Of a DNA stretch of 64,000 bases, positions 1-64,000 are shown piece after piece. Under the pieces are notes generated by a model. The model did not search any database. It had not been told where the DNA came from and worked only from the letters and a program-made list of their open reading frames with translations. The first letter of the stretch is position 1. Each line of letters opens with the position of its first letter. Location of the stretch: NCBI GenBank assembly GCA_965240325.2, contig OZ251235.1, forward strand, positions 310,001 through 374,000. The letters run 5' to 3'. This DNA comes from Rebecca billardiae RCC1528. Taxonomy: Eukaryota; Protista; Haptophyta. The position numbers were made by a program, and so were the translations under genes.

Positions 1-1089
1 CAGCTGTGAGTTGTGACACTGCCTGAGTTGGGCAGCAGAGTTGATGGCGGGGCCGCCCGCGGGTCGTAACGTCCGCGACGTCGCGGGCCGGGGGCTCGTG
101 GCAGGCGCCGCGGGCATACGGTTAGTTTATAGTTAGGGCTTAGGGGCCAGTTGTCGGCCGCTAAGGGGGCCGAGGGCGTTATTGCTGCGTCGTAGTGGGG
201 TCAGAGCTCCGACCGTTACACTCCCGAGTGACACAATCTCCCGAAATCTCGAAATGATGTGATCCAATATCTCCTCTATTTATAACTGTTTGAGTCCGTT
301 TAAGTTCGTTTAGGCCTAATTCCAGGGTGTAGAATCCGCCTGTGCCAATTTCAGAATGCCAAAATGTGATCTAGCCGGTGCGATTCTGGTATGCAAATAG
401 CGAGAGCACTGTGGAGATCGTGTATCTCCCCTACTATAACTATTACTAACAACTGATGTTGCCGAGATCGCGTCGCGAGATTGAGGTCGTATGACGACAT
501 TTTTTCGCAATAAAACTTATCATCAGCGTGACCCCAGGTCATTTCAGGCGAATATTGACATCCCGAAGTTTGAGAGCCTCATCTCAAGACGACAGAAAGT
601 TGGATTTTGGGCCACACACCCCGCACAGTGGGGCTCTGACCCGGCTCCGCGTACCGCGTATTGCTGCGGCGCCATCGTCGTATAACGTCGTCAGTCATCA
701 GTCAGGAATCAGGGCCCACTCATAAAGTCTTGGCTTGGCATGAAGTCATCAGTCAGAGTGAGTCACGCCGGGGCCGGGCAGGCCGGCGGCTAGCTCTCCG
801 AAGAGCCTTGCGGACCGCGGCCGCGGCGGACCGCCGCGTCACGCGTGCAGCGGGACGGCTGAAGCCACGCTGCAACTCCTACAACTTGGCATTGATGCGC
901 TGCAAATGGTTATTCAGTCCATGCGTGATGGTTGCGAAACGTGCCGCACAGAGAGCGCCCAGGGGAACTGCGGCAAACGATGGCATACATGGCATGTGCA
1001 TGCATGGGATGTTGGTCGCTTGACTCGGTGATGTGAAGAACGGGCTCGAGATGCGAGGAAAATTTTTTTAACCCAGGAGCTGGCCGGTT

Positions 1090-1584
1090 TTACTCATCCG
1101 CGCCGCTGGGCGGTGCCTGTAGCTGGCCCTTCTTCTTCATTCGCGCCTGCTTGCGCGTGAGCGGCACATTCCATTCCTGATCCCACACAAAATACGAGCC
1201 GCCCTTGAAGCCCCTGTAGTCCTCCTCTGCGTTCGCAGATCGCGGGTCGGCTTTCTTCATCTCGTCCTTGTTGCCGTAGAAGTTGCTCTTGCGCTTGCCG
1301 TAGAAGTTTGCGCCGTTGCCCAGCTTACGGTCCATGGCATCGTCCACGAGGTCGTCCAGGCCTTGCAGCATGCGGCCGAAGAAGCCAGGCTTCTCCTCCA
1401 TGACGATGGGCGCACGAGCCCTCCTCTGCCCCCTCGCGGTGACGCCACAGCAGGGCAGCGCACCAGTGCCACGCGAAGTGGTCGTGTGGACCATCTGCCT
1501 GCCGAGCACCGTGCTTGCAGGCACCACGGAGGCCCCGGCTCCGGCCGCGAGCAGCAACCCCGCTGCGAGCATCTTCATCGTCAT
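1090..1584 (-). CDS. Hypothetical protein, probably plastid-targeted (signal peptide plus transit-like region)
   Basis: ATG at 1584 gives MTMKMLAAGLLLAAGAGAS (hydrophobic signal), then an R/T-rich transit-like stretch and a non-low-complexity C-terminus (DDAMDRKLGNGANFYGKRKSNFYG). Confidence 0.65.
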   Translation of the reverse strand: MTMKMLAAGLLLAAGAGASVVPASTVLGRQMVHTTTSRGTGALPCCGVTARGQRRARAPIVMEEKPGFFGRMLQGLDDLVDDAMDRKLGNGANFYGKRKSNFYGNKDEMKKADPRSANAEEDYRGFKGGSYFVWDQEWNVPLTRKQARMKKKGQLQAPPSGADE

Positions 1585-1986
1585 GATTCTTCCGCGCGAT
1601 GGGCAGTGCGGGCGTGCGGCGAAAGTTCCAATCCGGCCGGTGGCCCGCGGCTTGTGACTCAAACCCCTGAAGGGCGGCACCGTGCCCCCGGTGCCGCTGC
1701 GAGCGGACCTCGCGAGCGTCCCCACTCCCCGCGGTGGCGCTACTCCCACCGCGCCGCGGCCGCAGGCTCCGCAGTCCGGGCGTGAGTGGCGTGAGTCCGC
1801 ACGGCCACGCGGTCGCGGGGGGCGCCGCGCCGCCCGCACTCCGGCAGCCGGCCGTGCCGACGACGGCATCCGCGCCGATTAATGAGCAGTTATACGACGA
1901 GTGACACTTTATTATGAACTCGAACTTGATGTGTAAATATTATTACAGTATAGTTATGGCGCTATAAGCTATATATATACTACTGT

Positions 1987-2112
1987 GAACGAATATTCCG
2001 GCGGCGCTACCATCGGCGACGGCTTCATGGGCGGTGACAGTTGGCTCATGGCTGGCGTCAATCTCGCCTGCCTGAGCTGTGTGCCGGTCCGTCTTATTCT
2101 TAGTAAACTGTA
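1987..2112 (+). repeat. Dispersed repeat family C, MITE-like end (copies at about 25581-25636 plus, 54979-55099 minus, and a fragment at about 52211-52237)
   Basis: Shared ATCTCGCCTGCCTGAGCTGTGTGC...ATTCTTAGTAAACTGT. Confidence 0.8.
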
Positions 2113-3003
2113 CTACTATTATAACGACTATTTTAAATTTATTATCTGACAGACTGACTATTAGCTAGCGCATGCTGGTTATTAATATCGATCGGACGCC
2201 ACACTCGGCACACTCGGACTGACTGACACGGCACACGCAGTCGTGACCGGACGGCCCGGCCGGACCGGCCGACGGCGACTGGCGGCGACGGGCCCGGCGG
2301 CGTCGCGGGCGGCGAGTTACGACGCGGCCCGCCCAGGGTGACGGGCCCGACAGCGACGGCCCGGGCCGACGGGTCGGCCGTAACGTGACCCGCGCAAACT
2401 GGCTTCCGACCGGCTTGGACCGCAAGTTCCGTCGCCCGCCGCACGGCTAGTGACGGCTCACGGACGGCGGTTCAGGCGGTTGGCGCCGAGCTGGCACGGC
2501 TCTGAGACTGAGTGCTCCGTGTGGACCCGTGCACTCGGTGAGTCGGTGACTCTTCAGCGGAATCAGCGGCCCGCCCGGCCGACTCGTTACTGACCTGAAG
2601 TGACCGACTCTACCGTACCGGGACCGTTCTGCGGCGCTCGGCCGCATTCGGACTATAATGCTGACGATGACTTCGTCGCCATGGTGTCCTGTCATGCCCA
2701 TGCTCATGGATGCTGACTGAATGAATTTTGATGCGGCGAGCTCGAAGCGGCGGCGCCGCTGCCCCTCGCAATTATTATGGCATGTTGAGCGACCAGAGAT
2801 CGAGAGGCGTCTCGCAAGCTGCCTCGCAAGTCAAAGGGCTTCCGTGTGAAATGGGCTCCGCACGAGGCATGGGTTCGCGTTGGGGCACGGTTCACGGCGA
2901 CCATGCCGCTGAGCAAGCCGTGGCCGGCCGCGCTGTCGAGGCGTGCGGGGCGGGCACGGTCGCCACACCGTGCACGCAGCGGCGCGCAGACGCGCGTCGT
3001 AGC

Positions 3004-3744
3004 TTAATTCTTCTCGGGCTCGATGAGGCCGACCCCGCCCTCCTTGCGCTTGTAGATGACGTTCACCTCGGAGGTGTCGGCATTTCGGAACACGTAAAAG
3101 TCGTGGTCGATGTACTCCAGGCACAGCAGCGCATCGTCGATCGTCTGCGGCGGCATGGGGAAGCTCTTCCGCCGGACGAGGCTGGCGGCGTCCAGCGCAT
3201 CGGGGTCCTCGTAATCAGACGAGTCCTCGGCCTCAACCACCTCCGGCGTGGGCGGGGCTCGCATCGCGGCCTTCGAGCCGAACTTACGTTCCTTGAGCTT
3301 GCGCAGCTTACGATCAAGCTTCGCCGAGACTAGGTCGATCGAGCTGTACATCGTCTCTGAGCGCTCAGCCGCGCGGAGCACGACGCCTTTGGAGAAGACC
3401 ACCACCTCACACATGTGCGGCTCCGAGATGCGCTGGTTGAGGAGCACGGAGAGGTGGGTGTCGCAGCGCTGGACGAGCGTGCCGTACTTGCTCACGACCG
3501 CACCGATCTTCTTCTCCACGTAGTCGCGCATCGAGTCCGTCATGTCGATGTTGTTCGCCGAGATCTCCACCAACGGCGAGCTCATCGTAGCAACCGGCTT
3601 CGTGGCGAGCGCAGGAGAGTGCACCGCACGGCTCGTCGCGAGGCGCGTCACGGGAGCGCGAAGCGCAGACCCTAGCATGCTCCAGCCGTGCGCGCCGCCC
3701 GCGCACGCCACCATCAGCACCGTTAGTCGGCGGGCAGACATCAT
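3004..3744 (-). CDS. PSRP1: Plastid ribosome hibernation factor (PSRP1 / long HPF, S30AE family)
   Basis: Motifs NIDMTDSMRDYVEKKIG, MYSSIDLVSAKLDRKLRKLKER and the C-terminal VRRKSFPMPPQTIDDAL...DHDFYVFRN...NVIYKRKEGGVGLIEP; bipartite N-terminal targeting sequence. Confidence 0.92.
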   Translation of the reverse strand: MMSARRLTVLMVACAGGAHGWSMLGSALRAPVTRLATSRAVHSPALATKPVATMSSPLVEISANNIDMTDSMRDYVEKKIGAVVSKYGTLVQRCDTHLSVLLNQRISEPHMCEVVVFSKGVVLRAAERSETMYSSIDLVSAKLDRKLRKLKERKFGSKAAMRAPPTPEVVEAEDSSDYEDPDALDAASLVRRKSFPMPPQTIDDALLCLEYIDHDFYVFRNADTSEVNVIYKRKEGGVGLIEPEKN

Positions 3745-4205
3745 GGCGTCGGGAGTGCTCGTGCGGCTCCGCGCGCGATTGGCCGTCCGCGCTTCGGCGA
3801 GCACGCGGCTCGCGAGCGCGACTCATCCGGCGGATTTCGTCAATCTCGTCAGGAACGGAAGAACGGTGGTCCGGACGGAGCATTGACTGTACCTCCCGGA
3901 CCAGCATCCACGGCGCGCTCGCTGGCGGCTGGCGCGGGCGCAGCTGCACCGAAAGCCTTTTGCCCAGGAAGCAAAGCGGTCGGAAAGCCTTTTGCTCATC
4001 GACTCGGGCCCGTGCTAGTGGAGGGTGGCCCGCCCCCCCCCCCCGCTCCGGCCCTGCTCCTCAGGCCGGGAGGGGTGAGGCCCGCCTCGCACGGGCACGC
4101 GGCGCGGAGCTCAGGCGACCGCGGGCGCGTTCGAGGCGTACGCTACTGCGCGACCCCGCACACCCGCAGCCCTCGACGGGCTTCGCGGCACCTCGGCCGC
4201 GCGGC

Positions 4206-5774
4206 ATGCTCGAATATCCGCAGCGCCAACGCGCCAACAGCGTGAGCGGCGCGATCCGCGACACAACCGCACGGGCGATTGACGGGGCCCGCGAGGCGCT
4301 CAAGCTGGAGGACAGCAAGAGTCTCAAGATCGATGCGGATTCCTCGCCTGCGGAGTTCAAGGAGTGGATCCGCAAGGTGCCGCACCAGCTCCAAGAACTT
4401 GTCGACGTGCTTGCCCGCCCGCAATCTGGCTCGTCGGGCAGCCGGAACCAGATCCAGGGGCAGTTCGTGCCGCGCGCGGCGCAGTACATCGCCACGGACT
4501 CGCTGATCCACGGCGTCGTCTACTTCGCGCGCTACCTCGCCTCGAAAAGCACCCACGAGCAGGCGGAGCTGCTGCAGCCGCAGGCGCTCATGCTCACCTT
4601 TGCGACCTCAATGGTGCTCGCCGACAAGTTCGCGAACGACGACGCGTACGACGACCTCCTCCCCGCGGTGGGCATCGTCACGGGCATCCAGCCCAAGACC
4701 CTCCGCCGCAAGGAGGTCGAGCTCCTCGGCTTCCTCATCAACACCTCGGGCATGTTTGTCTCGGAGTCGGAGTTTGAGTCGATTGTCTACCTGCTCGAGG
4801 AGAGCCCGTGGCGCAGGCTCAAGCGGGACGGCACGCTGTCGCTCCTGTGCAAGACGGCGCGCGAGCACACGGGCGTGGCCGACCTGCACGAGCAGCTCTT
4901 CACGGCCAACGTGCGCGTCAAGAACACCGGGCTGACCAAGTCCCTCAAGGTGTTCAGCGACTACGTGCGCACAAACAGGCCGCGCCTCGGCTCGTTTGCT
5001 GAGCGCAAGGAGGCGCTGCGCCCCAACTCCGGCCCGGCACACTCGCGGCAGGCCGGCGCGTTGGAGCGGTCGCACACCTTCGATGAGAACGCAGCTCCGT
5101 GGCCGTCGCGGAACAGCAGCGCGCAGCCCGCAGAACCCCCGGGCAGCCATGCAGACAGCTCGTTCTCAAACGGCCGGGGCGCCGAGGTCGGCGGCAGCTT
5201 CAAGGGCTCCGCTACCGGCGGCGGCGGGAGCCATCAACAAGGCCGCCGCATGTCGCTGCCACAGCTGGGCGGGCGCGGAAAGCAGTCGACCGGATCCGCA
5301 CCCGCGTCGCCGGCTCCCATGCGCCGCTCCTTCTTCGGCCTGCTCGCGCGCCCTGCCAAATCGCGCAGCTCGTCGAAGGAGCAACCGGAGGTGTCGCCGC
5401 GCGCCCTCGGGCACTTGTCGCCGAGCCCGCCGAAGCTGTCTGCGAGTGCCGGCAGCAGCACCGGCGCGACGCCAACCAAACGGAGCGTTCCGCTGACGTC
5501 CCCCACGGGTCTTGCGAGCAACTTCGCTGGGATTATGGCGCCGGCTGCGCGCGCTGCAGAGGAGGAGCCCGCGCCTCTGCCCACGCTCAGCGAGGAGAAG
5601 GAGGAAGGGCACGTGGGGCAGCAGACGGTCGACCAGAAGCTCAACCAGGCGATCGCGCAAACGAGGCCCGTGAAAGCCAAGTCGGAGACGACCTCGCGCC
5701 GCGCCAGTGCTCCGACGTCGAAGGTGAACTCTGCCGGTGGGTCCCCACGCAAGCCAACCGCCGCGGTTACGTAG
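4206..5774 (+). CDS. Cyclin-like protein (PHO80/P-U-type cyclin box) with a long disordered C-terminus
   Basis: TFATSMVLADKFANDDAYDD...GIQPKTLRRKEVELL resembles the cyclin_N core (LASKFxDD); S/P-rich tail. Start at first ATG 4206. Confidence 0.6.
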   Translation: MLEYPQRQRANSVSGAIRDTTARAIDGAREALKLEDSKSLKIDADSSPAEFKEWIRKVPHQLQELVDVLARPQSGSSGSRNQIQGQFVPRAAQYIATDSLIHGVVYFARYLASKSTHEQAELLQPQALMLTFATSMVLADKFANDDAYDDLLPAVGIVTGIQPKTLRRKEVELLGFLINTSGMFVSESEFESIVYLLEESPWRRLKRDGTLSLLCKTAREHTGVADLHEQLFTANVRVKNTGLTKSLKVFSDYVRTNRPRLGSFAERKEALRPNSGPAHSRQAGALERSHTFDENAAPWPSRNSSAQPAEPPGSHADSSFSNGRGAEVGGSFKGSATGGGGSHQQGRRMSLPQLGGRGKQSTGSAPASPAPMRRSFFGLLARPAKSRSSSKEQPEVSPRALGHLSPSPPKLSASAGSSTGATPTKRSVPLTSPTGLASNFAGIMAPAARAAEEEPAPLPTLSEEKEEGHVGQQTVDQKLNQAIAQTRPVKAKSETTSRRASAPTSKVNSAGGSPRKPTAAVT

Positions 5775-6718
5775 GCGCCGCGGCTCCTGCCCTGACTGAG
5801 TGCCGCTGACGCCGCCCGGGGACGGGGTCACTCGGAGGCCGGCTCGTGGCGGCGGGATCGTGGTCGTGGAGGTGAGCCCGTGAGCCCGCGACCGTCTGTC
5901 GGTCTGTGGTATCCGGCGCCATCATGCATCCGATGCACGGCGGCTGGTGGCGTGATCCGACGATGACTATACTACACTAAATATTCAGATCGAACGCGCG
6001 CGCGAGCCGAGAGCAGCTGGTGGCTCGGCCCCGACTCGGCCACTCGGGCACTCTGGCTCCGCGAGGCCCACCGTGGCCCCGCACGACCCGAGTCCATACA
6101 CTCACTCACACTGTCACTGACAGGGGCCTGCCAGTGAGGACAGAGTCAGTGAGTGAGGTCGGCTCGGACCGGCCGGCTCGGAGACGGACTGAGGACGGTA
6201 AGCTACCGCGACTGCTAATAAGCTATATATATAGCAGCTTATGATTTAATAAAACTGATGGTTAACTGCTCTTCGGACCAGTGCTGACTGCTGGCACCTC
6301 CGGCTCCGGTCCTGGTCCGAGACCGAGTTCGGCCGACTCGGGAGTCGGGCCGACTGGCGCAGGCGCGGCAGTCAGGCGACTGCCCGGGACTGGCGACTCT
6401 CGGAATAATTAATCAGCAGCATCAGACTGACTGAATGGCGACGACGACAGCAGCATCCCGACTTCGTGTCGACGATCGGGCACTGCCGCCGACGAATCAG
6501 GAGACCCGCGTCGTCCTACCTGTGTCGTTAAATCATAGAATGAGTAGTCTGCAGCTCGCTGCTGTCGGCCGCATCCGCTGCACGGGCCATTAACCACTAA
6601 TAATACTAATAATAGCCAGGGTGCCGCCGGGATTCTGCCCGGGTCCCGCGCCCGCGGAGTCGTCAGCGCTCACCGCTCCGCGCACGAGACAGTCCGTATA
6701 ACCGTTATAGGCGGCGTA

Positions 6719-6824
<106 letters not shown>

Positions 6825-6924
6825 ACACTGCATGATGAGTACCGAGACGACGACCAACGCCGCATCACAGTCTCAGACGGCGTAGTCGCCATAGCTCGCT
6901 CGTCCTCCACCCGCGCCGGCGTGC

Positions 6925-9240
6925 TTAAGGCCCCGGCAGCGCCTGCCACTCCGTTTTGAACGTGCGGCCCCAGCGGTCGGTGTGCGGCAGCACGTCGGCC
7001 CAAATGTCGTAGAAGAAGTGGCCGGGCTTGCCCGGCGCCGGCGGCGACGTGCAGCACCACCCGCCCGTGAGCCATTTGGTGGTAGTCTCGAACTTCTCCG
7101 CCGTCGCTGCGTCATCGAAGCGCACGTCGAAGTGCGCGAGCGAGCGCACGCGCAGCAGCGGCGCGTCTGCGTGCGCGCGCAGCTGCTCGCGAACGCTCTG
7201 GTCGCTCAGCCGCGGCGTGCCGTCCGAGGTGCGCAGCGTGATGTTGGCCGCGGGGCGCGAGCGGTCGAGCAGCTCGCGCGTTGGCGAGCGGCAGGCGGGG
7301 AGCGCACACGCACGCGCCAGAGGCGACGTCGAGGCCCTCGCAGCAGTCCCACCCGCTTTGCCCGCGGCGTGCGCGTCGGCAGTCGCGCCGCCCGCGGCAC
7401 CCGCACCAGCGGCCACGCTGCCGCGCGGTGCGACGCGCACGTCCACGGCCACCTCGACGTGCGCCGCGGCGAGCGCGTGCGCGAGCGCCTCGCGGCGCGC
7501 GCTCTCGACGAAGGAGTACTCGACGGTGCGGATGGCGAGCTGCGGCTGCGGGCCGGACGGCGGGCGGCCCGCCCAGTAGTGCATGCGCAGCACGTGGTCG
7601 GTCGGACAAAGGTAGGGCAGCGTCATGTTGCAGTTATGGCAGCGCACGCCCGAGTGAGCAAAGTTGGTCGTCGTCTCGAGGCCGCAGAGCAGGCGCGGCA
7701 GGATGAGCGTGCGGTTGGTGCTCACGGCGAGCGCGAGCGCGACGCGCAGCTGGCGCAGCTGGTGGTTCATCAGCCGCCAGTGCCGGTGCAGCACCGGACT
7801 GTCCACGGCCAAGTTGCCGCGCACAGGCGCAAAGTCGGCCGTGATCTCGGCCGGGAGGTCGACGTCGTACCACAGGAAGCGCGAGCCCGCGTACGCGGTG
7901 GGGCGCACGACGTCGGCGGGCGCGGGCGCGGGCGCGAGCATCTCGACGTCGGGCGGCCCGAGCCACAGATTCGACTCGCGCAGCCGCGAGCGCTTCCCCG
8001 GCGAGTCGCAGTTGACGAAGGTGACGTGGACCGCGTACGGCCGCACGCCAAACCGCTCGTGCAGCCGCTGCACAAAGAACGTGTGTCCCGAGGCGAACAG
8101 GTGGACGGGGAGGATGCCCAGCTTGACGCGGCCGTTGAACGCGCTCGCGTAGATGGGCGTGTCGCCCTTGTACACTGAGCCGCCCCGTCGCAGCACCTCG
8201 TTCAGCGCCGACTGGTCATTCTTCCAGTTCGCAAAGAAACGATCGTCCTTCATCTTCTCCACCCAAGCGTCGACGGCCGCGACCGCCGCCTCCGACGGCC
8301 GCACCCAAAAATAGCCTGTGTTGAGCTCGGGGCCGAAGGACGCCCTGGGCGACTCGAGCGGCGCTGCGGGCCCGTCGACGCCGCGCGACGCCGTCGACGC
8401 GACCAGCGCGTCCGAGTGCATCAGCAGGTCGGCGCCTTCGGCAGCGGCGCGCGCGAGGAAGGGCAGCGGGTCGCGGAGCGTGATCGCGTCGAGATCGCAA
8501 AAGAGCAGCGCGCTCGCGTTCAGGGCGAGGATCGACTGGACAAGCGCGCCCTTCGTGCGGCCCATCGCGGCGAAACCGCTCGAGCCCCACTTCGCCTCCG
8601 TCACCGGCATGCTCGAGCGCACCATCGCGCAGCGGATGCGGCGCGCCACGAGCTCGTCGCGCAAAGCCGTGTCCGTGCAGCCGACAAAAAAGTTGTCCAG
8701 GCCGGCCTCGCGCAGGTGGGCGACCCAGTTGAGCACGAAGTCGAGGTGGTTCGAGTTGGCGAAGGTGGCAATGACCGTCCCGTTCCGCGCGAGCCTGCGC
8801 ACGGACTCGGCTGTCAGAACGATCTCAGCTGGCTCGTCCGTTCGCGCCGCAGCCGGCTCCCGCTGCAGCTCGTGCGAGACGCCACCGGGCTCGAACGCGG
8901 AGCTCGACGAGTGTGGGTTGTCACCGCGCGTGCCGGATGCGAGCGCTGGCGTACGTGTGATGCCGTCCGCAGCGGGGCCGGCCTGCCCGCCAGCCGCCCG
9001 TGCGGAGGCCTGCGTCTCGGCGTCCGCCTCGCGACCGAGCCGGTCCGCAGTGCTGATCGCGCGAGCGTTTCTCAGGATGTCCCCCGTGTCTGCCACGGTG
9101 AGCGCCGATGACGCCCATAGTCCGAGGCTTGCACGCTGCGCGCGCAGCATGATGCCGACGATGGCGAGGAGCACGATCACGTACAGGCCACGCGACGTGC
9201 GCATCGGCCGATTTGGCGGCGGGGCCGCGGGTGCCGCCAT
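6925..9240 (-). CDS. GT77 nucleotide-diphospho-sugar transferase, XEG113-like arabinosyltransferase (type II membrane)
   Basis: N-terminal TM (GLYVIVLLAIVGIML), DFVLNWV, DxD motif (CDLDAITLRDP), LNTGYFWVR, NDQSALN, HVTF..GKRSRLRE..LW, and C-terminal WCC..PGH..YD. Start may be 9204. Confidence 0.82.
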   Translation of the reverse strand: MAAPAAPPPNRPMRTSRGLYVIVLLAIVGIMLRAQRASLGLWASSALTVADTGDILRNARAISTADRLGREADAETQASARAAGGQAGPAADGITRTPALASGTRGDNPHSSSSAFEPGGVSHELQREPAAARTDEPAEIVLTAESVRRLARNGTVIATFANSNHLDFVLNWVAHLREAGLDNFFVGCTDTALRDELVARRIRCAMVRSSMPVTEAKWGSSGFAAMGRTKGALVQSILALNASALLFCDLDAITLRDPLPFLARAAAEGADLLMHSDALVASTASRGVDGPAAPLESPRASFGPELNTGYFWVRPSEAAVAAVDAWVEKMKDDRFFANWKNDQSALNEVLRRGGSVYKGDTPIYASAFNGRVKLGILPVHLFASGHTFFVQRLHERFGVRPYAVHVTFVNCDSPGKRSRLRESNLWLGPPDVEMLAPAPAPADVVRPTAYAGSRFLWYDVDLPAEITADFAPVRGNLAVDSPVLHRHWRLMNHQLRQLRVALALAVSTNRTLILPRLLCGLETTTNFAHSGVRCHNCNMTLPYLCPTDHVLRMHYWAGRPPSGPQPQLAIRTVEYSFVESARREALAHALAAAHVEVAVDVRVAPRGSVAAGAGAAGGATADAHAAGKAGGTAARASTSPLARACALPACRSPTRELLDRSRPAANITLRTSDGTPRLSDQSVREQLRAHADAPLLRVRSLAHFDVRFDDAATAEKFETTTKWLTGGWCCTSPPAPGKPGHFFYDIWADVLPHTDRWGRTFKTEWQALPGP

Positions 9241-9269
9241 TCTGTGTCGTCGTGGATATCGGATCCACG

Positions 9270-10538
9270 ATGGCGGGATTGGCGGCGCCTCTCGTCGCAC
9301 TGGACTGCGAGATGATTGAGCTAGAGAAGCCGCGGAGCATGGTGGCGGCGCGTGTGGCGATGGTGGACCAGGCGGGCGAGACCGTACTCGACTGTTTCGT
9401 CCGCCACGACATCTCCGCCGTGCGCAGCTTCCACACGCAGTACTCTGGTATTCGCGAGGAGCACGTGGACGGTTCATCCGGCGAGGCGGTCAGCCTCGCG
9501 CAGGCGCGCGACGCCGTCGTGCGACACGCAAAAGGGCGCGTGCTAGTAGCGCACAACCTGCCATCCGACCTGCGCGCCCTCTCGCTCGCGCTGCACGAGC
9601 TCGACGGGTGCGCGGGCACCATAGACACGGCGGCGCTAGATTGGGGGGAGCGCGAGCGCAACCTGCGCGCCCTCGCGGACGAGCTGCTCGACCTGATGAT
9701 CCAGACCTCGGAGCACTCGCCCGTCGAGGACGCGCTCGCCTGCCTGCGTCTCGCCGAGCTGCACGCGCGCGCGGGCACACCGCCGCTGCCGTCCGTCACC
9801 GTGCGCGTGGAGAAGGCCAAACCCGCCGATCCCGCCGAGCTCTCCATCCGCTGGTGCCGGAGCGAGCTCGTCGCCCTGCTACGTGCCGAGCTGCTCCCTG
9901 TCGGCGATGGCCGGGGCGCCCTTCAAGCGGAGGTGCCGCCGTTGGGCGCGCCGGCGGGCGCGCCTGCCGACGAGCCCTCCGGCGAGACACCTGCAGAGGC
10001 GGCTGGTGCTGAGCACGCTGCACGTGCGCTGTCCGTGGCTTTCCCGCCAAGCCTGCGCAAGGCGCAGCGCAAGCTTGTCCATGACGTCGCAGCGGAGTTC
10101 AGCCTCAGCTCGCACTCCCAGGGCGTCGGCTCGCAGCGCGCCGTGCTCGTCGCACGCCCTCAAGATGCTAACGTCGCCGCGGCTGCGGGGCACGAACGGC
10201 GTCATGGGCGCAGGCGCGGCAGGGGGCGGGGACGAGGCCGAGACGGCGACAGGCAATCGGCAGTCTCCCTCCCGGACGAGGCGGAGGCTCTTGCGACACG
10301 CTTGTACCGCTGCGCGCAGGAGGAGGGCGGTGCGGTCGCGCGGTACTCACACGACGAAATCCGAGAGCTTGTCAGTGAGCAGGCACGCGGAGGCAGTGGC
10401 TGCGAAGAGCCTGGACGACCGCCTGCCGATGCGCCGCCGCCATGTGTCTTCCCAGACGATCTGCAACGTTTGGCGGAGGAGCAGCTGCTACTCGGCAAAA
10501 TCACTTCGCTGACGATGATGCATACGAGTACGCACTGA
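9270..10538 (+). CDS. REX4-like DEDDh 3'-5' exonuclease with C-terminal R3H domain
   Basis: ExoI ALDCEM, TQYSGI, ExoII HNLPSDL, ExoIII HSPVEDA; R3H FPPSLRKAQRKLVHDVAAEFSLSSHSQG. Confidence 0.8.
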   Translation: MAGLAAPLVALDCEMIELEKPRSMVAARVAMVDQAGETVLDCFVRHDISAVRSFHTQYSGIREEHVDGSSGEAVSLAQARDAVVRHAKGRVLVAHNLPSDLRALSLALHELDGCAGTIDTAALDWGERERNLRALADELLDLMIQTSEHSPVEDALACLRLAELHARAGTPPLPSVTVRVEKAKPADPAELSIRWCRSELVALLRAELLPVGDGRGALQAEVPPLGAPAGAPADEPSGETPAEAAGAEHAARALSVAFPPSLRKAQRKLVHDVAAEFSLSSHSQGVGSQRAVLVARPQDANVAAAAGHERRHGRRRGRGRGRGRDGDRQSAVSLPDEAEALATRLYRCAQEEGGAVARYSHDEIRELVSEQARGGSGCEEPGRPPADAPPPCVFPDDLQRLAEEQLLLGKITSLTMMHTSTH

Positions 10539-10592
10539 TATGGCATCTGCTATTTCGCGTCATCATATATATATATATATTTATTTATTTAT

Positions 10593-10819
10593 TAACGACG
10601 TGGCAGCATCGGACAAGCGTCAGGCGGCTCAGCCTGAGTGCAACAGACACATACTCATAGAATGCGTCCGCGCCTTCCGACCAGGTCAGACAGTGCGCCA
10701 CCCGCAGCCCTGCCCCCCTACGGGAGCGGGGCCGGGATGGAGCACCGCCTCGGCCTGGGGCACACGGCGGCGACGGCAGATGCCGCCGCGGCCGAGCGCC
10801 TTCCGGAGCACTTGGATGA
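10593..10819 (-). repeat. Dispersed repeat family A, shorter copy, next to a (TA)n tract
   Basis: Reverse complement of about 29421-29633 with a few small insertions. Confidence 0.85.
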
Positions 10820-11021
10820 TATGTACTTAATAAGCTGCTAGTTGAGTAGTTCGGCTGCATGAGACTTAGTCTTAGTAAGTTATTAGTCCGAAGAGATGAT
10901 GCCATGCATATGGGATATGCGGCCCGGCCGACTCCCCCTGGCGATGGAACTAATACGCATGTCACACTTCAATGATGATACATTTAATATAACTGCTGTT
11001 AGATCCGCGCCTAACTAGTGT

Positions 11022-11921
11022 CTAGTTGATTTCTCCAGTGACGGCTGTGCGCATGAGCTCGCCAGACGCAAGGACCCAGCCCAAGATAGAGCACGCAGTG
11101 CCCATGGTGAGCATGAAGCTCTGCTTCTCGCTCGCGTTCTTGCCGAGGAGGTAGAGGTATCTGTACGTGAGACCACCGAGCGATGGCGGGCTGAAGCGCA
11201 GGGGAGAGTCGCCAGAGCCATCACCCTGGGCGATGCCCTCGTTCACGCTGGCGCACATGAGCGCGACTGCGGCGGCCATGAGCAGAGCCGGTGCGACACC
11301 GAACGTCCGAAATTCGAGCAGGGCGCGCAGGCCGATCATCGACGCGGCGCCGAACAGGCCAAGGAAGAAGCAGCAGTTGCAGCCAAGCCACGCCTCCTCG
11401 TAATAGTCCATGAGGAGGGGCAGCACGCCCCTTGTCGCCGGCATCGTGTGCTCGCACTCGGTCAGTTTGTTCACCGCGACGGTGGAGTAAACGATTGCCA
11501 CGAGCTCAGCGGCGAGCGAGGCCACCGCGATCATCAGGTGCGAGCGCACGCAAAGGCTGAAGACGATGGGATCCGCACCAACACGCAGAGGAAACCCGAA
11601 GCCCAGCGGCAATATGGAGCCCGCAATGATGGCCGCAGGGAGGCGCATGTTGTTGAAGAGCGAGATGGCTTCCTCGGAGTAGACGCGGAGAGGGGCCTCC
11701 TTGAACTCGAAACGCTCTGCCAGTGCGCGCTCGGCCGCCGGTGCAGTCGGCTCCGCCGATGCAGTCGGCTCCGCCGGTACGGTTGGCTCGCACGCAGCCG
11801 GAGTGGCCCGCGTCAATCGGCCGGATGAGAGCCTCAGGCGGGACACTCGCTGCAGCGGTGGGCCATGGGGGGAGCCAAACGATAAAGCTCCGAGGATGAT
11901 GACGAGCCCGGGCCCCGGCAT
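11022..11921 (-). CDS. Hypothetical multi-pass membrane protein with signal/transit-like N-terminus
   Basis: MPGPGLVIILGALSF leader and about 5 hydrophobic segments; GC3-rich codons. Confidence 0.65.
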   Translation of the reverse strand: MPGPGLVIILGALSFGSPHGPPLQRVSRLRLSSGRLTRATPAACEPTVPAEPTASAEPTAPAAERALAERFEFKEAPLRVYSEEAISLFNNMRLPAAIIAGSILPLGFGFPLRVGADPIVFSLCVRSHLMIAVASLAAELVAIVYSTVAVNKLTECEHTMPATRGVLPLLMDYYEEAWLGCNCCFFLGLFGAASMIGLRALLEFRTFGVAPALLMAAAVALMCASVNEGIAQGDGSGDSPLRFSPPSLGGLTYRYLYLLGKNASEKQSFMLTMGTACSILGWVLASGELMRTAVTGEIN

Positions 11922-12085
11922 GCGCTTGTCAGCGCGGCTGCCTCCGCCCTCGGACACCCACCAGCCCTTGCCGTCCAAGCGGGCAGCGATGACGATCCCC
12001 GTGCGCTACTGTACCGCACTGAGGGCTGGCTGATGCAGTCGACCGGGTACTCCGACTACTCCCGCAGTCCCGCTCACGAACAACG

Positions 12086-12430
12086 ATGGCGGCAGCGCTT
12101 GCGCAGCGAGCGATGGGGGTGGCCAAGGAGGAGCTCGCCAAGCAGAAGCCAGCGATCGAGGCGGAAGTCGAGAAGCGGAAGGCAGAGCTGGGGCCAAAGC
12201 TGCTCGAAGCCATCCAGGCCTTACCGGCAGATGCCAAGGCATTTTTGGAGGGGCCAACGCAGGAGATGCTCGCGGCGCACCCGGAGATTGCCACTGACGT
12301 CGTGCTGCCAGCCCTGGCCAAGATGAATTTCCCTGGCGCTGGGGTCGCGCATAAGGTCGCACAGGTTGCTGGCCCAGAGCACACGCTGTGGATCCTCCAA
12401 CTGGCCGCCTCTCTGCGACGTATGGCGTAA
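12086..12430 (+). CDS. Small hypothetical helical protein (114 aa)
   Basis: ATG-started ORF with K/E/L-rich composition unlike the shadow frames; divergent from the upstream gene. Confidence 0.55.
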   Translation: MAAALAQRAMGVAKEELAKQKPAIEAEVEKRKAELGPKLLEAIQALPADAKAFLEGPTQEMLAAHPEIATDVVLPALAKMNFPGAGVAHKVAQVAGPEHTLWILQLAASLRRMA

Positions 12431-13019
12431 TGTTTGTCCAGACGACCGGACGAGTGGCCGCAGGCGCAGCCTGGTGGCACCAGCGAATCTGCCACAGGCG
12501 ACGCTCGACGGGACGACGATCTCGACGCAGACTCGTTGACAGTAGCAGCACCGAGGATGGAACGGGTCGTGTGGTCCGGAGAGACGACAGCATTCGTGAT
12601 CGTCATCAGTCGTCGTGGCTGAGCCTGAATTGGGAAGTCACCAGTTACAGTAGCTACTCACTCGGTCAGCGACGGCAGTGTCAAGCAGTGCGGCCGAGCC
12701 TGAGGCTTCAGAGTGACGCCCGAGGCAGTAGCGAGTCGTGACGGCCCAGTGTGATTGGCGCCCACTGGGCGTGGTGCATGGCGCCCGCCCCGCAGGCCGC
12801 ACGGCCCTTATTCCCGCCCTACAACGCCCGCGGTGCATGGTGCGGACGCCGATATTCCGAACTCCGAAGCCGTCGCCGCCCGTCGCGGACACCGACAGTC
12901 GTCTTCGCCTTCGCCTTCGGTCCGTCACGGTCCGCCGTGAACGGTGAAATAACGTGATGCTGCTGGCGGGAGCGAGCCTTGATGCCCATATATATATCGT
13001 CGATCATTCTCGCGCTATA

Positions 13020-13053
<34 letters not shown>

Positions 13054-13527
13054 CTAGAGAGCTAGAGTCCTGAGAGAGCTGAGAAGTGAGAGAGGGCGAC
13101 CCGCGAGTGCAGTACGGACTGTTACGGGCCACACGGTAGTGACCGCCGCATCTGACTGAGCGGGTGGCCCGCGCCTCCGCGGATTATGTCGTCGAGGATT
13201 AGAATGACGAGTGACGGAGTGAGTCAGCAGTAACTAGTACGACGAGCTTGTTGACTGTCGGTCACAGCCACGGGGCAGGGGCGCTGCCACCCGCGTGCCG
13301 ATCGGAGGATTGGCACCCCTCGGCTGGCCGCGCCGCCCACCAAGCGCGAGGTGGCGGGCGGGCGCGGTCGAAGGTGTCGGATGTCGCGAGTAATAGGGCC
13401 TCAGCCGATCGATAGCGCGTGAGGGTCGCAGGCACCTACAGGTGAATGAATGGTCGTGATGCAACGGTAAGGCAGCCGAACTGCCTCGGGCCGGCTCTGC
13501 GTGAGGTTCGTGTCCAGTGACGCCGCG

Positions 13528-16500
13528 TCACTGCGCCGGGTGCTCCTCGGCGACCTTGTTGCGGAGCGACTCGAGCGTCTTCTTCGCGTCGCCGAGCAGC
13601 ATGAGCGAGTTCTCCTTGATGAAGACCGGGTTGGACACGCCCGCGTAGCCGGCACCCATCGTGCGCTTCATGATGATCACCTGGCGGCCGAGCGGGCGCA
13701 CGCGCGCGGGACGTCCAGGAGTCAGCGCGCGGGTCGGGCGCGGGCGTTCTCGATGCGCGCGGCGCGGGGGTGCGCACCTCCTTGGCCGTCCACACGCGCA
13801 GCACGGGCATGCCCGCGATGATCGAGTTCGGGTCCTCCTCCGCCGCCGAGTTGACGGTGTCGTTGGCGCCGATCACGAGGACGAGGTCGGTCTTGGCAAA
13901 GTCGTCGTTGATCTCGTCCATCTCGAAGACGGCGTCGTACGGCACGCCCGCCTCGGCGAGGAGCACGTTGAGCTGGCCCGGCATGCGCCCCGCCACCGGG
14001 TGGATGGCGAAGCGCATCCGCACACCGAGCGCGGTGAGCTGCTTGTACAGCTCGGCGACGATGTGCTGCCCCGCAGCGACGGCCAGGCCGTACCCTGGCA
14101 CGATGATCACCTCCTTGGAGTGCGTGAGCAGCGTGACCGTGTGCTCGACGTCGGTGAAGTGCGGCTCGCCCTCGAACTTCATCGCCGGCCCCGCCTTCTT
14201 CGTCGACGTGCCGAAGCCGCCGAGCACAACGTTGAGCACCGAGCGGTTCATCGCGACGCACATGATGTGCGTCAGGATGGCACCGGACGAGCCGATGAGC
14301 GCGCCGACCACGGTGAGCAGCGGCACGTTGAGCATGAAGCCCTCCGCGCACAGCGCCCAGCCCTGCGCACAGGACGCAGGTGAGCGGCACGGGCGCGGCG
14401 GGGCGCGCGCGGGGCGCGTGAGCGCGTGCCGCCGCCGCCGCCGGCGGAGGCGCTGTCGAGGCTGCGCCACCGCACGTCGCGCGTGCTGCGCGCGCGCGCG
14501 CGGGTGGCACGGGCGCGCGCGACGGCCGCAGCGCGCGCCGCGCGCGCCGCGCGCGTACCGAGTACGAGTTGAGCACGGTGATGACGACGGGCATGTCCGC
14601 GCCGCCGATCGAGTGCACCATGTGCAGCCCGAGGATGAGCGAGAGGGCCGTCGCGACGCCGACGCACATCAGGCCCGTGCTGGGCGGCGGCATCAGCGGC
14701 ACCCACACGATGCACACGAGCAGCACGAGCCCGCACACGGCGTTCAGCACGTCGCGGATGGGCAGCTTGAGGGGCGCGGAGCCGAGCAGGCCGCTGAGCT
14801 TGGCGAAGGCGATGAGCGAGCCCGTGAACGTCACGCCGCCGATCGCCGCCGCGAGCCCGACCGACGCGAGCCGCACCTCGTCCACGGGCACGTCCGGCAG
14901 CAGCGCGCCGTCCGCGTCGTACGTCTCTGCGAGGAAGTCGAGGTAGTCTCCAAACGCGGTCAGCACGGCGGCGAGGCCGACGAGCGAGTGGAAGGCGGCG
15001 ACGGTCTGCGGGAGCGAGGTCGGGTCGACGCGCTTGTAGATCCCCGCGCCGAGCGAGCCGCCCACGAGCGCGACCACGCCGAACTGCACGTAGGTGCCCC
15101 AGTCCCACTTGTCCGCGATGGCGCCGAGCGAGGCGGCAAGGCCGAGCGCGATGCCCGCGACGCCCGAGGTGGAGCCGTAGCGCGCGGTCTTCTGCGTGGC
15201 GAGGCCGGCGATGCCGCCGATGCACAGCAGCCCCGCCGCCGTCTGCACCACCGTCGTCAGCTCGTGCTGCCCGAGCACCAGCCCCGCGGCGTACGCGCCG
15301 ATCAGCAGGATCACCGGCACCGCGTAGAAGGAGAAGTACTCGGGCGGGTCTGTCGGCCGCTTGAAGTGGTCGAGCATCTTCTTGGTGACGAGCGAGCCGC
15401 CGACGATGTTGACGAGCGAGACGAAGGTGGCGACCAGGCCGAGCACGTGCGCCAGCGTCTGCGGTACGAGCCCCGCCACCATGTCGGGCGCGCCGCCCAT
15501 CAGGTACATGCCGCCGAGCGCGGTCATGCCCGAGATCGCGTTGGTCTCCGCCATCAGCGGCGAGTGCAGCGCGGGCGTCACGCCCCACACGACCTGGTAG
15601 CCGATGGTGCACGCGAGCGTGAAGACGGTGAACATGGCGGAGAAGTCGCTCGACGGCGACGCGTAGCCGACCAGGAAGAGCAGCGCCGCGACGAACGTCA
15701 TGCGGATCGCGCTCGAGCGGAAGGGCGCCTTGTAGTCGACCGGCTTGGGCTCGGGCGTGGCCGCCGCGGCCTTGGACGTGTTCCGCGAGATGGCGGGCGC
15801 GCGCGGCTTGATGGGCGGCGGCGGGTAGCGGAGCTCGCCGCCCTCGAGCACGAGCATCCCGCGCACCGCCTCGTCCTCGTGCTCGATCAGCCACTCGCCC
15901 TTCCGCTTCGTCGTCTGCGGCCCGACCGAGAGGATGAAGTTGGAGACGTTCTTGGCGAACAGCGTGGACGAGATCGAGGCGAGCCGCGAGTTGAGGTCGG
16001 TGTACCCGAGGCAGGTGACGCCGTTCGGGGTGACGATGGCCTTGTCCATGACGGTGGTCTCAATGTTGCCGCCGTTCTGCGCCGCCAGGTCCACCGTCAC
16101 CGAGCCCGGCTTCATCTTGGCGACCATCTCGTCGGTGAACATGATGGGCGCCTTCTTGCCCGGGATCAGCGCGGTCGTGATGATGATGTCGACCTCCTCG
16201 CACTGCTTGGTGAGCATGCGCCGCGCGGCGGCGTGCCACTCGGGGCTCATCTCCTTGGCGTACCCGCCCGTCCCCTCGCCCGCCTCCTCGAAGTCGACCT
16301 CGAGGAACTTGGCGCCGAGCGACTCGGCCTGCTCCTTCACGGCCGCGCGCACGTCGAAGCAGCGCACCTGCGCGCCCAGCGAGTGCGCGTGCGTGATGGC
16401 GGAGAGGCCGGCGACGCCGCCGCCGATGACGAGGACGACGGCTGGCGGGACCTTGCCCGCGGCCGTCATGATGCCCGAGAAGAAGCGGCCGTACGCGTTG

Positions 16501-17060
16501 CCCGCCTCCATCACCGCGCGGTAGCCCGCGATGTTGGCCTGCGACGAGAGGACGTCAAACGCCTGCCCGCGCGAGAGCTGGCGCGGGATCATGTCCATCG
16601 CGAACACGGTGGCGCCCTGCTTCTGCATCTGCTCGATGAGCGCGGGGTTCTGCGCCGGCCAGAAGAGCGAGACTAGGCAGCGGTCGCCCACCAGCTTCGC
16701 CTCCTTTGGCGTCGGCTCGCGAACCTTTACCACGATCGACGCGTTCCACGCGCTCGCGCGATCGACGATCTTGGCGCCCACGTTCTCGTACGCCTTGTCG
16801 CTGAAGTCGGCCGCGGCACCGGCGCCCTTCTCGATCTGCACGTTGAACCCCTCGTTCACCAGCTTCGCCACTGTGTCGGGCGTCTGCGCGACGCGCTTCT
16901 CGAGCGGCACCGACTCCTTCACGACGCCGATCGAGAGGTTGGTGTACGCCTTGCCCGAGCGGTATGAGTACTGCTTGCCGGTCGGGAGGGCGTCGGCTGC
17001 CGGCGCGGCCTCCTCCACCAGCGGCTTGTAGCCCTGCCCATTGCTGTCGAGGGTCGGCAT
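13528..17060 (-). CDS. NNT: Proton-translocating NAD(P) transhydrogenase, single chain in alpha-beta order; exons 17060-14559, 14362-13778, 13680-13528
   Basis: [63 protein letters not shown]|[32 protein letters not shown]; GT-AG introns at 14558-14363 and 13777-13681 restore the frame. Confidence 0.95.
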
Positions 17061-17429
17061 GGCCGCGGTCCCAAACGCGCTCGTCCGCGCGGCGGGGCTT
17101 CGTTCGGTGGCGGTCCCGTCGACCGCTGTAGCTACTGGTCGCACGGGGAGGTACAGGGCGCGCAGCAGGGGAAGCGGGCTGGCGCCACTTTCAACTTTGC
17201 TGGCGCCGTCGTTGGCGCTGCACGCCCAGGGCTGGGCGCTGATTGGCTGCGGCCCCAACTCCCAAGCCGGCAGCTCGGGCGTGGACTCCCATTGGCGGGT
17301 CGTTGGCCCATGGGACCAAACGAGGAGCGCTGTGCGTCGTTTCGATAATATTCGAATGGGCTTTTGAATAGCTCCGTCTCAGGCTGTTTACGAATTACGA
17401 CCCGATCGACGATGATCGAGAAGACGACG

Positions 17430-20006
17430 TCAGGTGGCGACGGGGTGCGGCGCACGGCCCGGGCGCGACCGCGTCGGCCCGGGGCGCACGCGAGCCCCGC
17501 TGGCCCCGTTGCCATCACCATCGCGCGCACGCCCCGCGCTCGGAGGCGTGGGCCCCGCTTCCACCGTCCGCTCGTCGCCGCGCGCGCGGAAGAGCTGGCC
17601 GAGCGCGGCGGCGAACGAGGCGGAGTGCTCGCCCGAGCCGAGCGCTTCCGCGCGCGCGCTCCCGCCGAGGCGGGCGGAGCTGACGAGGCGGTGGCACTCC
17701 AAGATCGCGTCGGGCCCGTTCCCAGCGTCCGCGAAGAAGGCACGCACCGCCTCGGCCGCGTGGCCCTCGCCCGCGGCGTCGCCTGGATGGAGCGGCTCGC
17801 GGGCCGCGTCGAGCAGCGCCGCCCGCGCCACGCGCCGCGCGTCGCGCTCGGCGGAGGTTGCGCCGCCTCCGCGCGAGACCTTCGCGAGGTTGAGCGAGAC
17901 GTCCACGCCACCGGGCGCGCGCTGCGTGCGCACCGGCCCGCGCGGCGCCCGGAAGCTGCCGACAAACTCGGCCGTGCGCTCGGCGGTCCCCGCGTCGCCG
18001 CCGGGCGCGGCCGCAGGGTTGACCAGCATGTCGAGGAAGCTGCTCACGGGCAGCGGCGCGGCGTCGCCCGCGCCCGCGCCCGCGCCCGGCTCGCGCGCCG
18101 CGTCGTGCAGCGCGCCGCGCGCCACACCGCCGCCGCCGCCCTCGGCGCCGGGCTGCCGCGGCTGCGGCGGCCGCGCCGGCTGCTGCGTGCCGGCGATGCG
18201 CTCGAACATCTGGCCCTTCCACTCGGCAATGTGCGGGTGATCCGCGCCGAGCACGCTCTCGAAGATGGCCTGCGCGGAGACGACGAGCGGCTCGGCGTCG
18301 GCGCGCGCGTCCTGCCGCACGAAGTGCAGCGCCAGGTTGCCCAGGTTCTTGGCCACGCCCGTCAGCAGCTCCTTCTCCGCGTCGAGTGCGCCGCCACCGC
18401 CCTCAGGCACGGTAGAACCATGCACGCGCGCGAGCTCGGCCTGCGTGCTCTCGAGCTCGCGCGCGAGCGTCGCCTTCTCCTCCTCCTGCGCCGCGCGCAC
18501 GCGGCGCAGCTCGGGCGTGTCGTCCAGCGCCGCCATCGCCTTCGCCAGCGCGCTCGTCTTCGCCTGCCGCTCGACGAGCAGCGCGTTCTTGCGCGCCTCC
18601 GCCTCGCGCTGCGCCGCCGCCTCGGCCGCGAGCGCCGACTTGAGCTCGTCCTTGGCGCGCGCGGCGGCGGCCTGCGCCTGCTTGGCCTCGACGATGTGCG
18701 CCTTCGCCGCGCGCTCGAGCTCGAGCACGGCCTCGTGCGGCGCGGCCAGCTCCTGCAGCACCCGCGCCTCGAGCGCGTGCAGCGCGCCCTGCTTGCCGTC
18801 GAGCTGCGCCTGCAGGTTGGCTGAGAGCCCGCCGTAGTCGAGCGTCGCGTTCACGCGCGCGCGCACGACCACGTTCATCGCCTGCTGCCCAAACTCGAGC
18901 GAGTTGTGCGTCTCGAAGGTGTCGCGCTTGGAGGGCGCGACGCAGACGATCAGCGTCGTCTTCGCGTTCCCGCCCAGCGCGTTCGACAGCAGCCGCGTCA
19001 GCTTGGACTCGCGGAAGGGCGGGCGCTCGGTCTTCGAGTTCTTGGCCATCGCCTCGATGCAGCGGCCGAGCGTCGTCAGCGACTTGTTGATCGAGATGGC
19101 CTCCTCGAGGCCCTGGCCCTCGACGCCGGACTTCTTGATGCGCTCCGAGCCCGCCAGGTCGACCATGTACAGCTTGCCCATCAGCGTGCGCGTGCCGCCG
19201 CGCCGCGTGAGCTGCAGCATCATCACGGCGTGCGAGCGCGACGAGTCGGCGTTCATCGACGTGGACGCGGTCGCGCGGTTGCCGTTGCCGTCGGCGAGGA
19301 CGGCCTTGGCGTCGTCGACGGAGCCGACGGGGCGCCAGGTGAGACCGGTGAGGAACACGCCCGTCTTCGTGTCCTCGCGGATCTGCACCTCCGCGCTCGG
19401 CTCGAGCAGGTCGTACAGCGCCTCGAGGTACACCTGCAGGTACGCCATTTCGACCGAGTACTCGTGCTCCGCGTCCGCGCGGATCTGATCGAAGATCTCC
19501 TCGAAGGCGCGGATCATCACGCCCGCGCCCGCGCCCGAGCGCTCGTTCGCGAGCGTGTACGTCTTGCCCGCGCCCGTCTGCCCGTAGCACATCACGCAGC
19601 CGGTGAAGCCCTCGAGCGTCGACTTGACGATGCTCGCCGCCGCCGCGTCGTACACGTCCTGCTGCGAGCCGTCAGGCGGGATGACGCGGTCGAAGACGAA
19701 CTGCTTGGGCGCCTTCGCGGATGCCTTGCTGAACGAGCCGCCACCGCCGCCCGCCGACTTGAACGAGCCCTCCCTGCCCTCGCCACCGTCGTCCGCGCCG
19801 AGCGCCCACACCATGTCTCGCGCGCGGTCCACCTGCAGCGACACATTGTCCGCGCCGCCCTCGTCGGCGGAGACCTGCGGCCGGATACGAACGACAACGT
19901 TGACGCGCTCCTCGTCGCCGCCACCCTCCTTCTCGCCCTCCTTCTTGCGCGGGGCAGCCGCCCTCCCTTTTGTGGGCGTTGGGGCCCGGCCAGTTTGAGT
20001 GGCCAT
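17430..20006 (-). CDS. Kinesin motor protein (ARK-like motor/neck, coiled coil, KLC-like TPR)
   Basis: P-loop GQTGAGKT, switch I NADSSRSH, switch II DLAGSE, PFRESKLTRLL; coiled coil; TPR-like NLGNLALHF...AEPL...AIFESVLGADHP. The 3' exon structure is uncertain. Confidence 0.9.
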   Translation of the reverse strand: MATQTGRAPTPTKGRAAAPRKKEGEKEGGGDEERVNVVVRIRPQVSADEGGADNVSLQVDRARDMVWALGADDGGEGREGSFKSAGGGGGSFSKASAKAPKQFVFDRVIPPDGSQQDVYDAAAASIVKSTLEGFTGCVMCYGQTGAGKTYTLANERSGAGAGVMIRAFEEIFDQIRADAEHEYSVEMAYLQVYLEALYDLLEPSAEVQIREDTKTGVFLTGLTWRPVGSVDDAKAVLADGNGNRATASTSMNADSSRSHAVMMLQLTRRGGTRTLMGKLYMVDLAGSERIKKSGVEGQGLEEAISINKSLTTLGRCIEAMAKNSKTERPPFRESKLTRLLSNALGGNAKTTLIVCVAPSKRDTFETHNSLEFGQQAMNVVVRARVNATLDYGGLSANLQAQLDGKQGALHALEARVLQELAAPHEAVLELERAAKAHIVEAKQAQAAAARAKDELKSALAAEAAAQREAEARKNALLVERQAKTSALAKAMAALDDTPELRRVRAAQEEEKATLARELESTQAELARVHGSTVPEGGGGALDAEKELLTGVAKNLGNLALHFVRQDARADAEPLVVSAQAIFESVLGADHPHIAEWKGQMFERIAGTQQPARPPQPRQPGAEGGGGGVARGALHDAAREPGAGAGAGDAAPLPVSSFLDMLVNPAAAPGGDAGTAERTAEFVGSFRAPRGPVRTQRAPGGVDVSLNLAKVSRGGGATSAERDARRVARAALLDAAREPLHPGDAAGEGHAAEAVRAFFADAGNGPDAILECHRLVSSARLGGSARAEALGSGEHSASFAAALGQLFRARGDERTVEAGPTPPSAGRARDGDGNGASGARVRPGPTRSRPGRAPHPVAT

Positions 20007-20229
20007 CGCCCTGGTGCGCTCCAGCGGCTGCTGGCAGATTTGTGGACTACGATCTCGAGCGATCTCGGCACAGATGTCACATTTTCGTATCGAATAGCCC
20101 CCCAAAATTGGGACGGGTTGATGCCAAATTCTGTCTGGCCGGCTTGCTGCAGCGGCTCCAAGGCGAACGGACTGAGAGGGCCCGCCAAGGCCAGCGCGCT
20201 CGGCGCGCTCGGCAGGCGGTCAGGTCAGC

Positions 20230-20826
20230 ATGGGAGGTCAAATGTCCTCACCGGCGAGTGCGGTGGAGGGCTCGAACCGCGTCGTGGTCCTGTTCCAGAC
20301 CACCACCATTCTGGGCCAGTGGTCCTACTCCGCCGACGCCGCGCCGCCGCCTCAGCTCGATGGCAAGATGGATGCCACCGCCTGGCGTCGATTCCTGGAG
20401 GCAGTCCACGGCACGACGAGCGACTTTCGCATCCTGGCTGGGTTGATGGGCGTACTCATCGCCGGCGCGTGGGCCGTTGGGCTATCCGTCCTGGCGCTGA
20501 GCATCACCGAGCGGCCAGCGCGCGAAACGCCCGCACCGTCGTTTATGATTCTGGCCTTCCCCTGCATCATTGGTGTCTTTGCGCTCGTGTGGTACGGATG
20601 GAATCAGCTGGACAAGCGGGGGCACAACGTGGCGCGCGACTTTGCGGGCGACTTCTCGAGTGCAGGATGCACCCTTACCTACACTTCGGAGGTCGAACGG
20701 CGTGGGAAGCGCCGCGTGAAGCACGCTTGGTTCACCGTCGACGTCCAGCAGCAGCCTGCACTGCCAGTTGCTGTGGGCATTCCGATGCAGCCAGTGGTGG
20801 CGGCGGCGGCGGTTGTGCCAGCATAG
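20230..20826 (+). CDS. Hypothetical two-TM membrane protein
   Basis: ATG-started ORF (MG start) with two hydrophobic helices; divergent from the kinesin. Confidence 0.55.
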   Translation: MGGQMSSPASAVEGSNRVVVLFQTTTILGQWSYSADAAPPPQLDGKMDATAWRRFLEAVHGTTSDFRILAGLMGVLIAGAWAVGLSVLALSITERPARETPAPSFMILAFPCIIGVFALVWYGWNQLDKRGHNVARDFAGDFSSAGCTLTYTSEVERRGKRRVKHAWFTVDVQQQPALPVAVGIPMQPVVAAAAVVPA

Positions 20827-20904
20827 CAAGTCGCGCACCGTGTCAGCTTCTTGCAGCTCGCATCGGATGATGCCGTTCTACGACGCGCAGTGCCGCGGAC
20901 TCAA

Positions 20905-21070
20905 AGTTCTATATGATTTAACGGCGACACAGGTAGGACGGCGCAGGTCTCCTGATTCGTCGTCGGCAGTGCCCGATCGTCGACACGAAGTCGGCGCTGG
21001 TGGCAGAGCATAGCCTGACGAACCGCTATCAAATGGCTTGAGCGCGGCCTTGAGCCGTGCTGGAGCCGCC
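20905..21070 (+). repeat. Dispersed repeat family B (other copies at about 6457-6540 on minus and about 52339-52430 on plus)
   Basis: Shared core GATCGTCGACACGAAGTCG; CTCCTGATTCGTCG shared with the 6.5-kb copy; TGGTGGCAGAGCATAGCCTG...GCTTGAGCGCGGCCTTGAGC shared with the 52-kb copy. Confidence 0.8.
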
Positions 21071-23521
21071 ATACTGTAAATCATTCGTACTCACGACGCG
21101 GCTCGGACCCGGGTGGCAGGGTGAGTGGCGGCCGCCGGTGGCGCGCCGTCAGCTGACAGCTCGCATGGACCTGCTGTGCCCCAGAGCCAGGGCGAGCGTG
21201 CAGGCTGCCCGGATGTCAGACGACCGTCTCAGCCGCTGGGCCCTGGCGTGTGATCCGGCGGTGATGTAGTCGTCCCCGTGTGGCACCCTGACCCTGGCCC
21301 TGCGCGGCCGCGTGCGCGCTGCCCGGTCATCATCGGTCATTCAATCAATAGTAGTTCTGCTGTGTGCACTGAGTGCCCACGGCCTGGGCGGGTGGCAAAT
21401 TGTCCATGCTGGTGGAGTTATTGTAAACTCGCGCCAGAAAAAAGGAGAGGGGAGGAAAAAGGAGGGGGAGGAGGGAAGGAGGGAGAAGAGAGGGGGAGAA
21501 GAGAGGGAGGAAAAGGAGGATCATCGTAGTCGGTGATAGTGGTCAGTCTGATACAGCTGGGCGCTCGGTCAGGGACATCATGTCTCGGCTACAGACGTGA
21601 CATCCGTCGACTGTAGTGGCTGAATCGGTTACGCCTGCTCGTCGTCGCGCGCTCGGCGCTTCGAAATCACTGTCGTCGTGCCGTGATTGTGACGACAGGC
21701 GACGACAGTGACCCTCCGCCGCAGGCAAAGCGCACGCCGTCAGACCTGGGCTCAGTGAGGCGGTAGCGGTGCGCACACGCCCTGCCGTCACAAACACATG
21801 CCGATGCATTCAATGGGCGTCTGGCTGTTTCACTCATCGACAACTGCTGCCGAGCAAGAGGAGCGCTCGAGTGAGGCGCGTCTAAGGCATGGTATCACGC
21901 CACGCAGTCAGCGGCCAGCGAGCAAGTGGGCGGCACTCCGCCCATCAGCAGCCTCCGCACACGTGTGAGCTGTGGTGGAGCTGTGCAGGTGGTCACGCGA
22001 CAGACGAGAGGAGGCGGCGGAATGCGGGCGAACAGTCGCCTCAGCCGATGCGCACGAAAGCGTGTGTCGGTCAGCGGATGGCTACCTCGTACACACACGG
22101 CACAGTGCACGGCTGCCAACAGCACGTGCCACTGGGTGGGTCGCTCTCACAAAGGACTCAGCGCCGCGAGAGCGAGGAGCGCTGGCCTGACGACGGGGGG
22201 CGCGAGTGCAGGTGCGGTGGACCGGTGCCGCGGCCTGTATGCGACTCCCGATGCAAATGCGCGCGCGCGTGCGCGTAAGGGTGTCGTCCAGCCTCTGCGG
22301 CACTCAGACTCTGGAAGGCTGCTGCGGTGCACACATGTGCCTTCCTCAGCCGCCTCACGCGCCAAGTGGCACGCATCACGGCGGCGAGAGCGTCCGCGAC
22401 GTTGGCGATCGCAGGGCCGACCCCTAGCAGCTTCAGCGCCTCGTCCTCGGTACCGCCCGGAGCCCAAAGCTGCTGAAGCTCTGGGCCGACCACGATCTCA
22501 CACTCACCTACCGTGCAGCAGGGGCCTGCTTTGCGAGCGCGGTCGTACGTGCATGGTCCCTTGCTCCACGGTGTGCTTTCTCTCGCAAATCCGCTGCTGA
22601 TCGCGCCTCTCAGCCATGCGCCCAGCGCCGCCGCGACAAGCTGCGCAGCGCCGCGGCTGTCGGCGCGCGCGAGGGCGGCCGCGACTAGGCACGCGACGGC
22701 AGGCGGTGCGCTGTGCGGCGCGGCGGCGGGCGGCGCGTTCGGCACTGCCGGCGCCACAGAGGCCGCGCGCTCGCAGCTGAGATTGCGGTGCGCGTCTACC
22801 CATCACCCGCGTCGCCGACCGCTGGCGGCAGCGGTGGCCGCCGAGGGCCGCGCGCACTGGCGGCGTAGGTGTGCCGCGCGCCGCCGAGCGTGCACGCGGG
22901 CGCGCGTGTGTGCGTCACGTCGTCGGGAAAGGGCAACGCCACGGCGCCCCGCATCTGCCGCGGCCGGCATGGCGACACGAGATACGGCCGCGTCCCCCGA
23001 AGGTCAGCGGCGCTAACACCGAAGTCAGCAACGTGAGCAGCGCCAACCTCGACGCTGACAAGAGCTGGACTGCTTCGGCTTAGCTGTCAGACGCCACGTG
23101 GGTGGTCAGGCGCGTCCCCTGCCGACACGTGCATATGTGCCAGTGGGAGTGATGCACGCGAGGCCACGGCGTTTAGCGTCGATCGTGCGTTGCCAAACGC
23201 GCCTTGAGGTCGCTCCCCACGCGCGGTCTGTGAGGGTGTTTGAACCCCTCGCCGGGCGCCATCGTCAGCGACCAAGTGCGAGGGCCGGAGGAGGGGAGTC
23301 AACGAGGGCCAAGGGCGTTGTCGCCACGAGGCCTCCGCCAACTCGTGCAACCATTGGCTGAGCCAAAAGATGGCAGTCTGAAGTCCTATGTGAGCCAAAA
23401 GATAGCCCAATAAGTAAAAGTCCTGCCTAGGCCCTTCCGGACAGCCAAAAGAGTCCACCAGCATGCCCTAGTAGCCGGGGCGGGTGGCCAAACGAACGCT
23501 TCCGTGAGTCCGTGCGTCGCG

Positions 23522-25180
23522 ATGAGCGCCAAGCGCACGATCGCGGACCTGAGCGTCGACGATGACGGCGAGGACGGCGAGCAGAATGGTGCCAAGTGCC
23601 GGGCGGTGGCAGCCACGCCCCAAGCCGCGCCGCCGCTACCCGCGTTCCGCCTGCTGCGCGGTCGTGACGAGCCAACCGCAAGCCATCTCGTCACCCTAAG
23701 CGAGCTGACGGCGGGCGACGCATGGGAGTGCGTGATCCTCTCGAACTACCTGATCTGCGAGCACTGGCTCCTGAGCGCGTGCCCGGTGCTCCGCCGGACG
23801 CCCACGGTCGTCATCACAACAGAGCCGCTGTCGCCGTGGCACGAGCGCGTGCAGATCTTCAAGCCGCGGCTATTCGATAAATACGGCGTGAATCACTCCA
23901 AGTTCTTCGTGCTGCTCGCGCCGGCCGGCGTGCGAGTGATCGTGCACACGGCCAACCTGCTCTACCACGACGTGGAGCACATGACGCAGGGCGTGTGGTC
24001 GCAGGACTTCCCGCGAAAGGCGCTCGTGCCCGGCTGCCCGCCCACGTGCGAGTTTGAGGAGAAGCTGGTCGCGTACCTCAACGCGACGGGCTGGGAGGGC
24101 GGCGGGAAGGCGGGAGGTGTCTCGTCCCTGTCGCTGCGCGAGTTCGACTTCTCGCGCGCCGCCGCTCACCTGCTCGGCTCCGTCCCCGGCCGTCACGGCC
24201 GTCACGAGAAGAAGGAGCGCGACTACTGGGGCCACCAGCAGCTCTCAGTCGCTCTGCGGCGCGAGCGGCTGCAGCACGGCACGGCCGCGCTGCCCGCCAG
24301 CGCCGACGACGAGCTCGTGCTGCAGTTCTCCTCGCTCTCCTCCTCCGGCCGCTCGGCCAAACAGCACCTCCTCGACGAGCTCGTCGACTCGATGTGGGGG
24401 CATGCGGGCGGCCGGCCGGGACGCGTGCGCGTGGTCTGGCCGACCGTGGACGAGGTGCGCCTCAGCAAGATTGGGTTCGGCTCAGGCACGTCGATGCCCT
24501 CGGCGAGCAACCACGTCAGCGATGTGCACCGCCGCCAGGTGATGCACCGCTGGGTCTCCGCCGGCGCGGATGGCCCGTCCGCCGCTGGCGCGGCGGGGCA
24601 GCTCGGGCGAGCGCGCACGATGCCGCACATCAAGAGCTACGTGCGCTGGTCCCCGGGCTCAGGCCGCATCGTGTGGGCGGCGCTCACCTCGGCCAACTAC
24701 TCCATGGCCGCGTGGGGCAAGCTCGAGAACAACTCGTCGCAGCTGTACATCAAGAACTTCGAGCTTGGCGTGCTCGTCACGCCCGGCGCGCTGGCACGCG
24801 CCGGCGCTGCCGTGCGCGCCTGGAACTGCCTCGCGCCAGACGCCCGCTGCGCGGTGCCAGCCGTCGTACGAGCAGCAAAGGGCGCTGGCGCCGAGGCGGA
24901 GGAGGCCCCCGATGCAACGGCTGAACCGCCCGCGCTGGTGCCGCTGGGGTCAGCCGCCGGTGCGGCTGTCCAGGGCGGCGTCGTGTCGCTCCCTTTGCCC
25001 TATTGCCTCCCGCCGACACCGTACGCCGCGGGCGATCGACCGTGGTCGGCGAGAGACGACGTGGGGCAGGCGATCGTGTATTCGCCGCCGGATCACCTTG
25101 GCCACACAACGGTCGGGCACATCAAGCTTCATGGCGTTGACAAGGAAGGGCGGGTGGTCGCGCGCGCAACATTGAGCTAA
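23522..25180 (+). CDS. TDP1: Tyrosyl-DNA phosphodiesterase 1
   Basis: Two HKN-type motifs (YGVNHSKF...VHTANL; MPHIKSY...TSANYSMAAWG), TQGVWSQDFP, QFSSL, VWPTVDEVR, NFELGVL, LPYCLPPTPY..DRPW. Confidence 0.95.
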   Translation: MSAKRTIADLSVDDDGEDGEQNGAKCRAVAATPQAAPPLPAFRLLRGRDEPTASHLVTLSELTAGDAWECVILSNYLICEHWLLSACPVLRRTPTVVITTEPLSPWHERVQIFKPRLFDKYGVNHSKFFVLLAPAGVRVIVHTANLLYHDVEHMTQGVWSQDFPRKALVPGCPPTCEFEEKLVAYLNATGWEGGGKAGGVSSLSLREFDFSRAAAHLLGSVPGRHGRHEKKERDYWGHQQLSVALRRERLQHGTAALPASADDELVLQFSSLSSSGRSAKQHLLDELVDSMWGHAGGRPGRVRVVWPTVDEVRLSKIGFGSGTSMPSASNHVSDVHRRQVMHRWVSAGADGPSAAGAAGQLGRARTMPHIKSYVRWSPGSGRIVWAALTSANYSMAAWGKLENNSSQLYIKNFELGVLVTPGALARAGAAVRAWNCLAPDARCAVPAVVRAAKGAGAEAEEAPDATAEPPALVPLGSAAGAAVQGGVVSLPLPYCLPPTPYAAGDRPWSARDDVGQAIVYSPPDHLGHTTVGHIKLHGVDKEGRVVARATLS

Positions 25181-25482
25181 CCATCCTGCGCTATTCATCG
25201 CGTCGAGAGTACTACTGGCCGACAACTTTAACACTCTCAGGCTTCAGCACTACTAGTCTCTTTGTCCGTGTCATGCTCACTCGCGGGCGTCGCTGCGGCT
25301 GCCGGCTGCTGCCGAGTCTTGCTGAGTTGCTGCGCATACGTCTTTGATACGACTATACTTATTAGTAAGCCGTACTATAGCAATAGTAGCTAGCCCGTAC
25401 AGCGTAGCTTGTAAACGCGGCGCGGTTGGCGACCGTGAGTGGTACTGGCAGACACTACTGGTCCCCGGGGTACCCGTCATAA

Positions 25483-25485
<3 letters not shown>

Positions 25486-25526
<41 letters not shown>
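25486..25526. repeat. (TA)n microsatellite
   Basis: Perfect AT run. Confidence 0.95.
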
Positions 25527-25529
<3 letters not shown>

Positions 25530-25960
25530 ATTTCCGGGTATTACAGTGTTATTCACTGTTTATAATAATACTGAATACCGGGCGTCAATCTCGCCTGCCT
25601 GAGCTGTGTGCGCGTCTCTTATTCTTAGTAAACTGTCATATATACAGTACCCCGGGTAGTCCGCGTACGGCGTAGGTGACGGACGTCCGGCGCCGGGCGC
25701 CCGGCCCCGCGGCGCGCGGCACACTGCCACTGGTTGCAGCCACTCACAGAGACTCAGACACTTACACTTACTTGTGAGATAGACAGTTAGTCTGTTAGTA
25801 CTTAGTGTCTAGTGAGTGTGACTGCATAGTCACTTGAGTTACTTAGTCCACTCGGCTTGTGCTGTGGATCCGGATCCGGGCGAGGTCGGGGGTCCAAGTC
25901 CGGGCAAGGGGGTTCCAGTCCGGGCGCGCCTTCCGCCAGCAAACCGCACGGCTTCGAGAG

Positions 25961-28176
25961 ATGGCGCTGTGGACGACCCTGCTGCTGCTCGCGGCCGCCC
26001 CGGGCGACCGCCCGGCGGCCCGTCGCTTGCGCGAGCTCGTGGCGCGCAGCCCCGCGCTGAGCGATCCAGCATCATTCGTGCACTCGCCGCACGCGGCGCA
26101 CGGCGCACGAGCCGTGGCCTCGCGTCCGCACGCCGGTTCGTCGCGCGGGCGGGCGCTCCATGATACGTGCGACATGCCCTTTCAGATCGTGGAGGAGGGC
26201 GAGCGCTGCACCGAGCCGAACGCGGGCGTGGCAGTGCTGGAGTGCAAGGAGCCGCTCAAGTGCATCTACGGGCGGTGCAAGAAGGTGAAGGAGGGCGATC
26301 ACTGCACGACCGACGCGCAGTGCGATGGCACGGGCTCGAACATCGACCTCGTGTGCGTGAAGGGCAAGTGCGGCCACCTGCTCGAGGCGGGTGAGACCTG
26401 CACGGACGACGCGCAGTGCTTCTCGAACAAGTGCGGCACCACTGGCGTGTGCTCCGGGCTGAAGCAGGGAGAGAAGTGCGAGTACCTCGGCGGTGGCGAC
26501 AACGTGCTCAGCTATCAGAACCCGTGTGACAAGGGCCTGCACTGCGCGGTCAAGAACAGCGAGGAGGGCGAGCAGCTGGCGACGTGCGAGCCGCCCGTGT
26601 CGACGGGGGGCGTGTGCTTCGGCTACACGATCCGCACCGACGCCATCGCGCCCGACTGGTTCTACCCCGCCTACGTGTCCGCCGTGTACGCCGCGTGCGA
26701 CGCCGGGCACGTGTGCGAGCTCGTCAAGTTCCACCCGAACGGCGAGAACGGCCAGCCGGACGCGGGGCTGTGGCAGTACCACGGCCTGTGTAGGCGGCTG
26801 CTCGCCACGCCGCCGGGCGAGACGTGCCACTCCGACTCCGTCTGCGCCCCGCCGTACGCGTGCATCCACAGCAAGTGCACCTCGACCGAGCTCACGTGCG
26901 GCGATGCCGCGCTCATCATCGACCCGATGGACACGGACGCGCACGCGGTCGCGCTGCTGCACGGCTGCGCGACGAACGAGCGCTGCTCGTGCCCCGGCGG
27001 CGTGGGCCACTGCTATGCCATTCACGACGAGTGCACGGCCGAGGAGGCCCGGCTCGTCAAGTGCATGGAGCAGCACAAGTGCCCGTGGGTCGACTTTGGG
27101 CAGACGCAGTGCGCGGACGACGCGTGCGAGGATGAGCAGATCGCGTACGAGTGCTGCAAGTACCGGGCGCCGCAGTTCAGCGCGAATGTCGACTGGGCGG
27201 TGCGTGCCCGCGCGCCTGCCCGCCCGCCGTGCCGCGCCGTGCCGCGCCCACCGGCACGCCGCTCGCGCTCACCTGCCGCGCCCGCCTGCCACGCCCGCCA
27301 CGCCCGCCCGCCCGCTGTGCCGTCCTGTCGCGCGGTCGCGCCGGGCGCAGGCGATGAAGTACGTGTTCGACATGGATGTGCACGAGAGCTGCGAGCACAT
27401 CGTCACGGGCATGGTGCACGGCCTCAAGCGCGGCGAGCGCGTGATCCTCGAGCTCAACCACGCGGACGACCTGACGGTGAACAGGGAAGGTGTGCGCCCT
27501 GCTCCTGCGCTGCTCGAGCTCCGCCGCCGCGGCGCGCCGCGACGCCTCCCCTCGCACCACGTGCTGCGACGCGCCCTCACCGGTTCACGCTCCCCTCGCT
27601 CCGGGCTGTGGCGCAGGACCCTTTGAGTTCTCCAAGCACACGCTGCACCACCTGGACCCGTACAACGTGACCGTGACGATGCACCCGGAGCACAAGACGT
27701 GCCGGGTCGAGCACGGCTCTGGGGTGATGCGCGACGATGTGCACAACGTCGTCATCAACTGCGGCTGGGGTGGCGGCAGCGCGAGCGGGGGCGGCGCGGG
27801 CGGCGCGATCGCTGCGGCGATCCTGATCCCGCTCTTCGCGTGCTGCGCGTGCGTGGGTCTGGCGGCGGTGTACATCGGGCGGAACACGGGCGGGGGGCCG
27901 ATGGACGGCCTGAGTGTGCTCGCGCGCGCAGCCGGCGACTTGCCGCGGCACCTGCCGCAAGTGAGCCTGCCGCAGTTCCCGGGCCGCGGTGGCGGAGGCG
28001 GCGGTGGCGGCGGCGACGACATCGGCGTGGGGAACTACACGGGCCTCTTCAGCGGCGGCGGAAGCGGCATGGGTCCGAACCAAGCGGACACGATCGTCGA
28101 GCCGATCATCCCGCAGGCGCAGGTGGTCGACGCAGCAACGGGCCAGCCGGTGCTGCAGGCAACGGCCGTCGCGTGA
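25961..28176 (+). CDS. Cysteine-rich (Dickkopf/EB-like modules) type I membrane protein; exons 25961-27199, 27351-27489, 27617-28176
   Basis: Signal peptide MALWTTLLLLAAA; repeated GxxCxxDxxC modules; two GT-AG introns keep the frame; C-terminal TM AIAAAILIPLFACCACVGLAAVYI. Confidence 0.8.
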
Positions 28177-28911
28177 GACACGCGCACACGTCTCCGCACC
28201 TGCCACCGTCACAGGCGGGCTCTCGCAAGCCGGCATACCGGCCCCGTTCCCGCCAATCCGTGCCGTGCACGACGAGCTGCGTCCATTGACGACGTCGACT
28301 GTCATTCTCGACAAGTGCAAGCACGCTCCCAGATGCCAGGACATCTCGGCGAACACTTCGACGCGCAGCACCTTGGTCGCAGCCACCGTCTGATGCGCAC
28401 GATCACGATCACGCCTCACGGACGGCGTCCTGAGTACCTTGATGATGGCCACATGTCCCTCGCGTGGCAGCTCACATCGCCGGATCCGGTCGGGCGGCTC
28501 GTTGCCCGGCAGTGCAATGGTGCGAATGGTGACGCTGCTCGGACGCTATCCAGTGACCAGTCGGAGTCTCGGAGACCGTGCCGGCTGCCGCTGATGTGCC
28601 GCGCTGCGGCGCGCGCTCGGCACGATTGATCGTCATATCACTCATCACTCGATCATCACAGATCACTCGTACTAGTACTACTCATCAGGTCCGCCGGCCT
28701 GTGCAGCTGAGCACGGCCTCGCGCTCGCAGGCGACACTTCACTGGCTTCCGAGCCACGAAGTTCAGTCCGTCCGGGTCAGTATATCTATGTGATGTATGT
28801 CTAGCCGTCCTCGAAGCGCCTGCGCCAATAACCCCATCACATATATATCATATACGCGACACGACCACTAATATTACTGATAACGGCGGCCGAACGCGCC
28901 CGCCTCGGGCC

Positions 28912-29069
28912 CTCACCTGCTTGCGCCGGTCTGTTTTGTGGCGGTGTCTTTGCATGTGCCGCAGCATCAGTGTTTGATGGCGTAGTCATCAATCGCGGCA
29001 CGCCGTAACCAATAAGTGTGCACGTTAATAGAGAGAGAGAGAGAGAGTCGAGAGAGAGAGTAAACTGTA
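28912..29069 (+). repeat. Dispersed repeat family D (degenerate copy of the MITE right end at 45280-45385)
   Basis: CTCACCTGC.TGCGCCGGTCTG.TTTGTGGCGGTGTCTTTG...AAGTGTGCACGTTAA...AGTAAACTGTA shared. Confidence 0.8.
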
Positions 29070-29186
29070 ATATAGGAAATATTCTGCTCACTTCTGACGC
29101 GACCCGCGACCTAGCTAGCCCTAAGACTTAAGAATAAGTACATGCACGCACAAGTAAGTAACTACTGTAACTATATATATATATAT

Positions 29187-29631
29187 GTATGTACCACCTC
29201 ATCTGCTTCATCGCCCAGAGCGCGCTAGGCGGCGCGCTCACTCTCCAAGCCCCTCTTCTGCAGCTGCGCGCCGCTTGGCCGGCGCGCGGCGACGCGTACT
29301 ACGACCTCATCCTCATCCAGGCGCCCACGCGGGCGCACGGGGGCGACAGCCGCGGCTGCCGCTTGCCGGAGCTGCTCGCCGCTAGGTCGGCGGGCGGCGA
29401 CATCGACTACGACCTCACCCTCATCCAAGTGCTCCGGAAGGCGCTCGGCCGCGGCGGCATCTGCCGTCGCCGCCGCGTGCCCCAGGCCGAGGCGGTGCTC
29501 CATCCCGGCCCCGCTCCCGTAGGGGGGCAGGGCTGCGGGTGGCGCACTGTCTGACCTGGACGGAAGGCGCGGACGCATTCTATGTGTCTGTTGCACTCTG
29601 AGCCTGACGCTTGTCCGATGCTGCCACGTCG

Positions 29632-29633
<2 letters not shown>
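29187..29633 (+). mobile_element. Repeat family A, longer copy, between (TA)n tracts (possible truncated retroposon)
   Basis: 3' ~210 bp matches 10593-10819; flanked by (TA)n at 29172-29186 and 29633-29722. Confidence 0.55.

Positions 29634-29722
<89 letters not shown>
29633..29722. repeat. (TA)n microsatellite
   Basis: Perfect AT run. Confidence 0.95.
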
Positions 29723-29729
<7 letters not shown>

Positions 29730-30026
29730 AAGTACTAAGTAGTCTGCTGATGATATTCGGGCTACTGACTGAGTAGGATAATAAAATTCAGACGACTGAG
29801 TAGGATGAGTAGTCCTGTCCTAAGATTGTCAGGCAAGTCGTGGCATATCGTACATCGCAGTGTCACAGCGTGCGACCGAACTTCGGAGCAGCGCCGCGCG
29901 GAGCCAGCATCACTCTCCAACTCAGGCATGAGCAATCGCTCACGAGTCATGAGTCCGGCGGCTTTCTTTATTAGGCAAAAACAATTGCTGGCCGGCTGTC
30001 GACGCCTGATCGTGCACGATGGCGGC

Positions 30027-31376
30027 ATGGCGGCGACGTGCACGCTGAGTGTTGTCATCATGGCCCAGGCGCTGGCACTAGAACCGCACATGTCGCCAAC
30101 GGACGTGGCGCGGGCCCTCCGTGCTCAGAGTTCCGCGCCGACCGTTGCCATCATTGGTGGCGGGCTCGCCGGCCTCTCGACCGCATACCATCTGTCCACG
30201 GGCTCGCGCCCGGCGATCGCCGTCTTCGATGCTGCTCCACCGGGCAGCGGTGGCGCCTCAGCTGCGTCAGCAGGGCTGCTCCACCCTCTCACGACCCGAG
30301 CTGGGCTCATCTGGCGGGGTGAGCGCTCGTTCGAGTCGGCGTCGGCGCTCGTGCGCAGCACGGAGCGACGTGCTCAGCAGCGCGCGCGCGAGAGTGGGGG
30401 CGCCGCGCCGTCTCTGTGCGCCACGACCGGTATCGTGCGCACCGCGCGCTCGAGCCAGCAGGTGGAAACGTTCACGTCTGCCATGCGGGCCTTCGAGGGA
30501 ACTGCGCTCGACGTGTCTTGGGTCGACACGCCGCGCGTGGCCAACCTCCTCGGCGCGCAGATGGTTCCGTCCGAGTGCGCGGGAGCCGTGTGGTTCCCCG
30601 CTGGGCTGTGCGTGGACACTCCCGCCTACCTCCGCGCGCTGTGGGCGTCGGTGTGCGAGGACGCGCCTGTGGCGGCGTGGTGTCTCGCACACGTCAGCTC
30701 GCTCGATGAGTACGTCGATGCCTTCGACCACGTCGTCGTCGCCGCGGGTGCGGCCTCGGCCGCCATCGCCGGGCTCGAGGACCTTCCATTTGCCCTCTGG
30801 CGCGGGCAGGCCCTGGTGTGGGAGGGTGTGCCGGCCGAGGCGCGGCCCGCGGCTGGCGTGCTTTGCGGGAGCTACGTCGTGCCGCTCGCGGACGGGCGCG
30901 TCATCGGTGGCGCCACGCAGGAGCGCGTCTCCGCGTCGACGTGCACTGAGGACGCCGACGAGCGCAGTGCAGCCGCATTGGCCGAGCTTCGAGCTGAGCT
31001 GCAGGAGCTCTGGCCAGGGATGGCGCGCGCAGGCTCCCCGGCTGCGCGCACGACAGGAGTGCGCGCCGTTCCCCGGCGCTTGCATCTGGGCACTGTGCCG
31101 CTGTGCGGGCGCGTGGAGCTGCCACGCACCGCCACGCCCACCTCTGCTGAGCAGCCGCGGAGTGATGATGCACTCCGCCCCTGCTGGTTTCTGACCGGGC
31201 TCGGCTCGCGCGGGCTCCTTTACCACGCTGAGCTCGGCTGCACCGTTGCCCGCGCACTCGAGCGCGACGACGAGGGCGAGCTCATTCCCGAGACGCGGCG
31301 CTGGCCGAAGCGCGACGACGTCCCGCCGTCAGCGCGTGGCCGTGGCGGTGCCACAAATCCGCTGCCTCCGCGGTAA
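30027..31376 (+). CDS. FAD-dependent oxidoreductase (DAO/MnmC-like family)
   Basis: VAIIGGGLAGLSTAYHL, GGASAASAGLLHP, WRGQ, GGAT, GVRA, TGLGSRGLLYH. Confidence 0.85.
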   Translation: MAATCTLSVVIMAQALALEPHMSPTDVARALRAQSSAPTVAIIGGGLAGLSTAYHLSTGSRPAIAVFDAAPPGSGGASAASAGLLHPLTTRAGLIWRGERSFESASALVRSTERRAQQRARESGGAAPSLCATTGIVRTARSSQQVETFTSAMRAFEGTALDVSWVDTPRVANLLGAQMVPSECAGAVWFPAGLCVDTPAYLRALWASVCEDAPVAAWCLAHVSSLDEYVDAFDHVVVAAGAASAAIAGLEDLPFALWRGQALVWEGVPAEARPAAGVLCGSYVVPLADGRVIGGATQERVSASTCTEDADERSAAALAELRAELQELWPGMARAGSPAARTTGVRAVPRRLHLGTVPLCGRVELPRTATPTSAEQPRSDDALRPCWFLTGLGSRGLLYHAELGCTVARALERDDEGELIPETRRWPKRDDVPPSARGRGGATNPLPPR

Positions 31377-32304
31377 CTAAGCTTGATCTCTTTCTCTGTT
31401 CAGTGACTCAGAACTCGCCACTGGCTGCTTGAACTCCAGAGTCTCCACGGTGTTACACTACCGTACATGATACGCGCCGCCCCGGGACTCTCTGACCGAC
31501 TTGGGAGTCGGCCGAGTCGGCCCATCCGCCCATCGTGGTCGGGGACTCGTCGTCGAGCCGAAGTGTCGCGCGAGATGAGAGATTTGAGGACTCAATGATA
31601 TTGTTTCCGTACGTTCGCGTCTGCCCGTTGTTAAATACCTGTGTAGATAAGCGGTCAGGCATACGGTTTACTATGCTTTCACGTGCGCACTCGGCTCAGG
31701 CACCGATCTGCGCAGCAAGACGCGTTCGTCCGGGCCAGCACTCGGGGAGCCTCATGAGCCTGGGACCGCGCTGCCGCTGGGACAAGGAGGCAGGACAAGG
31801 AGGCAGCAATTCCTTGCGGGACGACGCCCCATCAAGAAGACGTATCAGAGGGTCGGCGTCCCCTCCAAGGACGCCTGTGACGGGCGACCCACCTCCACCG
31901 TCTGCTGGCATGTGCAGCACCCTACGTTGGGCCGCGTGCACGGTCGGCATGTGATCGATCGCTTGCAGTTGGCAAGCAGCGACAAGGAGCGGGGGTTGCG
32001 GACCACCAAGGTGTCCCAAGGCTCTGAGCGTACCCACTGACGACCCGCGCTGGCGGGGCCACCTGCACCGCCACGACGCACGCCAGTGCACGGATTCCCA
32101 CTCGCTTGACCACGCCAGCGCCGGCGCAGCCTGCTGGCCGAAGCGGGCGGGCGCATGAAGTACCCCAGCCGGAGCGGTACCATAGCTAGCGGCGGGCAGA
32201 GAGCACTTGAGCTTGATTCCAAGATTCCCTCCCTCATTCACGGCCACCCGCGCGCGCGGAGTGCGAGTACACGGTCGCCTCGGCCGGTCGCGAGGCGCGT
32301 GTGG

Positions 32305-35235
32305 ATGGCGTCGAGGCCGGGCAAGGCGGGCGGCACCGCTGGGCCCACCTCGCCACAGACGATGGCGTTACTCGCACCGCTGGCTTCGAGCTCGCCTCTC
32401 GCGCCATCGAGCGAGATTCACCTCGACGCGGCGGTCGTCAGAACGCTGAGCGAAGTCATCGCGGGCGGCCAAGGTGCGCACTCGCCGCTCAGCATCCAGC
32501 TGGCAGCGTCGCGGTCGCCTGACGCCGGCAGCAGACGACGGCGTGTCGGACCACGAGCTCGGCAGCGCCGGCATAGCGGGAGTGGTAGCGACAGCGACAT
32601 CGACGACGAGGAGGACGACTGGTACTTTGTCGCGGACACCACAGCCAGGAGCTTCAGCGAGCGGCGGATCAGCCGCACGATGCGCAAGGCGGCGCGCGCG
32701 CGCGCCTCCCTGGCGCAGACACTCGGCCCGGCGGTTGGGACGCCGACGAGCCTGGGGGCTGAAGAGGCGGATACGGCGGATCTCGCCCGTGGCCCAAGTG
32801 GCGAGCTGCCCTCGCCGCGCGCGCTGCCGTCACTCCTCAGGCAGCGCTCGGTGGCGGGCGGCGCCGGGCGCGTGTCGCTCTCGCAGGCCGGCGCCTCGCG
32901 CAGCTCGCTCGCGCTGCCCCATCGGCATCCCGTGGGCAGCAAGCGGCTGAGCAGAGCCGTGGGCGTGCCCACGAGCACCGCGGAGGACGCGCTGCCCTTT
33001 GCTCCGGCGCCGTTTGGCCACTCGGCGAATGGACGCTCGGCTGCCACCGCACTCGAGCGCGCTGCGCAGCGCGCGCGCGCAGAAGCGCAGCAAGCGCTCG
33101 CCGAGCTGGGCACCTACGCCGTGCAGGAGGAGGCCGATGCGCCCGCGCCCGCGCCCGGACAGCCGGCAGCCGCCGGCGCGGAGTCTCCACGCGAGGCGGA
33201 TCAGCACGCCGCGCCGGCCGACGGCGGCGGCCTGGGGCGCACTGGCAGCGCGCCGGGCAGCGCACCGGCCGCCCGCCCGGACGAGGCTGAGAGCGGCGCG
33301 CGGCTGCTGCACGCAGGCGCGCGCGTCGCGCCGCAGCGCAGGAGGGGCGGCGGGCAGCTGCAGAGCCTCGACGCGCAGCTGGCGGCGGTGGACGACGGCC
33401 CCTTCGAGGGCTCGGCGAGTGTCTGCCGGCCGATCTCCCCCGCGGAGACGGGCATTCCGAACTTCAGCGCGGAGGCGCTGGGCCATGAGCTGCGCACGCG
33501 GCTGGCGCCCGCGGTGTTTGGCCGCGCGAGCCTGGGCGAGCTCTCGCGCCTCGTGCGCTCGGAGGACGCCGTGCTCGCCCGGTGCGCGCGGTACGCCCGG
33601 CTGTACTCCGCCCACGCGCCCGCGCGCTCGGTGCTCGTCCTCGTGCGCGGCTCCGTCACGCTCGAGTGGTTCGACGGCTGCGTGGAGACGATCCTCGTGA
33701 CGGGTGACGAGGTCCGCGGCTGCACGCACGGCGGCGCGCACGCGTCGCATGGCGGCGCGGGAGCGCAGGCCGCGCCCCACGCGGCGGACGGCGGGGCTGG
33801 CGCTGCCGGGCGCGCCGGCGCCGGCGCGGGCGGCGACGCGGCGGGTGCGGCGTCGCTGCTCAGATCGCCCGCGAACGGCGCCGCGCCGACGCGCGGCGCT
33901 GCGTTTGGGCTAGAGGCCGCGGCCTCGCGCGCGCGCGGCGCTGTGGATGGCGGCTTCGTCCTCCCGCGCCTCGCCACGGCCACCATCTCGCACGCCGCGA
34001 TCGTCCTCCTCGTGGAGCCGTCCGCGCTGCCTGCGGTGCTCGCCGAGGCGTGCGCGCTCGAGCTGCGCTACCGACTGCTCGCGCGCCAGCCGCTCTTCCG
34101 CCAGCTGCCGCCGCGCGTGCTCGCGCCCGCTGCGCGGCTCTTCACGCTGCGCCGCGCGACGCGCGGCGAGGGCATCGTGCTGCAGGGCGACGAGGCGGAC
34201 TCGTTCCAGATGGTGCTGCGTGGCACGGTGAGCGTGCTGTTGCTCACGCCCGAGCGTCGGCTGGTCGAGGTGGCGCGCATCGCGGCTGGCTCGCACGCGC
34301 CCTACTTTGGCGAGCTCGCGCTCTCGGCGCACGACGCGGCCGGCGCCGAGGGCGCGCGCGCGATCCAGCGAATCGCCTCGGTCGTCGCGCTGGACGAGGT
34401 GTGGCTGCTTGTGCTACGCAGGCCGCACTTCCAGCCCGCGCTCGAGCTGATCCCCGACTGGCGCGAGCGCTTTGCGCGCGCGGCCGAGGCCCTCGAGCGC
34501 ATCAACGCGATCCGGCTGCAGCACGAGCAGGAGCGGCAGCTGAGGGCGAGGCTGCACGAGAAGAGCGCACTGCTCGCCGCCGAGCGCGAGGCGGAGGCCG
34601 CGAGGCTGGCGCAGCTGCGCGCCGCGCGCGCGCAGCTGCGCACCGCGGGCGTGCACGTGCAGGAGCGCGGCAGGGCCGGCGGCGGCGCGGAGGGCCCTGC
34701 CGCCGAGCTCTCCACGCCGCCGCCTGGCGCGCTCGCGCCCATGCACGCAGGGCCGCGGCACTGGACGGCGAGCGCTGCGTCTCGGCCGGCGCACGCGCCC
34801 AAGCGCCCCCTCACCATGTTCGTGGCGGGGAGCGCCGAGCACGGCCCCGCCGCGCGGCTCGGCAGCGAGGGCGCGCACGAGCTCCGAGAGCACGCCAGCG
34901 CGGAGGGGCGCGTGCTGCGCACCGCAAGCAGCGCAGAGCAAGGCAGCCCGCCGCCCGCGGCAGGGCGTGCGCGGCTCGGGGCCGTCAGCCCCGTGCGCCG
35001 GCGGCCACACGAGCGGGAGCGGCAGGTGGCGATGGAGACAATCATGAAGCTTGCAGCGGCTGCGCACGCACGTGACGCGCCAGCCGGAGCAGGGGGCTGG
35101 GCTGCAGCCAAGCAGCATGTCCTCATCCGCGCGCGACAGTCGGCGGGCTCCGCCAGTGCCATCACGGATGCCAGTTGTGCTGCTGCTGCCACCGTCGTGC
35201 CCACCGGTCGTGCCGGTGGCGGCGATGCCGCATGA
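32305..35235 (+). CDS. Cyclic-nucleotide-binding domain protein (one clear and one degenerate cNMP domain)
   Basis: PLFRQL...[24 protein letters not shown]...PYFGELAL...[16 protein letters not shown]; start codon uncertain. Confidence 0.72.
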
Positions 35236-35293
35236 GGCGGTGGCCCGGACGACCGATCATCGCCTACTGTCATGCAGCCATATGATTATTGAC

Positions 35294-35498
<205 letters not shown>

Positions 35499-35774
35499 GG
35501 GCTTATTGTTGCCTTGTAGTTGTATTCATGTGTCGTCGCCAGCGTCGCCTCCGAAGTATCAGATTCCGCGATGCTCATTGGCAATCAGCGCTCGTCATCT
35601 GACATTCAATTTGACGCTCGCCCGCCGCGATAATCGAGCGGCGCTGCGCGCTGCGACTCATCAATAAAGATATATATATATATATATCGTACAGAATAAG
35701 TAGTAGCGCTAGCAACCGTCGTCGTCGTCGTCGTCTACTGGTGGCGGGCAGTAGCAGGCAAGCAGCCCGCCTCG

Positions 35775-38700
35775 TCATTGTGAGAAGAGCTCGCCACCAG
35801 TCATCTCGGCGAACTGCACGTACCCACGCACCACGCCGTACGCGATCCAGAGCGGCGCGAAGATGAGGAAGCACGGCGTGACGACGCGCCGGCCGAAGCG
35901 GTCGGCCGCGTTGGTCGACTCGTTGCCCAGCCAGAAGCCCACGTACTTCTCGCGCACCAGCTGCGACTCGCGCGCCTTGATGCCCGCGCGGAACTGCTTC
36001 TCGGAGACGCGCACGTTGTCCACCGAGAGCTGCTCGCCCACCAGGTGCATCACGAGCTGCGCGACCGCCAGGTCGTCCAGCCGCTCCTTGGTGCACTGCG
36101 GCACGAGCTCGCGGATCACCTTAATCATCGCCGACATGTTGAGCATGCCGCTCTGCTCCGAGTCGAGCTGGACGAAGATCTGGTGGATCGGGTCGCCGAG
36201 CGTGCCGATCTGCCCGGCGGGGCGCCGGCCGGGCGAGGGCATCGCCCACTGCGTCACGGCCTCGTTCATCGCGAGGAACCGCTGCTTGAGCGGCGAGGCG
36301 GGCACGCGCGAGCCCCGCCGCTCGCTGAGCCGCGAGACGATGCGCTCCCAGTGGCCCACGGCGCGCGCCTCGGCGATGGAGTGCACGTCGTGGTCACTGT
36401 CGGTGCTGTCGGTGCTGCCACGCCGCCTGCCGCTCGCGACTCGCACCTGCAGCCCACGCCGGCCACTGCCGCCCGCACCGCCGCCGCGCGCCTCCGCCCC
36501 CGTGCGCGCCTCCGCCCCCGTGCGCGCCTCCGCCCCCGTGCGCGCCTCCGCCCCCGTGCGCGCCGAGGCCGCCTTGGGCGCCGAGGCCGGCTCGTCAGAA
36601 TCCTCGTCGCTCGACGCGTCCGTGCGGACGACGGCGGGCGTCATGCCGCCGGACGCCGCGGACGCGCCCGCGCCAACGGTGACGGTGACGGGCCCGCAGC
36701 GCACGCGCCGCCCCTGCGAGTCGCCCTCGGCGCCGCCGCCCGCCGCGCCCACGGCGCGCTTGCCGACGGGCTTTGCCTTGGAGAAGGTCGCTGAGGGGCC
36801 TGCGTCTCGCGAGCTCGAGCCTGAGACTGGGCCGAGGTCGCTGCACTCGAGCTCATCCTCGGAGGCGACGCCCGCGCTGGTGGTGGCCGGCGAGGCGAGG
36901 CGCGGCGAGCGTGGCGACGTCGTGGCGCTCGACATCAGCTCGGTCACCGACGTTCGGCCGGGGCTGCGCGGCTGCGGGCGCGAGCTCGCGGGCGCACCGG
37001 GTGAAACCGACGCGGCTGGCACGTCCGCGCTCGTCGCGGCCGCAGGAGTGAGCGCCGGTGGCGCCGCCCCGGGGCGCGCGGCCCCGGCCGGCGCCGCCGC
37101 GGCCGCGCCGCTGGCATCGAGCTGCGCCCGTACGCCGCCCTCCCGTGCTGCGCGCAGGCTCTGCGTGAGCGAGCCGCACGCCGGCAGCGACGCTCGGCGC
37201 GCATCCACCACGCCTGTCGTCGCCGCGCGCGGCGGCAGCTGCACGGGAGGCGCAGACGGCCCCAGCGCGCCCCCCGCCGCGGCGGGATGTACGGTCGTGG
37301 CGCGGCCACGCTCCGGCGAGACGATCGACGGCGCGGACTGCCGCCGCGGCCCACCACTAGAGCCGTCGGCGCCTGGCCCGGCGCCCTTGAGCGGTGCGGG
37401 CGAGACCTTGGCGGAGGCCGCGCACCCGCCGAGCCGGCCGGCGGCCGCGGAGCCGGGATGGGCGCGCACGCCGGCGTGCGACGACGACTCATCGCGCGTC
37501 TTGCTGCCGCGCCGGCGCATGCCGAGGAGCGGGCGGTCGAACGAGAACCGGCGCGGCCCGCTCACGAAGTCGTCCACCGACTGCGACCGCGCCAGCTTGG
37601 ACTGCACGAGCGCGTCGTACACCTGCTGCCTGTGCGCGCGCGCCACGTGGTTGACGAGCGCGTTCTTGGTCTCCACAATCACCTGCTGCTGCTGCTCGAC
37701 CTTCAGCACGGAGGAGATGAAGATGGCGATGACGGTGATGTTGCACGCGGCGAAGAGGAAGAGCATCGAGAGCAGCAGGAAGATGTCCAGCCACGAGCTC
37801 AGCGACTCGGACGGCGGCAGCCGCGCCAGCGCCAGGTTGCGCAGCGTGACTGTGGAGAGGGTGCTGATCGTCATCACCGTCACGCGCGCGGGCACCGCGT
37901 CCGGCGGCAGGTAAAACTGCGTGAAGCCGAGGATCGAGACGATGACCGACGGGAGGATCGTCTCCGCCACGACCGGCACCTGGTGCCGGCGCAGGATGAA
38001 GCTCACCTCGATCGCCGAGTGCCTCGTCGACGAGCGCGCGTCGATGCCTCTCCAGCCGGCCGCGTGCGTGTCCGCGCGCGCAAAGACAGCAAAGCCGTGC
38101 GCGTTCTGCAGGTCGCCCGAGTTGTGCACGCCGAGCTCGGGGGTGAGGCGCACGGCGGTGCTCGGCAGCGTGGCGAAGAGCGTCACGTTGCACCGCTGCG
38201 TGTCGAACGGGTACGCGCCCACGTCGATCGTGCACAGCGTCGTCGCCTTGAGCCTCGACCTGAGCGTGAGGTTGCCTGAGTGGTGCAGCTCGAGGAAGGC
38301 GTCACCCGCACTGCCGCCGCTGCTGCCCGCTGCCGAGCCGTCGCCGCCCTCGAGCGCGTCGAGCGGCTCGAGGCTCACGCCGGGCGTCCACGCCTCGTGC
38401 GCGCGGAGCTCGAGGCTGCGCGGCGGCTCGTGCCCCTCGCCCTCCTCCGCCTCCCCGCCCGCCGCCGCGCCCACCTCCCACGCCAGCCGCGCGTCCCTCC
38501 ACGCCAGCACCAGCCACAGCACGCTCTCCAGCCGGCCCGAGCGGTCGCGCAGAAACGCGTCGTTGATGTGCAGCCCGACGGAGACGGGGATGTGCGCCTC
38601 GGACGCGGCGAGGGAGGAGGCTGTGGGTGGGGCACGTACGTACGAGCGGAGCAGCTCGCGCCGGGTCAGCGACCGCGCGTCCGCTGCGCGAGGGCGCACG

Positions 38701-39659
38701 GCTGAGACGATCGTGCCACCGCCGCCGCTGCCGCCGCCCGCACACAGCGCGGCGGCCGAGCCGCGCGCGTGCACGAACTGGAGCGCGCGCACGAGGGTGG
38801 GGAGGAGGCCTGCGTCGTCGTCGGCGCGCGCGATCTCGTCCACACTCGCGCGCAGCTCGCCGCTCGCCAGCATCTCCTCCCGGCTCGCGTCGAAGCCCGA
38901 GACCCAGAGCTCGCGGCCGGCGGCTCGGGCGGCGCGCACGACGCCTGCGGCCGCGTCGTCGTTGGGCGCGACAATGGCCTGCAGCGTGGGGTGCGAGACG
39001 AGCAGGCGCGAGGTGAGCGTCGCCGCCTCCTCCTCCGCGTCGGGCCACGCCTCCAGCGCGACCCGCTCGACCACGCGCACGACGGTTGGACACTCGGCGC
39101 TCAGCGCAGCGGCGACGCCGTCTGCGCGTGCGCGCGCGGCCGCGCTCACGCCCGGGCCCTCTATGATGACGGCGGGCGTGTGCACCCGCCGCTCGCTGCA
39201 CAGCGTCTCGCCAACCGCCTCGCCGCCACGGAACGCGTCGGGCGCGACCACGGGCGTGCAGTGCGGCGCCAGCACGCCCACGTCGCTCGGCTGCTCAAAG
39301 AAGAGCACAGGAGCGCCCGCGTCGAGCACTGGGCGCCAGGCCGCCGCCGAGCGCGCTGCGACGAGCACGAGGAGCGTGGGCTGCGCAGGCTGCTCGGACG
39401 CCGAAGCGTTGGCAAAGGCGACCGACGCGAGCGCCTCTGCGAGCGCTTGCTCCGCGGCATCAGACTGTACGAACGCGCTCGGCCGGAGCTGAACAAAGCC
39501 GTCCGGCCAGTCGCTGCGGATGTGCTCGCGGAGCTGGCGGTCGAGGCGCTCGAGGAAGGGCTCGAAGTCGCGCCAGACAAGCTGCACCTGTGGGGTGCTT
39601 GTGCCCGAGAGGGCGAGGCTCGCCGCGCACACGGCGAGCAGGCCGCACCGCGGCCGCAT
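35775..39659 (-). CDS. Pentameric ligand-gated (Cys-loop) ion channel, anion-type, with N-terminal periplasmic sugar-binding (PBP type I) domain and EF-hand-like motif in the M3-M4 loop
   Basis: Signal peptide; PBP-I motifs (ARARADGV, IVAPNDDAAAGVVRAARAAG..VSGFDA); WRDARLAW, AWTP; Cys-loop CTIDVGAYPFDTQRC; M1 ILPSVIVSILGFTQFYL, PARV, M3 WLDIFLLLSMLFLF, M4 ADRFGR..PCFLIFAPLWI. Confidence 0.85.
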   Translation of the reverse strand: MRPRCGLLAVCAASLALSGTSTPQVQLVWRDFEPFLERLDRQLREHIRSDWPDGFVQLRPSAFVQSDAAEQALAEALASVAFANASASEQPAQPTLLVLVAARSAAAWRPVLDAGAPVLFFEQPSDVGVLAPHCTPVVAPDAFRGGEAVGETLCSERRVHTPAVIIEGPGVSAAARARADGVAAALSAECPTVVRVVERVALEAWPDAEEEAATLTSRLLVSHPTLQAIVAPNDDAAAGVVRAARAAGRELWVSGFDASREEMLASGELRASVDEIARADDDAGLLPTLVRALQFVHARGSAAALCAGGGSGGGGTIVSAVRPRAADARSLTRRELLRSYVRAPPTASSLAASEAHIPVSVGLHINDAFLRDRSGRLESVLWLVLAWRDARLAWEVGAAAGGEAEEGEGHEPPRSLELRAHEAWTPGVSLEPLDALEGGDGSAAGSSGGSAGDAFLELHHSGNLTLRSRLKATTLCTIDVGAYPFDTQRCNVTLFATLPSTAVRLTPELGVHNSGDLQNAHGFAVFARADTHAAGWRGIDARSSTRHSAIEVSFILRRHQVPVVAETILPSVIVSILGFTQFYLPPDAVPARVTVMTISTLSTVTLRNLALARLPPSESLSSWLDIFLLLSMLFLFAACNITVIAIFISSVLKVEQQQQVIVETKNALVNHVARAHRQQVYDALVQSKLARSQSVDDFVSGPRRFSFDRPLLGMRRRGSKTRDESSSHAGVRAHPGSAAAGRLGGCAASAKVSPAPLKGAGPGADGSSGGPRRQSAPSIVSPERGRATTVHPAAAGGALGPSAPPVQLPPRAATTGVVDARRASLPACGSLTQSLRAAREGGVRAQLDASGAAAAAPAGAARPGAAPPALTPAAATSADVPAASVSPGAPASSRPQPRSPGRTSVTELMSSATTSPRSPRLASPATTSAGVASEDELECSDLGPVSGSSSRDAGPSATFSKAKPVGKRAVGAAGGGAEGDSQGRRVRCGPVTVTVGAGASAASGGMTPAVVRTDASSDEDSDEPASAPKAASARTGAEARTGAEARTGAEARTGAEARGGGAGGSGRRGLQVRVASGRRRGSTDSTDSDHDVHSIAEARAVGHWERIVSRLSERRGSRVPASPLKQRFLAMNEAVTQWAMPSPGRRPAGQIGTLGDPIHQIFVQLDSEQSGMLNMSAMIKVIRELVPQCTKERLDDLAVAQLVMHLVGEQLSVDNVRVSEKQFRAGIKARESQLVREKYVGFWLGNESTNAADRFGRRVVTPCFLIFAPLWIAYGVVRGYVQFAEMTGGELFSQ

Positions 39660-39761
39660 GCCCGCCTGAGGGACGATGTCAAGTCGGCCGCCCGCGATGT
39701 TGTGCTGCCTGCTGCAGTTTTCAGCAGCAGTTTGCATGCATGGCCAGTACAGTTCACTATG

Positions 39762-42700
39762 TTCAGCCGAGAGAGGTGGCATTGCCACCTCTCGCGCGAG
39801 TTGGGGAAACGTTGAGTTCCCGAGTTTTTACACGGGGCGGCAATTTCTGGCGCGCGCAATCTTCCGATTTTAAGGCGGTGGGTGGCGCCGCCGCCGTCGC
39901 GCTCTCGACGCGCGCGAGCTGCGCGCGCGCGGCGGCGGTTTTGGCCGCGCGGCACTGGGCCGGCTGGGTCCGCACGGCCGAGGAGGCCACTCTTGCCGCG
40001 GTGGTCGTGGCGCGGGGACGTCCCCGCCGCTCGCCAACCTCCCGCGAGCGCCTCGCGCCGCCTCGCGCCGCCTTCACGCCATCTCCGCGCGCCAACTGCA
40101 CGCTCTGGACGCCTCGGCGGCAGAGCCGCGCGCGGCGCGGTTGTGTGCCGTGTAGACTGGGCCCATGCGCGTCCGCTGTCGGTGCGCCCCGGCCACGCGC
40201 GCGCGCAGCCCAGACCTCTCGCCTCACGCGTCGCCGCCGAGCACGGCTGTGCACCTCAGTCTGCCGTGGTGCCGCGCGCGCGGCCGAGCGAGCAGGCGAC
40301 GCGTTGTGGAGCGTGTGACGCACGAGACGGGAAGGCGTCCGAGCGTCGGAGCCACCGCTGACCGGCGGCGCGCACGCGATCGGCTTGAGCCATCGGCGCC
40401 GACGGCGCGCGCGCGCTGAGCCAGCTGAAGGCTTGTGCGCCATGGCACGGCAGCCGCCAATCGCGGCCTGCGGCCGTACTGTGCGGCAGGCGCGCTCGGT
40501 GCGGGCGCTTCGGGGCGTGGCCTCACGAGACCGGAGCCCCTGGAAGCGCGACGCATATGAGCTCGCCCCGGCCTGAGTGAGCGCGCATCTGTCAGTGATC
40601 GGCACACGCAGCAGCACGGGGTGGCCGTCGTCATGAGCTCCGCGCTGAGCGCTCCCACGCTGGGTGTCGACCAGGCACAAAGAACAAGCGAGCATGCGCA
40701 CTTTTGAAGTTCTCACCTGCATGGTGCGGCGCTAGGCGTGCACGGTCATGCTGGCGCATGCGAGACCATTCAGCAGGGCTGTGTGCGATGGCCGGCGGCG
40801 CAGGCGCCACGCGTGCGTGTGCGCTGTCTCCGTACCGGCGGAAGGCTGGGATACCAGTATCCCACCCTTCACCTACGCTGACACCTTGAAAAGCTCGTGT
40901 CAGCCAGAAACGCGAGCTTCGAGCGCCGCGCGGCCAGGTAGCACGACCCACTATTCAGCCCATGTAGTCGGATGACCTGAGCAGCAGTTGGCATCATCGC
41001 GCGTGGGCGCGCGCACACGCCACCTCGGGCCAACGTGAGAGTGCGTCGGGCGGGCGCGTGTGCGCACGAATCGAGTGTCAGCAGCAGCGCTCGCTCGCGC
41101 TCACCGAGGAGACATACTTGCTCGCTGGTCGTCTGGGTCAGCAGGCTACCAGCCGTGGTAGACGTTGCAGCAGATGGGATGGAAGGAGATACAGTCTCAA
41201 ACTTCCTGGTAAGCAGTCGGTCTGCGCAGACGCGGCTGCTCCCGGCGCACAAGGACCGTGCGCCGTGAGAGAGAGAGCTGCCGTGGCGCGCCCACCTCGG
41301 AGTCAGCGGACCAGCAGCACTGCAACCATGGAACTGTGCGGTTCAACTGGAGGGTTACGACTTCTGACTGGTATAGTCACTCTCTCTGTCAATGGAAGCA
41401 CGTGGCTGGCATCGGACAGACGCTCAGATGAAACGCGTTGAGGCAGGTGCGCGGCAGCATGCGAGTGCTCGCGTGCGTGCGCGCAAGAGCACACGGGCCA
41501 AGGTAAGTGCCGGGGGTCATACATCTACTCTTCACGCGGCGCCGTGCGGTGTGTCGTGGCGCGCTCAGCGCGGCCGTGTCAAGGCCATGGCTCATGACGA
41601 CGGCCACCCCGTGCTGCTGCGTGTGCCGATCACTGACAGATGCGCGCTCACTCAGGCCGGGGCGAGCTCATATGCGTCGCGCTTCCAGGGGCTCCGGTCT
41701 CGTGAGGCCACGCCCCGAAGCACCCGCACCGAGCGCGCCTGCCGCACAGTACGGCCGCAGGCCGCGATTGGCGGCTGCCGTGCCAAGGGAGGTCCGGGCC
41801 GGGAGCTCCCAGCGAGCGGCCAGCGCGACATCACCTCAAGGTTTTTCCTGAGCGCCGGGCGGCAGCGGCGGCGAGGGCGGTGCTCCGCTGGCGGGGCGCG
41901 CACGGGGCACGGCGCTGCGGGCGCGGATGTGTCCGCAGAGCCGGCGCGTGCGGACGGGCTGTTGCGGGAGAGCATCTGGCGCCCTCCTGCGCCGCGCGCA
42001 TTGCGCCACGCCTCTTTCGCCTTGACTCAGGGCAGCGCGCACATGCGCGCTGCGTCAAGGCCAGCCTTGCCGCGCCGCAGCCGACCGCACGCGCGCCGTG
42101 CGCGGCGTGGTCGGGAAGGAACGGGCGCGGCTGCCGGGCGAGATGGCGACATCACGTGCGCACGCCATGTCGTCCCGCGGCGCCGCGAAAGGGCGCGATA
42201 ACGGATCCGCACAGCTGTTGACGAGTGCTGATTTCTTGCCGTGCCTGAAGCCAGACCTGAGCTCGAAAAAGATGATGAAAGTGCATCAGCGCGAGGAAAG
42301 CGTCGCACCCAGCACTTCTACATGGCCACGTGGTGATGGACATTCATGTAAGAGTAGTCCGCGTGCCCGTCTGGCACTGTTCTGTGTCTCAATGATCGTC
42401 CCGACAAGGGTCGCGACCGCGAGGCCGTGCAGACCATTTGAGACAACTCGAAGAGGCGTGCAAACGGACCGGCGACACGCTCGTCAAGGCGTGGCGGGGC
42501 GGCATGGCGTGCGCACGTGATGTCGCCATCTCGCCCGGCAGCCACGCCCGTTCCTTCCCGACCACGCCGCGCACGGCGCGCGCGCGGTCGGCTGCGGCGC
42601 GGCAAGGCTGGCCTTGACGCGGCGCGCATGTGCGCGCTGCCCTGAGTCAAGGCGAAAGAGGCGTGGCGCAATGCGCGCGGCGCAGGAGGGCGCCAGATGC

Positions 42701-43578
42701 TCTCCCGCAACAGCCCGTCCGCACGCGCCGGCTCTGCGGGCACATCCGCGCCCGCAGCGCCGTGCCCCGTGCGCGCCCCGCCAGCGGAGCACCGCCCTCG
42801 CCGCCGCTGCCGCCCGGCGCTCAGGAAAAACCTTGAGGTGATGTCGCGCTGGCCGCTCGCTGGGAGCTCCCGGCCCGGACCTCCCTTGGCCGTGCCATGG
42901 CGCACAAGCCTTCAGCTGGCTCAGCGCGCGCGCGCCGTCGGCGCCGATGGCTCAAGCCGATCGCGTGCGCGCCGCCGGTCAGCGGTGGCTCCGACGCTCG
43001 GACGCCTTCCCGTCCCGTGCGTCACACGCTCCACAACGCGTCGCCTGCTCGCTCGGCCGCGCGCGCGGCACCACGGCAGACTGAGGTGCACAGCCGTGCT
43101 CGGCGGCGACGCGTGAGGCGAGAGGTCTGGGCTGCGCGCGCGCGTGGCCGGGGCGCACCGACAGCGGACGCGCATGGGCCCAGTCTACACGGCACACAAC
43201 CGCGCCGCGCGCGGCTCTGCCGCCGAGGCGTCCAGAGCGTGCAGTTGGCGCGCGGAGATGGCGTGAAGGCGGCGCAAGGCGGCGCGAGGCGCTCGCGGGA
43301 GGTTGGCGAGCGGCGGGGACGTCCCCGCGCCACGACCACCGCGGCAAGAGTGGCCTCCTCGGCCGTGCGGACCCAGCCGGCCCAGTGCCGCGCGGCCAAA
43401 ACCGCCGCCGCGCGCGCGCAGCTCGCGCGCGTCGAGAGCGCGACGGCGGCGGCGCCACCCACCGCCTTAAAATCGGAAGATTGCGCGCGCCAGAAATTGC
43501 CGCCCCGTGTAAAAACTCGGGAACTCAACGTTTCCCCAACTCGCGCGAGAGGTGGCAATGCCACCTCTCTCGGCTGAA
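39762..43578. mobile_element. Non-coding branched foldback element: 690-bp terminal inverted repeats enclosing two internal stem-loops
   Basis: 39762-40451 is inverted at 42889-43578; 40443-40638 at 41590-41785; 41782-42170 at 42502-42890. Confidence 0.85.
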
Positions 43579-43584
43579 TGTTAA

Positions 43585-45097
43585 GGTGGCACCTCCGGAA
43601 CAGACGGCGGGAGGCAAGATGGCGAGGAAACAGCCCCGGCGTCGCGCTCGCTCGAGGCTCGGAGGCCCGTGCGAGCCGGCGGGGGCTCGAGCGGCACGGG
43701 GCGCACGTCGGGCGGGCAGACCATGCACGTGGGCCTTCCGAACCGCTCGCCGACGGCCTCGCTCCGCCGCTTCTCGCGCTCGCGAGCTGTGTCCGTGCGC
43801 GCGCGGTGGGCGGGCGTCGCGCAGCTCGACGCGAGGCGTCCACGGCGGAGATTGGGCCCAGCTGGGCGCTCGAACGGCCTCGACGTGCGGGGCCGGTCAT
43901 GTACGTGCGCGCGCGCGCGCCGGAGCCGTCCGGCGACCTTGTGGTCGTGCTGCGGGAACGACGTCACACCCGGGCGGCACTGCGAGGTTCTGCGCGGGCC
44001 CATGTGCATGCATGTGCGCGAGGCGTGGGTGGGCTCGCGATGGCGGGGCGCGTTGGTCGAAGCTGCGCCATGGTCGTCAGTGCCGGCTAGGCGCCGAAGG
44101 GCGCGCGCGGCGGTCCACTCGGGGCCACGCGGGCCGCCGGGAGCTCGTGCGCAGCCGCTCGGCCAGATAGGTGGCCCCGGCGGCAGTCTGAACGAGGTCA
44201 GCACTTCACATTTCGACAAACTCCGCACCCCCGCTCGTGGTGGGCCACCATGCGGCGCACCAGGGGGTGCAAGCAAGCAGCCGTCCCGAGGAAACTGTCG
44301 GTAGGATTCGAAAATAATACGGAAAATCCTGCAGGAAAAAGCCCTTATTTCGATATTTTCGATAATATTTTCGAATCCTACCGACAGTTTCCTCGGGACG
44401 GCTGCTTGCTTGCACCCCCTGGTGCGCCGCATGGTGGCCCACCACGAGCGGGGGTGCGGAGTTTGTCGAAATGTGAAGTGCTGACCTCGTTCAGACTGCC
44501 GCCGGGGCCACCTATCTGGCCGAGCGGCTGCGCACGAGCTCCCGGCGGCCCGCGTGGCCCCGAGTGGACCGCCGCGCGCGCCCTTCGGCGCCTAGCCGGC
44601 ACTGACGACCATGGCGCAGCTTCGACCAACGCGCCCCGCCATCGCGAGCCCACCCACGCCTCGCGCACATGCATGCACATGGGCCCGCGCAGAACCTCGC
44701 AGTGCCGCCCGGGTGTGACGTCGTTCCCGCAGCACGACCACAAGGTCGCCGGACGGCTCCGGCGCGCGCGCGCGCACGTACATGACCGGCCCCGCACGTC
44801 GAGGCCGTTCGAGCGCCCAGCTGGGCCCAATCTCCGCCGTGGACGCCTCGCGTCGAGCTGCGCGACGCCCGCCCACCGCGCGCGCACGGACACAGCTCGC
44901 GAGCGCGAGAAGCGGCGGAGCGAGGCCGTCGGCGAGCGGTTCGGAAGGCCCACGTGCATGGTCTGCCCGCCCGACGTGCGCCCCGTGCCGCTCGAGCCCC
45001 CGCCGGCTCGCACGGGCCTCCGAGCCTCGAGCGAGCGCGACGCCGGGGCTGTTTCCTCGCCATCTTGCCTCCCGCCGTCTGTTCCGGAGGTGCCACC
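43585..45097. mobile_element. Palindromic non-autonomous DNA transposon, Kolobok-like (TTAA TSD, GG...CC termini, ~730-bp arms)
   Basis: TTAA|GGTGGCACC at 43581 and GGTGCCACC|TTAA ending 45101; arms appear identical; imperfect AT-rich spacer at about 44317-44365. Confidence 0.75.
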
Positions 45098-45491
45098 TTA
45101 ACTACTAAAAAGATCACAGCGCAGCGGTCCCGGTGTAACGTCGCCGTTGATGGTACTACTACATCCAGGTGCAGCACCCTCCCCGTGTGGTGTCAGAGCG
45201 CGCTCTCGAGCGCGTGCCTCCGAGCGCGGGGCGGCCGCTTGCTGCAATGGCCGCCTCGATGAGGTGCGGCAACGCGCCTCTCACCTGCCTGCGCCGGTCT
45301 GCTTTGTGGCGGTGTCTTTGTGCAGTGTTGGATGGCGTTAATCACGCCTTAACCAAGTGTGCACGTTAAATCATAGTAAACTGTATGGGACTAAAGTAGC
45401 TATCATACTTCGGTCATACACTCATACAGTCAGTTACAAATACAAATGAATACAATGGGGGTTACGGTATTGGGGCTGGCCAGGGTACCTA

Positions 45492-45977
45492 CAGGCAATC
45501 GCGGGCAATAAGGAGCTGTCACGTTAAGAAACTGGGGCTTGCTATCTGCGGATCTGGCCTATAAACTGAGACTAGCGATTGGCTATACGCATAGTCACAG
45601 CACTAAGAAACCGGGACTACGTCGTCGCGGCTGACGAGTGGTCCGCCGAGGCCGCCGAGGCGCAGTCGGCCTGTGGGACGCGGCGCGCGGCCCCACTACG
45701 AGTACAGGCCAAGTGGCAAGTCCAGACTTCTCCTGATGACTGACGCCTGGCCAGTGCACCGCAGCATCCATGCAACATCATGCCAGGTTTGCTCCAAAAT
45801 GGCCCAAATATTTTTCTTCGGCCTCGCAGGCCGGGCCTAAAGACTCAGCGGGGGGCTCAGCCCCCCGGCGGACCTAGCTAAGAAACTGAGACTCCGTAGG
45901 CGGTCGGGCTACCGAACGGCTAAAGAAACCGAGACTAGCCGTGAGATCTCTGACCTCTTATTGCCCGCGATTGCCTG
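45492..45977. mobile_element. 486-bp MITE, Tc1/mariner-like (TA TSD, 21-bp TIR)
   Basis: TA|CAGGCAATCGCGGGCAATAAG ... CTTATTGCCCGCGATTGCCTG|TA; internal repeats of an AGAAAC(T/C)G(A/G)GACT-like motif. Confidence 0.8.
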
Positions 45978-47050
45978 TAGGGCTGGAGGCTTCGGCCGCC
46001 AGTCTGATCACCCGGAGCCCGTTATTATATTATAAAGGAGAATTTATTGCACCGCCTTCTAATGGCCCTGTAACGGCCGGCGGGTCGCTCTGCGACAGCT
46101 CGACCGTTACGGGAGATTAGATGCACCTTGGTATTGGACTGTCGTCAGCTCTGCATACCTTCATAACCTTGTCGAGTGATGACGGTCCCGGCGATGTCGG
46201 TCACTCGGTGGTCACCCACGAACCTAGCAGCGCTCCTCACGGTCAGGCTGGTCTCGACCCAGACATTGCATCGGCATCAATCGTGTCTCATCCGTCATCC
46301 CGCATACTATATTCCGGGACCAACCGCTGAGGTCCGCTGCTGAGACGAGCTGCGCGGATGCCTGTACAGCACACACTTCCTCAAGAGTCCAGTACGTTCA
46401 GCTTTTGCCTCGACGAAGTGACGTTGGATGCCAAGGCTGCAGCTCACAAGCATCCTGTCGAGCTGCTCCCACGCCAGATCCCCAAGCTGAGTGAGATGTC
46501 ACCGAGACCGTTCCTAAGAGTAAGAGGCGGAGATACGCCCACGGGCTCGGAGTCGAGAGGAGGCCACACGCGGTCTACGACAGACGAGCTGCGCACAAGC
46601 GCTCTCAGCCGTCCCTCGGCCTTGACATTTCAAGCAGACGATGCACGACGTACAGTCCCATGCGAGCATGGCAGTGGCTTGACAGCCGCCCGGGTTAGAC
46701 CGTAGCCGTCGTGACTGGCCGTAGCACGGGGCGACGAGGATTGTCGCCGCCGCCGGCGGCCGGCACCAGGAATCCATTAGTAAATACGCGCAGACGACGC
46801 GGAATCTCTGGAATCAAACTCCTTACACCGTTCCCCGCTGGCAGTGCGATGCCCCGGTACCGCAGTGGGCAGTGGGCACGCGGTTAGCTCAAAATCCGGA
46901 CTGGTCTGGCGACGCGCTCACTTGGCGACTTGTCCGGATCCGGACAAGTCGGCGGGTGCCACCATGGGCGCTGGCGGGCGCGTGGCGCGCTCGAGATACG
47001 CGGCCGCCGCATCACCCACTACCAACCACAGGAAAGAGAACCACGCGAAC

Positions 47051-48638
47051 ATGAGCGACGAGCAGGAGCACAACAAAGGCGCGCCAGAGGGCGAGAACCA
47101 GGGGGAGGGCGGCACGATCACCGTCGAGGATGACATGATCGAGACGAACTGGCACGAGGTGTATGACAACTTCGATGACATGGGCCTGCGGTGCGCGCCG
47201 CGCGTGGGCGCGCGCATGTGCCCGCGGGCCCGTACCCGCGTAACCTGGCGCGCGCGCGCGGCGTGCGCTTGGGCGGGGGGCTTGTGCGCCGGCGGTCGGG
47301 CGAGGCGGTCGGAGACGCACCGAACCTCCCGTGGGCTCACGCGCTTGCCGCGTCGCCGCGCCCCGTGCCGCGCAGGGAGGACCTCCTCCGAGGCATCTAC
47401 GCCTACGGCTTTGAGAAGCCGTCGGCGATCCAGCAGCGCGCGATCGTGCCGCTGATGGGCGCGCGCGACACGATCGCGCAAGCGCAGTCGGGCACGGGCA
47501 AGACGGCGACGTTCACGATCGCCGTCCTGCAGAACATCGACGTGGGCCAGCGCTACTGCCAGGCGCTGCTGCTCGCGCCGACGCGCGAGCTCGCGTCGCA
47601 GATCGTCAAGGTGGTCATGTCGCTCGGCGACTACCTGGGCGTGTCGTGCCACGCGTGCATTGGCGGCACGAACGTGCGCGCGGACATCGGGCGGCTCGAA
47701 AGCGGCGTCCAGGTCGTCGTGGGCACGCCCGGGCGCGTGTACGACATGATCAACCGGCGCGCGCTCAACCCGTCGGGCATCAAATTCTTCGTGCTCGACG
47801 AGGCGGACGAGATGCTCTCGCGCGGCTTCAAGGACCAGATCTACGACGTGTTCCAGAAGCTGCCGCAGGACGTGAAGGTCGGGCTCTTCTCGGCCACGAT
47901 GCCGCAGGAGGTGCTCGAGCTCACGAGCAAGTTCATGCGCGACCCGGTGCGCATCCTCGTCAAGCGCGACGAGCTGACGCTCGACGGCATCAAGCAGTTT
48001 TACGTGATGGTCGAGCGCGAGGACTGGAAGCTGGACACGCTGTGCGACCTGTACGAGACGCTGACGATCACCCAGGCGATCATCTTCACCAACACGCGGC
48101 GGAAGGTGGAGTGGCTCACCGAGCGCATGCACTCGCGCGACTTCACCTGCTCGTCCATGCACGCGGACATGGACCAAAAGGAGCGTGAGCTCATCATGCG
48201 CGAGTTCCGCTCGGGCTCGTCGCGCGTGCTCATCACGACGGACCTGCTCGCGCGCGGCATCGACGTGCAGCAGGTCTCGCTCGTGATCAACTACGACCTC
48301 CCCACAAACCGCGAGAACTACATCCACCGCATCGGCCGCTCGGGCCGCTTCGGGCGCAAGGGTGTGGCAATCAACTTCATGACGCAGGAGGACGTGCGCA
48401 CGCTGCGCGAGATCGAGCAGTTCTATAACACGCACATCGAGGAGATGCCGATGAACGTGCGCGCGCGCGTCCACGCGCGGCAGCACGCGCGCGCCGAGCG
48501 TGCCGACGCCCGCGGGCGGGGGGCTGCGCGCGGCGGTTGGGACGCGCGGCGGCCCCGCGCCCGCCGTGCATGTTCTCACACGCGCGCTCCCGCGCCGCAC
48601 ACGCGCCCGACGATGCGCAGGTGGCCGATCTGATCTGA
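47051..48638 (+). CDS. eIF4A: Eukaryotic translation initiation factor 4A; exons 47051-47190, 47376-48456, 48621-48638
   Basis: [52 protein letters not shown], and spliced C-terminus EEMPMN|VADLI*. Confidence 0.97.
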
Positions 48639-49143
48639 GAGGCCTACGGGCTGTGTACCCGTGCCTCTTGTGGCGGGTGGAGAGGCCAGCTTCGGCACCT
48701 CGGCCGTCTGGCGCTGCGCATCCAACCGAGCCACGCTCGCAGGGGCGTGTGCTGCGCGCCCCGATGAAAGGCGAAAGGCGAGGCCCGAGCCGGCCAGGCG
48801 TGTCAGGGACGCTCCGCCGACCCAGCCTCTCCCTTCCCGCCCCTTGCTTCTTGACTGCGAGTGCATCCTCTGGGTATACGGATGCCGCTCGCCGCACCGC
48901 CAGTGGGCACCATGTCGATCAGCCAGAGTCATCTCATCGGCGCGGTCCGCGGACCACGCATGCAAGGCCGTCCTGACGGCCGCGGCCGCCGGCCCGCCGC
49001 GGGCTCACTGAGTGAACCAGCTTCGAGACGGTCGACTTGACTCCCAAGCAGCCTTGCGTCCGTGAACGCCGCTGCTGATGATGACGCCATGCACACACCT
49101 GCCGCTGGCATCTATAGTTAATAGTCTGTATATTGCGCGGTAT

Positions 49144-50767
49144 TATGACCGCGTTCCGCGGTCCTTTTCCGTAGAACGAACGTAGTTCGGGGCCCGCGGT
49201 GGAGGTGCACCCTCCGTCGCAGTCGTCTATTGACAGACTACCAGTTGCATGCCCGTACAACTAGACTCCAGCGGCGCGCCGCTGGCGCCGCTGCGCCCCG
49301 GCGCCGGCGCCGCGGGCGCGGGCCCATCGCAGCCGCCGGCGCGGCGCCCGGATTGTGTACAGGCGGATGCGACGAGGCGTGATCGACGCATGAGCGCGAC
49401 TCCACGTGCACGCCAGGCCACGTGGAGCTGATAGCCAGGGAACACGGTGCGGGGCCGCGGATTCGTTCGGGCCGCTGCTGCTGACCGCGCTGTCTGTCGT
49501 CTGACCGTGCGCCGCGGCAGCGCCAGGAGTAGTCAGTAGATGATTTGCACTGGTCCGAGTAGGGTTCGACCAGCGCCTGCGCGACGGCCGACAGGCGGGC
49601 GCGAGGCGTGATCGACGCATGAGCGCAACTCTATCTATGTGCACGCCAGGCCACGCGGAGCTGACAGCCAGAGGGAGCACTGTGTGTGCCGAGGTGCGAG
49701 GGCACCGGTGATCGTTCATTTCGCGCGCCGCGCGTGCACTGCACGGGGTCACGGGGTGACACACCTCGGTCAGGCTCGGCACGCGTCGCAGAGGCAAGGC
49801 CAGCTCTGGGGACGTCGCGCACCACCGTCGCCCGCGCCGCAGCTCGTCCTCCTAGGTCCGCCCGTCCAGCGCTGCAGACAGACTCGCCGGCGCGGGCCGA
49901 GAGTGCCAGCAGAACAGATCGATGGATTCGGGTTGGCGCGCCTGCTCTGAAGAAGAGTTCTGGGAGACCCTGGCGGAGAGGCATGGCAAGGGGGGGCGTG
50001 TGGTGAAGTCGGAGACTCAGAGATCGATCAGTCCGGCATCAGTCAGGCGCCGCTGCCCCCGAGCTTGCGAGAGCCCGAACAAAGGGCGGCGGCTGCGCTG
50101 ACGCGCGGCCCCGGCCGCGCAGGCATCGACAGGGCGGCAGGGGCGCGCGGAGTGACTAGTGAGCGGGGCACGAACACGATGTCGACGGCCGTCGGGACCC
50201 GCCGCAGACGCGCGCTCCAGGCGCCACTGGCCGCGCGCACCTGCCCATCGCCCGCCCTTGCTTGGAGGCGAGAGTCGCGCGGCGCTGGCACCTCCGCCAA
50301 CGGGCTCAAACCTGCCACTGCCTTGCGACGACGGCGAGTTTTGAGGCTCGCCAGCTCGGTGCGTCGATCAGTGACTATGAAATGGGCTGGCGACGAATAG
50401 CTGCGGGTATTTTTTCAATGTCTCGCAGTATTGGAGTTGGTGAGAGTCGTTCTTGCGGCGGCGAGGCCCATATTTATTTACTATGGTCACACATGAACGA
50501 CTGAGTCCACCCGTAATTACTCACCCTGGCACAATTGGGCGTGGGTTTCGTTGATTCCTCTGTTCACTATTCAAGACGGCGGACGCGTCCTTTTTCGACG
50601 AGGATGCACCTGTAAGGGAGTCTCAAAATTCGAAACTCGGTCTCCTCCAGCCCTGAAAATCGTCCCCCGTCCCTTTTTTCTTTGATCAAAGATCTTTTTG
50701 AAACGTGGTTCGGGCCCGCTGGTGCGGGCTCCACGCTGCGCGCTCCGCCCTGCACCGCGGGCCATTA
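49144..50767 (-). mobile_element. Non-autonomous Helitron2/Helentron-like element, uninterrupted copy (~1.6 kb)
   Basis: Homologous to 55949-57341 plus 63672-63877; 11-bp asymmetric inverted repeat (50753-50763 / 49191-49201) and terminal hairpin GACCGCG-TTC-CGCGGTC at 49147-49163. Confidence 0.62.
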
Positions 50768-51005
50768 TTCAATATAATGTCCGAAAGTGTATAGCAGCTG
50801 TAGTGGCCTGATTCGTCTGATATCAGATGTATATACCGAGAACGAAGTGATGTCATACTCATAGCTGAGTAGTCGTACTGCTGATGAAGACGTACGACGA
50901 ATAATTCGACGCGAGTCGCGATCGGCAGAGTCACCGCAGAGTGGCGTCAGCGTCACGGGCGGTCAGTCGATCGTTGATGAGGGTAAGTAAGGGCGTGATG
51001 ATGAG

Positions 51006-52106
51006 TCATGAGTCGCTGATGCAGACATACCCGAAGGCATGGCACCAACTCTGGAGTGCTCGCTTCTTGGCGAGGCGCGCAAAGATGCGTTTGGTTGCCT
51101 CTGCAGCTATCGCTCGCCCCTGCTCCCACTCCAGTTCAATCGGCTCATCCAGCGCGGCCCGCCCGCCCCGCGCGGCGTCGAGCTCGCCGGGCAGCCCAGA
51201 TCGGTTGCCCAGCCCGTTCGAGACCGCCAAGGCCCCGTTAAGTAGCCTGCTTTGAAGCTTGGGCAGGCACAACGCCGCGTGTATGCTGTCGTTGACGAGC
51301 AGATCTTGTAGCTGCGTCCGCTCCAGCTCGTCTCGCTTCACTGCCAGGCCTGCAGGGCTACCATGAGACTTGGCCGAATTCTCGACCAGGCGCAGCGTGG
51401 CCGGTGTGGAATGCCCTGGTTTGAACGAAGTGTTGGCTGCGGAGGCGATGGACTGCAGCACGCTGAACGGCCGAAGGATCACGTCCTCGTACCGCACGAC
51501 CACATGCGGCACTTGCAGCCGCTCGAGCGCCGAGACCCAGTCCACCCACGAGTCCTCGAGTTGAGCGTACTTCAGGGTCACAGATGGCATGGCACACGGG
51601 TGCCATTGCGTGTACTGCAACAAGAGGCGGTCCTCACATGTCGTGAGGTTACACCAGTCGGCGCATCGCATGCCGTAGCGCGCCTTGCGCATCGACGCGA
51701 GCCACTTCACCGGGTGCCGAACGGTGATGACGCTGACCCACGCGCCCTGAACAGAGGGCGGGTCGACCACAGTCGGAGAGATGAGCCTCAGCTGCGTGTG
51801 CTTGTAACAGCCGTATGGCGCGGGGTCGGGTGGCTGCCAACCTGGCGTCAGCACATGCACGGCCAGATTGGCCTCAATCAAGGTGCTCAGCACATTCGTA
51901 CCCGTGTTGTAGAGGCCACGCACGAGCACGTGTCGGCTAGGGTGGCCACGTGCTCTCGCACTTTGTGGGACCGCACCGCGGCGGTTGTCGTGCCTGTCTG
52001 CTTTCCACAGAGTGCGATCAGAGTCGTCCGCGAGGATGGGTGCGCTCGCGCTCGTGGAACTGAGCACGGCGCATAACGCCACAGGCCAGCAGAGCTCGAC
52101 GTGCAT
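51006..52106 (-). CDS. Sulfotransferase-like P-loop fold protein with signal peptide
   Basis: VRGLYNTGTN (5'-PSB-like), YKH, VRHPVKWLASM (3'-PB-like), VVRYEDVI. Confidence 0.65.
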   Translation of the reverse strand: MHVELCWPVALCAVLSSTSASAPILADDSDRTLWKADRHDNRRGAVPQSARARGHPSRHVLVRGLYNTGTNVLSTLIEANLAVHVLTPGWQPPDPAPYGCYKHTQLRLISPTVVDPPSVQGAWVSVITVRHPVKWLASMRKARYGMRCADWCNLTTCEDRLLLQYTQWHPCAMPSVTLKYAQLEDSWVDWVSALERLQVPHVVVRYEDVILRPFSVLQSIASAANTSFKPGHSTPATLRLVENSAKSHGSPAGLAVKRDELERTQLQDLLVNDSIHAALCLPKLQSRLLNGALAVSNGLGNRSGLPGELDAARGGRAALDEPIELEWEQGRAIAAEATKRIFARLAKKRALQSWCHAFGYVCISDS

Positions 52107-52604
52107 CGTCGTCCGCACTGTGCACGGTGGCGGCGCTCATGGGCGGTTTAGTGTTCCTGAGGTCGGGAAAGCGCTCCCTCAGGTTGGTCGGTGAATGAAC
52201 AGGTGGCGGACGTCAATCTCGTCGCCTGCCTGAGCTCATTATTCATCTATGATGAATAATAATGCTGATATGAATAATGAGGAATAATCAAGTGATGAGC
52301 AAGAATAATGATGACGATGATGAATAATGATGAATAATGATCGTCGACACGAAGTCGACGTTGGTGGCAGAGCATAGCCTGCACCGCGATCGTAAGCTTG
52401 AGCGCGGCCTTGAGCTGCTGAAGCGCGATCCACCCGCGCTGCGCGGCTCGCATGGACGGAGTCTCTGACCGAGTGACGACTGTCGGGTCTTACAGTAATC
52501 AGTCTATACTCTATTCATCGCGCGCACGGTCAATTCGTTCAGCATCAGTCAGATAACGACAGTATAGTCGTCATCAGCTACGGCGCCAGCCATTGGCATT
52601 ATAT

Positions 52605-54680
52605 TCAGCGCGGACTCCGGCGGTCCAGCCCGAGGTCGTGGTAGGCGCCGTTGGGGAAGTACGTGTACGATCCGCCTCGTGCGGCGGTTCGCTGCTGCCT
52701 GGCCGCCATGTCCTCTGCGATCCTGCGCGCCTCGCTGTCTGGGATCGTTGGGTGCCTGGCCTTCAGCGTCGCGATCACGGCGTTCACGTTCAGCGGGCCC
52801 GAGACAGGGCTCGTGTAGTGGGTCGCGGGCCCTGCATACTGGGTCGAGCCCCGCCCGCCGAATCGGTAGAAGTGGATCGGCGCACCGTTCCAGTAGCCGC
52901 GCTTGCGCGCGCCGCGCCACTCCCCGTTCACGGCCATCACCACGTACGAGCCGCGGCGGTGCGCGTCCTCGATCTCGTCGACGATCTCGCGGCTGCACGC
53001 GGGCTCGCGCGGCGTGTTGATCAGCCGCACCGGCGTGTAGTGCAGGTCGAGCGGGGGCATGGGCTGCGCGAGGTTCGCCACGACCACGCCCGCGCCCTGC
53101 GCCTGCGAGTGCTCGCGTGCAAAGATGGCAATGGCCTTCTCGTGCCGCGCCTCGAACAGGTCGAGGTGCCGCTCCTTGTCGTCGGCCGAGGTGTCCCGCG
53201 TCCAGCGGGGGATAGCGAGCACGTCCTGCGCGGAGGGCCTGGCGCCCTTCCCCGCGGCCACGTGGCGACACATCCGCTTGTGCGCCTTCCAGTGCGCCTT
53301 CTGGCACTCTGCGGAGCAGTACGCCTCAGCCTTGCACGCGCTGCACAGCTTCACGCCCGTGTTCGCGCAGCCCGGCGCCGCGCACTGCCCGCCCTTCCGG
53401 TCGGCGGCCAGCCCGGACGTCTGCGGCAGCGGCGTCGGCGTCGGCGCGACACGGGCGGCGAGCGGGCGCGCGTGCGCGGGGAAGCGCCCGCCGGGCCGGC
53501 GCTCGGAGCCGTCCGAGGAGGCGGCGCCCTTGGAGAACCACTCGTGCACGAGACTCCACGCGACCGCGATGGCCTGCTCGTCCTCGCGCGTGGCCTTGGG
53601 CTCGAGCGCGTCCTCGATGGCGACCGCGCCGCCGTACGCGCGCGCCGCGGCGAGGTGCGCGTTGAACCAGCCCGCGCGCGCCACGCTCTCCGCCGGCTGC
53701 GCCTGCCACTCCTCGCTGCCCGCGAGCGGGCGCGGCGTGGCGTCGCCCACGCGGAAGCAGATGGCGCGCGCCTCGAGGTACACCGCCACGTCGCCCTGCT
53801 TGGGCGCGGCGCTGCCGTCGTTCGCGTGCGCGCGCGCGCTCGCGCCGCGCAGCTCGTCGAGCCGCCCCGCGAGCTCCGCCCACGAGTGCCCCGGCGCGTC
53901 GCACGCCGCGCGGCTCGCCATCTCGTTGAGGCAGAAGAAGGCGACTTCGGGCAGGATGCTGCCGCGCGCCGTGTTCAGCCGCGCGAGGAAGGGCTCGACG
54001 TCGGCGTCCTCGCCGCGGCGGCGCGCGTCCGAGGCCGCAGAGCACTCGCGCCAGAAGGCGCCGTCCGGCATGCCGCCGCCGTGTGCGCCTGCGAACAGCT
54101 CCACCGCCTGGTCGCAGCTCAGCCGCGTCCAGCCGTGCGCCGCGTGCGGGTCGCTGCTTGACTTGTCGTCCGAAGAGATGAGCGAGGCGATCAGGGCGGA
54201 GACGTCGGCGGTGCTCGCCGAGGACGTGGTCATCCAGGCATCGCCGGCGAGCGGGGTCGCCGCCTTGAACGGGACCATGTGCACGAGCGAGCGCGCGCCC
54301 GTGCTCTGGTCCAGCGCCTCCTGCAGATCGCGCCGCGGGTCGCCCCTCGGGAAGGGCGAGTCCGGCGCGCCGAGCCAGATCACGAAGAGGCCGGGCGTGG
54401 AGAAGCGCGCGTTCGTGGCGCAGATGAAGGTCTCGTCGGCCGAGCTGACGCGAGCGCTCTCCTTCGACTCCTGCTCCTTCTTGTCCGCCGCGGCATCGAG
54501 CCGCATGATGCGCGCCTGCAGGGCGACCTGCTCGCGCATCGTGAGCCGATCCTGCGCGCGCTGCTCGTGGCCAAACGACAGCTGCGGCGGCGTGCCCGGG
54601 AGCATCTTGGCGACGATATCGTCTGGCACTTCGGGGAGTCGCCCCGAGGGCGCGACGGTCGCTGCGGACGAGGGCACCAT
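52605..54680 (-). CDS. MYND-type zinc finger protein
   Basis: CAAPGC...CSACKAEAYCSAECQKAHWKAHKRMC within a long GC3-rich ORF. Confidence 0.8.
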   Translation of the reverse strand: MVPSSAATVAPSGRLPEVPDDIVAKMLPGTPPQLSFGHEQRAQDRLTMREQVALQARIMRLDAAADKKEQESKESARVSSADETFICATNARFSTPGLFVIWLGAPDSPFPRGDPRRDLQEALDQSTGARSLVHMVPFKAATPLAGDAWMTTSSASTADVSALIASLISSDDKSSSDPHAAHGWTRLSCDQAVELFAGAHGGGMPDGAFWRECSAASDARRRGEDADVEPFLARLNTARGSILPEVAFFCLNEMASRAACDAPGHSWAELAGRLDELRGASARAHANDGSAAPKQGDVAVYLEARAICFRVGDATPRPLAGSEEWQAQPAESVARAGWFNAHLAAARAYGGAVAIEDALEPKATREDEQAIAVAWSLVHEWFSKGAASSDGSERRPGGRFPAHARPLAARVAPTPTPLPQTSGLAADRKGGQCAAPGCANTGVKLCSACKAEAYCSAECQKAHWKAHKRMCRHVAAGKGARPSAQDVLAIPRWTRDTSADDKERHLDLFEARHEKAIAIFAREHSQAQGAGVVVANLAQPMPPLDLHYTPVRLINTPREPACSREIVDEIEDAHRRGSYVVMAVNGEWRGARKRGYWNGAPIHFYRFGGRGSTQYAGPATHYTSPVSGPLNVNAVIATLKARHPTIPDSEARRIAEDMAARQQRTAARGGSYTYFPNGAYHDLGLDRRSPR

Positions 54681-55145
54681 CGAGGAGTGTGCCGATCACG
54701 CGCTCGACGGGCGCGTCTGGAGGACCCTGCGCCTTGGCGAGGGCGCAAGAAAAGCAGCAGTAGTCAAGCACGCTGATCAAATCCGGGCCCGGACCAGGCC
54801 GACCTGAGTTGCCATCAGTGACGAGCGACAGTCATGAACAGTCCGCTTGACACTGTCCATGTTCATGACCACAGACCAAGGGCGGTGCCATTGTCATGCA
54901 GCCTCACAGCTCACTCCTCATTGCGAGGGCGCTACAAGTAGCAGTATCATAGCTTGACAAAGTACAGAAGTGGTGTAACAGTTTACTAAGAATATAAGAG
55001 ACGCGTGCACACAGCTCAGGCAGGCGAGATCGACGACCCTCCAACTGTCACCGCCCATAAAGCCGTCGCCGATGGCTGCGCCGCCGGAAAATTCGTTCAA
55101 TGCCTGTGTCTTTTAAAAACCATTATCATAGTAGAATAATTATAG

Positions 55146-55206
<61 letters not shown>
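55146..55206. repeat. (TA)n(TG)n microsatellite
   Basis: Read directly from the sequence. Confidence 0.93.
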
Positions 55207-55208
<2 letters not shown>

Positions 55209-57580
55209 TCCTGCATGAAGAGCGAAGCTGTCTGCCCGAGGATGCCCAAGTGGCTCGGCTCGATAGCAGGTCGTAGTTACTAGAAGCGGCCACAACGATA
55301 ATGAGCTTGGGGCTGGCCGCTTGCTTGACGAATGAGAAGCTGCCTGGATGCTGATGGAGAAGCTCCCAAGAGATCAATCTCAGCACATGCTATCTCGAGA
55401 GCCGCCAAATAAATAGACACGAGCGAGCCGTATAGAAGAGTTGGACAGGAGGCCATAAAGGAGGTGCTGCCATGAGTGGTGATGAAGAACGTAATAATAG
55501 CACATCATGATGATAGTAAAGATCTTGTCAAACATACTCCCTGGTGTTGTCTGTTGAAGGGTCGGTCGAGATGGTGGAGCAGCAATTACTCGGAAACGTG
55601 AGCAGCCGGCACCATTGGGTACCAGCAGTCACCACCTGCAGGATCACGCACTCGCGGCAGATGATGGATTAAGCCCTTGGTCGCAAGCGGCACGCCTGCA
55701 TCGCCTCCTTCTAGCCTCCGGACACACTCGGTTATAGCTGCGCTATAACGCCACATATATATCGGACGCGATCTGCTGCCACAGCTTGCTGACTCTGACG
55801 CCTGCCCGTTGCATACCACTGCGTCGTTACACAATATATATATGTATATGTATATGTCGTATATATGTATATGTATATATATGCGCCTGCCCGTTGCATA
55901 CCACGTCGTTAATATATACATATATATATATATATCGTCGGCGATATATATGACCGCGTTCCGCGGTCCTTTTCCGTAGAACGAACGTAGTTCGGGGCCC
56001 GCGGTGGCGGTGCACCCTCCGTCGCAGTCGTCCCGTACACGTGTAACTAGACTCCATCCAGCGGCGCGCCGCCCCAGCGCCGCGCCGCCGCCGGCGTGCG
56101 CCGAGTGTGGATGTCGGTCGTCGGCCGAGCTGCCCTCATCACAGACGGCCCTTACCTGACCCCCTGCGCGTGCGCGACGGCCGACAGGCGGATGCGACTC
56201 GGCGTGATCGACGCACGAGCGCGACTCTTGCACGCCAGGCCACCGGCGGAGCTGACTGACAGCCAGGGAGCCGGACGGCGCGGGACCGCGCGGATTCGAC
56301 CGTTCGTTCGGGCCTGCCGCTGACCGTCGTCGCCGCGACGCCAGCAGCGCAGGAGTAGATGATCTGCAGGTCAGTAGGGTTCGACCTGCGCGCCTGCGCG
56401 ACGGCCGACAGGCGGGCGCGAGGCGTGAGCGACGCATGAGCGCGACTCTACGTGCACACCAGGCACCACGCGGCCGAGCTGACTGACCGCGAGCCAGGGA
56501 GCACGGTGCGAGCAGCCATGCAGCACCGGTGCTTGCGCGCGCCGCGCGTGCACGGGGTGACACACCTCGGTCAGGCTCGGCACGCGTCGCAGAGGCACGG
56601 CCAGCTCTGGGCACGCCAGGCGCCCAGGCCACGCGGAGCTGACAGCCACGGGGAGCCGACGGCGCGCGGGGCCGCGGCCAGTTCCGAGTTCGACTTGCGC
56701 CTGCTCTGAAGAAGAGTTCTGGGAGACCCTGGCGGAGAGGCATGGCAAGGGGGGCGTGTGGTGAAGTCGGAGACTCAGAGATCGATCAGTCCGGCATCAT
56801 GCGCCGCTGCCCCCGAGCTTGCGAGAGCCCGAACACAGGGCGGCGGCTGCGGCGGCGGCGGCGCGGCCGCGCGGCCGGCCGCGCAGGCATCGACAGGGCG
56901 CGGCAGGGGCGTGCGGAGTGACTAGTGAGCGGGCACGAACGCGATGTCGACGGCCGTCGGGACCCGCCGCAGACGCGCGCTCCAGGCGCCACTCGGCACT
57001 CGCCACGCGCACCTGCCCATCGAGCGCCCCCTTGCGGACCAACCAAGAGTCGTCGCGGCTCGCTCGCCACCCCAGAAGAAACCTGCACACGTCGTCCTTG
57101 CGACGGCGGCAGGTTTTGAGCTCGCCAGCTCGGTAAGTCAGTGACTATGGAATGGGCTGGCAACGAATAGCTGCGCGGGTATTTTCAATAAGGCTTGCGG
57201 GTTTTAGACTCTAGATACCAACCGCCGCGAAGCCAAGTTCATATTCATCAAGGCGGAGGCAAACTATCACACATGAACGAGAGTCTACCCACAAAATTTA
57301 CCCAGCCTGGCACATTTGGGCGTGGGTTTCGTTGATTCCTCTGTTGAGCTGACGAGGCCAGGGGCGCGCATCTCAGCAGATGGCGTCGCCGGCGGTGAGT
57401 CAGGGCCGGTGCTGCAGCAGGCAGACCGGCGGCGCAGCTGCTGCAGAGCAGCAGTGCGGATGAACTGGCACAGTCTGGGGCACGCATCTCAGCAGATGGC
57501 GTGCTCTGCAGAGATGCGTGCCCCAGACTGTGCCAGTTCATCCGCACTGCTCCGCCAGTTCATCCGCACTGCTCTGCAGA

Positions 57581-59210
57581 GCAGCGCGGAGCAGCGCGGA
57601 GCAGCGCGGAGCAGCGCGGAGCAGCGCGGAGCAGCGCGGAGCAGCGCGGAGCAGCGCGGAGCAGCGCGGAGCAGCGCGGAGCAGCGCGGAGCAGCGCGGA
57701 GCAGCGCGGAGCAGCGCGGAGCAGCGCGGAGCAGCGCGGAGCAGCGCGGAGCAGCGCGGAGCAGCGCGGAGCAGCGCGGAGCAGCGCGGAGCAGCGCGGA
57801 GCAGCGCGGAGCAGCGCGGAGCAGCGCGGAGCAGCGCGGAGCAGCGCGGAGCAGCGCGGAGCAGCGCGGAGCAGCGCGGAGCAGCGCGGAGCAGCGCGGA
57901 GCAGCGCGGAGCAGCGCGGAGCAGCGCGGAGCAGCGCGGAGCAGCGCGGAGCAGCGCGGAGCAGCGCGGAGCAGCGCGGAGCAGCGCGGAGCAGCGCGGA
58001 GCAGCGCGGAGCAGCGCGGAGCAGCGCGGAGCAGCGCGGAGCAGCGCGGAGCAGCGCGGAGCAGCGCGGAGCAGCGCGGAGCAGCGCGGAGCAGCGCGGA
58101 GCAGCGCGGAGCAGCGCGGAGCAGCGCGGAGCAGCGCGGAGCAGCGCGGAGCAGCGCGGAGCAGCGCGGAGCAGCGCGGAGCAGCGCGGAGCAGCGCGGA
58201 GCAGCGCGGAGCAGCGCGGAGCAGCGCGGAGCAGCGCGGAGCAGCGCGGAGCAGCGCGGAGCAGCGCGGAGCAGCGCGGAGCAGCGCGGAGCAGCGCGGA
58301 GCAGCGCGGAGCAGCGCGGAGCAGCGCGGAGCAGCGCGGAGCAGCGCGGAGCAGCGCGGAGCAGCGCGGAGCAGCGCGGAGCAGCGCGGAGCAGCGCGGA
58401 GCAGCGCGGAGCAGCGCGGAGCAGCGCGGAGCAGCGCGGAGCAGCGCGGAGCAGCGCGGAGCAGCGCGGAGCAGCGCGGAGCAGCGCGGAGCAGCGCGGA
58501 GCAGCGCGGAGCAGCGCGGAGCAGCGCGGAGCAGCGCGGAGCAGCGCGGAGCAGCGCGGAGCAGCGCGGAGCAGCGCGGAGCAGCGCGGAGCAGCGCGGA
58601 GCAGCGCGGAGCAGCGCGGAGCAGCGCGGAGCAGCGCGGAGCAGCGCGGAGCAGCGCGGAGCAGCGCGGAGCAGCGCGGAGCAGCGCGGAGCAGCGCGGA
58701 GCAGCGCGGAGCAGCGCGGAGCAGCGCGGAGCAGCGCGGAGCAGCGCGGAGCAGCGCGGAGCAGCGCGGAGCAGCGCGGAGCAGCGCGGAGCAGCGCGGA
58801 GCAGCGCGGAGCAGCGCGGAGCAGCGCGGAGCAGCGCGGAGCAGCGCGGAGCAGCGCGGAGCAGCGCGGAGCAGCGCGGAGCAGCGCGGAGCAGCGCGGA
58901 GCAGCGCGGAGCAGCGCGGAGCAGCGCGGAGCAGCGCGGAGCAGCGCGGAGCAGCGCGGAGCAGCGCGGAGCAGCGCGGAGCAGCGCGGAGCAGCGCGGA
59001 GCAGCGCGGAGCAGCGCGGAGCAGCGCGGAGCAGCGCGGAGCAGCGCGGAGCAGCGCGGAGCAGCGCGGAGCAGCGCGGAGCAGCGCGGAGCAGCGCGGA
59101 GCAGCGCGGAGCAGCGCGGAGCAGCGCGGAGCAGCGCGGAGCAGCGCGGAGCAGCGCGGAGCAGCGCGGAGCAGCGCGGAGCAGCGCGGAGCAGCGCGGA
59201 GCAGCGCGGG
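57581..59210 (+). repeat. (GCAGCGCGGA)n satellite, about 163 units, inside the 5' LTR
   Basis: Perfect 10-mer array; about 19 perfect units at 63114-63303 in the 3' LTR. Confidence 0.97.
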
Positions 59211-61105
59211 CGTCATGCTGGTACACTGGATTTGTCCAAGGAAAGCAGGTGAGCAGCACCGGACATGGACGAGAAGCAGTGGTACAAAGTTGAGCGGCAA
59301 CAGGACGGACGGTGCGATCGCCGATTGGCTGATCGCGGCAAAATCTGGGTAAGTCGGCACGGCGATGATACTACCGCCCCGAGCCCAGGAGCGATCGGAG
59401 CTCGATCGCTGTTTTGGCCCGGCGCAAGAGCGCCGGAAATAAGGGCCAGGTTCAGAGGCTTGAGAGCTGATGAGATCGCGAGGCATGTGATCCTCGCGGT
59501 GGCGTCCGTCCTGTCGTGCGCGGTGAGCTTTTAGCAGGGCTCGAGACGCTCGGAGCTTGCGGTAATCCCAATATGCGCGCAGCAACCCCAGGGAGGGAGT
59601 TGTCCGCACTGTCCTTTCTCATCGATTGGGCTGATGGGCACGAGCGGCCGTGGTTGCAGGATGGGCGGAACGAGGAACTCTGGCATCGCATGGAATGCAG
59701 CAGAGGTTCCTGGCCGAGAGCGCGGGCAAACTGGCGACGCTCTCGATGGGGCATGGCGCTACGATGCCAGGGATCATCGGCATCATCTCCGCGCATGGCC
59801 CGGACGCGGAACTTCGCGTCGATTGGGAGGAACAGTACCTGTCGGTGATGAGCCCGACACGACAGCCTCCCGGAAGCTCACGATTGGATCTGAGCGGATG
59901 CAGCTGGTGCAGGAGAACTACTGCGTGCAGCGGCGGATGACTGAGCAGCGCTACTGGCACGATCGGCGCGAGCACGCACCCCGAGCGCCGGGTGGCTGCA
60001 CGGCAGCTGACGGCGGCGACGGCGGGCTCGGCGATCTACTCGGAGGGGCTGGCTCATCAACCTGTCCGGTGGTCTAGGGCACCGGATGGCGGCTGGCAGC
60101 TGGACTGGGTTTTGCGGTCCGGCTGGCACGGCTGGCACGACCGGACTGGACACAGGTCCGGCGGTTGGCACACCCGGATCTATCGGAATCGTCCGGGTGG
60201 AATCTGGCGACACGAGCGCCGTTACGGCGGCGGGCAGTGCTTGGCACTGGTCCTACGCCGGCAGCTGACGCGAGGCGCAGCTGGCAGTGCCACCGAGATG
60301 GCGGCGCTGGCGCGACTGTTGAGTCGCGGGAATCGCGCGCGCGCGAGGCGCGAGCGCGGGATCATGACGGGGCGGCGCAGCGGTGCCGAGACTACGTCTG
60401 CAGCTGACGCGAGGCGCAGCTGGCAGTGCCCCCGAGACGGCGGCGCTGGCGCGATCTTTGAGTCGCGGTATCCGCGCGCGCGCAAGGCGCGAGTGCGGGG
60501 TGACGGCGGGGCAGTGCATGGCACTCGGCCCACGCCGGGAGGTTCAGCTCGATTCCATGCTGCGGGCCGAGATCATTCGGCGGCAGGTGGGGACCCGACG
60601 CTGAGGCGTCGGAAGCACACGCACGGCGCAGGACGCCGGTGCGGCGTGTGTGCGCGCAGCAGCGCGCGGCAGTGGCTCGGCGGCGCTGGGCGCACCGAAC
60701 CAGGTGGTCGTACGCCCGGTGGTGGCGGCGGCACCCACACGTCCACGCACGAAGCTCATCGCCTGGCTCAGGCGGCGGTGGCGACGGCGGGGATCGTGGC
60801 GGCGGCCAAGACGGCGGAGAGATACCGACTGGCTGCGAGGGCGGAGGAGGCAGCGGCGGCGGCGAGCAGCGCGCGCCGCGCGCGGAGCAGCTCCATGGCT
60901 TCAACGTACTCTGGTACGTATGTCGTGTAGACGACGGACGTCCCTTCACTCGCGTGACGTACGCATCGACGAGACCGACCTGGTCGAGGGGGGGCACTCG
61001 TCGCTGGGCGCACCTGACGGTGGCGCGTACGTGGGTGATGGTGACGGCGCCGCGGTAAGCGGCGGACATCGTCCGGTCGGCGGTGACGCCGACGGTGAGG
61101 ACGAG

Positions 61106-61680
61106 GACGGCGACGGCGGCGAGCAGCCAGCCGACGCCGGGAATGACGACGCGACAGAGTTCGACGTCGGGTACGACGACGACGCAGATGCGTCAACGTC
61201 GGGGCGCGGGCGCAGCAGCGTGGACGCGGGACAGCGCGGGTGCAGCAGCGCGGGCGCGGATGACGGCGACGGCGGCGAGCAGCCAGCCGACGCCGGGAAT
61301 GACGACGCGACAGAGTTCGACGTCGGGTACGACGACGACGCAGATGCGTCAACGTCGGGGCGCGGGCGCAGCAGCGTGGACGCGGGACAGCGCGGGTGCA
61401 GCAGCGCGGGCGCACAGCCGTCGACGCCGACGCCGCAGGGCGGGCGTGGCGGGACAGGCGCGTCGATGACGCAGCCGGGTCGGCAGGGTCAGATACCGCC
61501 GGCGGAATCACGGCGCGGGGCCGCAGCAGATGCTGGCGGGCCGCCGCGCGGCGCAGGACGATGACGGCGACGGCGGCGAGCCGCCGGCCGACGCCGGTGA
61601 CGACGACGCGACGGAGTTCGACGTCAGGAACGACGGCGACGCAGATGCGTCGGCGTCGGCGCGCGAGCGCGGCAGCGCGG
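61106..61680 (+). repeat. Internal tandem duplications (~155-bp unit, 2 near-identical copies plus 1 diverged) in the Copia body
   Basis: GACGGCGACGGCGGCGAGC...GACGACGCGAC.GAGTTCGACGTC recurs at about 61106, 61262 and 61563. Confidence 0.8.
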
Positions 61681-62379
61681 ACGCGGAACAGCGCGCGGGC
61701 GCGGCAGCGCGGGCGCGGAACAGCGCGCGGGCGCAGCAGCGCGGGCGCGGAACAGCGCGCGAGCGCAGCAGCGCGGGCGCGGAGCGCGCAGGCGCGGCAG
61801 CGCAGGTGCGGAACAGCGCACGGGCGCGGCAGCGCAGGCGCGGAACAGCGCGCGGGCGCAGCAGCGCGTGCGCACAGCCGTCGACGCCGACGCCGCAGGG
61901 CGGGCGTGGCGGAGCAGGCGCGTCAGCGACACAGCCTGGGTCGGCAGGGTCGGATCCCGCCGACGGAATCCCGGCGCGGGGCCGCAGCAGATGCTGGCGG
62001 GCCGCCGCGTAGCACAGGTGCGCGGGCGCAGCAGCGCGGGCGCGGGTCAGCGCGGGCGCAGCAGCGCGGGCGCACGGGCGCACAGCCGCCGATGCCGCAG
62101 GCCGGCGATCGGGGCGGTGCGGGCGCGCCATGGGCGCAGTCGCACTGGTGGTATGAGATACCACCGGCGCAACTTTGGCGCGGGACCGCCGCGCAGATGC
62201 GGGCGGGTTGCCGCGGGTCGCAGAGGCGATCGATGGCGGGCTCGAGCGATTCGGCACGAACGCGAGCACGCGGATACGGCTGCCAGAGGCAGCGGCGCGC
62301 GCGAGGCTGACCGACGCGGACAAGGCGTTGGTCCAGCGCGCGGAGATTGACGAGCTCGACGACTTGCTCACTTTGGGTG

Positions 62380-62615
62380 ACTCTGTTTGGTCTAACAACC
62401 CAGGGGAATCCGGGTGGAGGTCGACGGGTGGCTGCATCATTGTCTTCTACAATGGATCGCCGGTGTCGTGGCACAGCAGCGGGCTGCAGGTTATGGCCCA
62501 GCTGAGCTCGACGGAGGCGGAGTACGTGGCGTGAGGTCAATGTACCACGCCGACATCATGACGAAGGCGACGGACGACGCTGCTACGTTTGAGTGGCACG
62601 TCGACGCCATCATGG
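62380..62615 (+). pseudogene. Copia-type RNase H remnant
   Basis: RSTGGC..YNGSPVSWHSS..Q...LSSTEAEYVA* followed by ADIMTKA in another frame; the middle of the domain is deleted. Confidence 0.8.
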
Positions 62616-64000
62616 TGTGCGACACCCGACGCGCGCGCGATGAGCGGTGCTACTCGCTCGCGGCTATGGCTGTCGAGGGGGGGTGTTGAGCTGACGAGGC
62701 CAGGGGCGCGCATCTCAGCAGATGGCGTCGCCGGCGGTGAGTCAGGGCCGGTGCTGCAGCAGGCAGACCGGCGGCGCAGCTGCTGCAGAGCAGCAGTGCG
62801 GATGAACTGGCACAGTCTGGGGCACGCATCTCAGCAGATGGCGTTGCCGCTGGGGTGTCAGGGCTGGCGCCGCATCAGGCGGGCCGGCGGCAGCAGCTGC
62901 TGCGGAGCAGTGGCTGGCAGCGCGCGCGTCCAGGACGCGCGCGGCAGCAGACGCGCGAGCGCGGAGCAGCGCGGGCGCAGCGGCGCGGGAGCGCGGAGCA
63001 GCGCGGGGCGCGCGGAGCAGCGCGGAGCGCGCGGAGCCGCGCGGAGCAGCGCGGAGCGCGCGGAGCCGCGCGGAGCAGCGCGGAGCAGCGCGGAGCAGCG
63101 CGGAGCGCGCGGAGCAGCGCGGAGCAGCGCGGAGCAGCGCGGAGCAGCGCGGAGCAGCGCGGAGCAGCGCGGAGCAGCGCGGAGCAGCGCGGAGCAGCGC
63201 GGAGCAGCGCGGAGCAGCGCGGAGCAGCGCGGAGCAGCGCGGAGCAGCGCGGAGCAGCGCGGAGCAGCGCGGAGCAGCGCGGAGCAGCGCGGAGCAGCGC
63301 GGGCGTCATGCTGGTACACTGGATTTGTCCAAGGAAAGCAGGTGAGCAGCACCGGACATGGACGAGAAGCAGTGGTACAAAGTTGAGCGGCAACAGGACG
63401 GACGGTGCGATCGCCGATTGGCTGATCGCGGCAAAATCTGGGTAAGTCGGCACGGCGATGATACTACCGCCCCGAGCCCAGGAGCGATCGGAGCTCGATC
63501 GCTGTTTTGGCCCGGCGCAAGAGCGCCGGAAATAAGGGCCAGGTTCAGAGGCTTGAGAGCTGATGAGATCGCGAGGCATGTGATCCTCGCGGTGGCGTCC
63601 GTCCTGTCGTGCGCGGTGAGCTTTTAGCAGGGCTCGAGACGCTCGGAGCTTGCGGTAATCCCAATATCCTCTGTTCACTATTCAAGACGGCGGCCGCGTC
63701 CTTTTTCGACGCTAATGCACCTGTAAGGGAGTCTCAAAATCGAAACTCGGTCTCCTCCAGCCCTAAAAATCGCCCCCCCGTCCCTTTTTTCTTGATCAAA
63801 GATCTTTTTGAAACGTGGTTCGGGCCCGCTGGTGCGGGCTCCACGCTGCGCGCTCCGCCCTGCACCGCGGGCCATTAACATTTATTTAACTAAAGTATAA
63901 TAGCGCTCGGCGGTATAGAATATGAGCCGGAGATAAAGACGGCTGAATCGTCTATATCAGCGCAGATCATTCGCCGTCTCATTAATAAGCGCTCAGCCCG

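Follow-up and report, generated by a model that had tools for sequence, protein, structure and literature searches.

A Single-Exon Gene on the Minus Strand

In the window (the whole stretch of 64,000 nucleotides of Rebecca billardiae RCC1528 DNA that was analysed), an ORF listed on the minus strand spans 35775..39788, and its ATG at 39659 gives a protein of 1294 aa. The features of the locus are the following:

35775..39659 (-), complete CDS, 1294 codons plus stop (35775-35777), no intron required (ORF list, GC3, Pfam)
39600..39659 (-), predicted signal peptide, about residues 1-20 (basic N-terminus, then a hydrophobic stretch)
38685..39596 (-), type I periplasmic-binding domain (PBP-I, Venus-flytrap) of the ribose/allose-binding class, residues 22-325 (Pfam, AF2, Foldseek)
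37983..38678 (-), pLGIC extracellular domain, alpha1 helix at residues 328-338 and beta-sandwich to residue 559 (Pfam, PDB, AF2, Foldseek)
38190..38234 (-), Cys-loop C476-x13-C490, containing YPFD, CTIDVGAYPFDTQRC (pattern match)
37710..37982 (-), M1-M3, residues 560-650 (Pfam Neur_chan_memb, hydropathy, AF2)
37884..37892 (-), P(-2')A(-1')R(0'), residues 590-592, at the cytoplasmic mouth of M2 (pattern)
35943..37709 (-), disordered, Ala/Gly/Ser/Pro/Arg-rich intracellular region between M3 and M4, about 590 aa
36486..36564 (-), tandem repeat of 18 bp, 4.4 copies, encoding (ARTGAE)n in the intracellular region (TRF, translation)
35817..35942 (-), pre-M4 motif ADRFGRRVVTP and M4, residues 1240-1281 (hydropathy peak at 1259-1281, family motif)

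The GC content at the third codon position (GC3) stays between 0.83 and 1.0 from residue 8 to the stop; upstream of the ATG it is 0.72. This shows that the entire frame is coding, and it makes 39659 a reasonable start. Beside it, GC2 is about 0.5, in frame, over 3.9 kb. The DNA is 73% GC, which gives about 0.014 stops per random codon, and an open frame of 1294 codons is thus unexpected by chance. As a general matter, long ORFs more easily stay open at 73% GC. A sequence-only reading of this DNA had already described one uninterrupted ORF, and both the ORF list and the codon-position GC agree with it. Moreover, the three Pfam families that it had proposed to look for (Peripla_BP_4, Neur_chan_LBD, and Neur_chan_memb) are found in sequence along the ORF, every one above its gathering cut-off. 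No exact match for the 1294-aa protein, with three alternative starts tried, was present in the protein collection searched. A bacterial contaminant or a recent transfer was also considered, and was ruled out by the Cys-loop, by the long intracellular loop, by a GC content resembling that of the neighbouring genes, and by the eukaryotic nature of the other genes in the window (kinesin, Tdp1, zf-MYND). From its sequence, we conclude that this is a real single-exon gene encoding a subunit of a pentameric Cys-loop receptor.

A Clamshell Domain at the N-Terminus

The protein plausibly begins with a signal peptide, as had been proposed; in the alignment, the N-termini of the homologues carry a hydrophobic segment of the same kind. 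Behind it, Pfam matches Peripla_BP_4 at residues 100-262 (E 2e-13, 50.9 bits for a cut-off of 35.1, and up to 54.2 bits), a sequence match that covers only positions 60-222 of the 258 of the profile, and also matches Peripla_BP_1. The structural model goes further. The AF2 model of the domain (pLDDT 84, pTM 0.83) retrieves 4yle, 4zjp, 2ioy, and 2dri from the PDB with Foldseek (E 2e-15 to 4e-14; TM by target 0.76-0.78), and about 313-320 columns align with ribose-binding proteins of 271-283 aa. Ribose-, allose-, xylose-, and glucose-binding proteins are all matched across the full length. According to this model, the PBP-I fold is two-lobed, hinged, and complete. Hence, the RbsB-like domain that had been placed at about 38760-39600 is borne out by Pfam as well as by AF2 and Foldseek, and the lack of any PBP-I fold hit, which would have spoken against it, is not what we find. 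On the other hand, the RbsB equivalog NF007936 (NCBIfam) scores 42 bits versus a cut-off of 337, so the domain is RbsB-like in its fold and no RbsB orthologue.

We mapped the nine ribose contacts listed for the E. coli ribose-binding protein (RBP; PMC3676853) onto the query and then counted them over 15-16 sequences of the fused family described below. Most of the ribose-contacting positions are conserved over this family: the position of D89 is E122 in the query (E in 14 of 15 members), R141 corresponds to R178 (kept in 14/16), and D215 to D257 (15/16). N190 corresponds to N233, kept in half of the sequences (8/16), and the positions of F15 and F16 are occupied by F35 and L36. An aromatic residue, W205, adjoins the position of F164, a stacking residue of RBP outside the nine listed contacts, and is a tryptophan in 16/16. 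A pair of cysteines, C154 and C190, is invariant in the PBP domain of the fused family. Three of the nine contacts are replaced in the query, i.e., N13 by E33, R90 by Q123, and Q235 by E275 (at this last position, 11 of the 16 family sequences have Q), which makes ribose itself unlikely as the ligand.

A Cys-Loop Channel with an Anion-Type M2 Signature

The following domain is matched by Neur_chan_LBD at residues 354-559 (E 8.5e-11, above the cut-off), and its sequence finds the nAChR, GlyR, and GABA-A structures of the PDB (1e-11 to 4e-13). In an AF2 model of residues 1-720, the ectodomain is a beta-sandwich of intact fold, and Foldseek matches it to GluCl, GABA-A, and GlyR (TM by target up to 0.71; E about 1e-18). 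The disulfide loop at 38190-38234, announced by the sequence-only reading as a true C-x13-C loop, lies exactly there, at residues 476-490. In the alignments, the pLGIC core is retained in full: the WxDxRL and WxP motifs (W387, D389, R391, L392, W424, and P426, all invariant), G462, the residues of the Cys-loop (C476, P484, D486, and C490, invariant or almost so), R558, and L601, the 9' gate, which is almost invariant. By contrast, where unfused relatives have aromatic columns in loops B and C, the query has gaps or His, and these aromatic positions are missing in most fused relatives too, with the reserve that the loop alignments are uncertain. The ectodomain of the query also carries low-complexity insertions. 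We considered whether these were unspliced introns and ruled it out, their GC3 being 0.93-0.98.

Neur_chan_memb covers residues 567-682 (E 2.2e-14, above the cut-off). Hydropathy identifies three hydrophobic segments (561-585, 626-644, and 1259-1281) and an amphipathic M2 that separates the first from the second, and AF2 places helices at 560-583, 589-613, and 623-685. The four transmembrane helices that had been claimed are thereby accounted for, M1-M3 by Pfam and hydropathy and M4 at 1259-1281, and so is the PAR motif before M2 (residues 590-592). Indeed, M2 reads VPAR followed, from 0' onward, by VTVMTISTLSTVT, with L9' and T13' present. Mutagenesis has established P-2', A-1', R0', and T13' as determinants of charge selectivity. 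On its sequence, the M2 signature is of the anion type; "VPAR" and "APAR" are also the commonest M2 signatures among the unfused best matches.

Between M3 and M4, the region of about 590 aa in the query compares with roughly 40-150 aa in other family members. Its GC3 remains at 0.83-0.97 throughout, and Pfam, searched with roughly 570 aa of it, finds no domain even at E 10. An EF-hand-like loop, DSEQSGMLNMSA, at about residues 1166-1177, was examined and found unsupported, the acidic position 12 being absent. When the C-terminal 74 aa were compared with the 150 hits, the five best matches were all PBP-fused and shared AD+xGRR+xxP; judging from these sequences, the C-terminal motif of M4 is specific to the PBP-fused family.

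A Family of Fused Receptors

Metagenomes and run assemblies yield at least 12 protein clusters in which one ORF encodes the same two-domain layout. Some fused relatives are uninterrupted ORFs on DNA contigs of 5-11 kb; others lie on contigs of 2.2-2.6 kb that hold just the ORF and short flanks. One of the clusters has a BAH-domain gene as its neighbour, a sign that this relative is eukaryotic. These relatives bear directly on the possibility that two adjacent genes, one for a secreted binding protein and one for a channel, have been read as one ORF. All that speaks for such an artefact of the gene model is that read-through ORFs generally arise easily in GC-rich DNA, and we regard it as extremely improbable: the last PBP strand enters the alpha1 helix within two residues, leaving no gap, and 15 further proteins, all from independent assemblies, have the same junction. 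Together with ORF continuity, codon bias, and at least 12 independent homologous fusions, this favours a single gene over the separate genes that the sequence-only reading had named as a possible refutation.

In the channel tree, constraining the 16 fused sequences to one clade beats the free tree (lnL +19, AU p 0.80), so that, on the sequences compared, their channel parts can form a single clade. The query groups with the PBP-fused proteins on a poorly resolved backbone, beside a large PAR-bearing group; PAR is missing in most fused relatives. The architecture of the initial description is borne out, in that a eukaryotic protein joins a PBP-I fold to a Cys-loop pLGIC whose M2 is of the anion type. 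To see in it a one-off chimera would be wrong: the protein belongs, as a divergent member, to an existing eukaryotic family, most members of which are without PAR.

This divergence raises the question of whether the gene could be a decaying or silent paralogue of the fused family, free of selection and open only because stops are rare at 73% GC. The query has at most 28% identity to anything, the lowest to all relatives, and it sits on a long end branch with an odd composition; its low-complexity insertions and its very long intracellular loop go in the same direction, and relaxed constraint may be at work. However, both domains keep all of their core residues, GC3 stands far above GC2 in frame for 3.9 kb, and the stop frequency given above does not lead one to expect an open frame of this length. 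We therefore hold decay to be improbable.

Proposed Mode of Action

The reading that we consider probable is that of a receptor-channel in which a small polar ligand, sugar-like and held in the clamshell, would gate or modulate an anion pore. Five subunits would form an anion-preferring pore, and a small polar ligand, resembling a sugar, a polyol, or a sugar acid, would bind where the two PBP lobes form their cleft. In the AF2 model of residues 1-720, the join between the PBP domain and the ectodomain is of two residues, from the last PBP strand (322-325) to the alpha1 helix (328-338). Lobe closure could be transmitted to the ectodomain via this very short join and would then open the pore or bias its opening. 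Regulation or anchoring would probably be the task of the long disordered loop inside the cell.

The loss of the aromatic positions in loops B and C fits with a relocation of ligand sensing to the PBP domain. It also weighs against an alternative, in which the PBP domain would do no more than modulate the channel allosterically or help it to assemble, as in NMDA and AMPA receptors, the agonist binding to the ectodomain at its classical site between subunits. Ionotropic glutamate receptors do use PBP-I-like amino-terminal domains in this way (cited in PMC12664993), the N-terminal domain (NTD) of DeCLIC alters gating kinetics and does not serve as an agonist site (PMC9897478), and the ectodomain fold is intact in our model. 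With these aromatics absent in the query and most fused relatives, and the residues of the PBP cleft strongly conserved, we nevertheless find a purely modulatory clamshell rather unlikely. Gating or modulation through the clamshell, which we prefer, can be taken one step further, tentatively: the clamshell may be the sole agonist site and the inter-subunit site vestigial, in which case these would be the first natural Venus-flytrap-gated Cys-loop receptors. We see this stronger version as possible rather than probable.

Comparison with Known Receptors

Extra N-terminal domains on pLGICs are treated as a prokaryotic feature (PMC12664993), and channel papers say that the layout has not been observed in eukaryotes. 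Bacterial pLGICs with an N-terminal PBP-I domain have been described in Magnetospirillum and Bradyrhizobium (Tasneem et al. 2004, PMC549065). They share with the query the order of signal peptide, PBP-I, pLGIC ectodomain, and four transmembrane segments, and the idea of a second small-molecule sensor ahead of the channel. However, they are prokaryotic and have neither the Cys-loop disulfide nor a long intracellular loop, whereas the query has its C-x13-C loop, roughly 590 aa between M3 and M4, and a eukaryotic genome context. Its eukaryotic neighbours, its Cys-loop, and an M3-M4 loop that is not minimal set it outside the prokaryotic NTD-bearing pLGICs. DeCLIC, the only NTD-bearing pLGIC with a solved structure (PMC9897478, PMC12664993), also has a large extra N-terminal domain atop the pLGIC that influences gating, an influence which for the query is our proposal. 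Its NTD consists of two beta-rich calcium-binding lobes and has no PBP fold; moreover, DeCLIC is bacterial, predicted to be cation-selective, and without a Cys-loop.

A large evolutionary survey (Jaiteh et al. 2016, PMC4795631) had reported anionic-type Cys-loop receptors from Emiliania and Aureococcus. The query shares with anionic GlyR, GABA-A, and GluCl the Cys-loop, PAR before M2, L9', T13', and the fold (GluCl 4tnv, TM up to 0.71). The query does not retain the aromatic positions in loops B and C, and none of these anionic receptors of protists and animals was described with an N-terminal domain (sequence termini were deliberately discarded in PMC4795631). With E. coli RbsB and the allose-binding protein, the query shares the two-lobe fold over its whole length, and with RbsB the equivalents of R141, N190, and D215, an acidic residue at D89, and the aromatic adjoining the F164 position; it differs by an identity of about 19%, by a score far under the RbsB equivalog cut-off, by the replacement of N13, R90, and Q235, and by the C154/C190 pair that is invariant in its family. 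RbsB serves an ABC transporter or the Trg chemoreceptor, whereas the clamshell of the query is covalently joined to a channel. NMDA and AMPA receptors likewise carry a clamshell of bacterial binding-protein ancestry on a eukaryotic ligand-gated channel, but on an unrelated tetrameric scaffold, where the query has a pentameric Cys-loop scaffold.

Significance

Anion-type Cys-loop channels in protists and PBP-I fusions in bacteria are already known; the combination of PBP-I and a Cys-loop channel in a eukaryote appears to be undescribed. The query and its dozen or more relatives show that a eukaryotic lineage has a conserved family in which a PBP-I sensor comes together with the Cys-loop disulfide and with an intracellular loop of eukaryotic style. 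If gating were by the clamshell only, marine algae would own a direct sensor converting dissolved sugars or metabolites into a chloride current, and nature would offer engineers a template for linking binding proteins with pentameric channels. If the receptor is functional, it would offer a tractable system in which to study what an accessory clamshell does to drive or tune a pentameric channel, it would parallel the design of glutamate receptors on another scaffold, and it would point to phytoplankton electrically sensing dissolved organic compounds directly.

Reading Frame and Genomic Setting

The ORF at 35775-39788 on the minus strand yields a predicted channel of 1294 aa, its coding frame being read from sequence and its length counted from the ATG at 39659, the first one giving a signal-peptide-like N-terminus. 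Computed in 60-codon windows, GC3 stays at 0.83-1.0 between residue 8 and the stop (GC2 mostly 0.25-0.85), but reaches only 0.72 where the frame extends upstream of 39659. By this profile, the frame is coding throughout, an intron is unnecessary and the start at 39659, chosen in an earlier sequence-only reading, is the sensible one. Elsewhere in the window the genes are eukaryotic (kinesin motor, Tdp1, zf-MYND, fused transhydrogenase, cNMP-binding protein) and the GC content is 58-75%. Three of these genes are long single ORFs, pointing to few or no introns in this genome region:

13722-17258, minus strand: fused alpha/beta NAD(P) transhydrogenase
17430-20105, minus strand: kinesin
23504-25180, plus strand: Tdp1

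The convergent neighbour of the channel gene (32155-35235, plus strand) is a 1026-aa, Ala/Gly/Arg-rich ORF, in which only a cyclic-nucleotide-binding domain is recognised (residues 666-762, E 1e-7). The ~540-bp gap between the two stops holds an (AT)n microsatellite of 99.5 copies (35297-35495); (GT)n-type runs were seen in ORF translations.

Domain Organisation

Pfam finds three domains in order, each above gathering score:

Residues 100-262: Peripla_BP_4, E 2e-13 (Peripla_BP_1 matches too)
Residues 354-559: Neur_chan_LBD, E 8.5e-11
Residues 567-682: Neur_chan_memb, E 2.2e-14

Further features read from the sequence:

38190-38234, minus strand: Cys-loop C476-x13-C490 (CTIDVGAYPFDTQRC)
Residues 561-585, 626-644 and 1259-1281: hydrophobic segments M1, M3 and M4

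Against PDB sequences, residues 324-704 match nAChR, GlyR and GABA-A subunits (4e-13 to 1e-9), and residues 108-284 match the sugar-type solute-binding protein 4yle (8e-11) and the E. coli ribose-binding protein (RBP). PAR occupies residues 590-592 and, taking R592 as 0', M2 reads V1' T2' ... L9' ... T13'. In classic mutagenesis, selectivity is switched from cation to anion at three positions, P-2', A-1' and T13'. The observations first made from the sequence alone, including the Cys-loop at 38190-38234, PAR and the domain order, were correct in every checkable detail.

The N-Terminal Domain and Its Cleft

Since the Pfam match in the N-terminal domain spans profile positions 60-222 only, residues 22-345 were modelled with AF2 from 27 aligned PBP segments of related proteins. 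The model (pLDDT 84.1, pTM 0.83) shows alternating strands and helices in two Rossmann-like lobes. Foldseek against the PDB returned sugar-type binding proteins exclusively: first 4yle and 4zjp, then ribose-binding proteins (2ioy, 2dri, 1drk), and after these the binding proteins for allose, xylose, glucose/galactose and myo-inositol. The top matches have E 2e-15 to 4e-14 and TM by target 0.76-0.78, with ~313-320 columns aligned to targets of 271-283 residues. By this model, the PBP-I fold of the N-terminal domain is complete, and the earlier reading, which a lack of PBP-I matches in the N-terminal ~300 residues would have overturned, stands on this point. An RbsB orthologue is ruled out by NCBIfam NF007936 (42 bits, cut-off 337).

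Ribose is contacted in E. coli RBP by N13, F15, F16, D89, R90, R141, N190, D215 and Q235 (PMC3676853). These positions were mapped via the HMMER alignment to 1drk, and columns were counted in the alignment of the 16 proteins, this one included, that carry PBP-I and pLGIC in one chain (the fused family).

Cleft positions: RBP residue; this protein; fused family
F15/F16; F35/L36; aromatic pair [FY]-[WY] in most members
D89; E122; E in 14/15
R90; Q123; variable
R141; R178; R in 14/16
N190; N233; N in 8/16
D215; D257; D in 15/16
Q235; E275; Q in 11/16
F164 position; W205, one column off; W in 16/16

F164, a stacking residue, is absent from the contact list. Conservation of the cleft argues that the PBP domain continues to bind a small, polar molecule of sugar-like chemistry, and it names no ligand. 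C154 and C190 (39198-39200 and 39090-39092), invariant in 16/16 fused proteins, may form an extra, family-specific disulfide, suiting an extracellular eukaryotic protein.

The Junction and the Channel Part

A second AF2 model, of residues 1-720, was built on 109 sequences (pLDDT 79.4, pTM 0.70). In it, only two residues separate the last PBP strand (322-325) from the alpha1 helix of the ectodomain (328-338), so a flexible linker is absent and a gene boundary would not fit. Foldseek matched this model to structures of nAChR, GABA-A, GlyR and GluCl (E ~1e-18, TM by target up to 0.71); among these matches, no solved chain spans both the PBP and channel domains.

The channel core is retained in full (W387, D389, R391, L392, W424, P426, G462, C476, P484, D486, C490, R558, L601). 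In the ectodomain, some columns with an aromatic residue in 70% or more of unfused relatives, located immediately behind the Cys-loop (loop B region) and in beta9-beta10 (loop C), hold gaps or His in this protein and mostly gaps or non-aromatic residues in most fused relatives. This pattern suggests that the classical agonist site is degenerate, a hint given that loop alignments at 20-25% identity are unsafe.

Relatives Carrying the Fusion

An exhaustive HMMER search with residues 1-720 against 1.84 billion representatives gave 1173 matches at E<=1e-3, the best at 1.4e-23 and 28% identity; thus, the protein has no close homologue. Local phmmer of the two halves and the fused-family alignment revealed at least 12 clusters in which PBP and pLGIC share a single protein, 630-1042 aa long (P0002-P0005, P0012, P0014, P0017, P0021, P0022, P0026, P0045, P0057). 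All of them are unnamed and come from ENA, JGI or Logan assemblies. The ORF of P0003 runs uninterrupted on DNA contigs of 5-7.7 kb, adjoining a gene for a BAH domain, a eukaryotic chromatin domain, and P0002 is located on an 11-kb scaffold. The P0022 and P0017 contigs (2.2-2.6 kb), consisting of the ORF and flanks of ~80-150 nt only, look like transcripts. The nearest ESM Atlas cluster by features (score 0.96), also the first returned by shape (TM 0.44 by query, 0.42 by cluster model), has 63 members and a 753-aa representative, with Neur_chan_LBD in 100% and Peripla_BP_4 in 38%; it is labelled Eukaryota, with Haptophyta the commonest phylum.

Two other arrangements were observed. In P0057, an additional Cys-rich segment of ~200 aa (residues 1-215) precedes the PBP domain, making a three-part ectodomain. 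P0010, P0011, P0013, P0090 and P0105 (e.g., L009:441-2168), among the best matches to the N-terminal domain, are 574-631 aa long, lack a channel part and carry this type of PBP twice in tandem.

In a quick IQ-TREE analysis of the channel part (105 rows), 14 fused proteins group together (SH-aLRT 92), beside which this protein and P0017 lie on an unresolved backbone; the smallest well-supported set containing this protein includes all 16 fused rows. With these constrained to one clade, the likelihood exceeded that of the free search (+19 lnL, AU p 0.80), so a single origin of the fusion is compatible with the data. Independently of the tree, the five best matches, among 150, of the last 74 residues are all fused-family members, aligning at the pre-M4 motif AD+xGRR+xxP and then M4. 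This places the C-terminus, 1.8 kb downstream of M3, in the same gene and family.

Peculiarities of This Copy

Within the fused family, VPAR precedes M2 in this protein and P0017 only (columns for residues 584-599), while the others have a 3-4 residue deletion, shortening the loop, or D-R at -1'/0'. Thus, pores of two predicted types, anion and cation, seem to occur in the family. Between M3 and M4 lie ~590 aa, where relatives have roughly 40-150. Ala, Gly, Ser, Pro and Arg are abundant in this region, which yields no Pfam match and includes an 18-bp repeat (4.4 copies) encoding ARTGAE. An EF-hand-like loop, DSEQSGMLNMSA (36129-36164, ~residues 1166-1177), in a helical stretch shortly before M4, is not supported: its position 12 lacks an acidic residue and Pfam does not back it. 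The ectodomain carries two Gly/Ala/Ser/Glu-rich insertions (~residues 395-415 and 432-455) of low model confidence, which by their GC3 of 0.93-0.98 are coding.

Significance

Jaiteh et al. described Cys-loop genes of anion type and of cation type, as well as Cys-less ones, in protists, among them Emiliania (34 genes) and Aureococcus; the sequence termini were dropped in that study, and domain architectures were expressly deferred to later work (PMC4795631). NTDs of pLGICs were still presented in 2025 as a prokaryotic feature (PMC12664993). Our full-text literature search, of incomplete coverage and hence not proof of absence, turned up no account of a PBP-pLGIC fusion in a eukaryote. The architecture proposed in the sequence-only reading is borne out by Pfam, AF2, Foldseek and the relatives; the mechanism it offered is plausible, in that the ligand might be a "sugar" or "nutrient", the channel might be "gated" rather than modulated, and the response might be "chloride flux". 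Each ingredient was already known separately: algae have anion-type Cys-loop channels, and bacteria have PBP-I fusions. Their combination in eukaryotes, present unnamed in public sequence data, appears undescribed in the literature searched, and it contradicts a statement repeated in the field.
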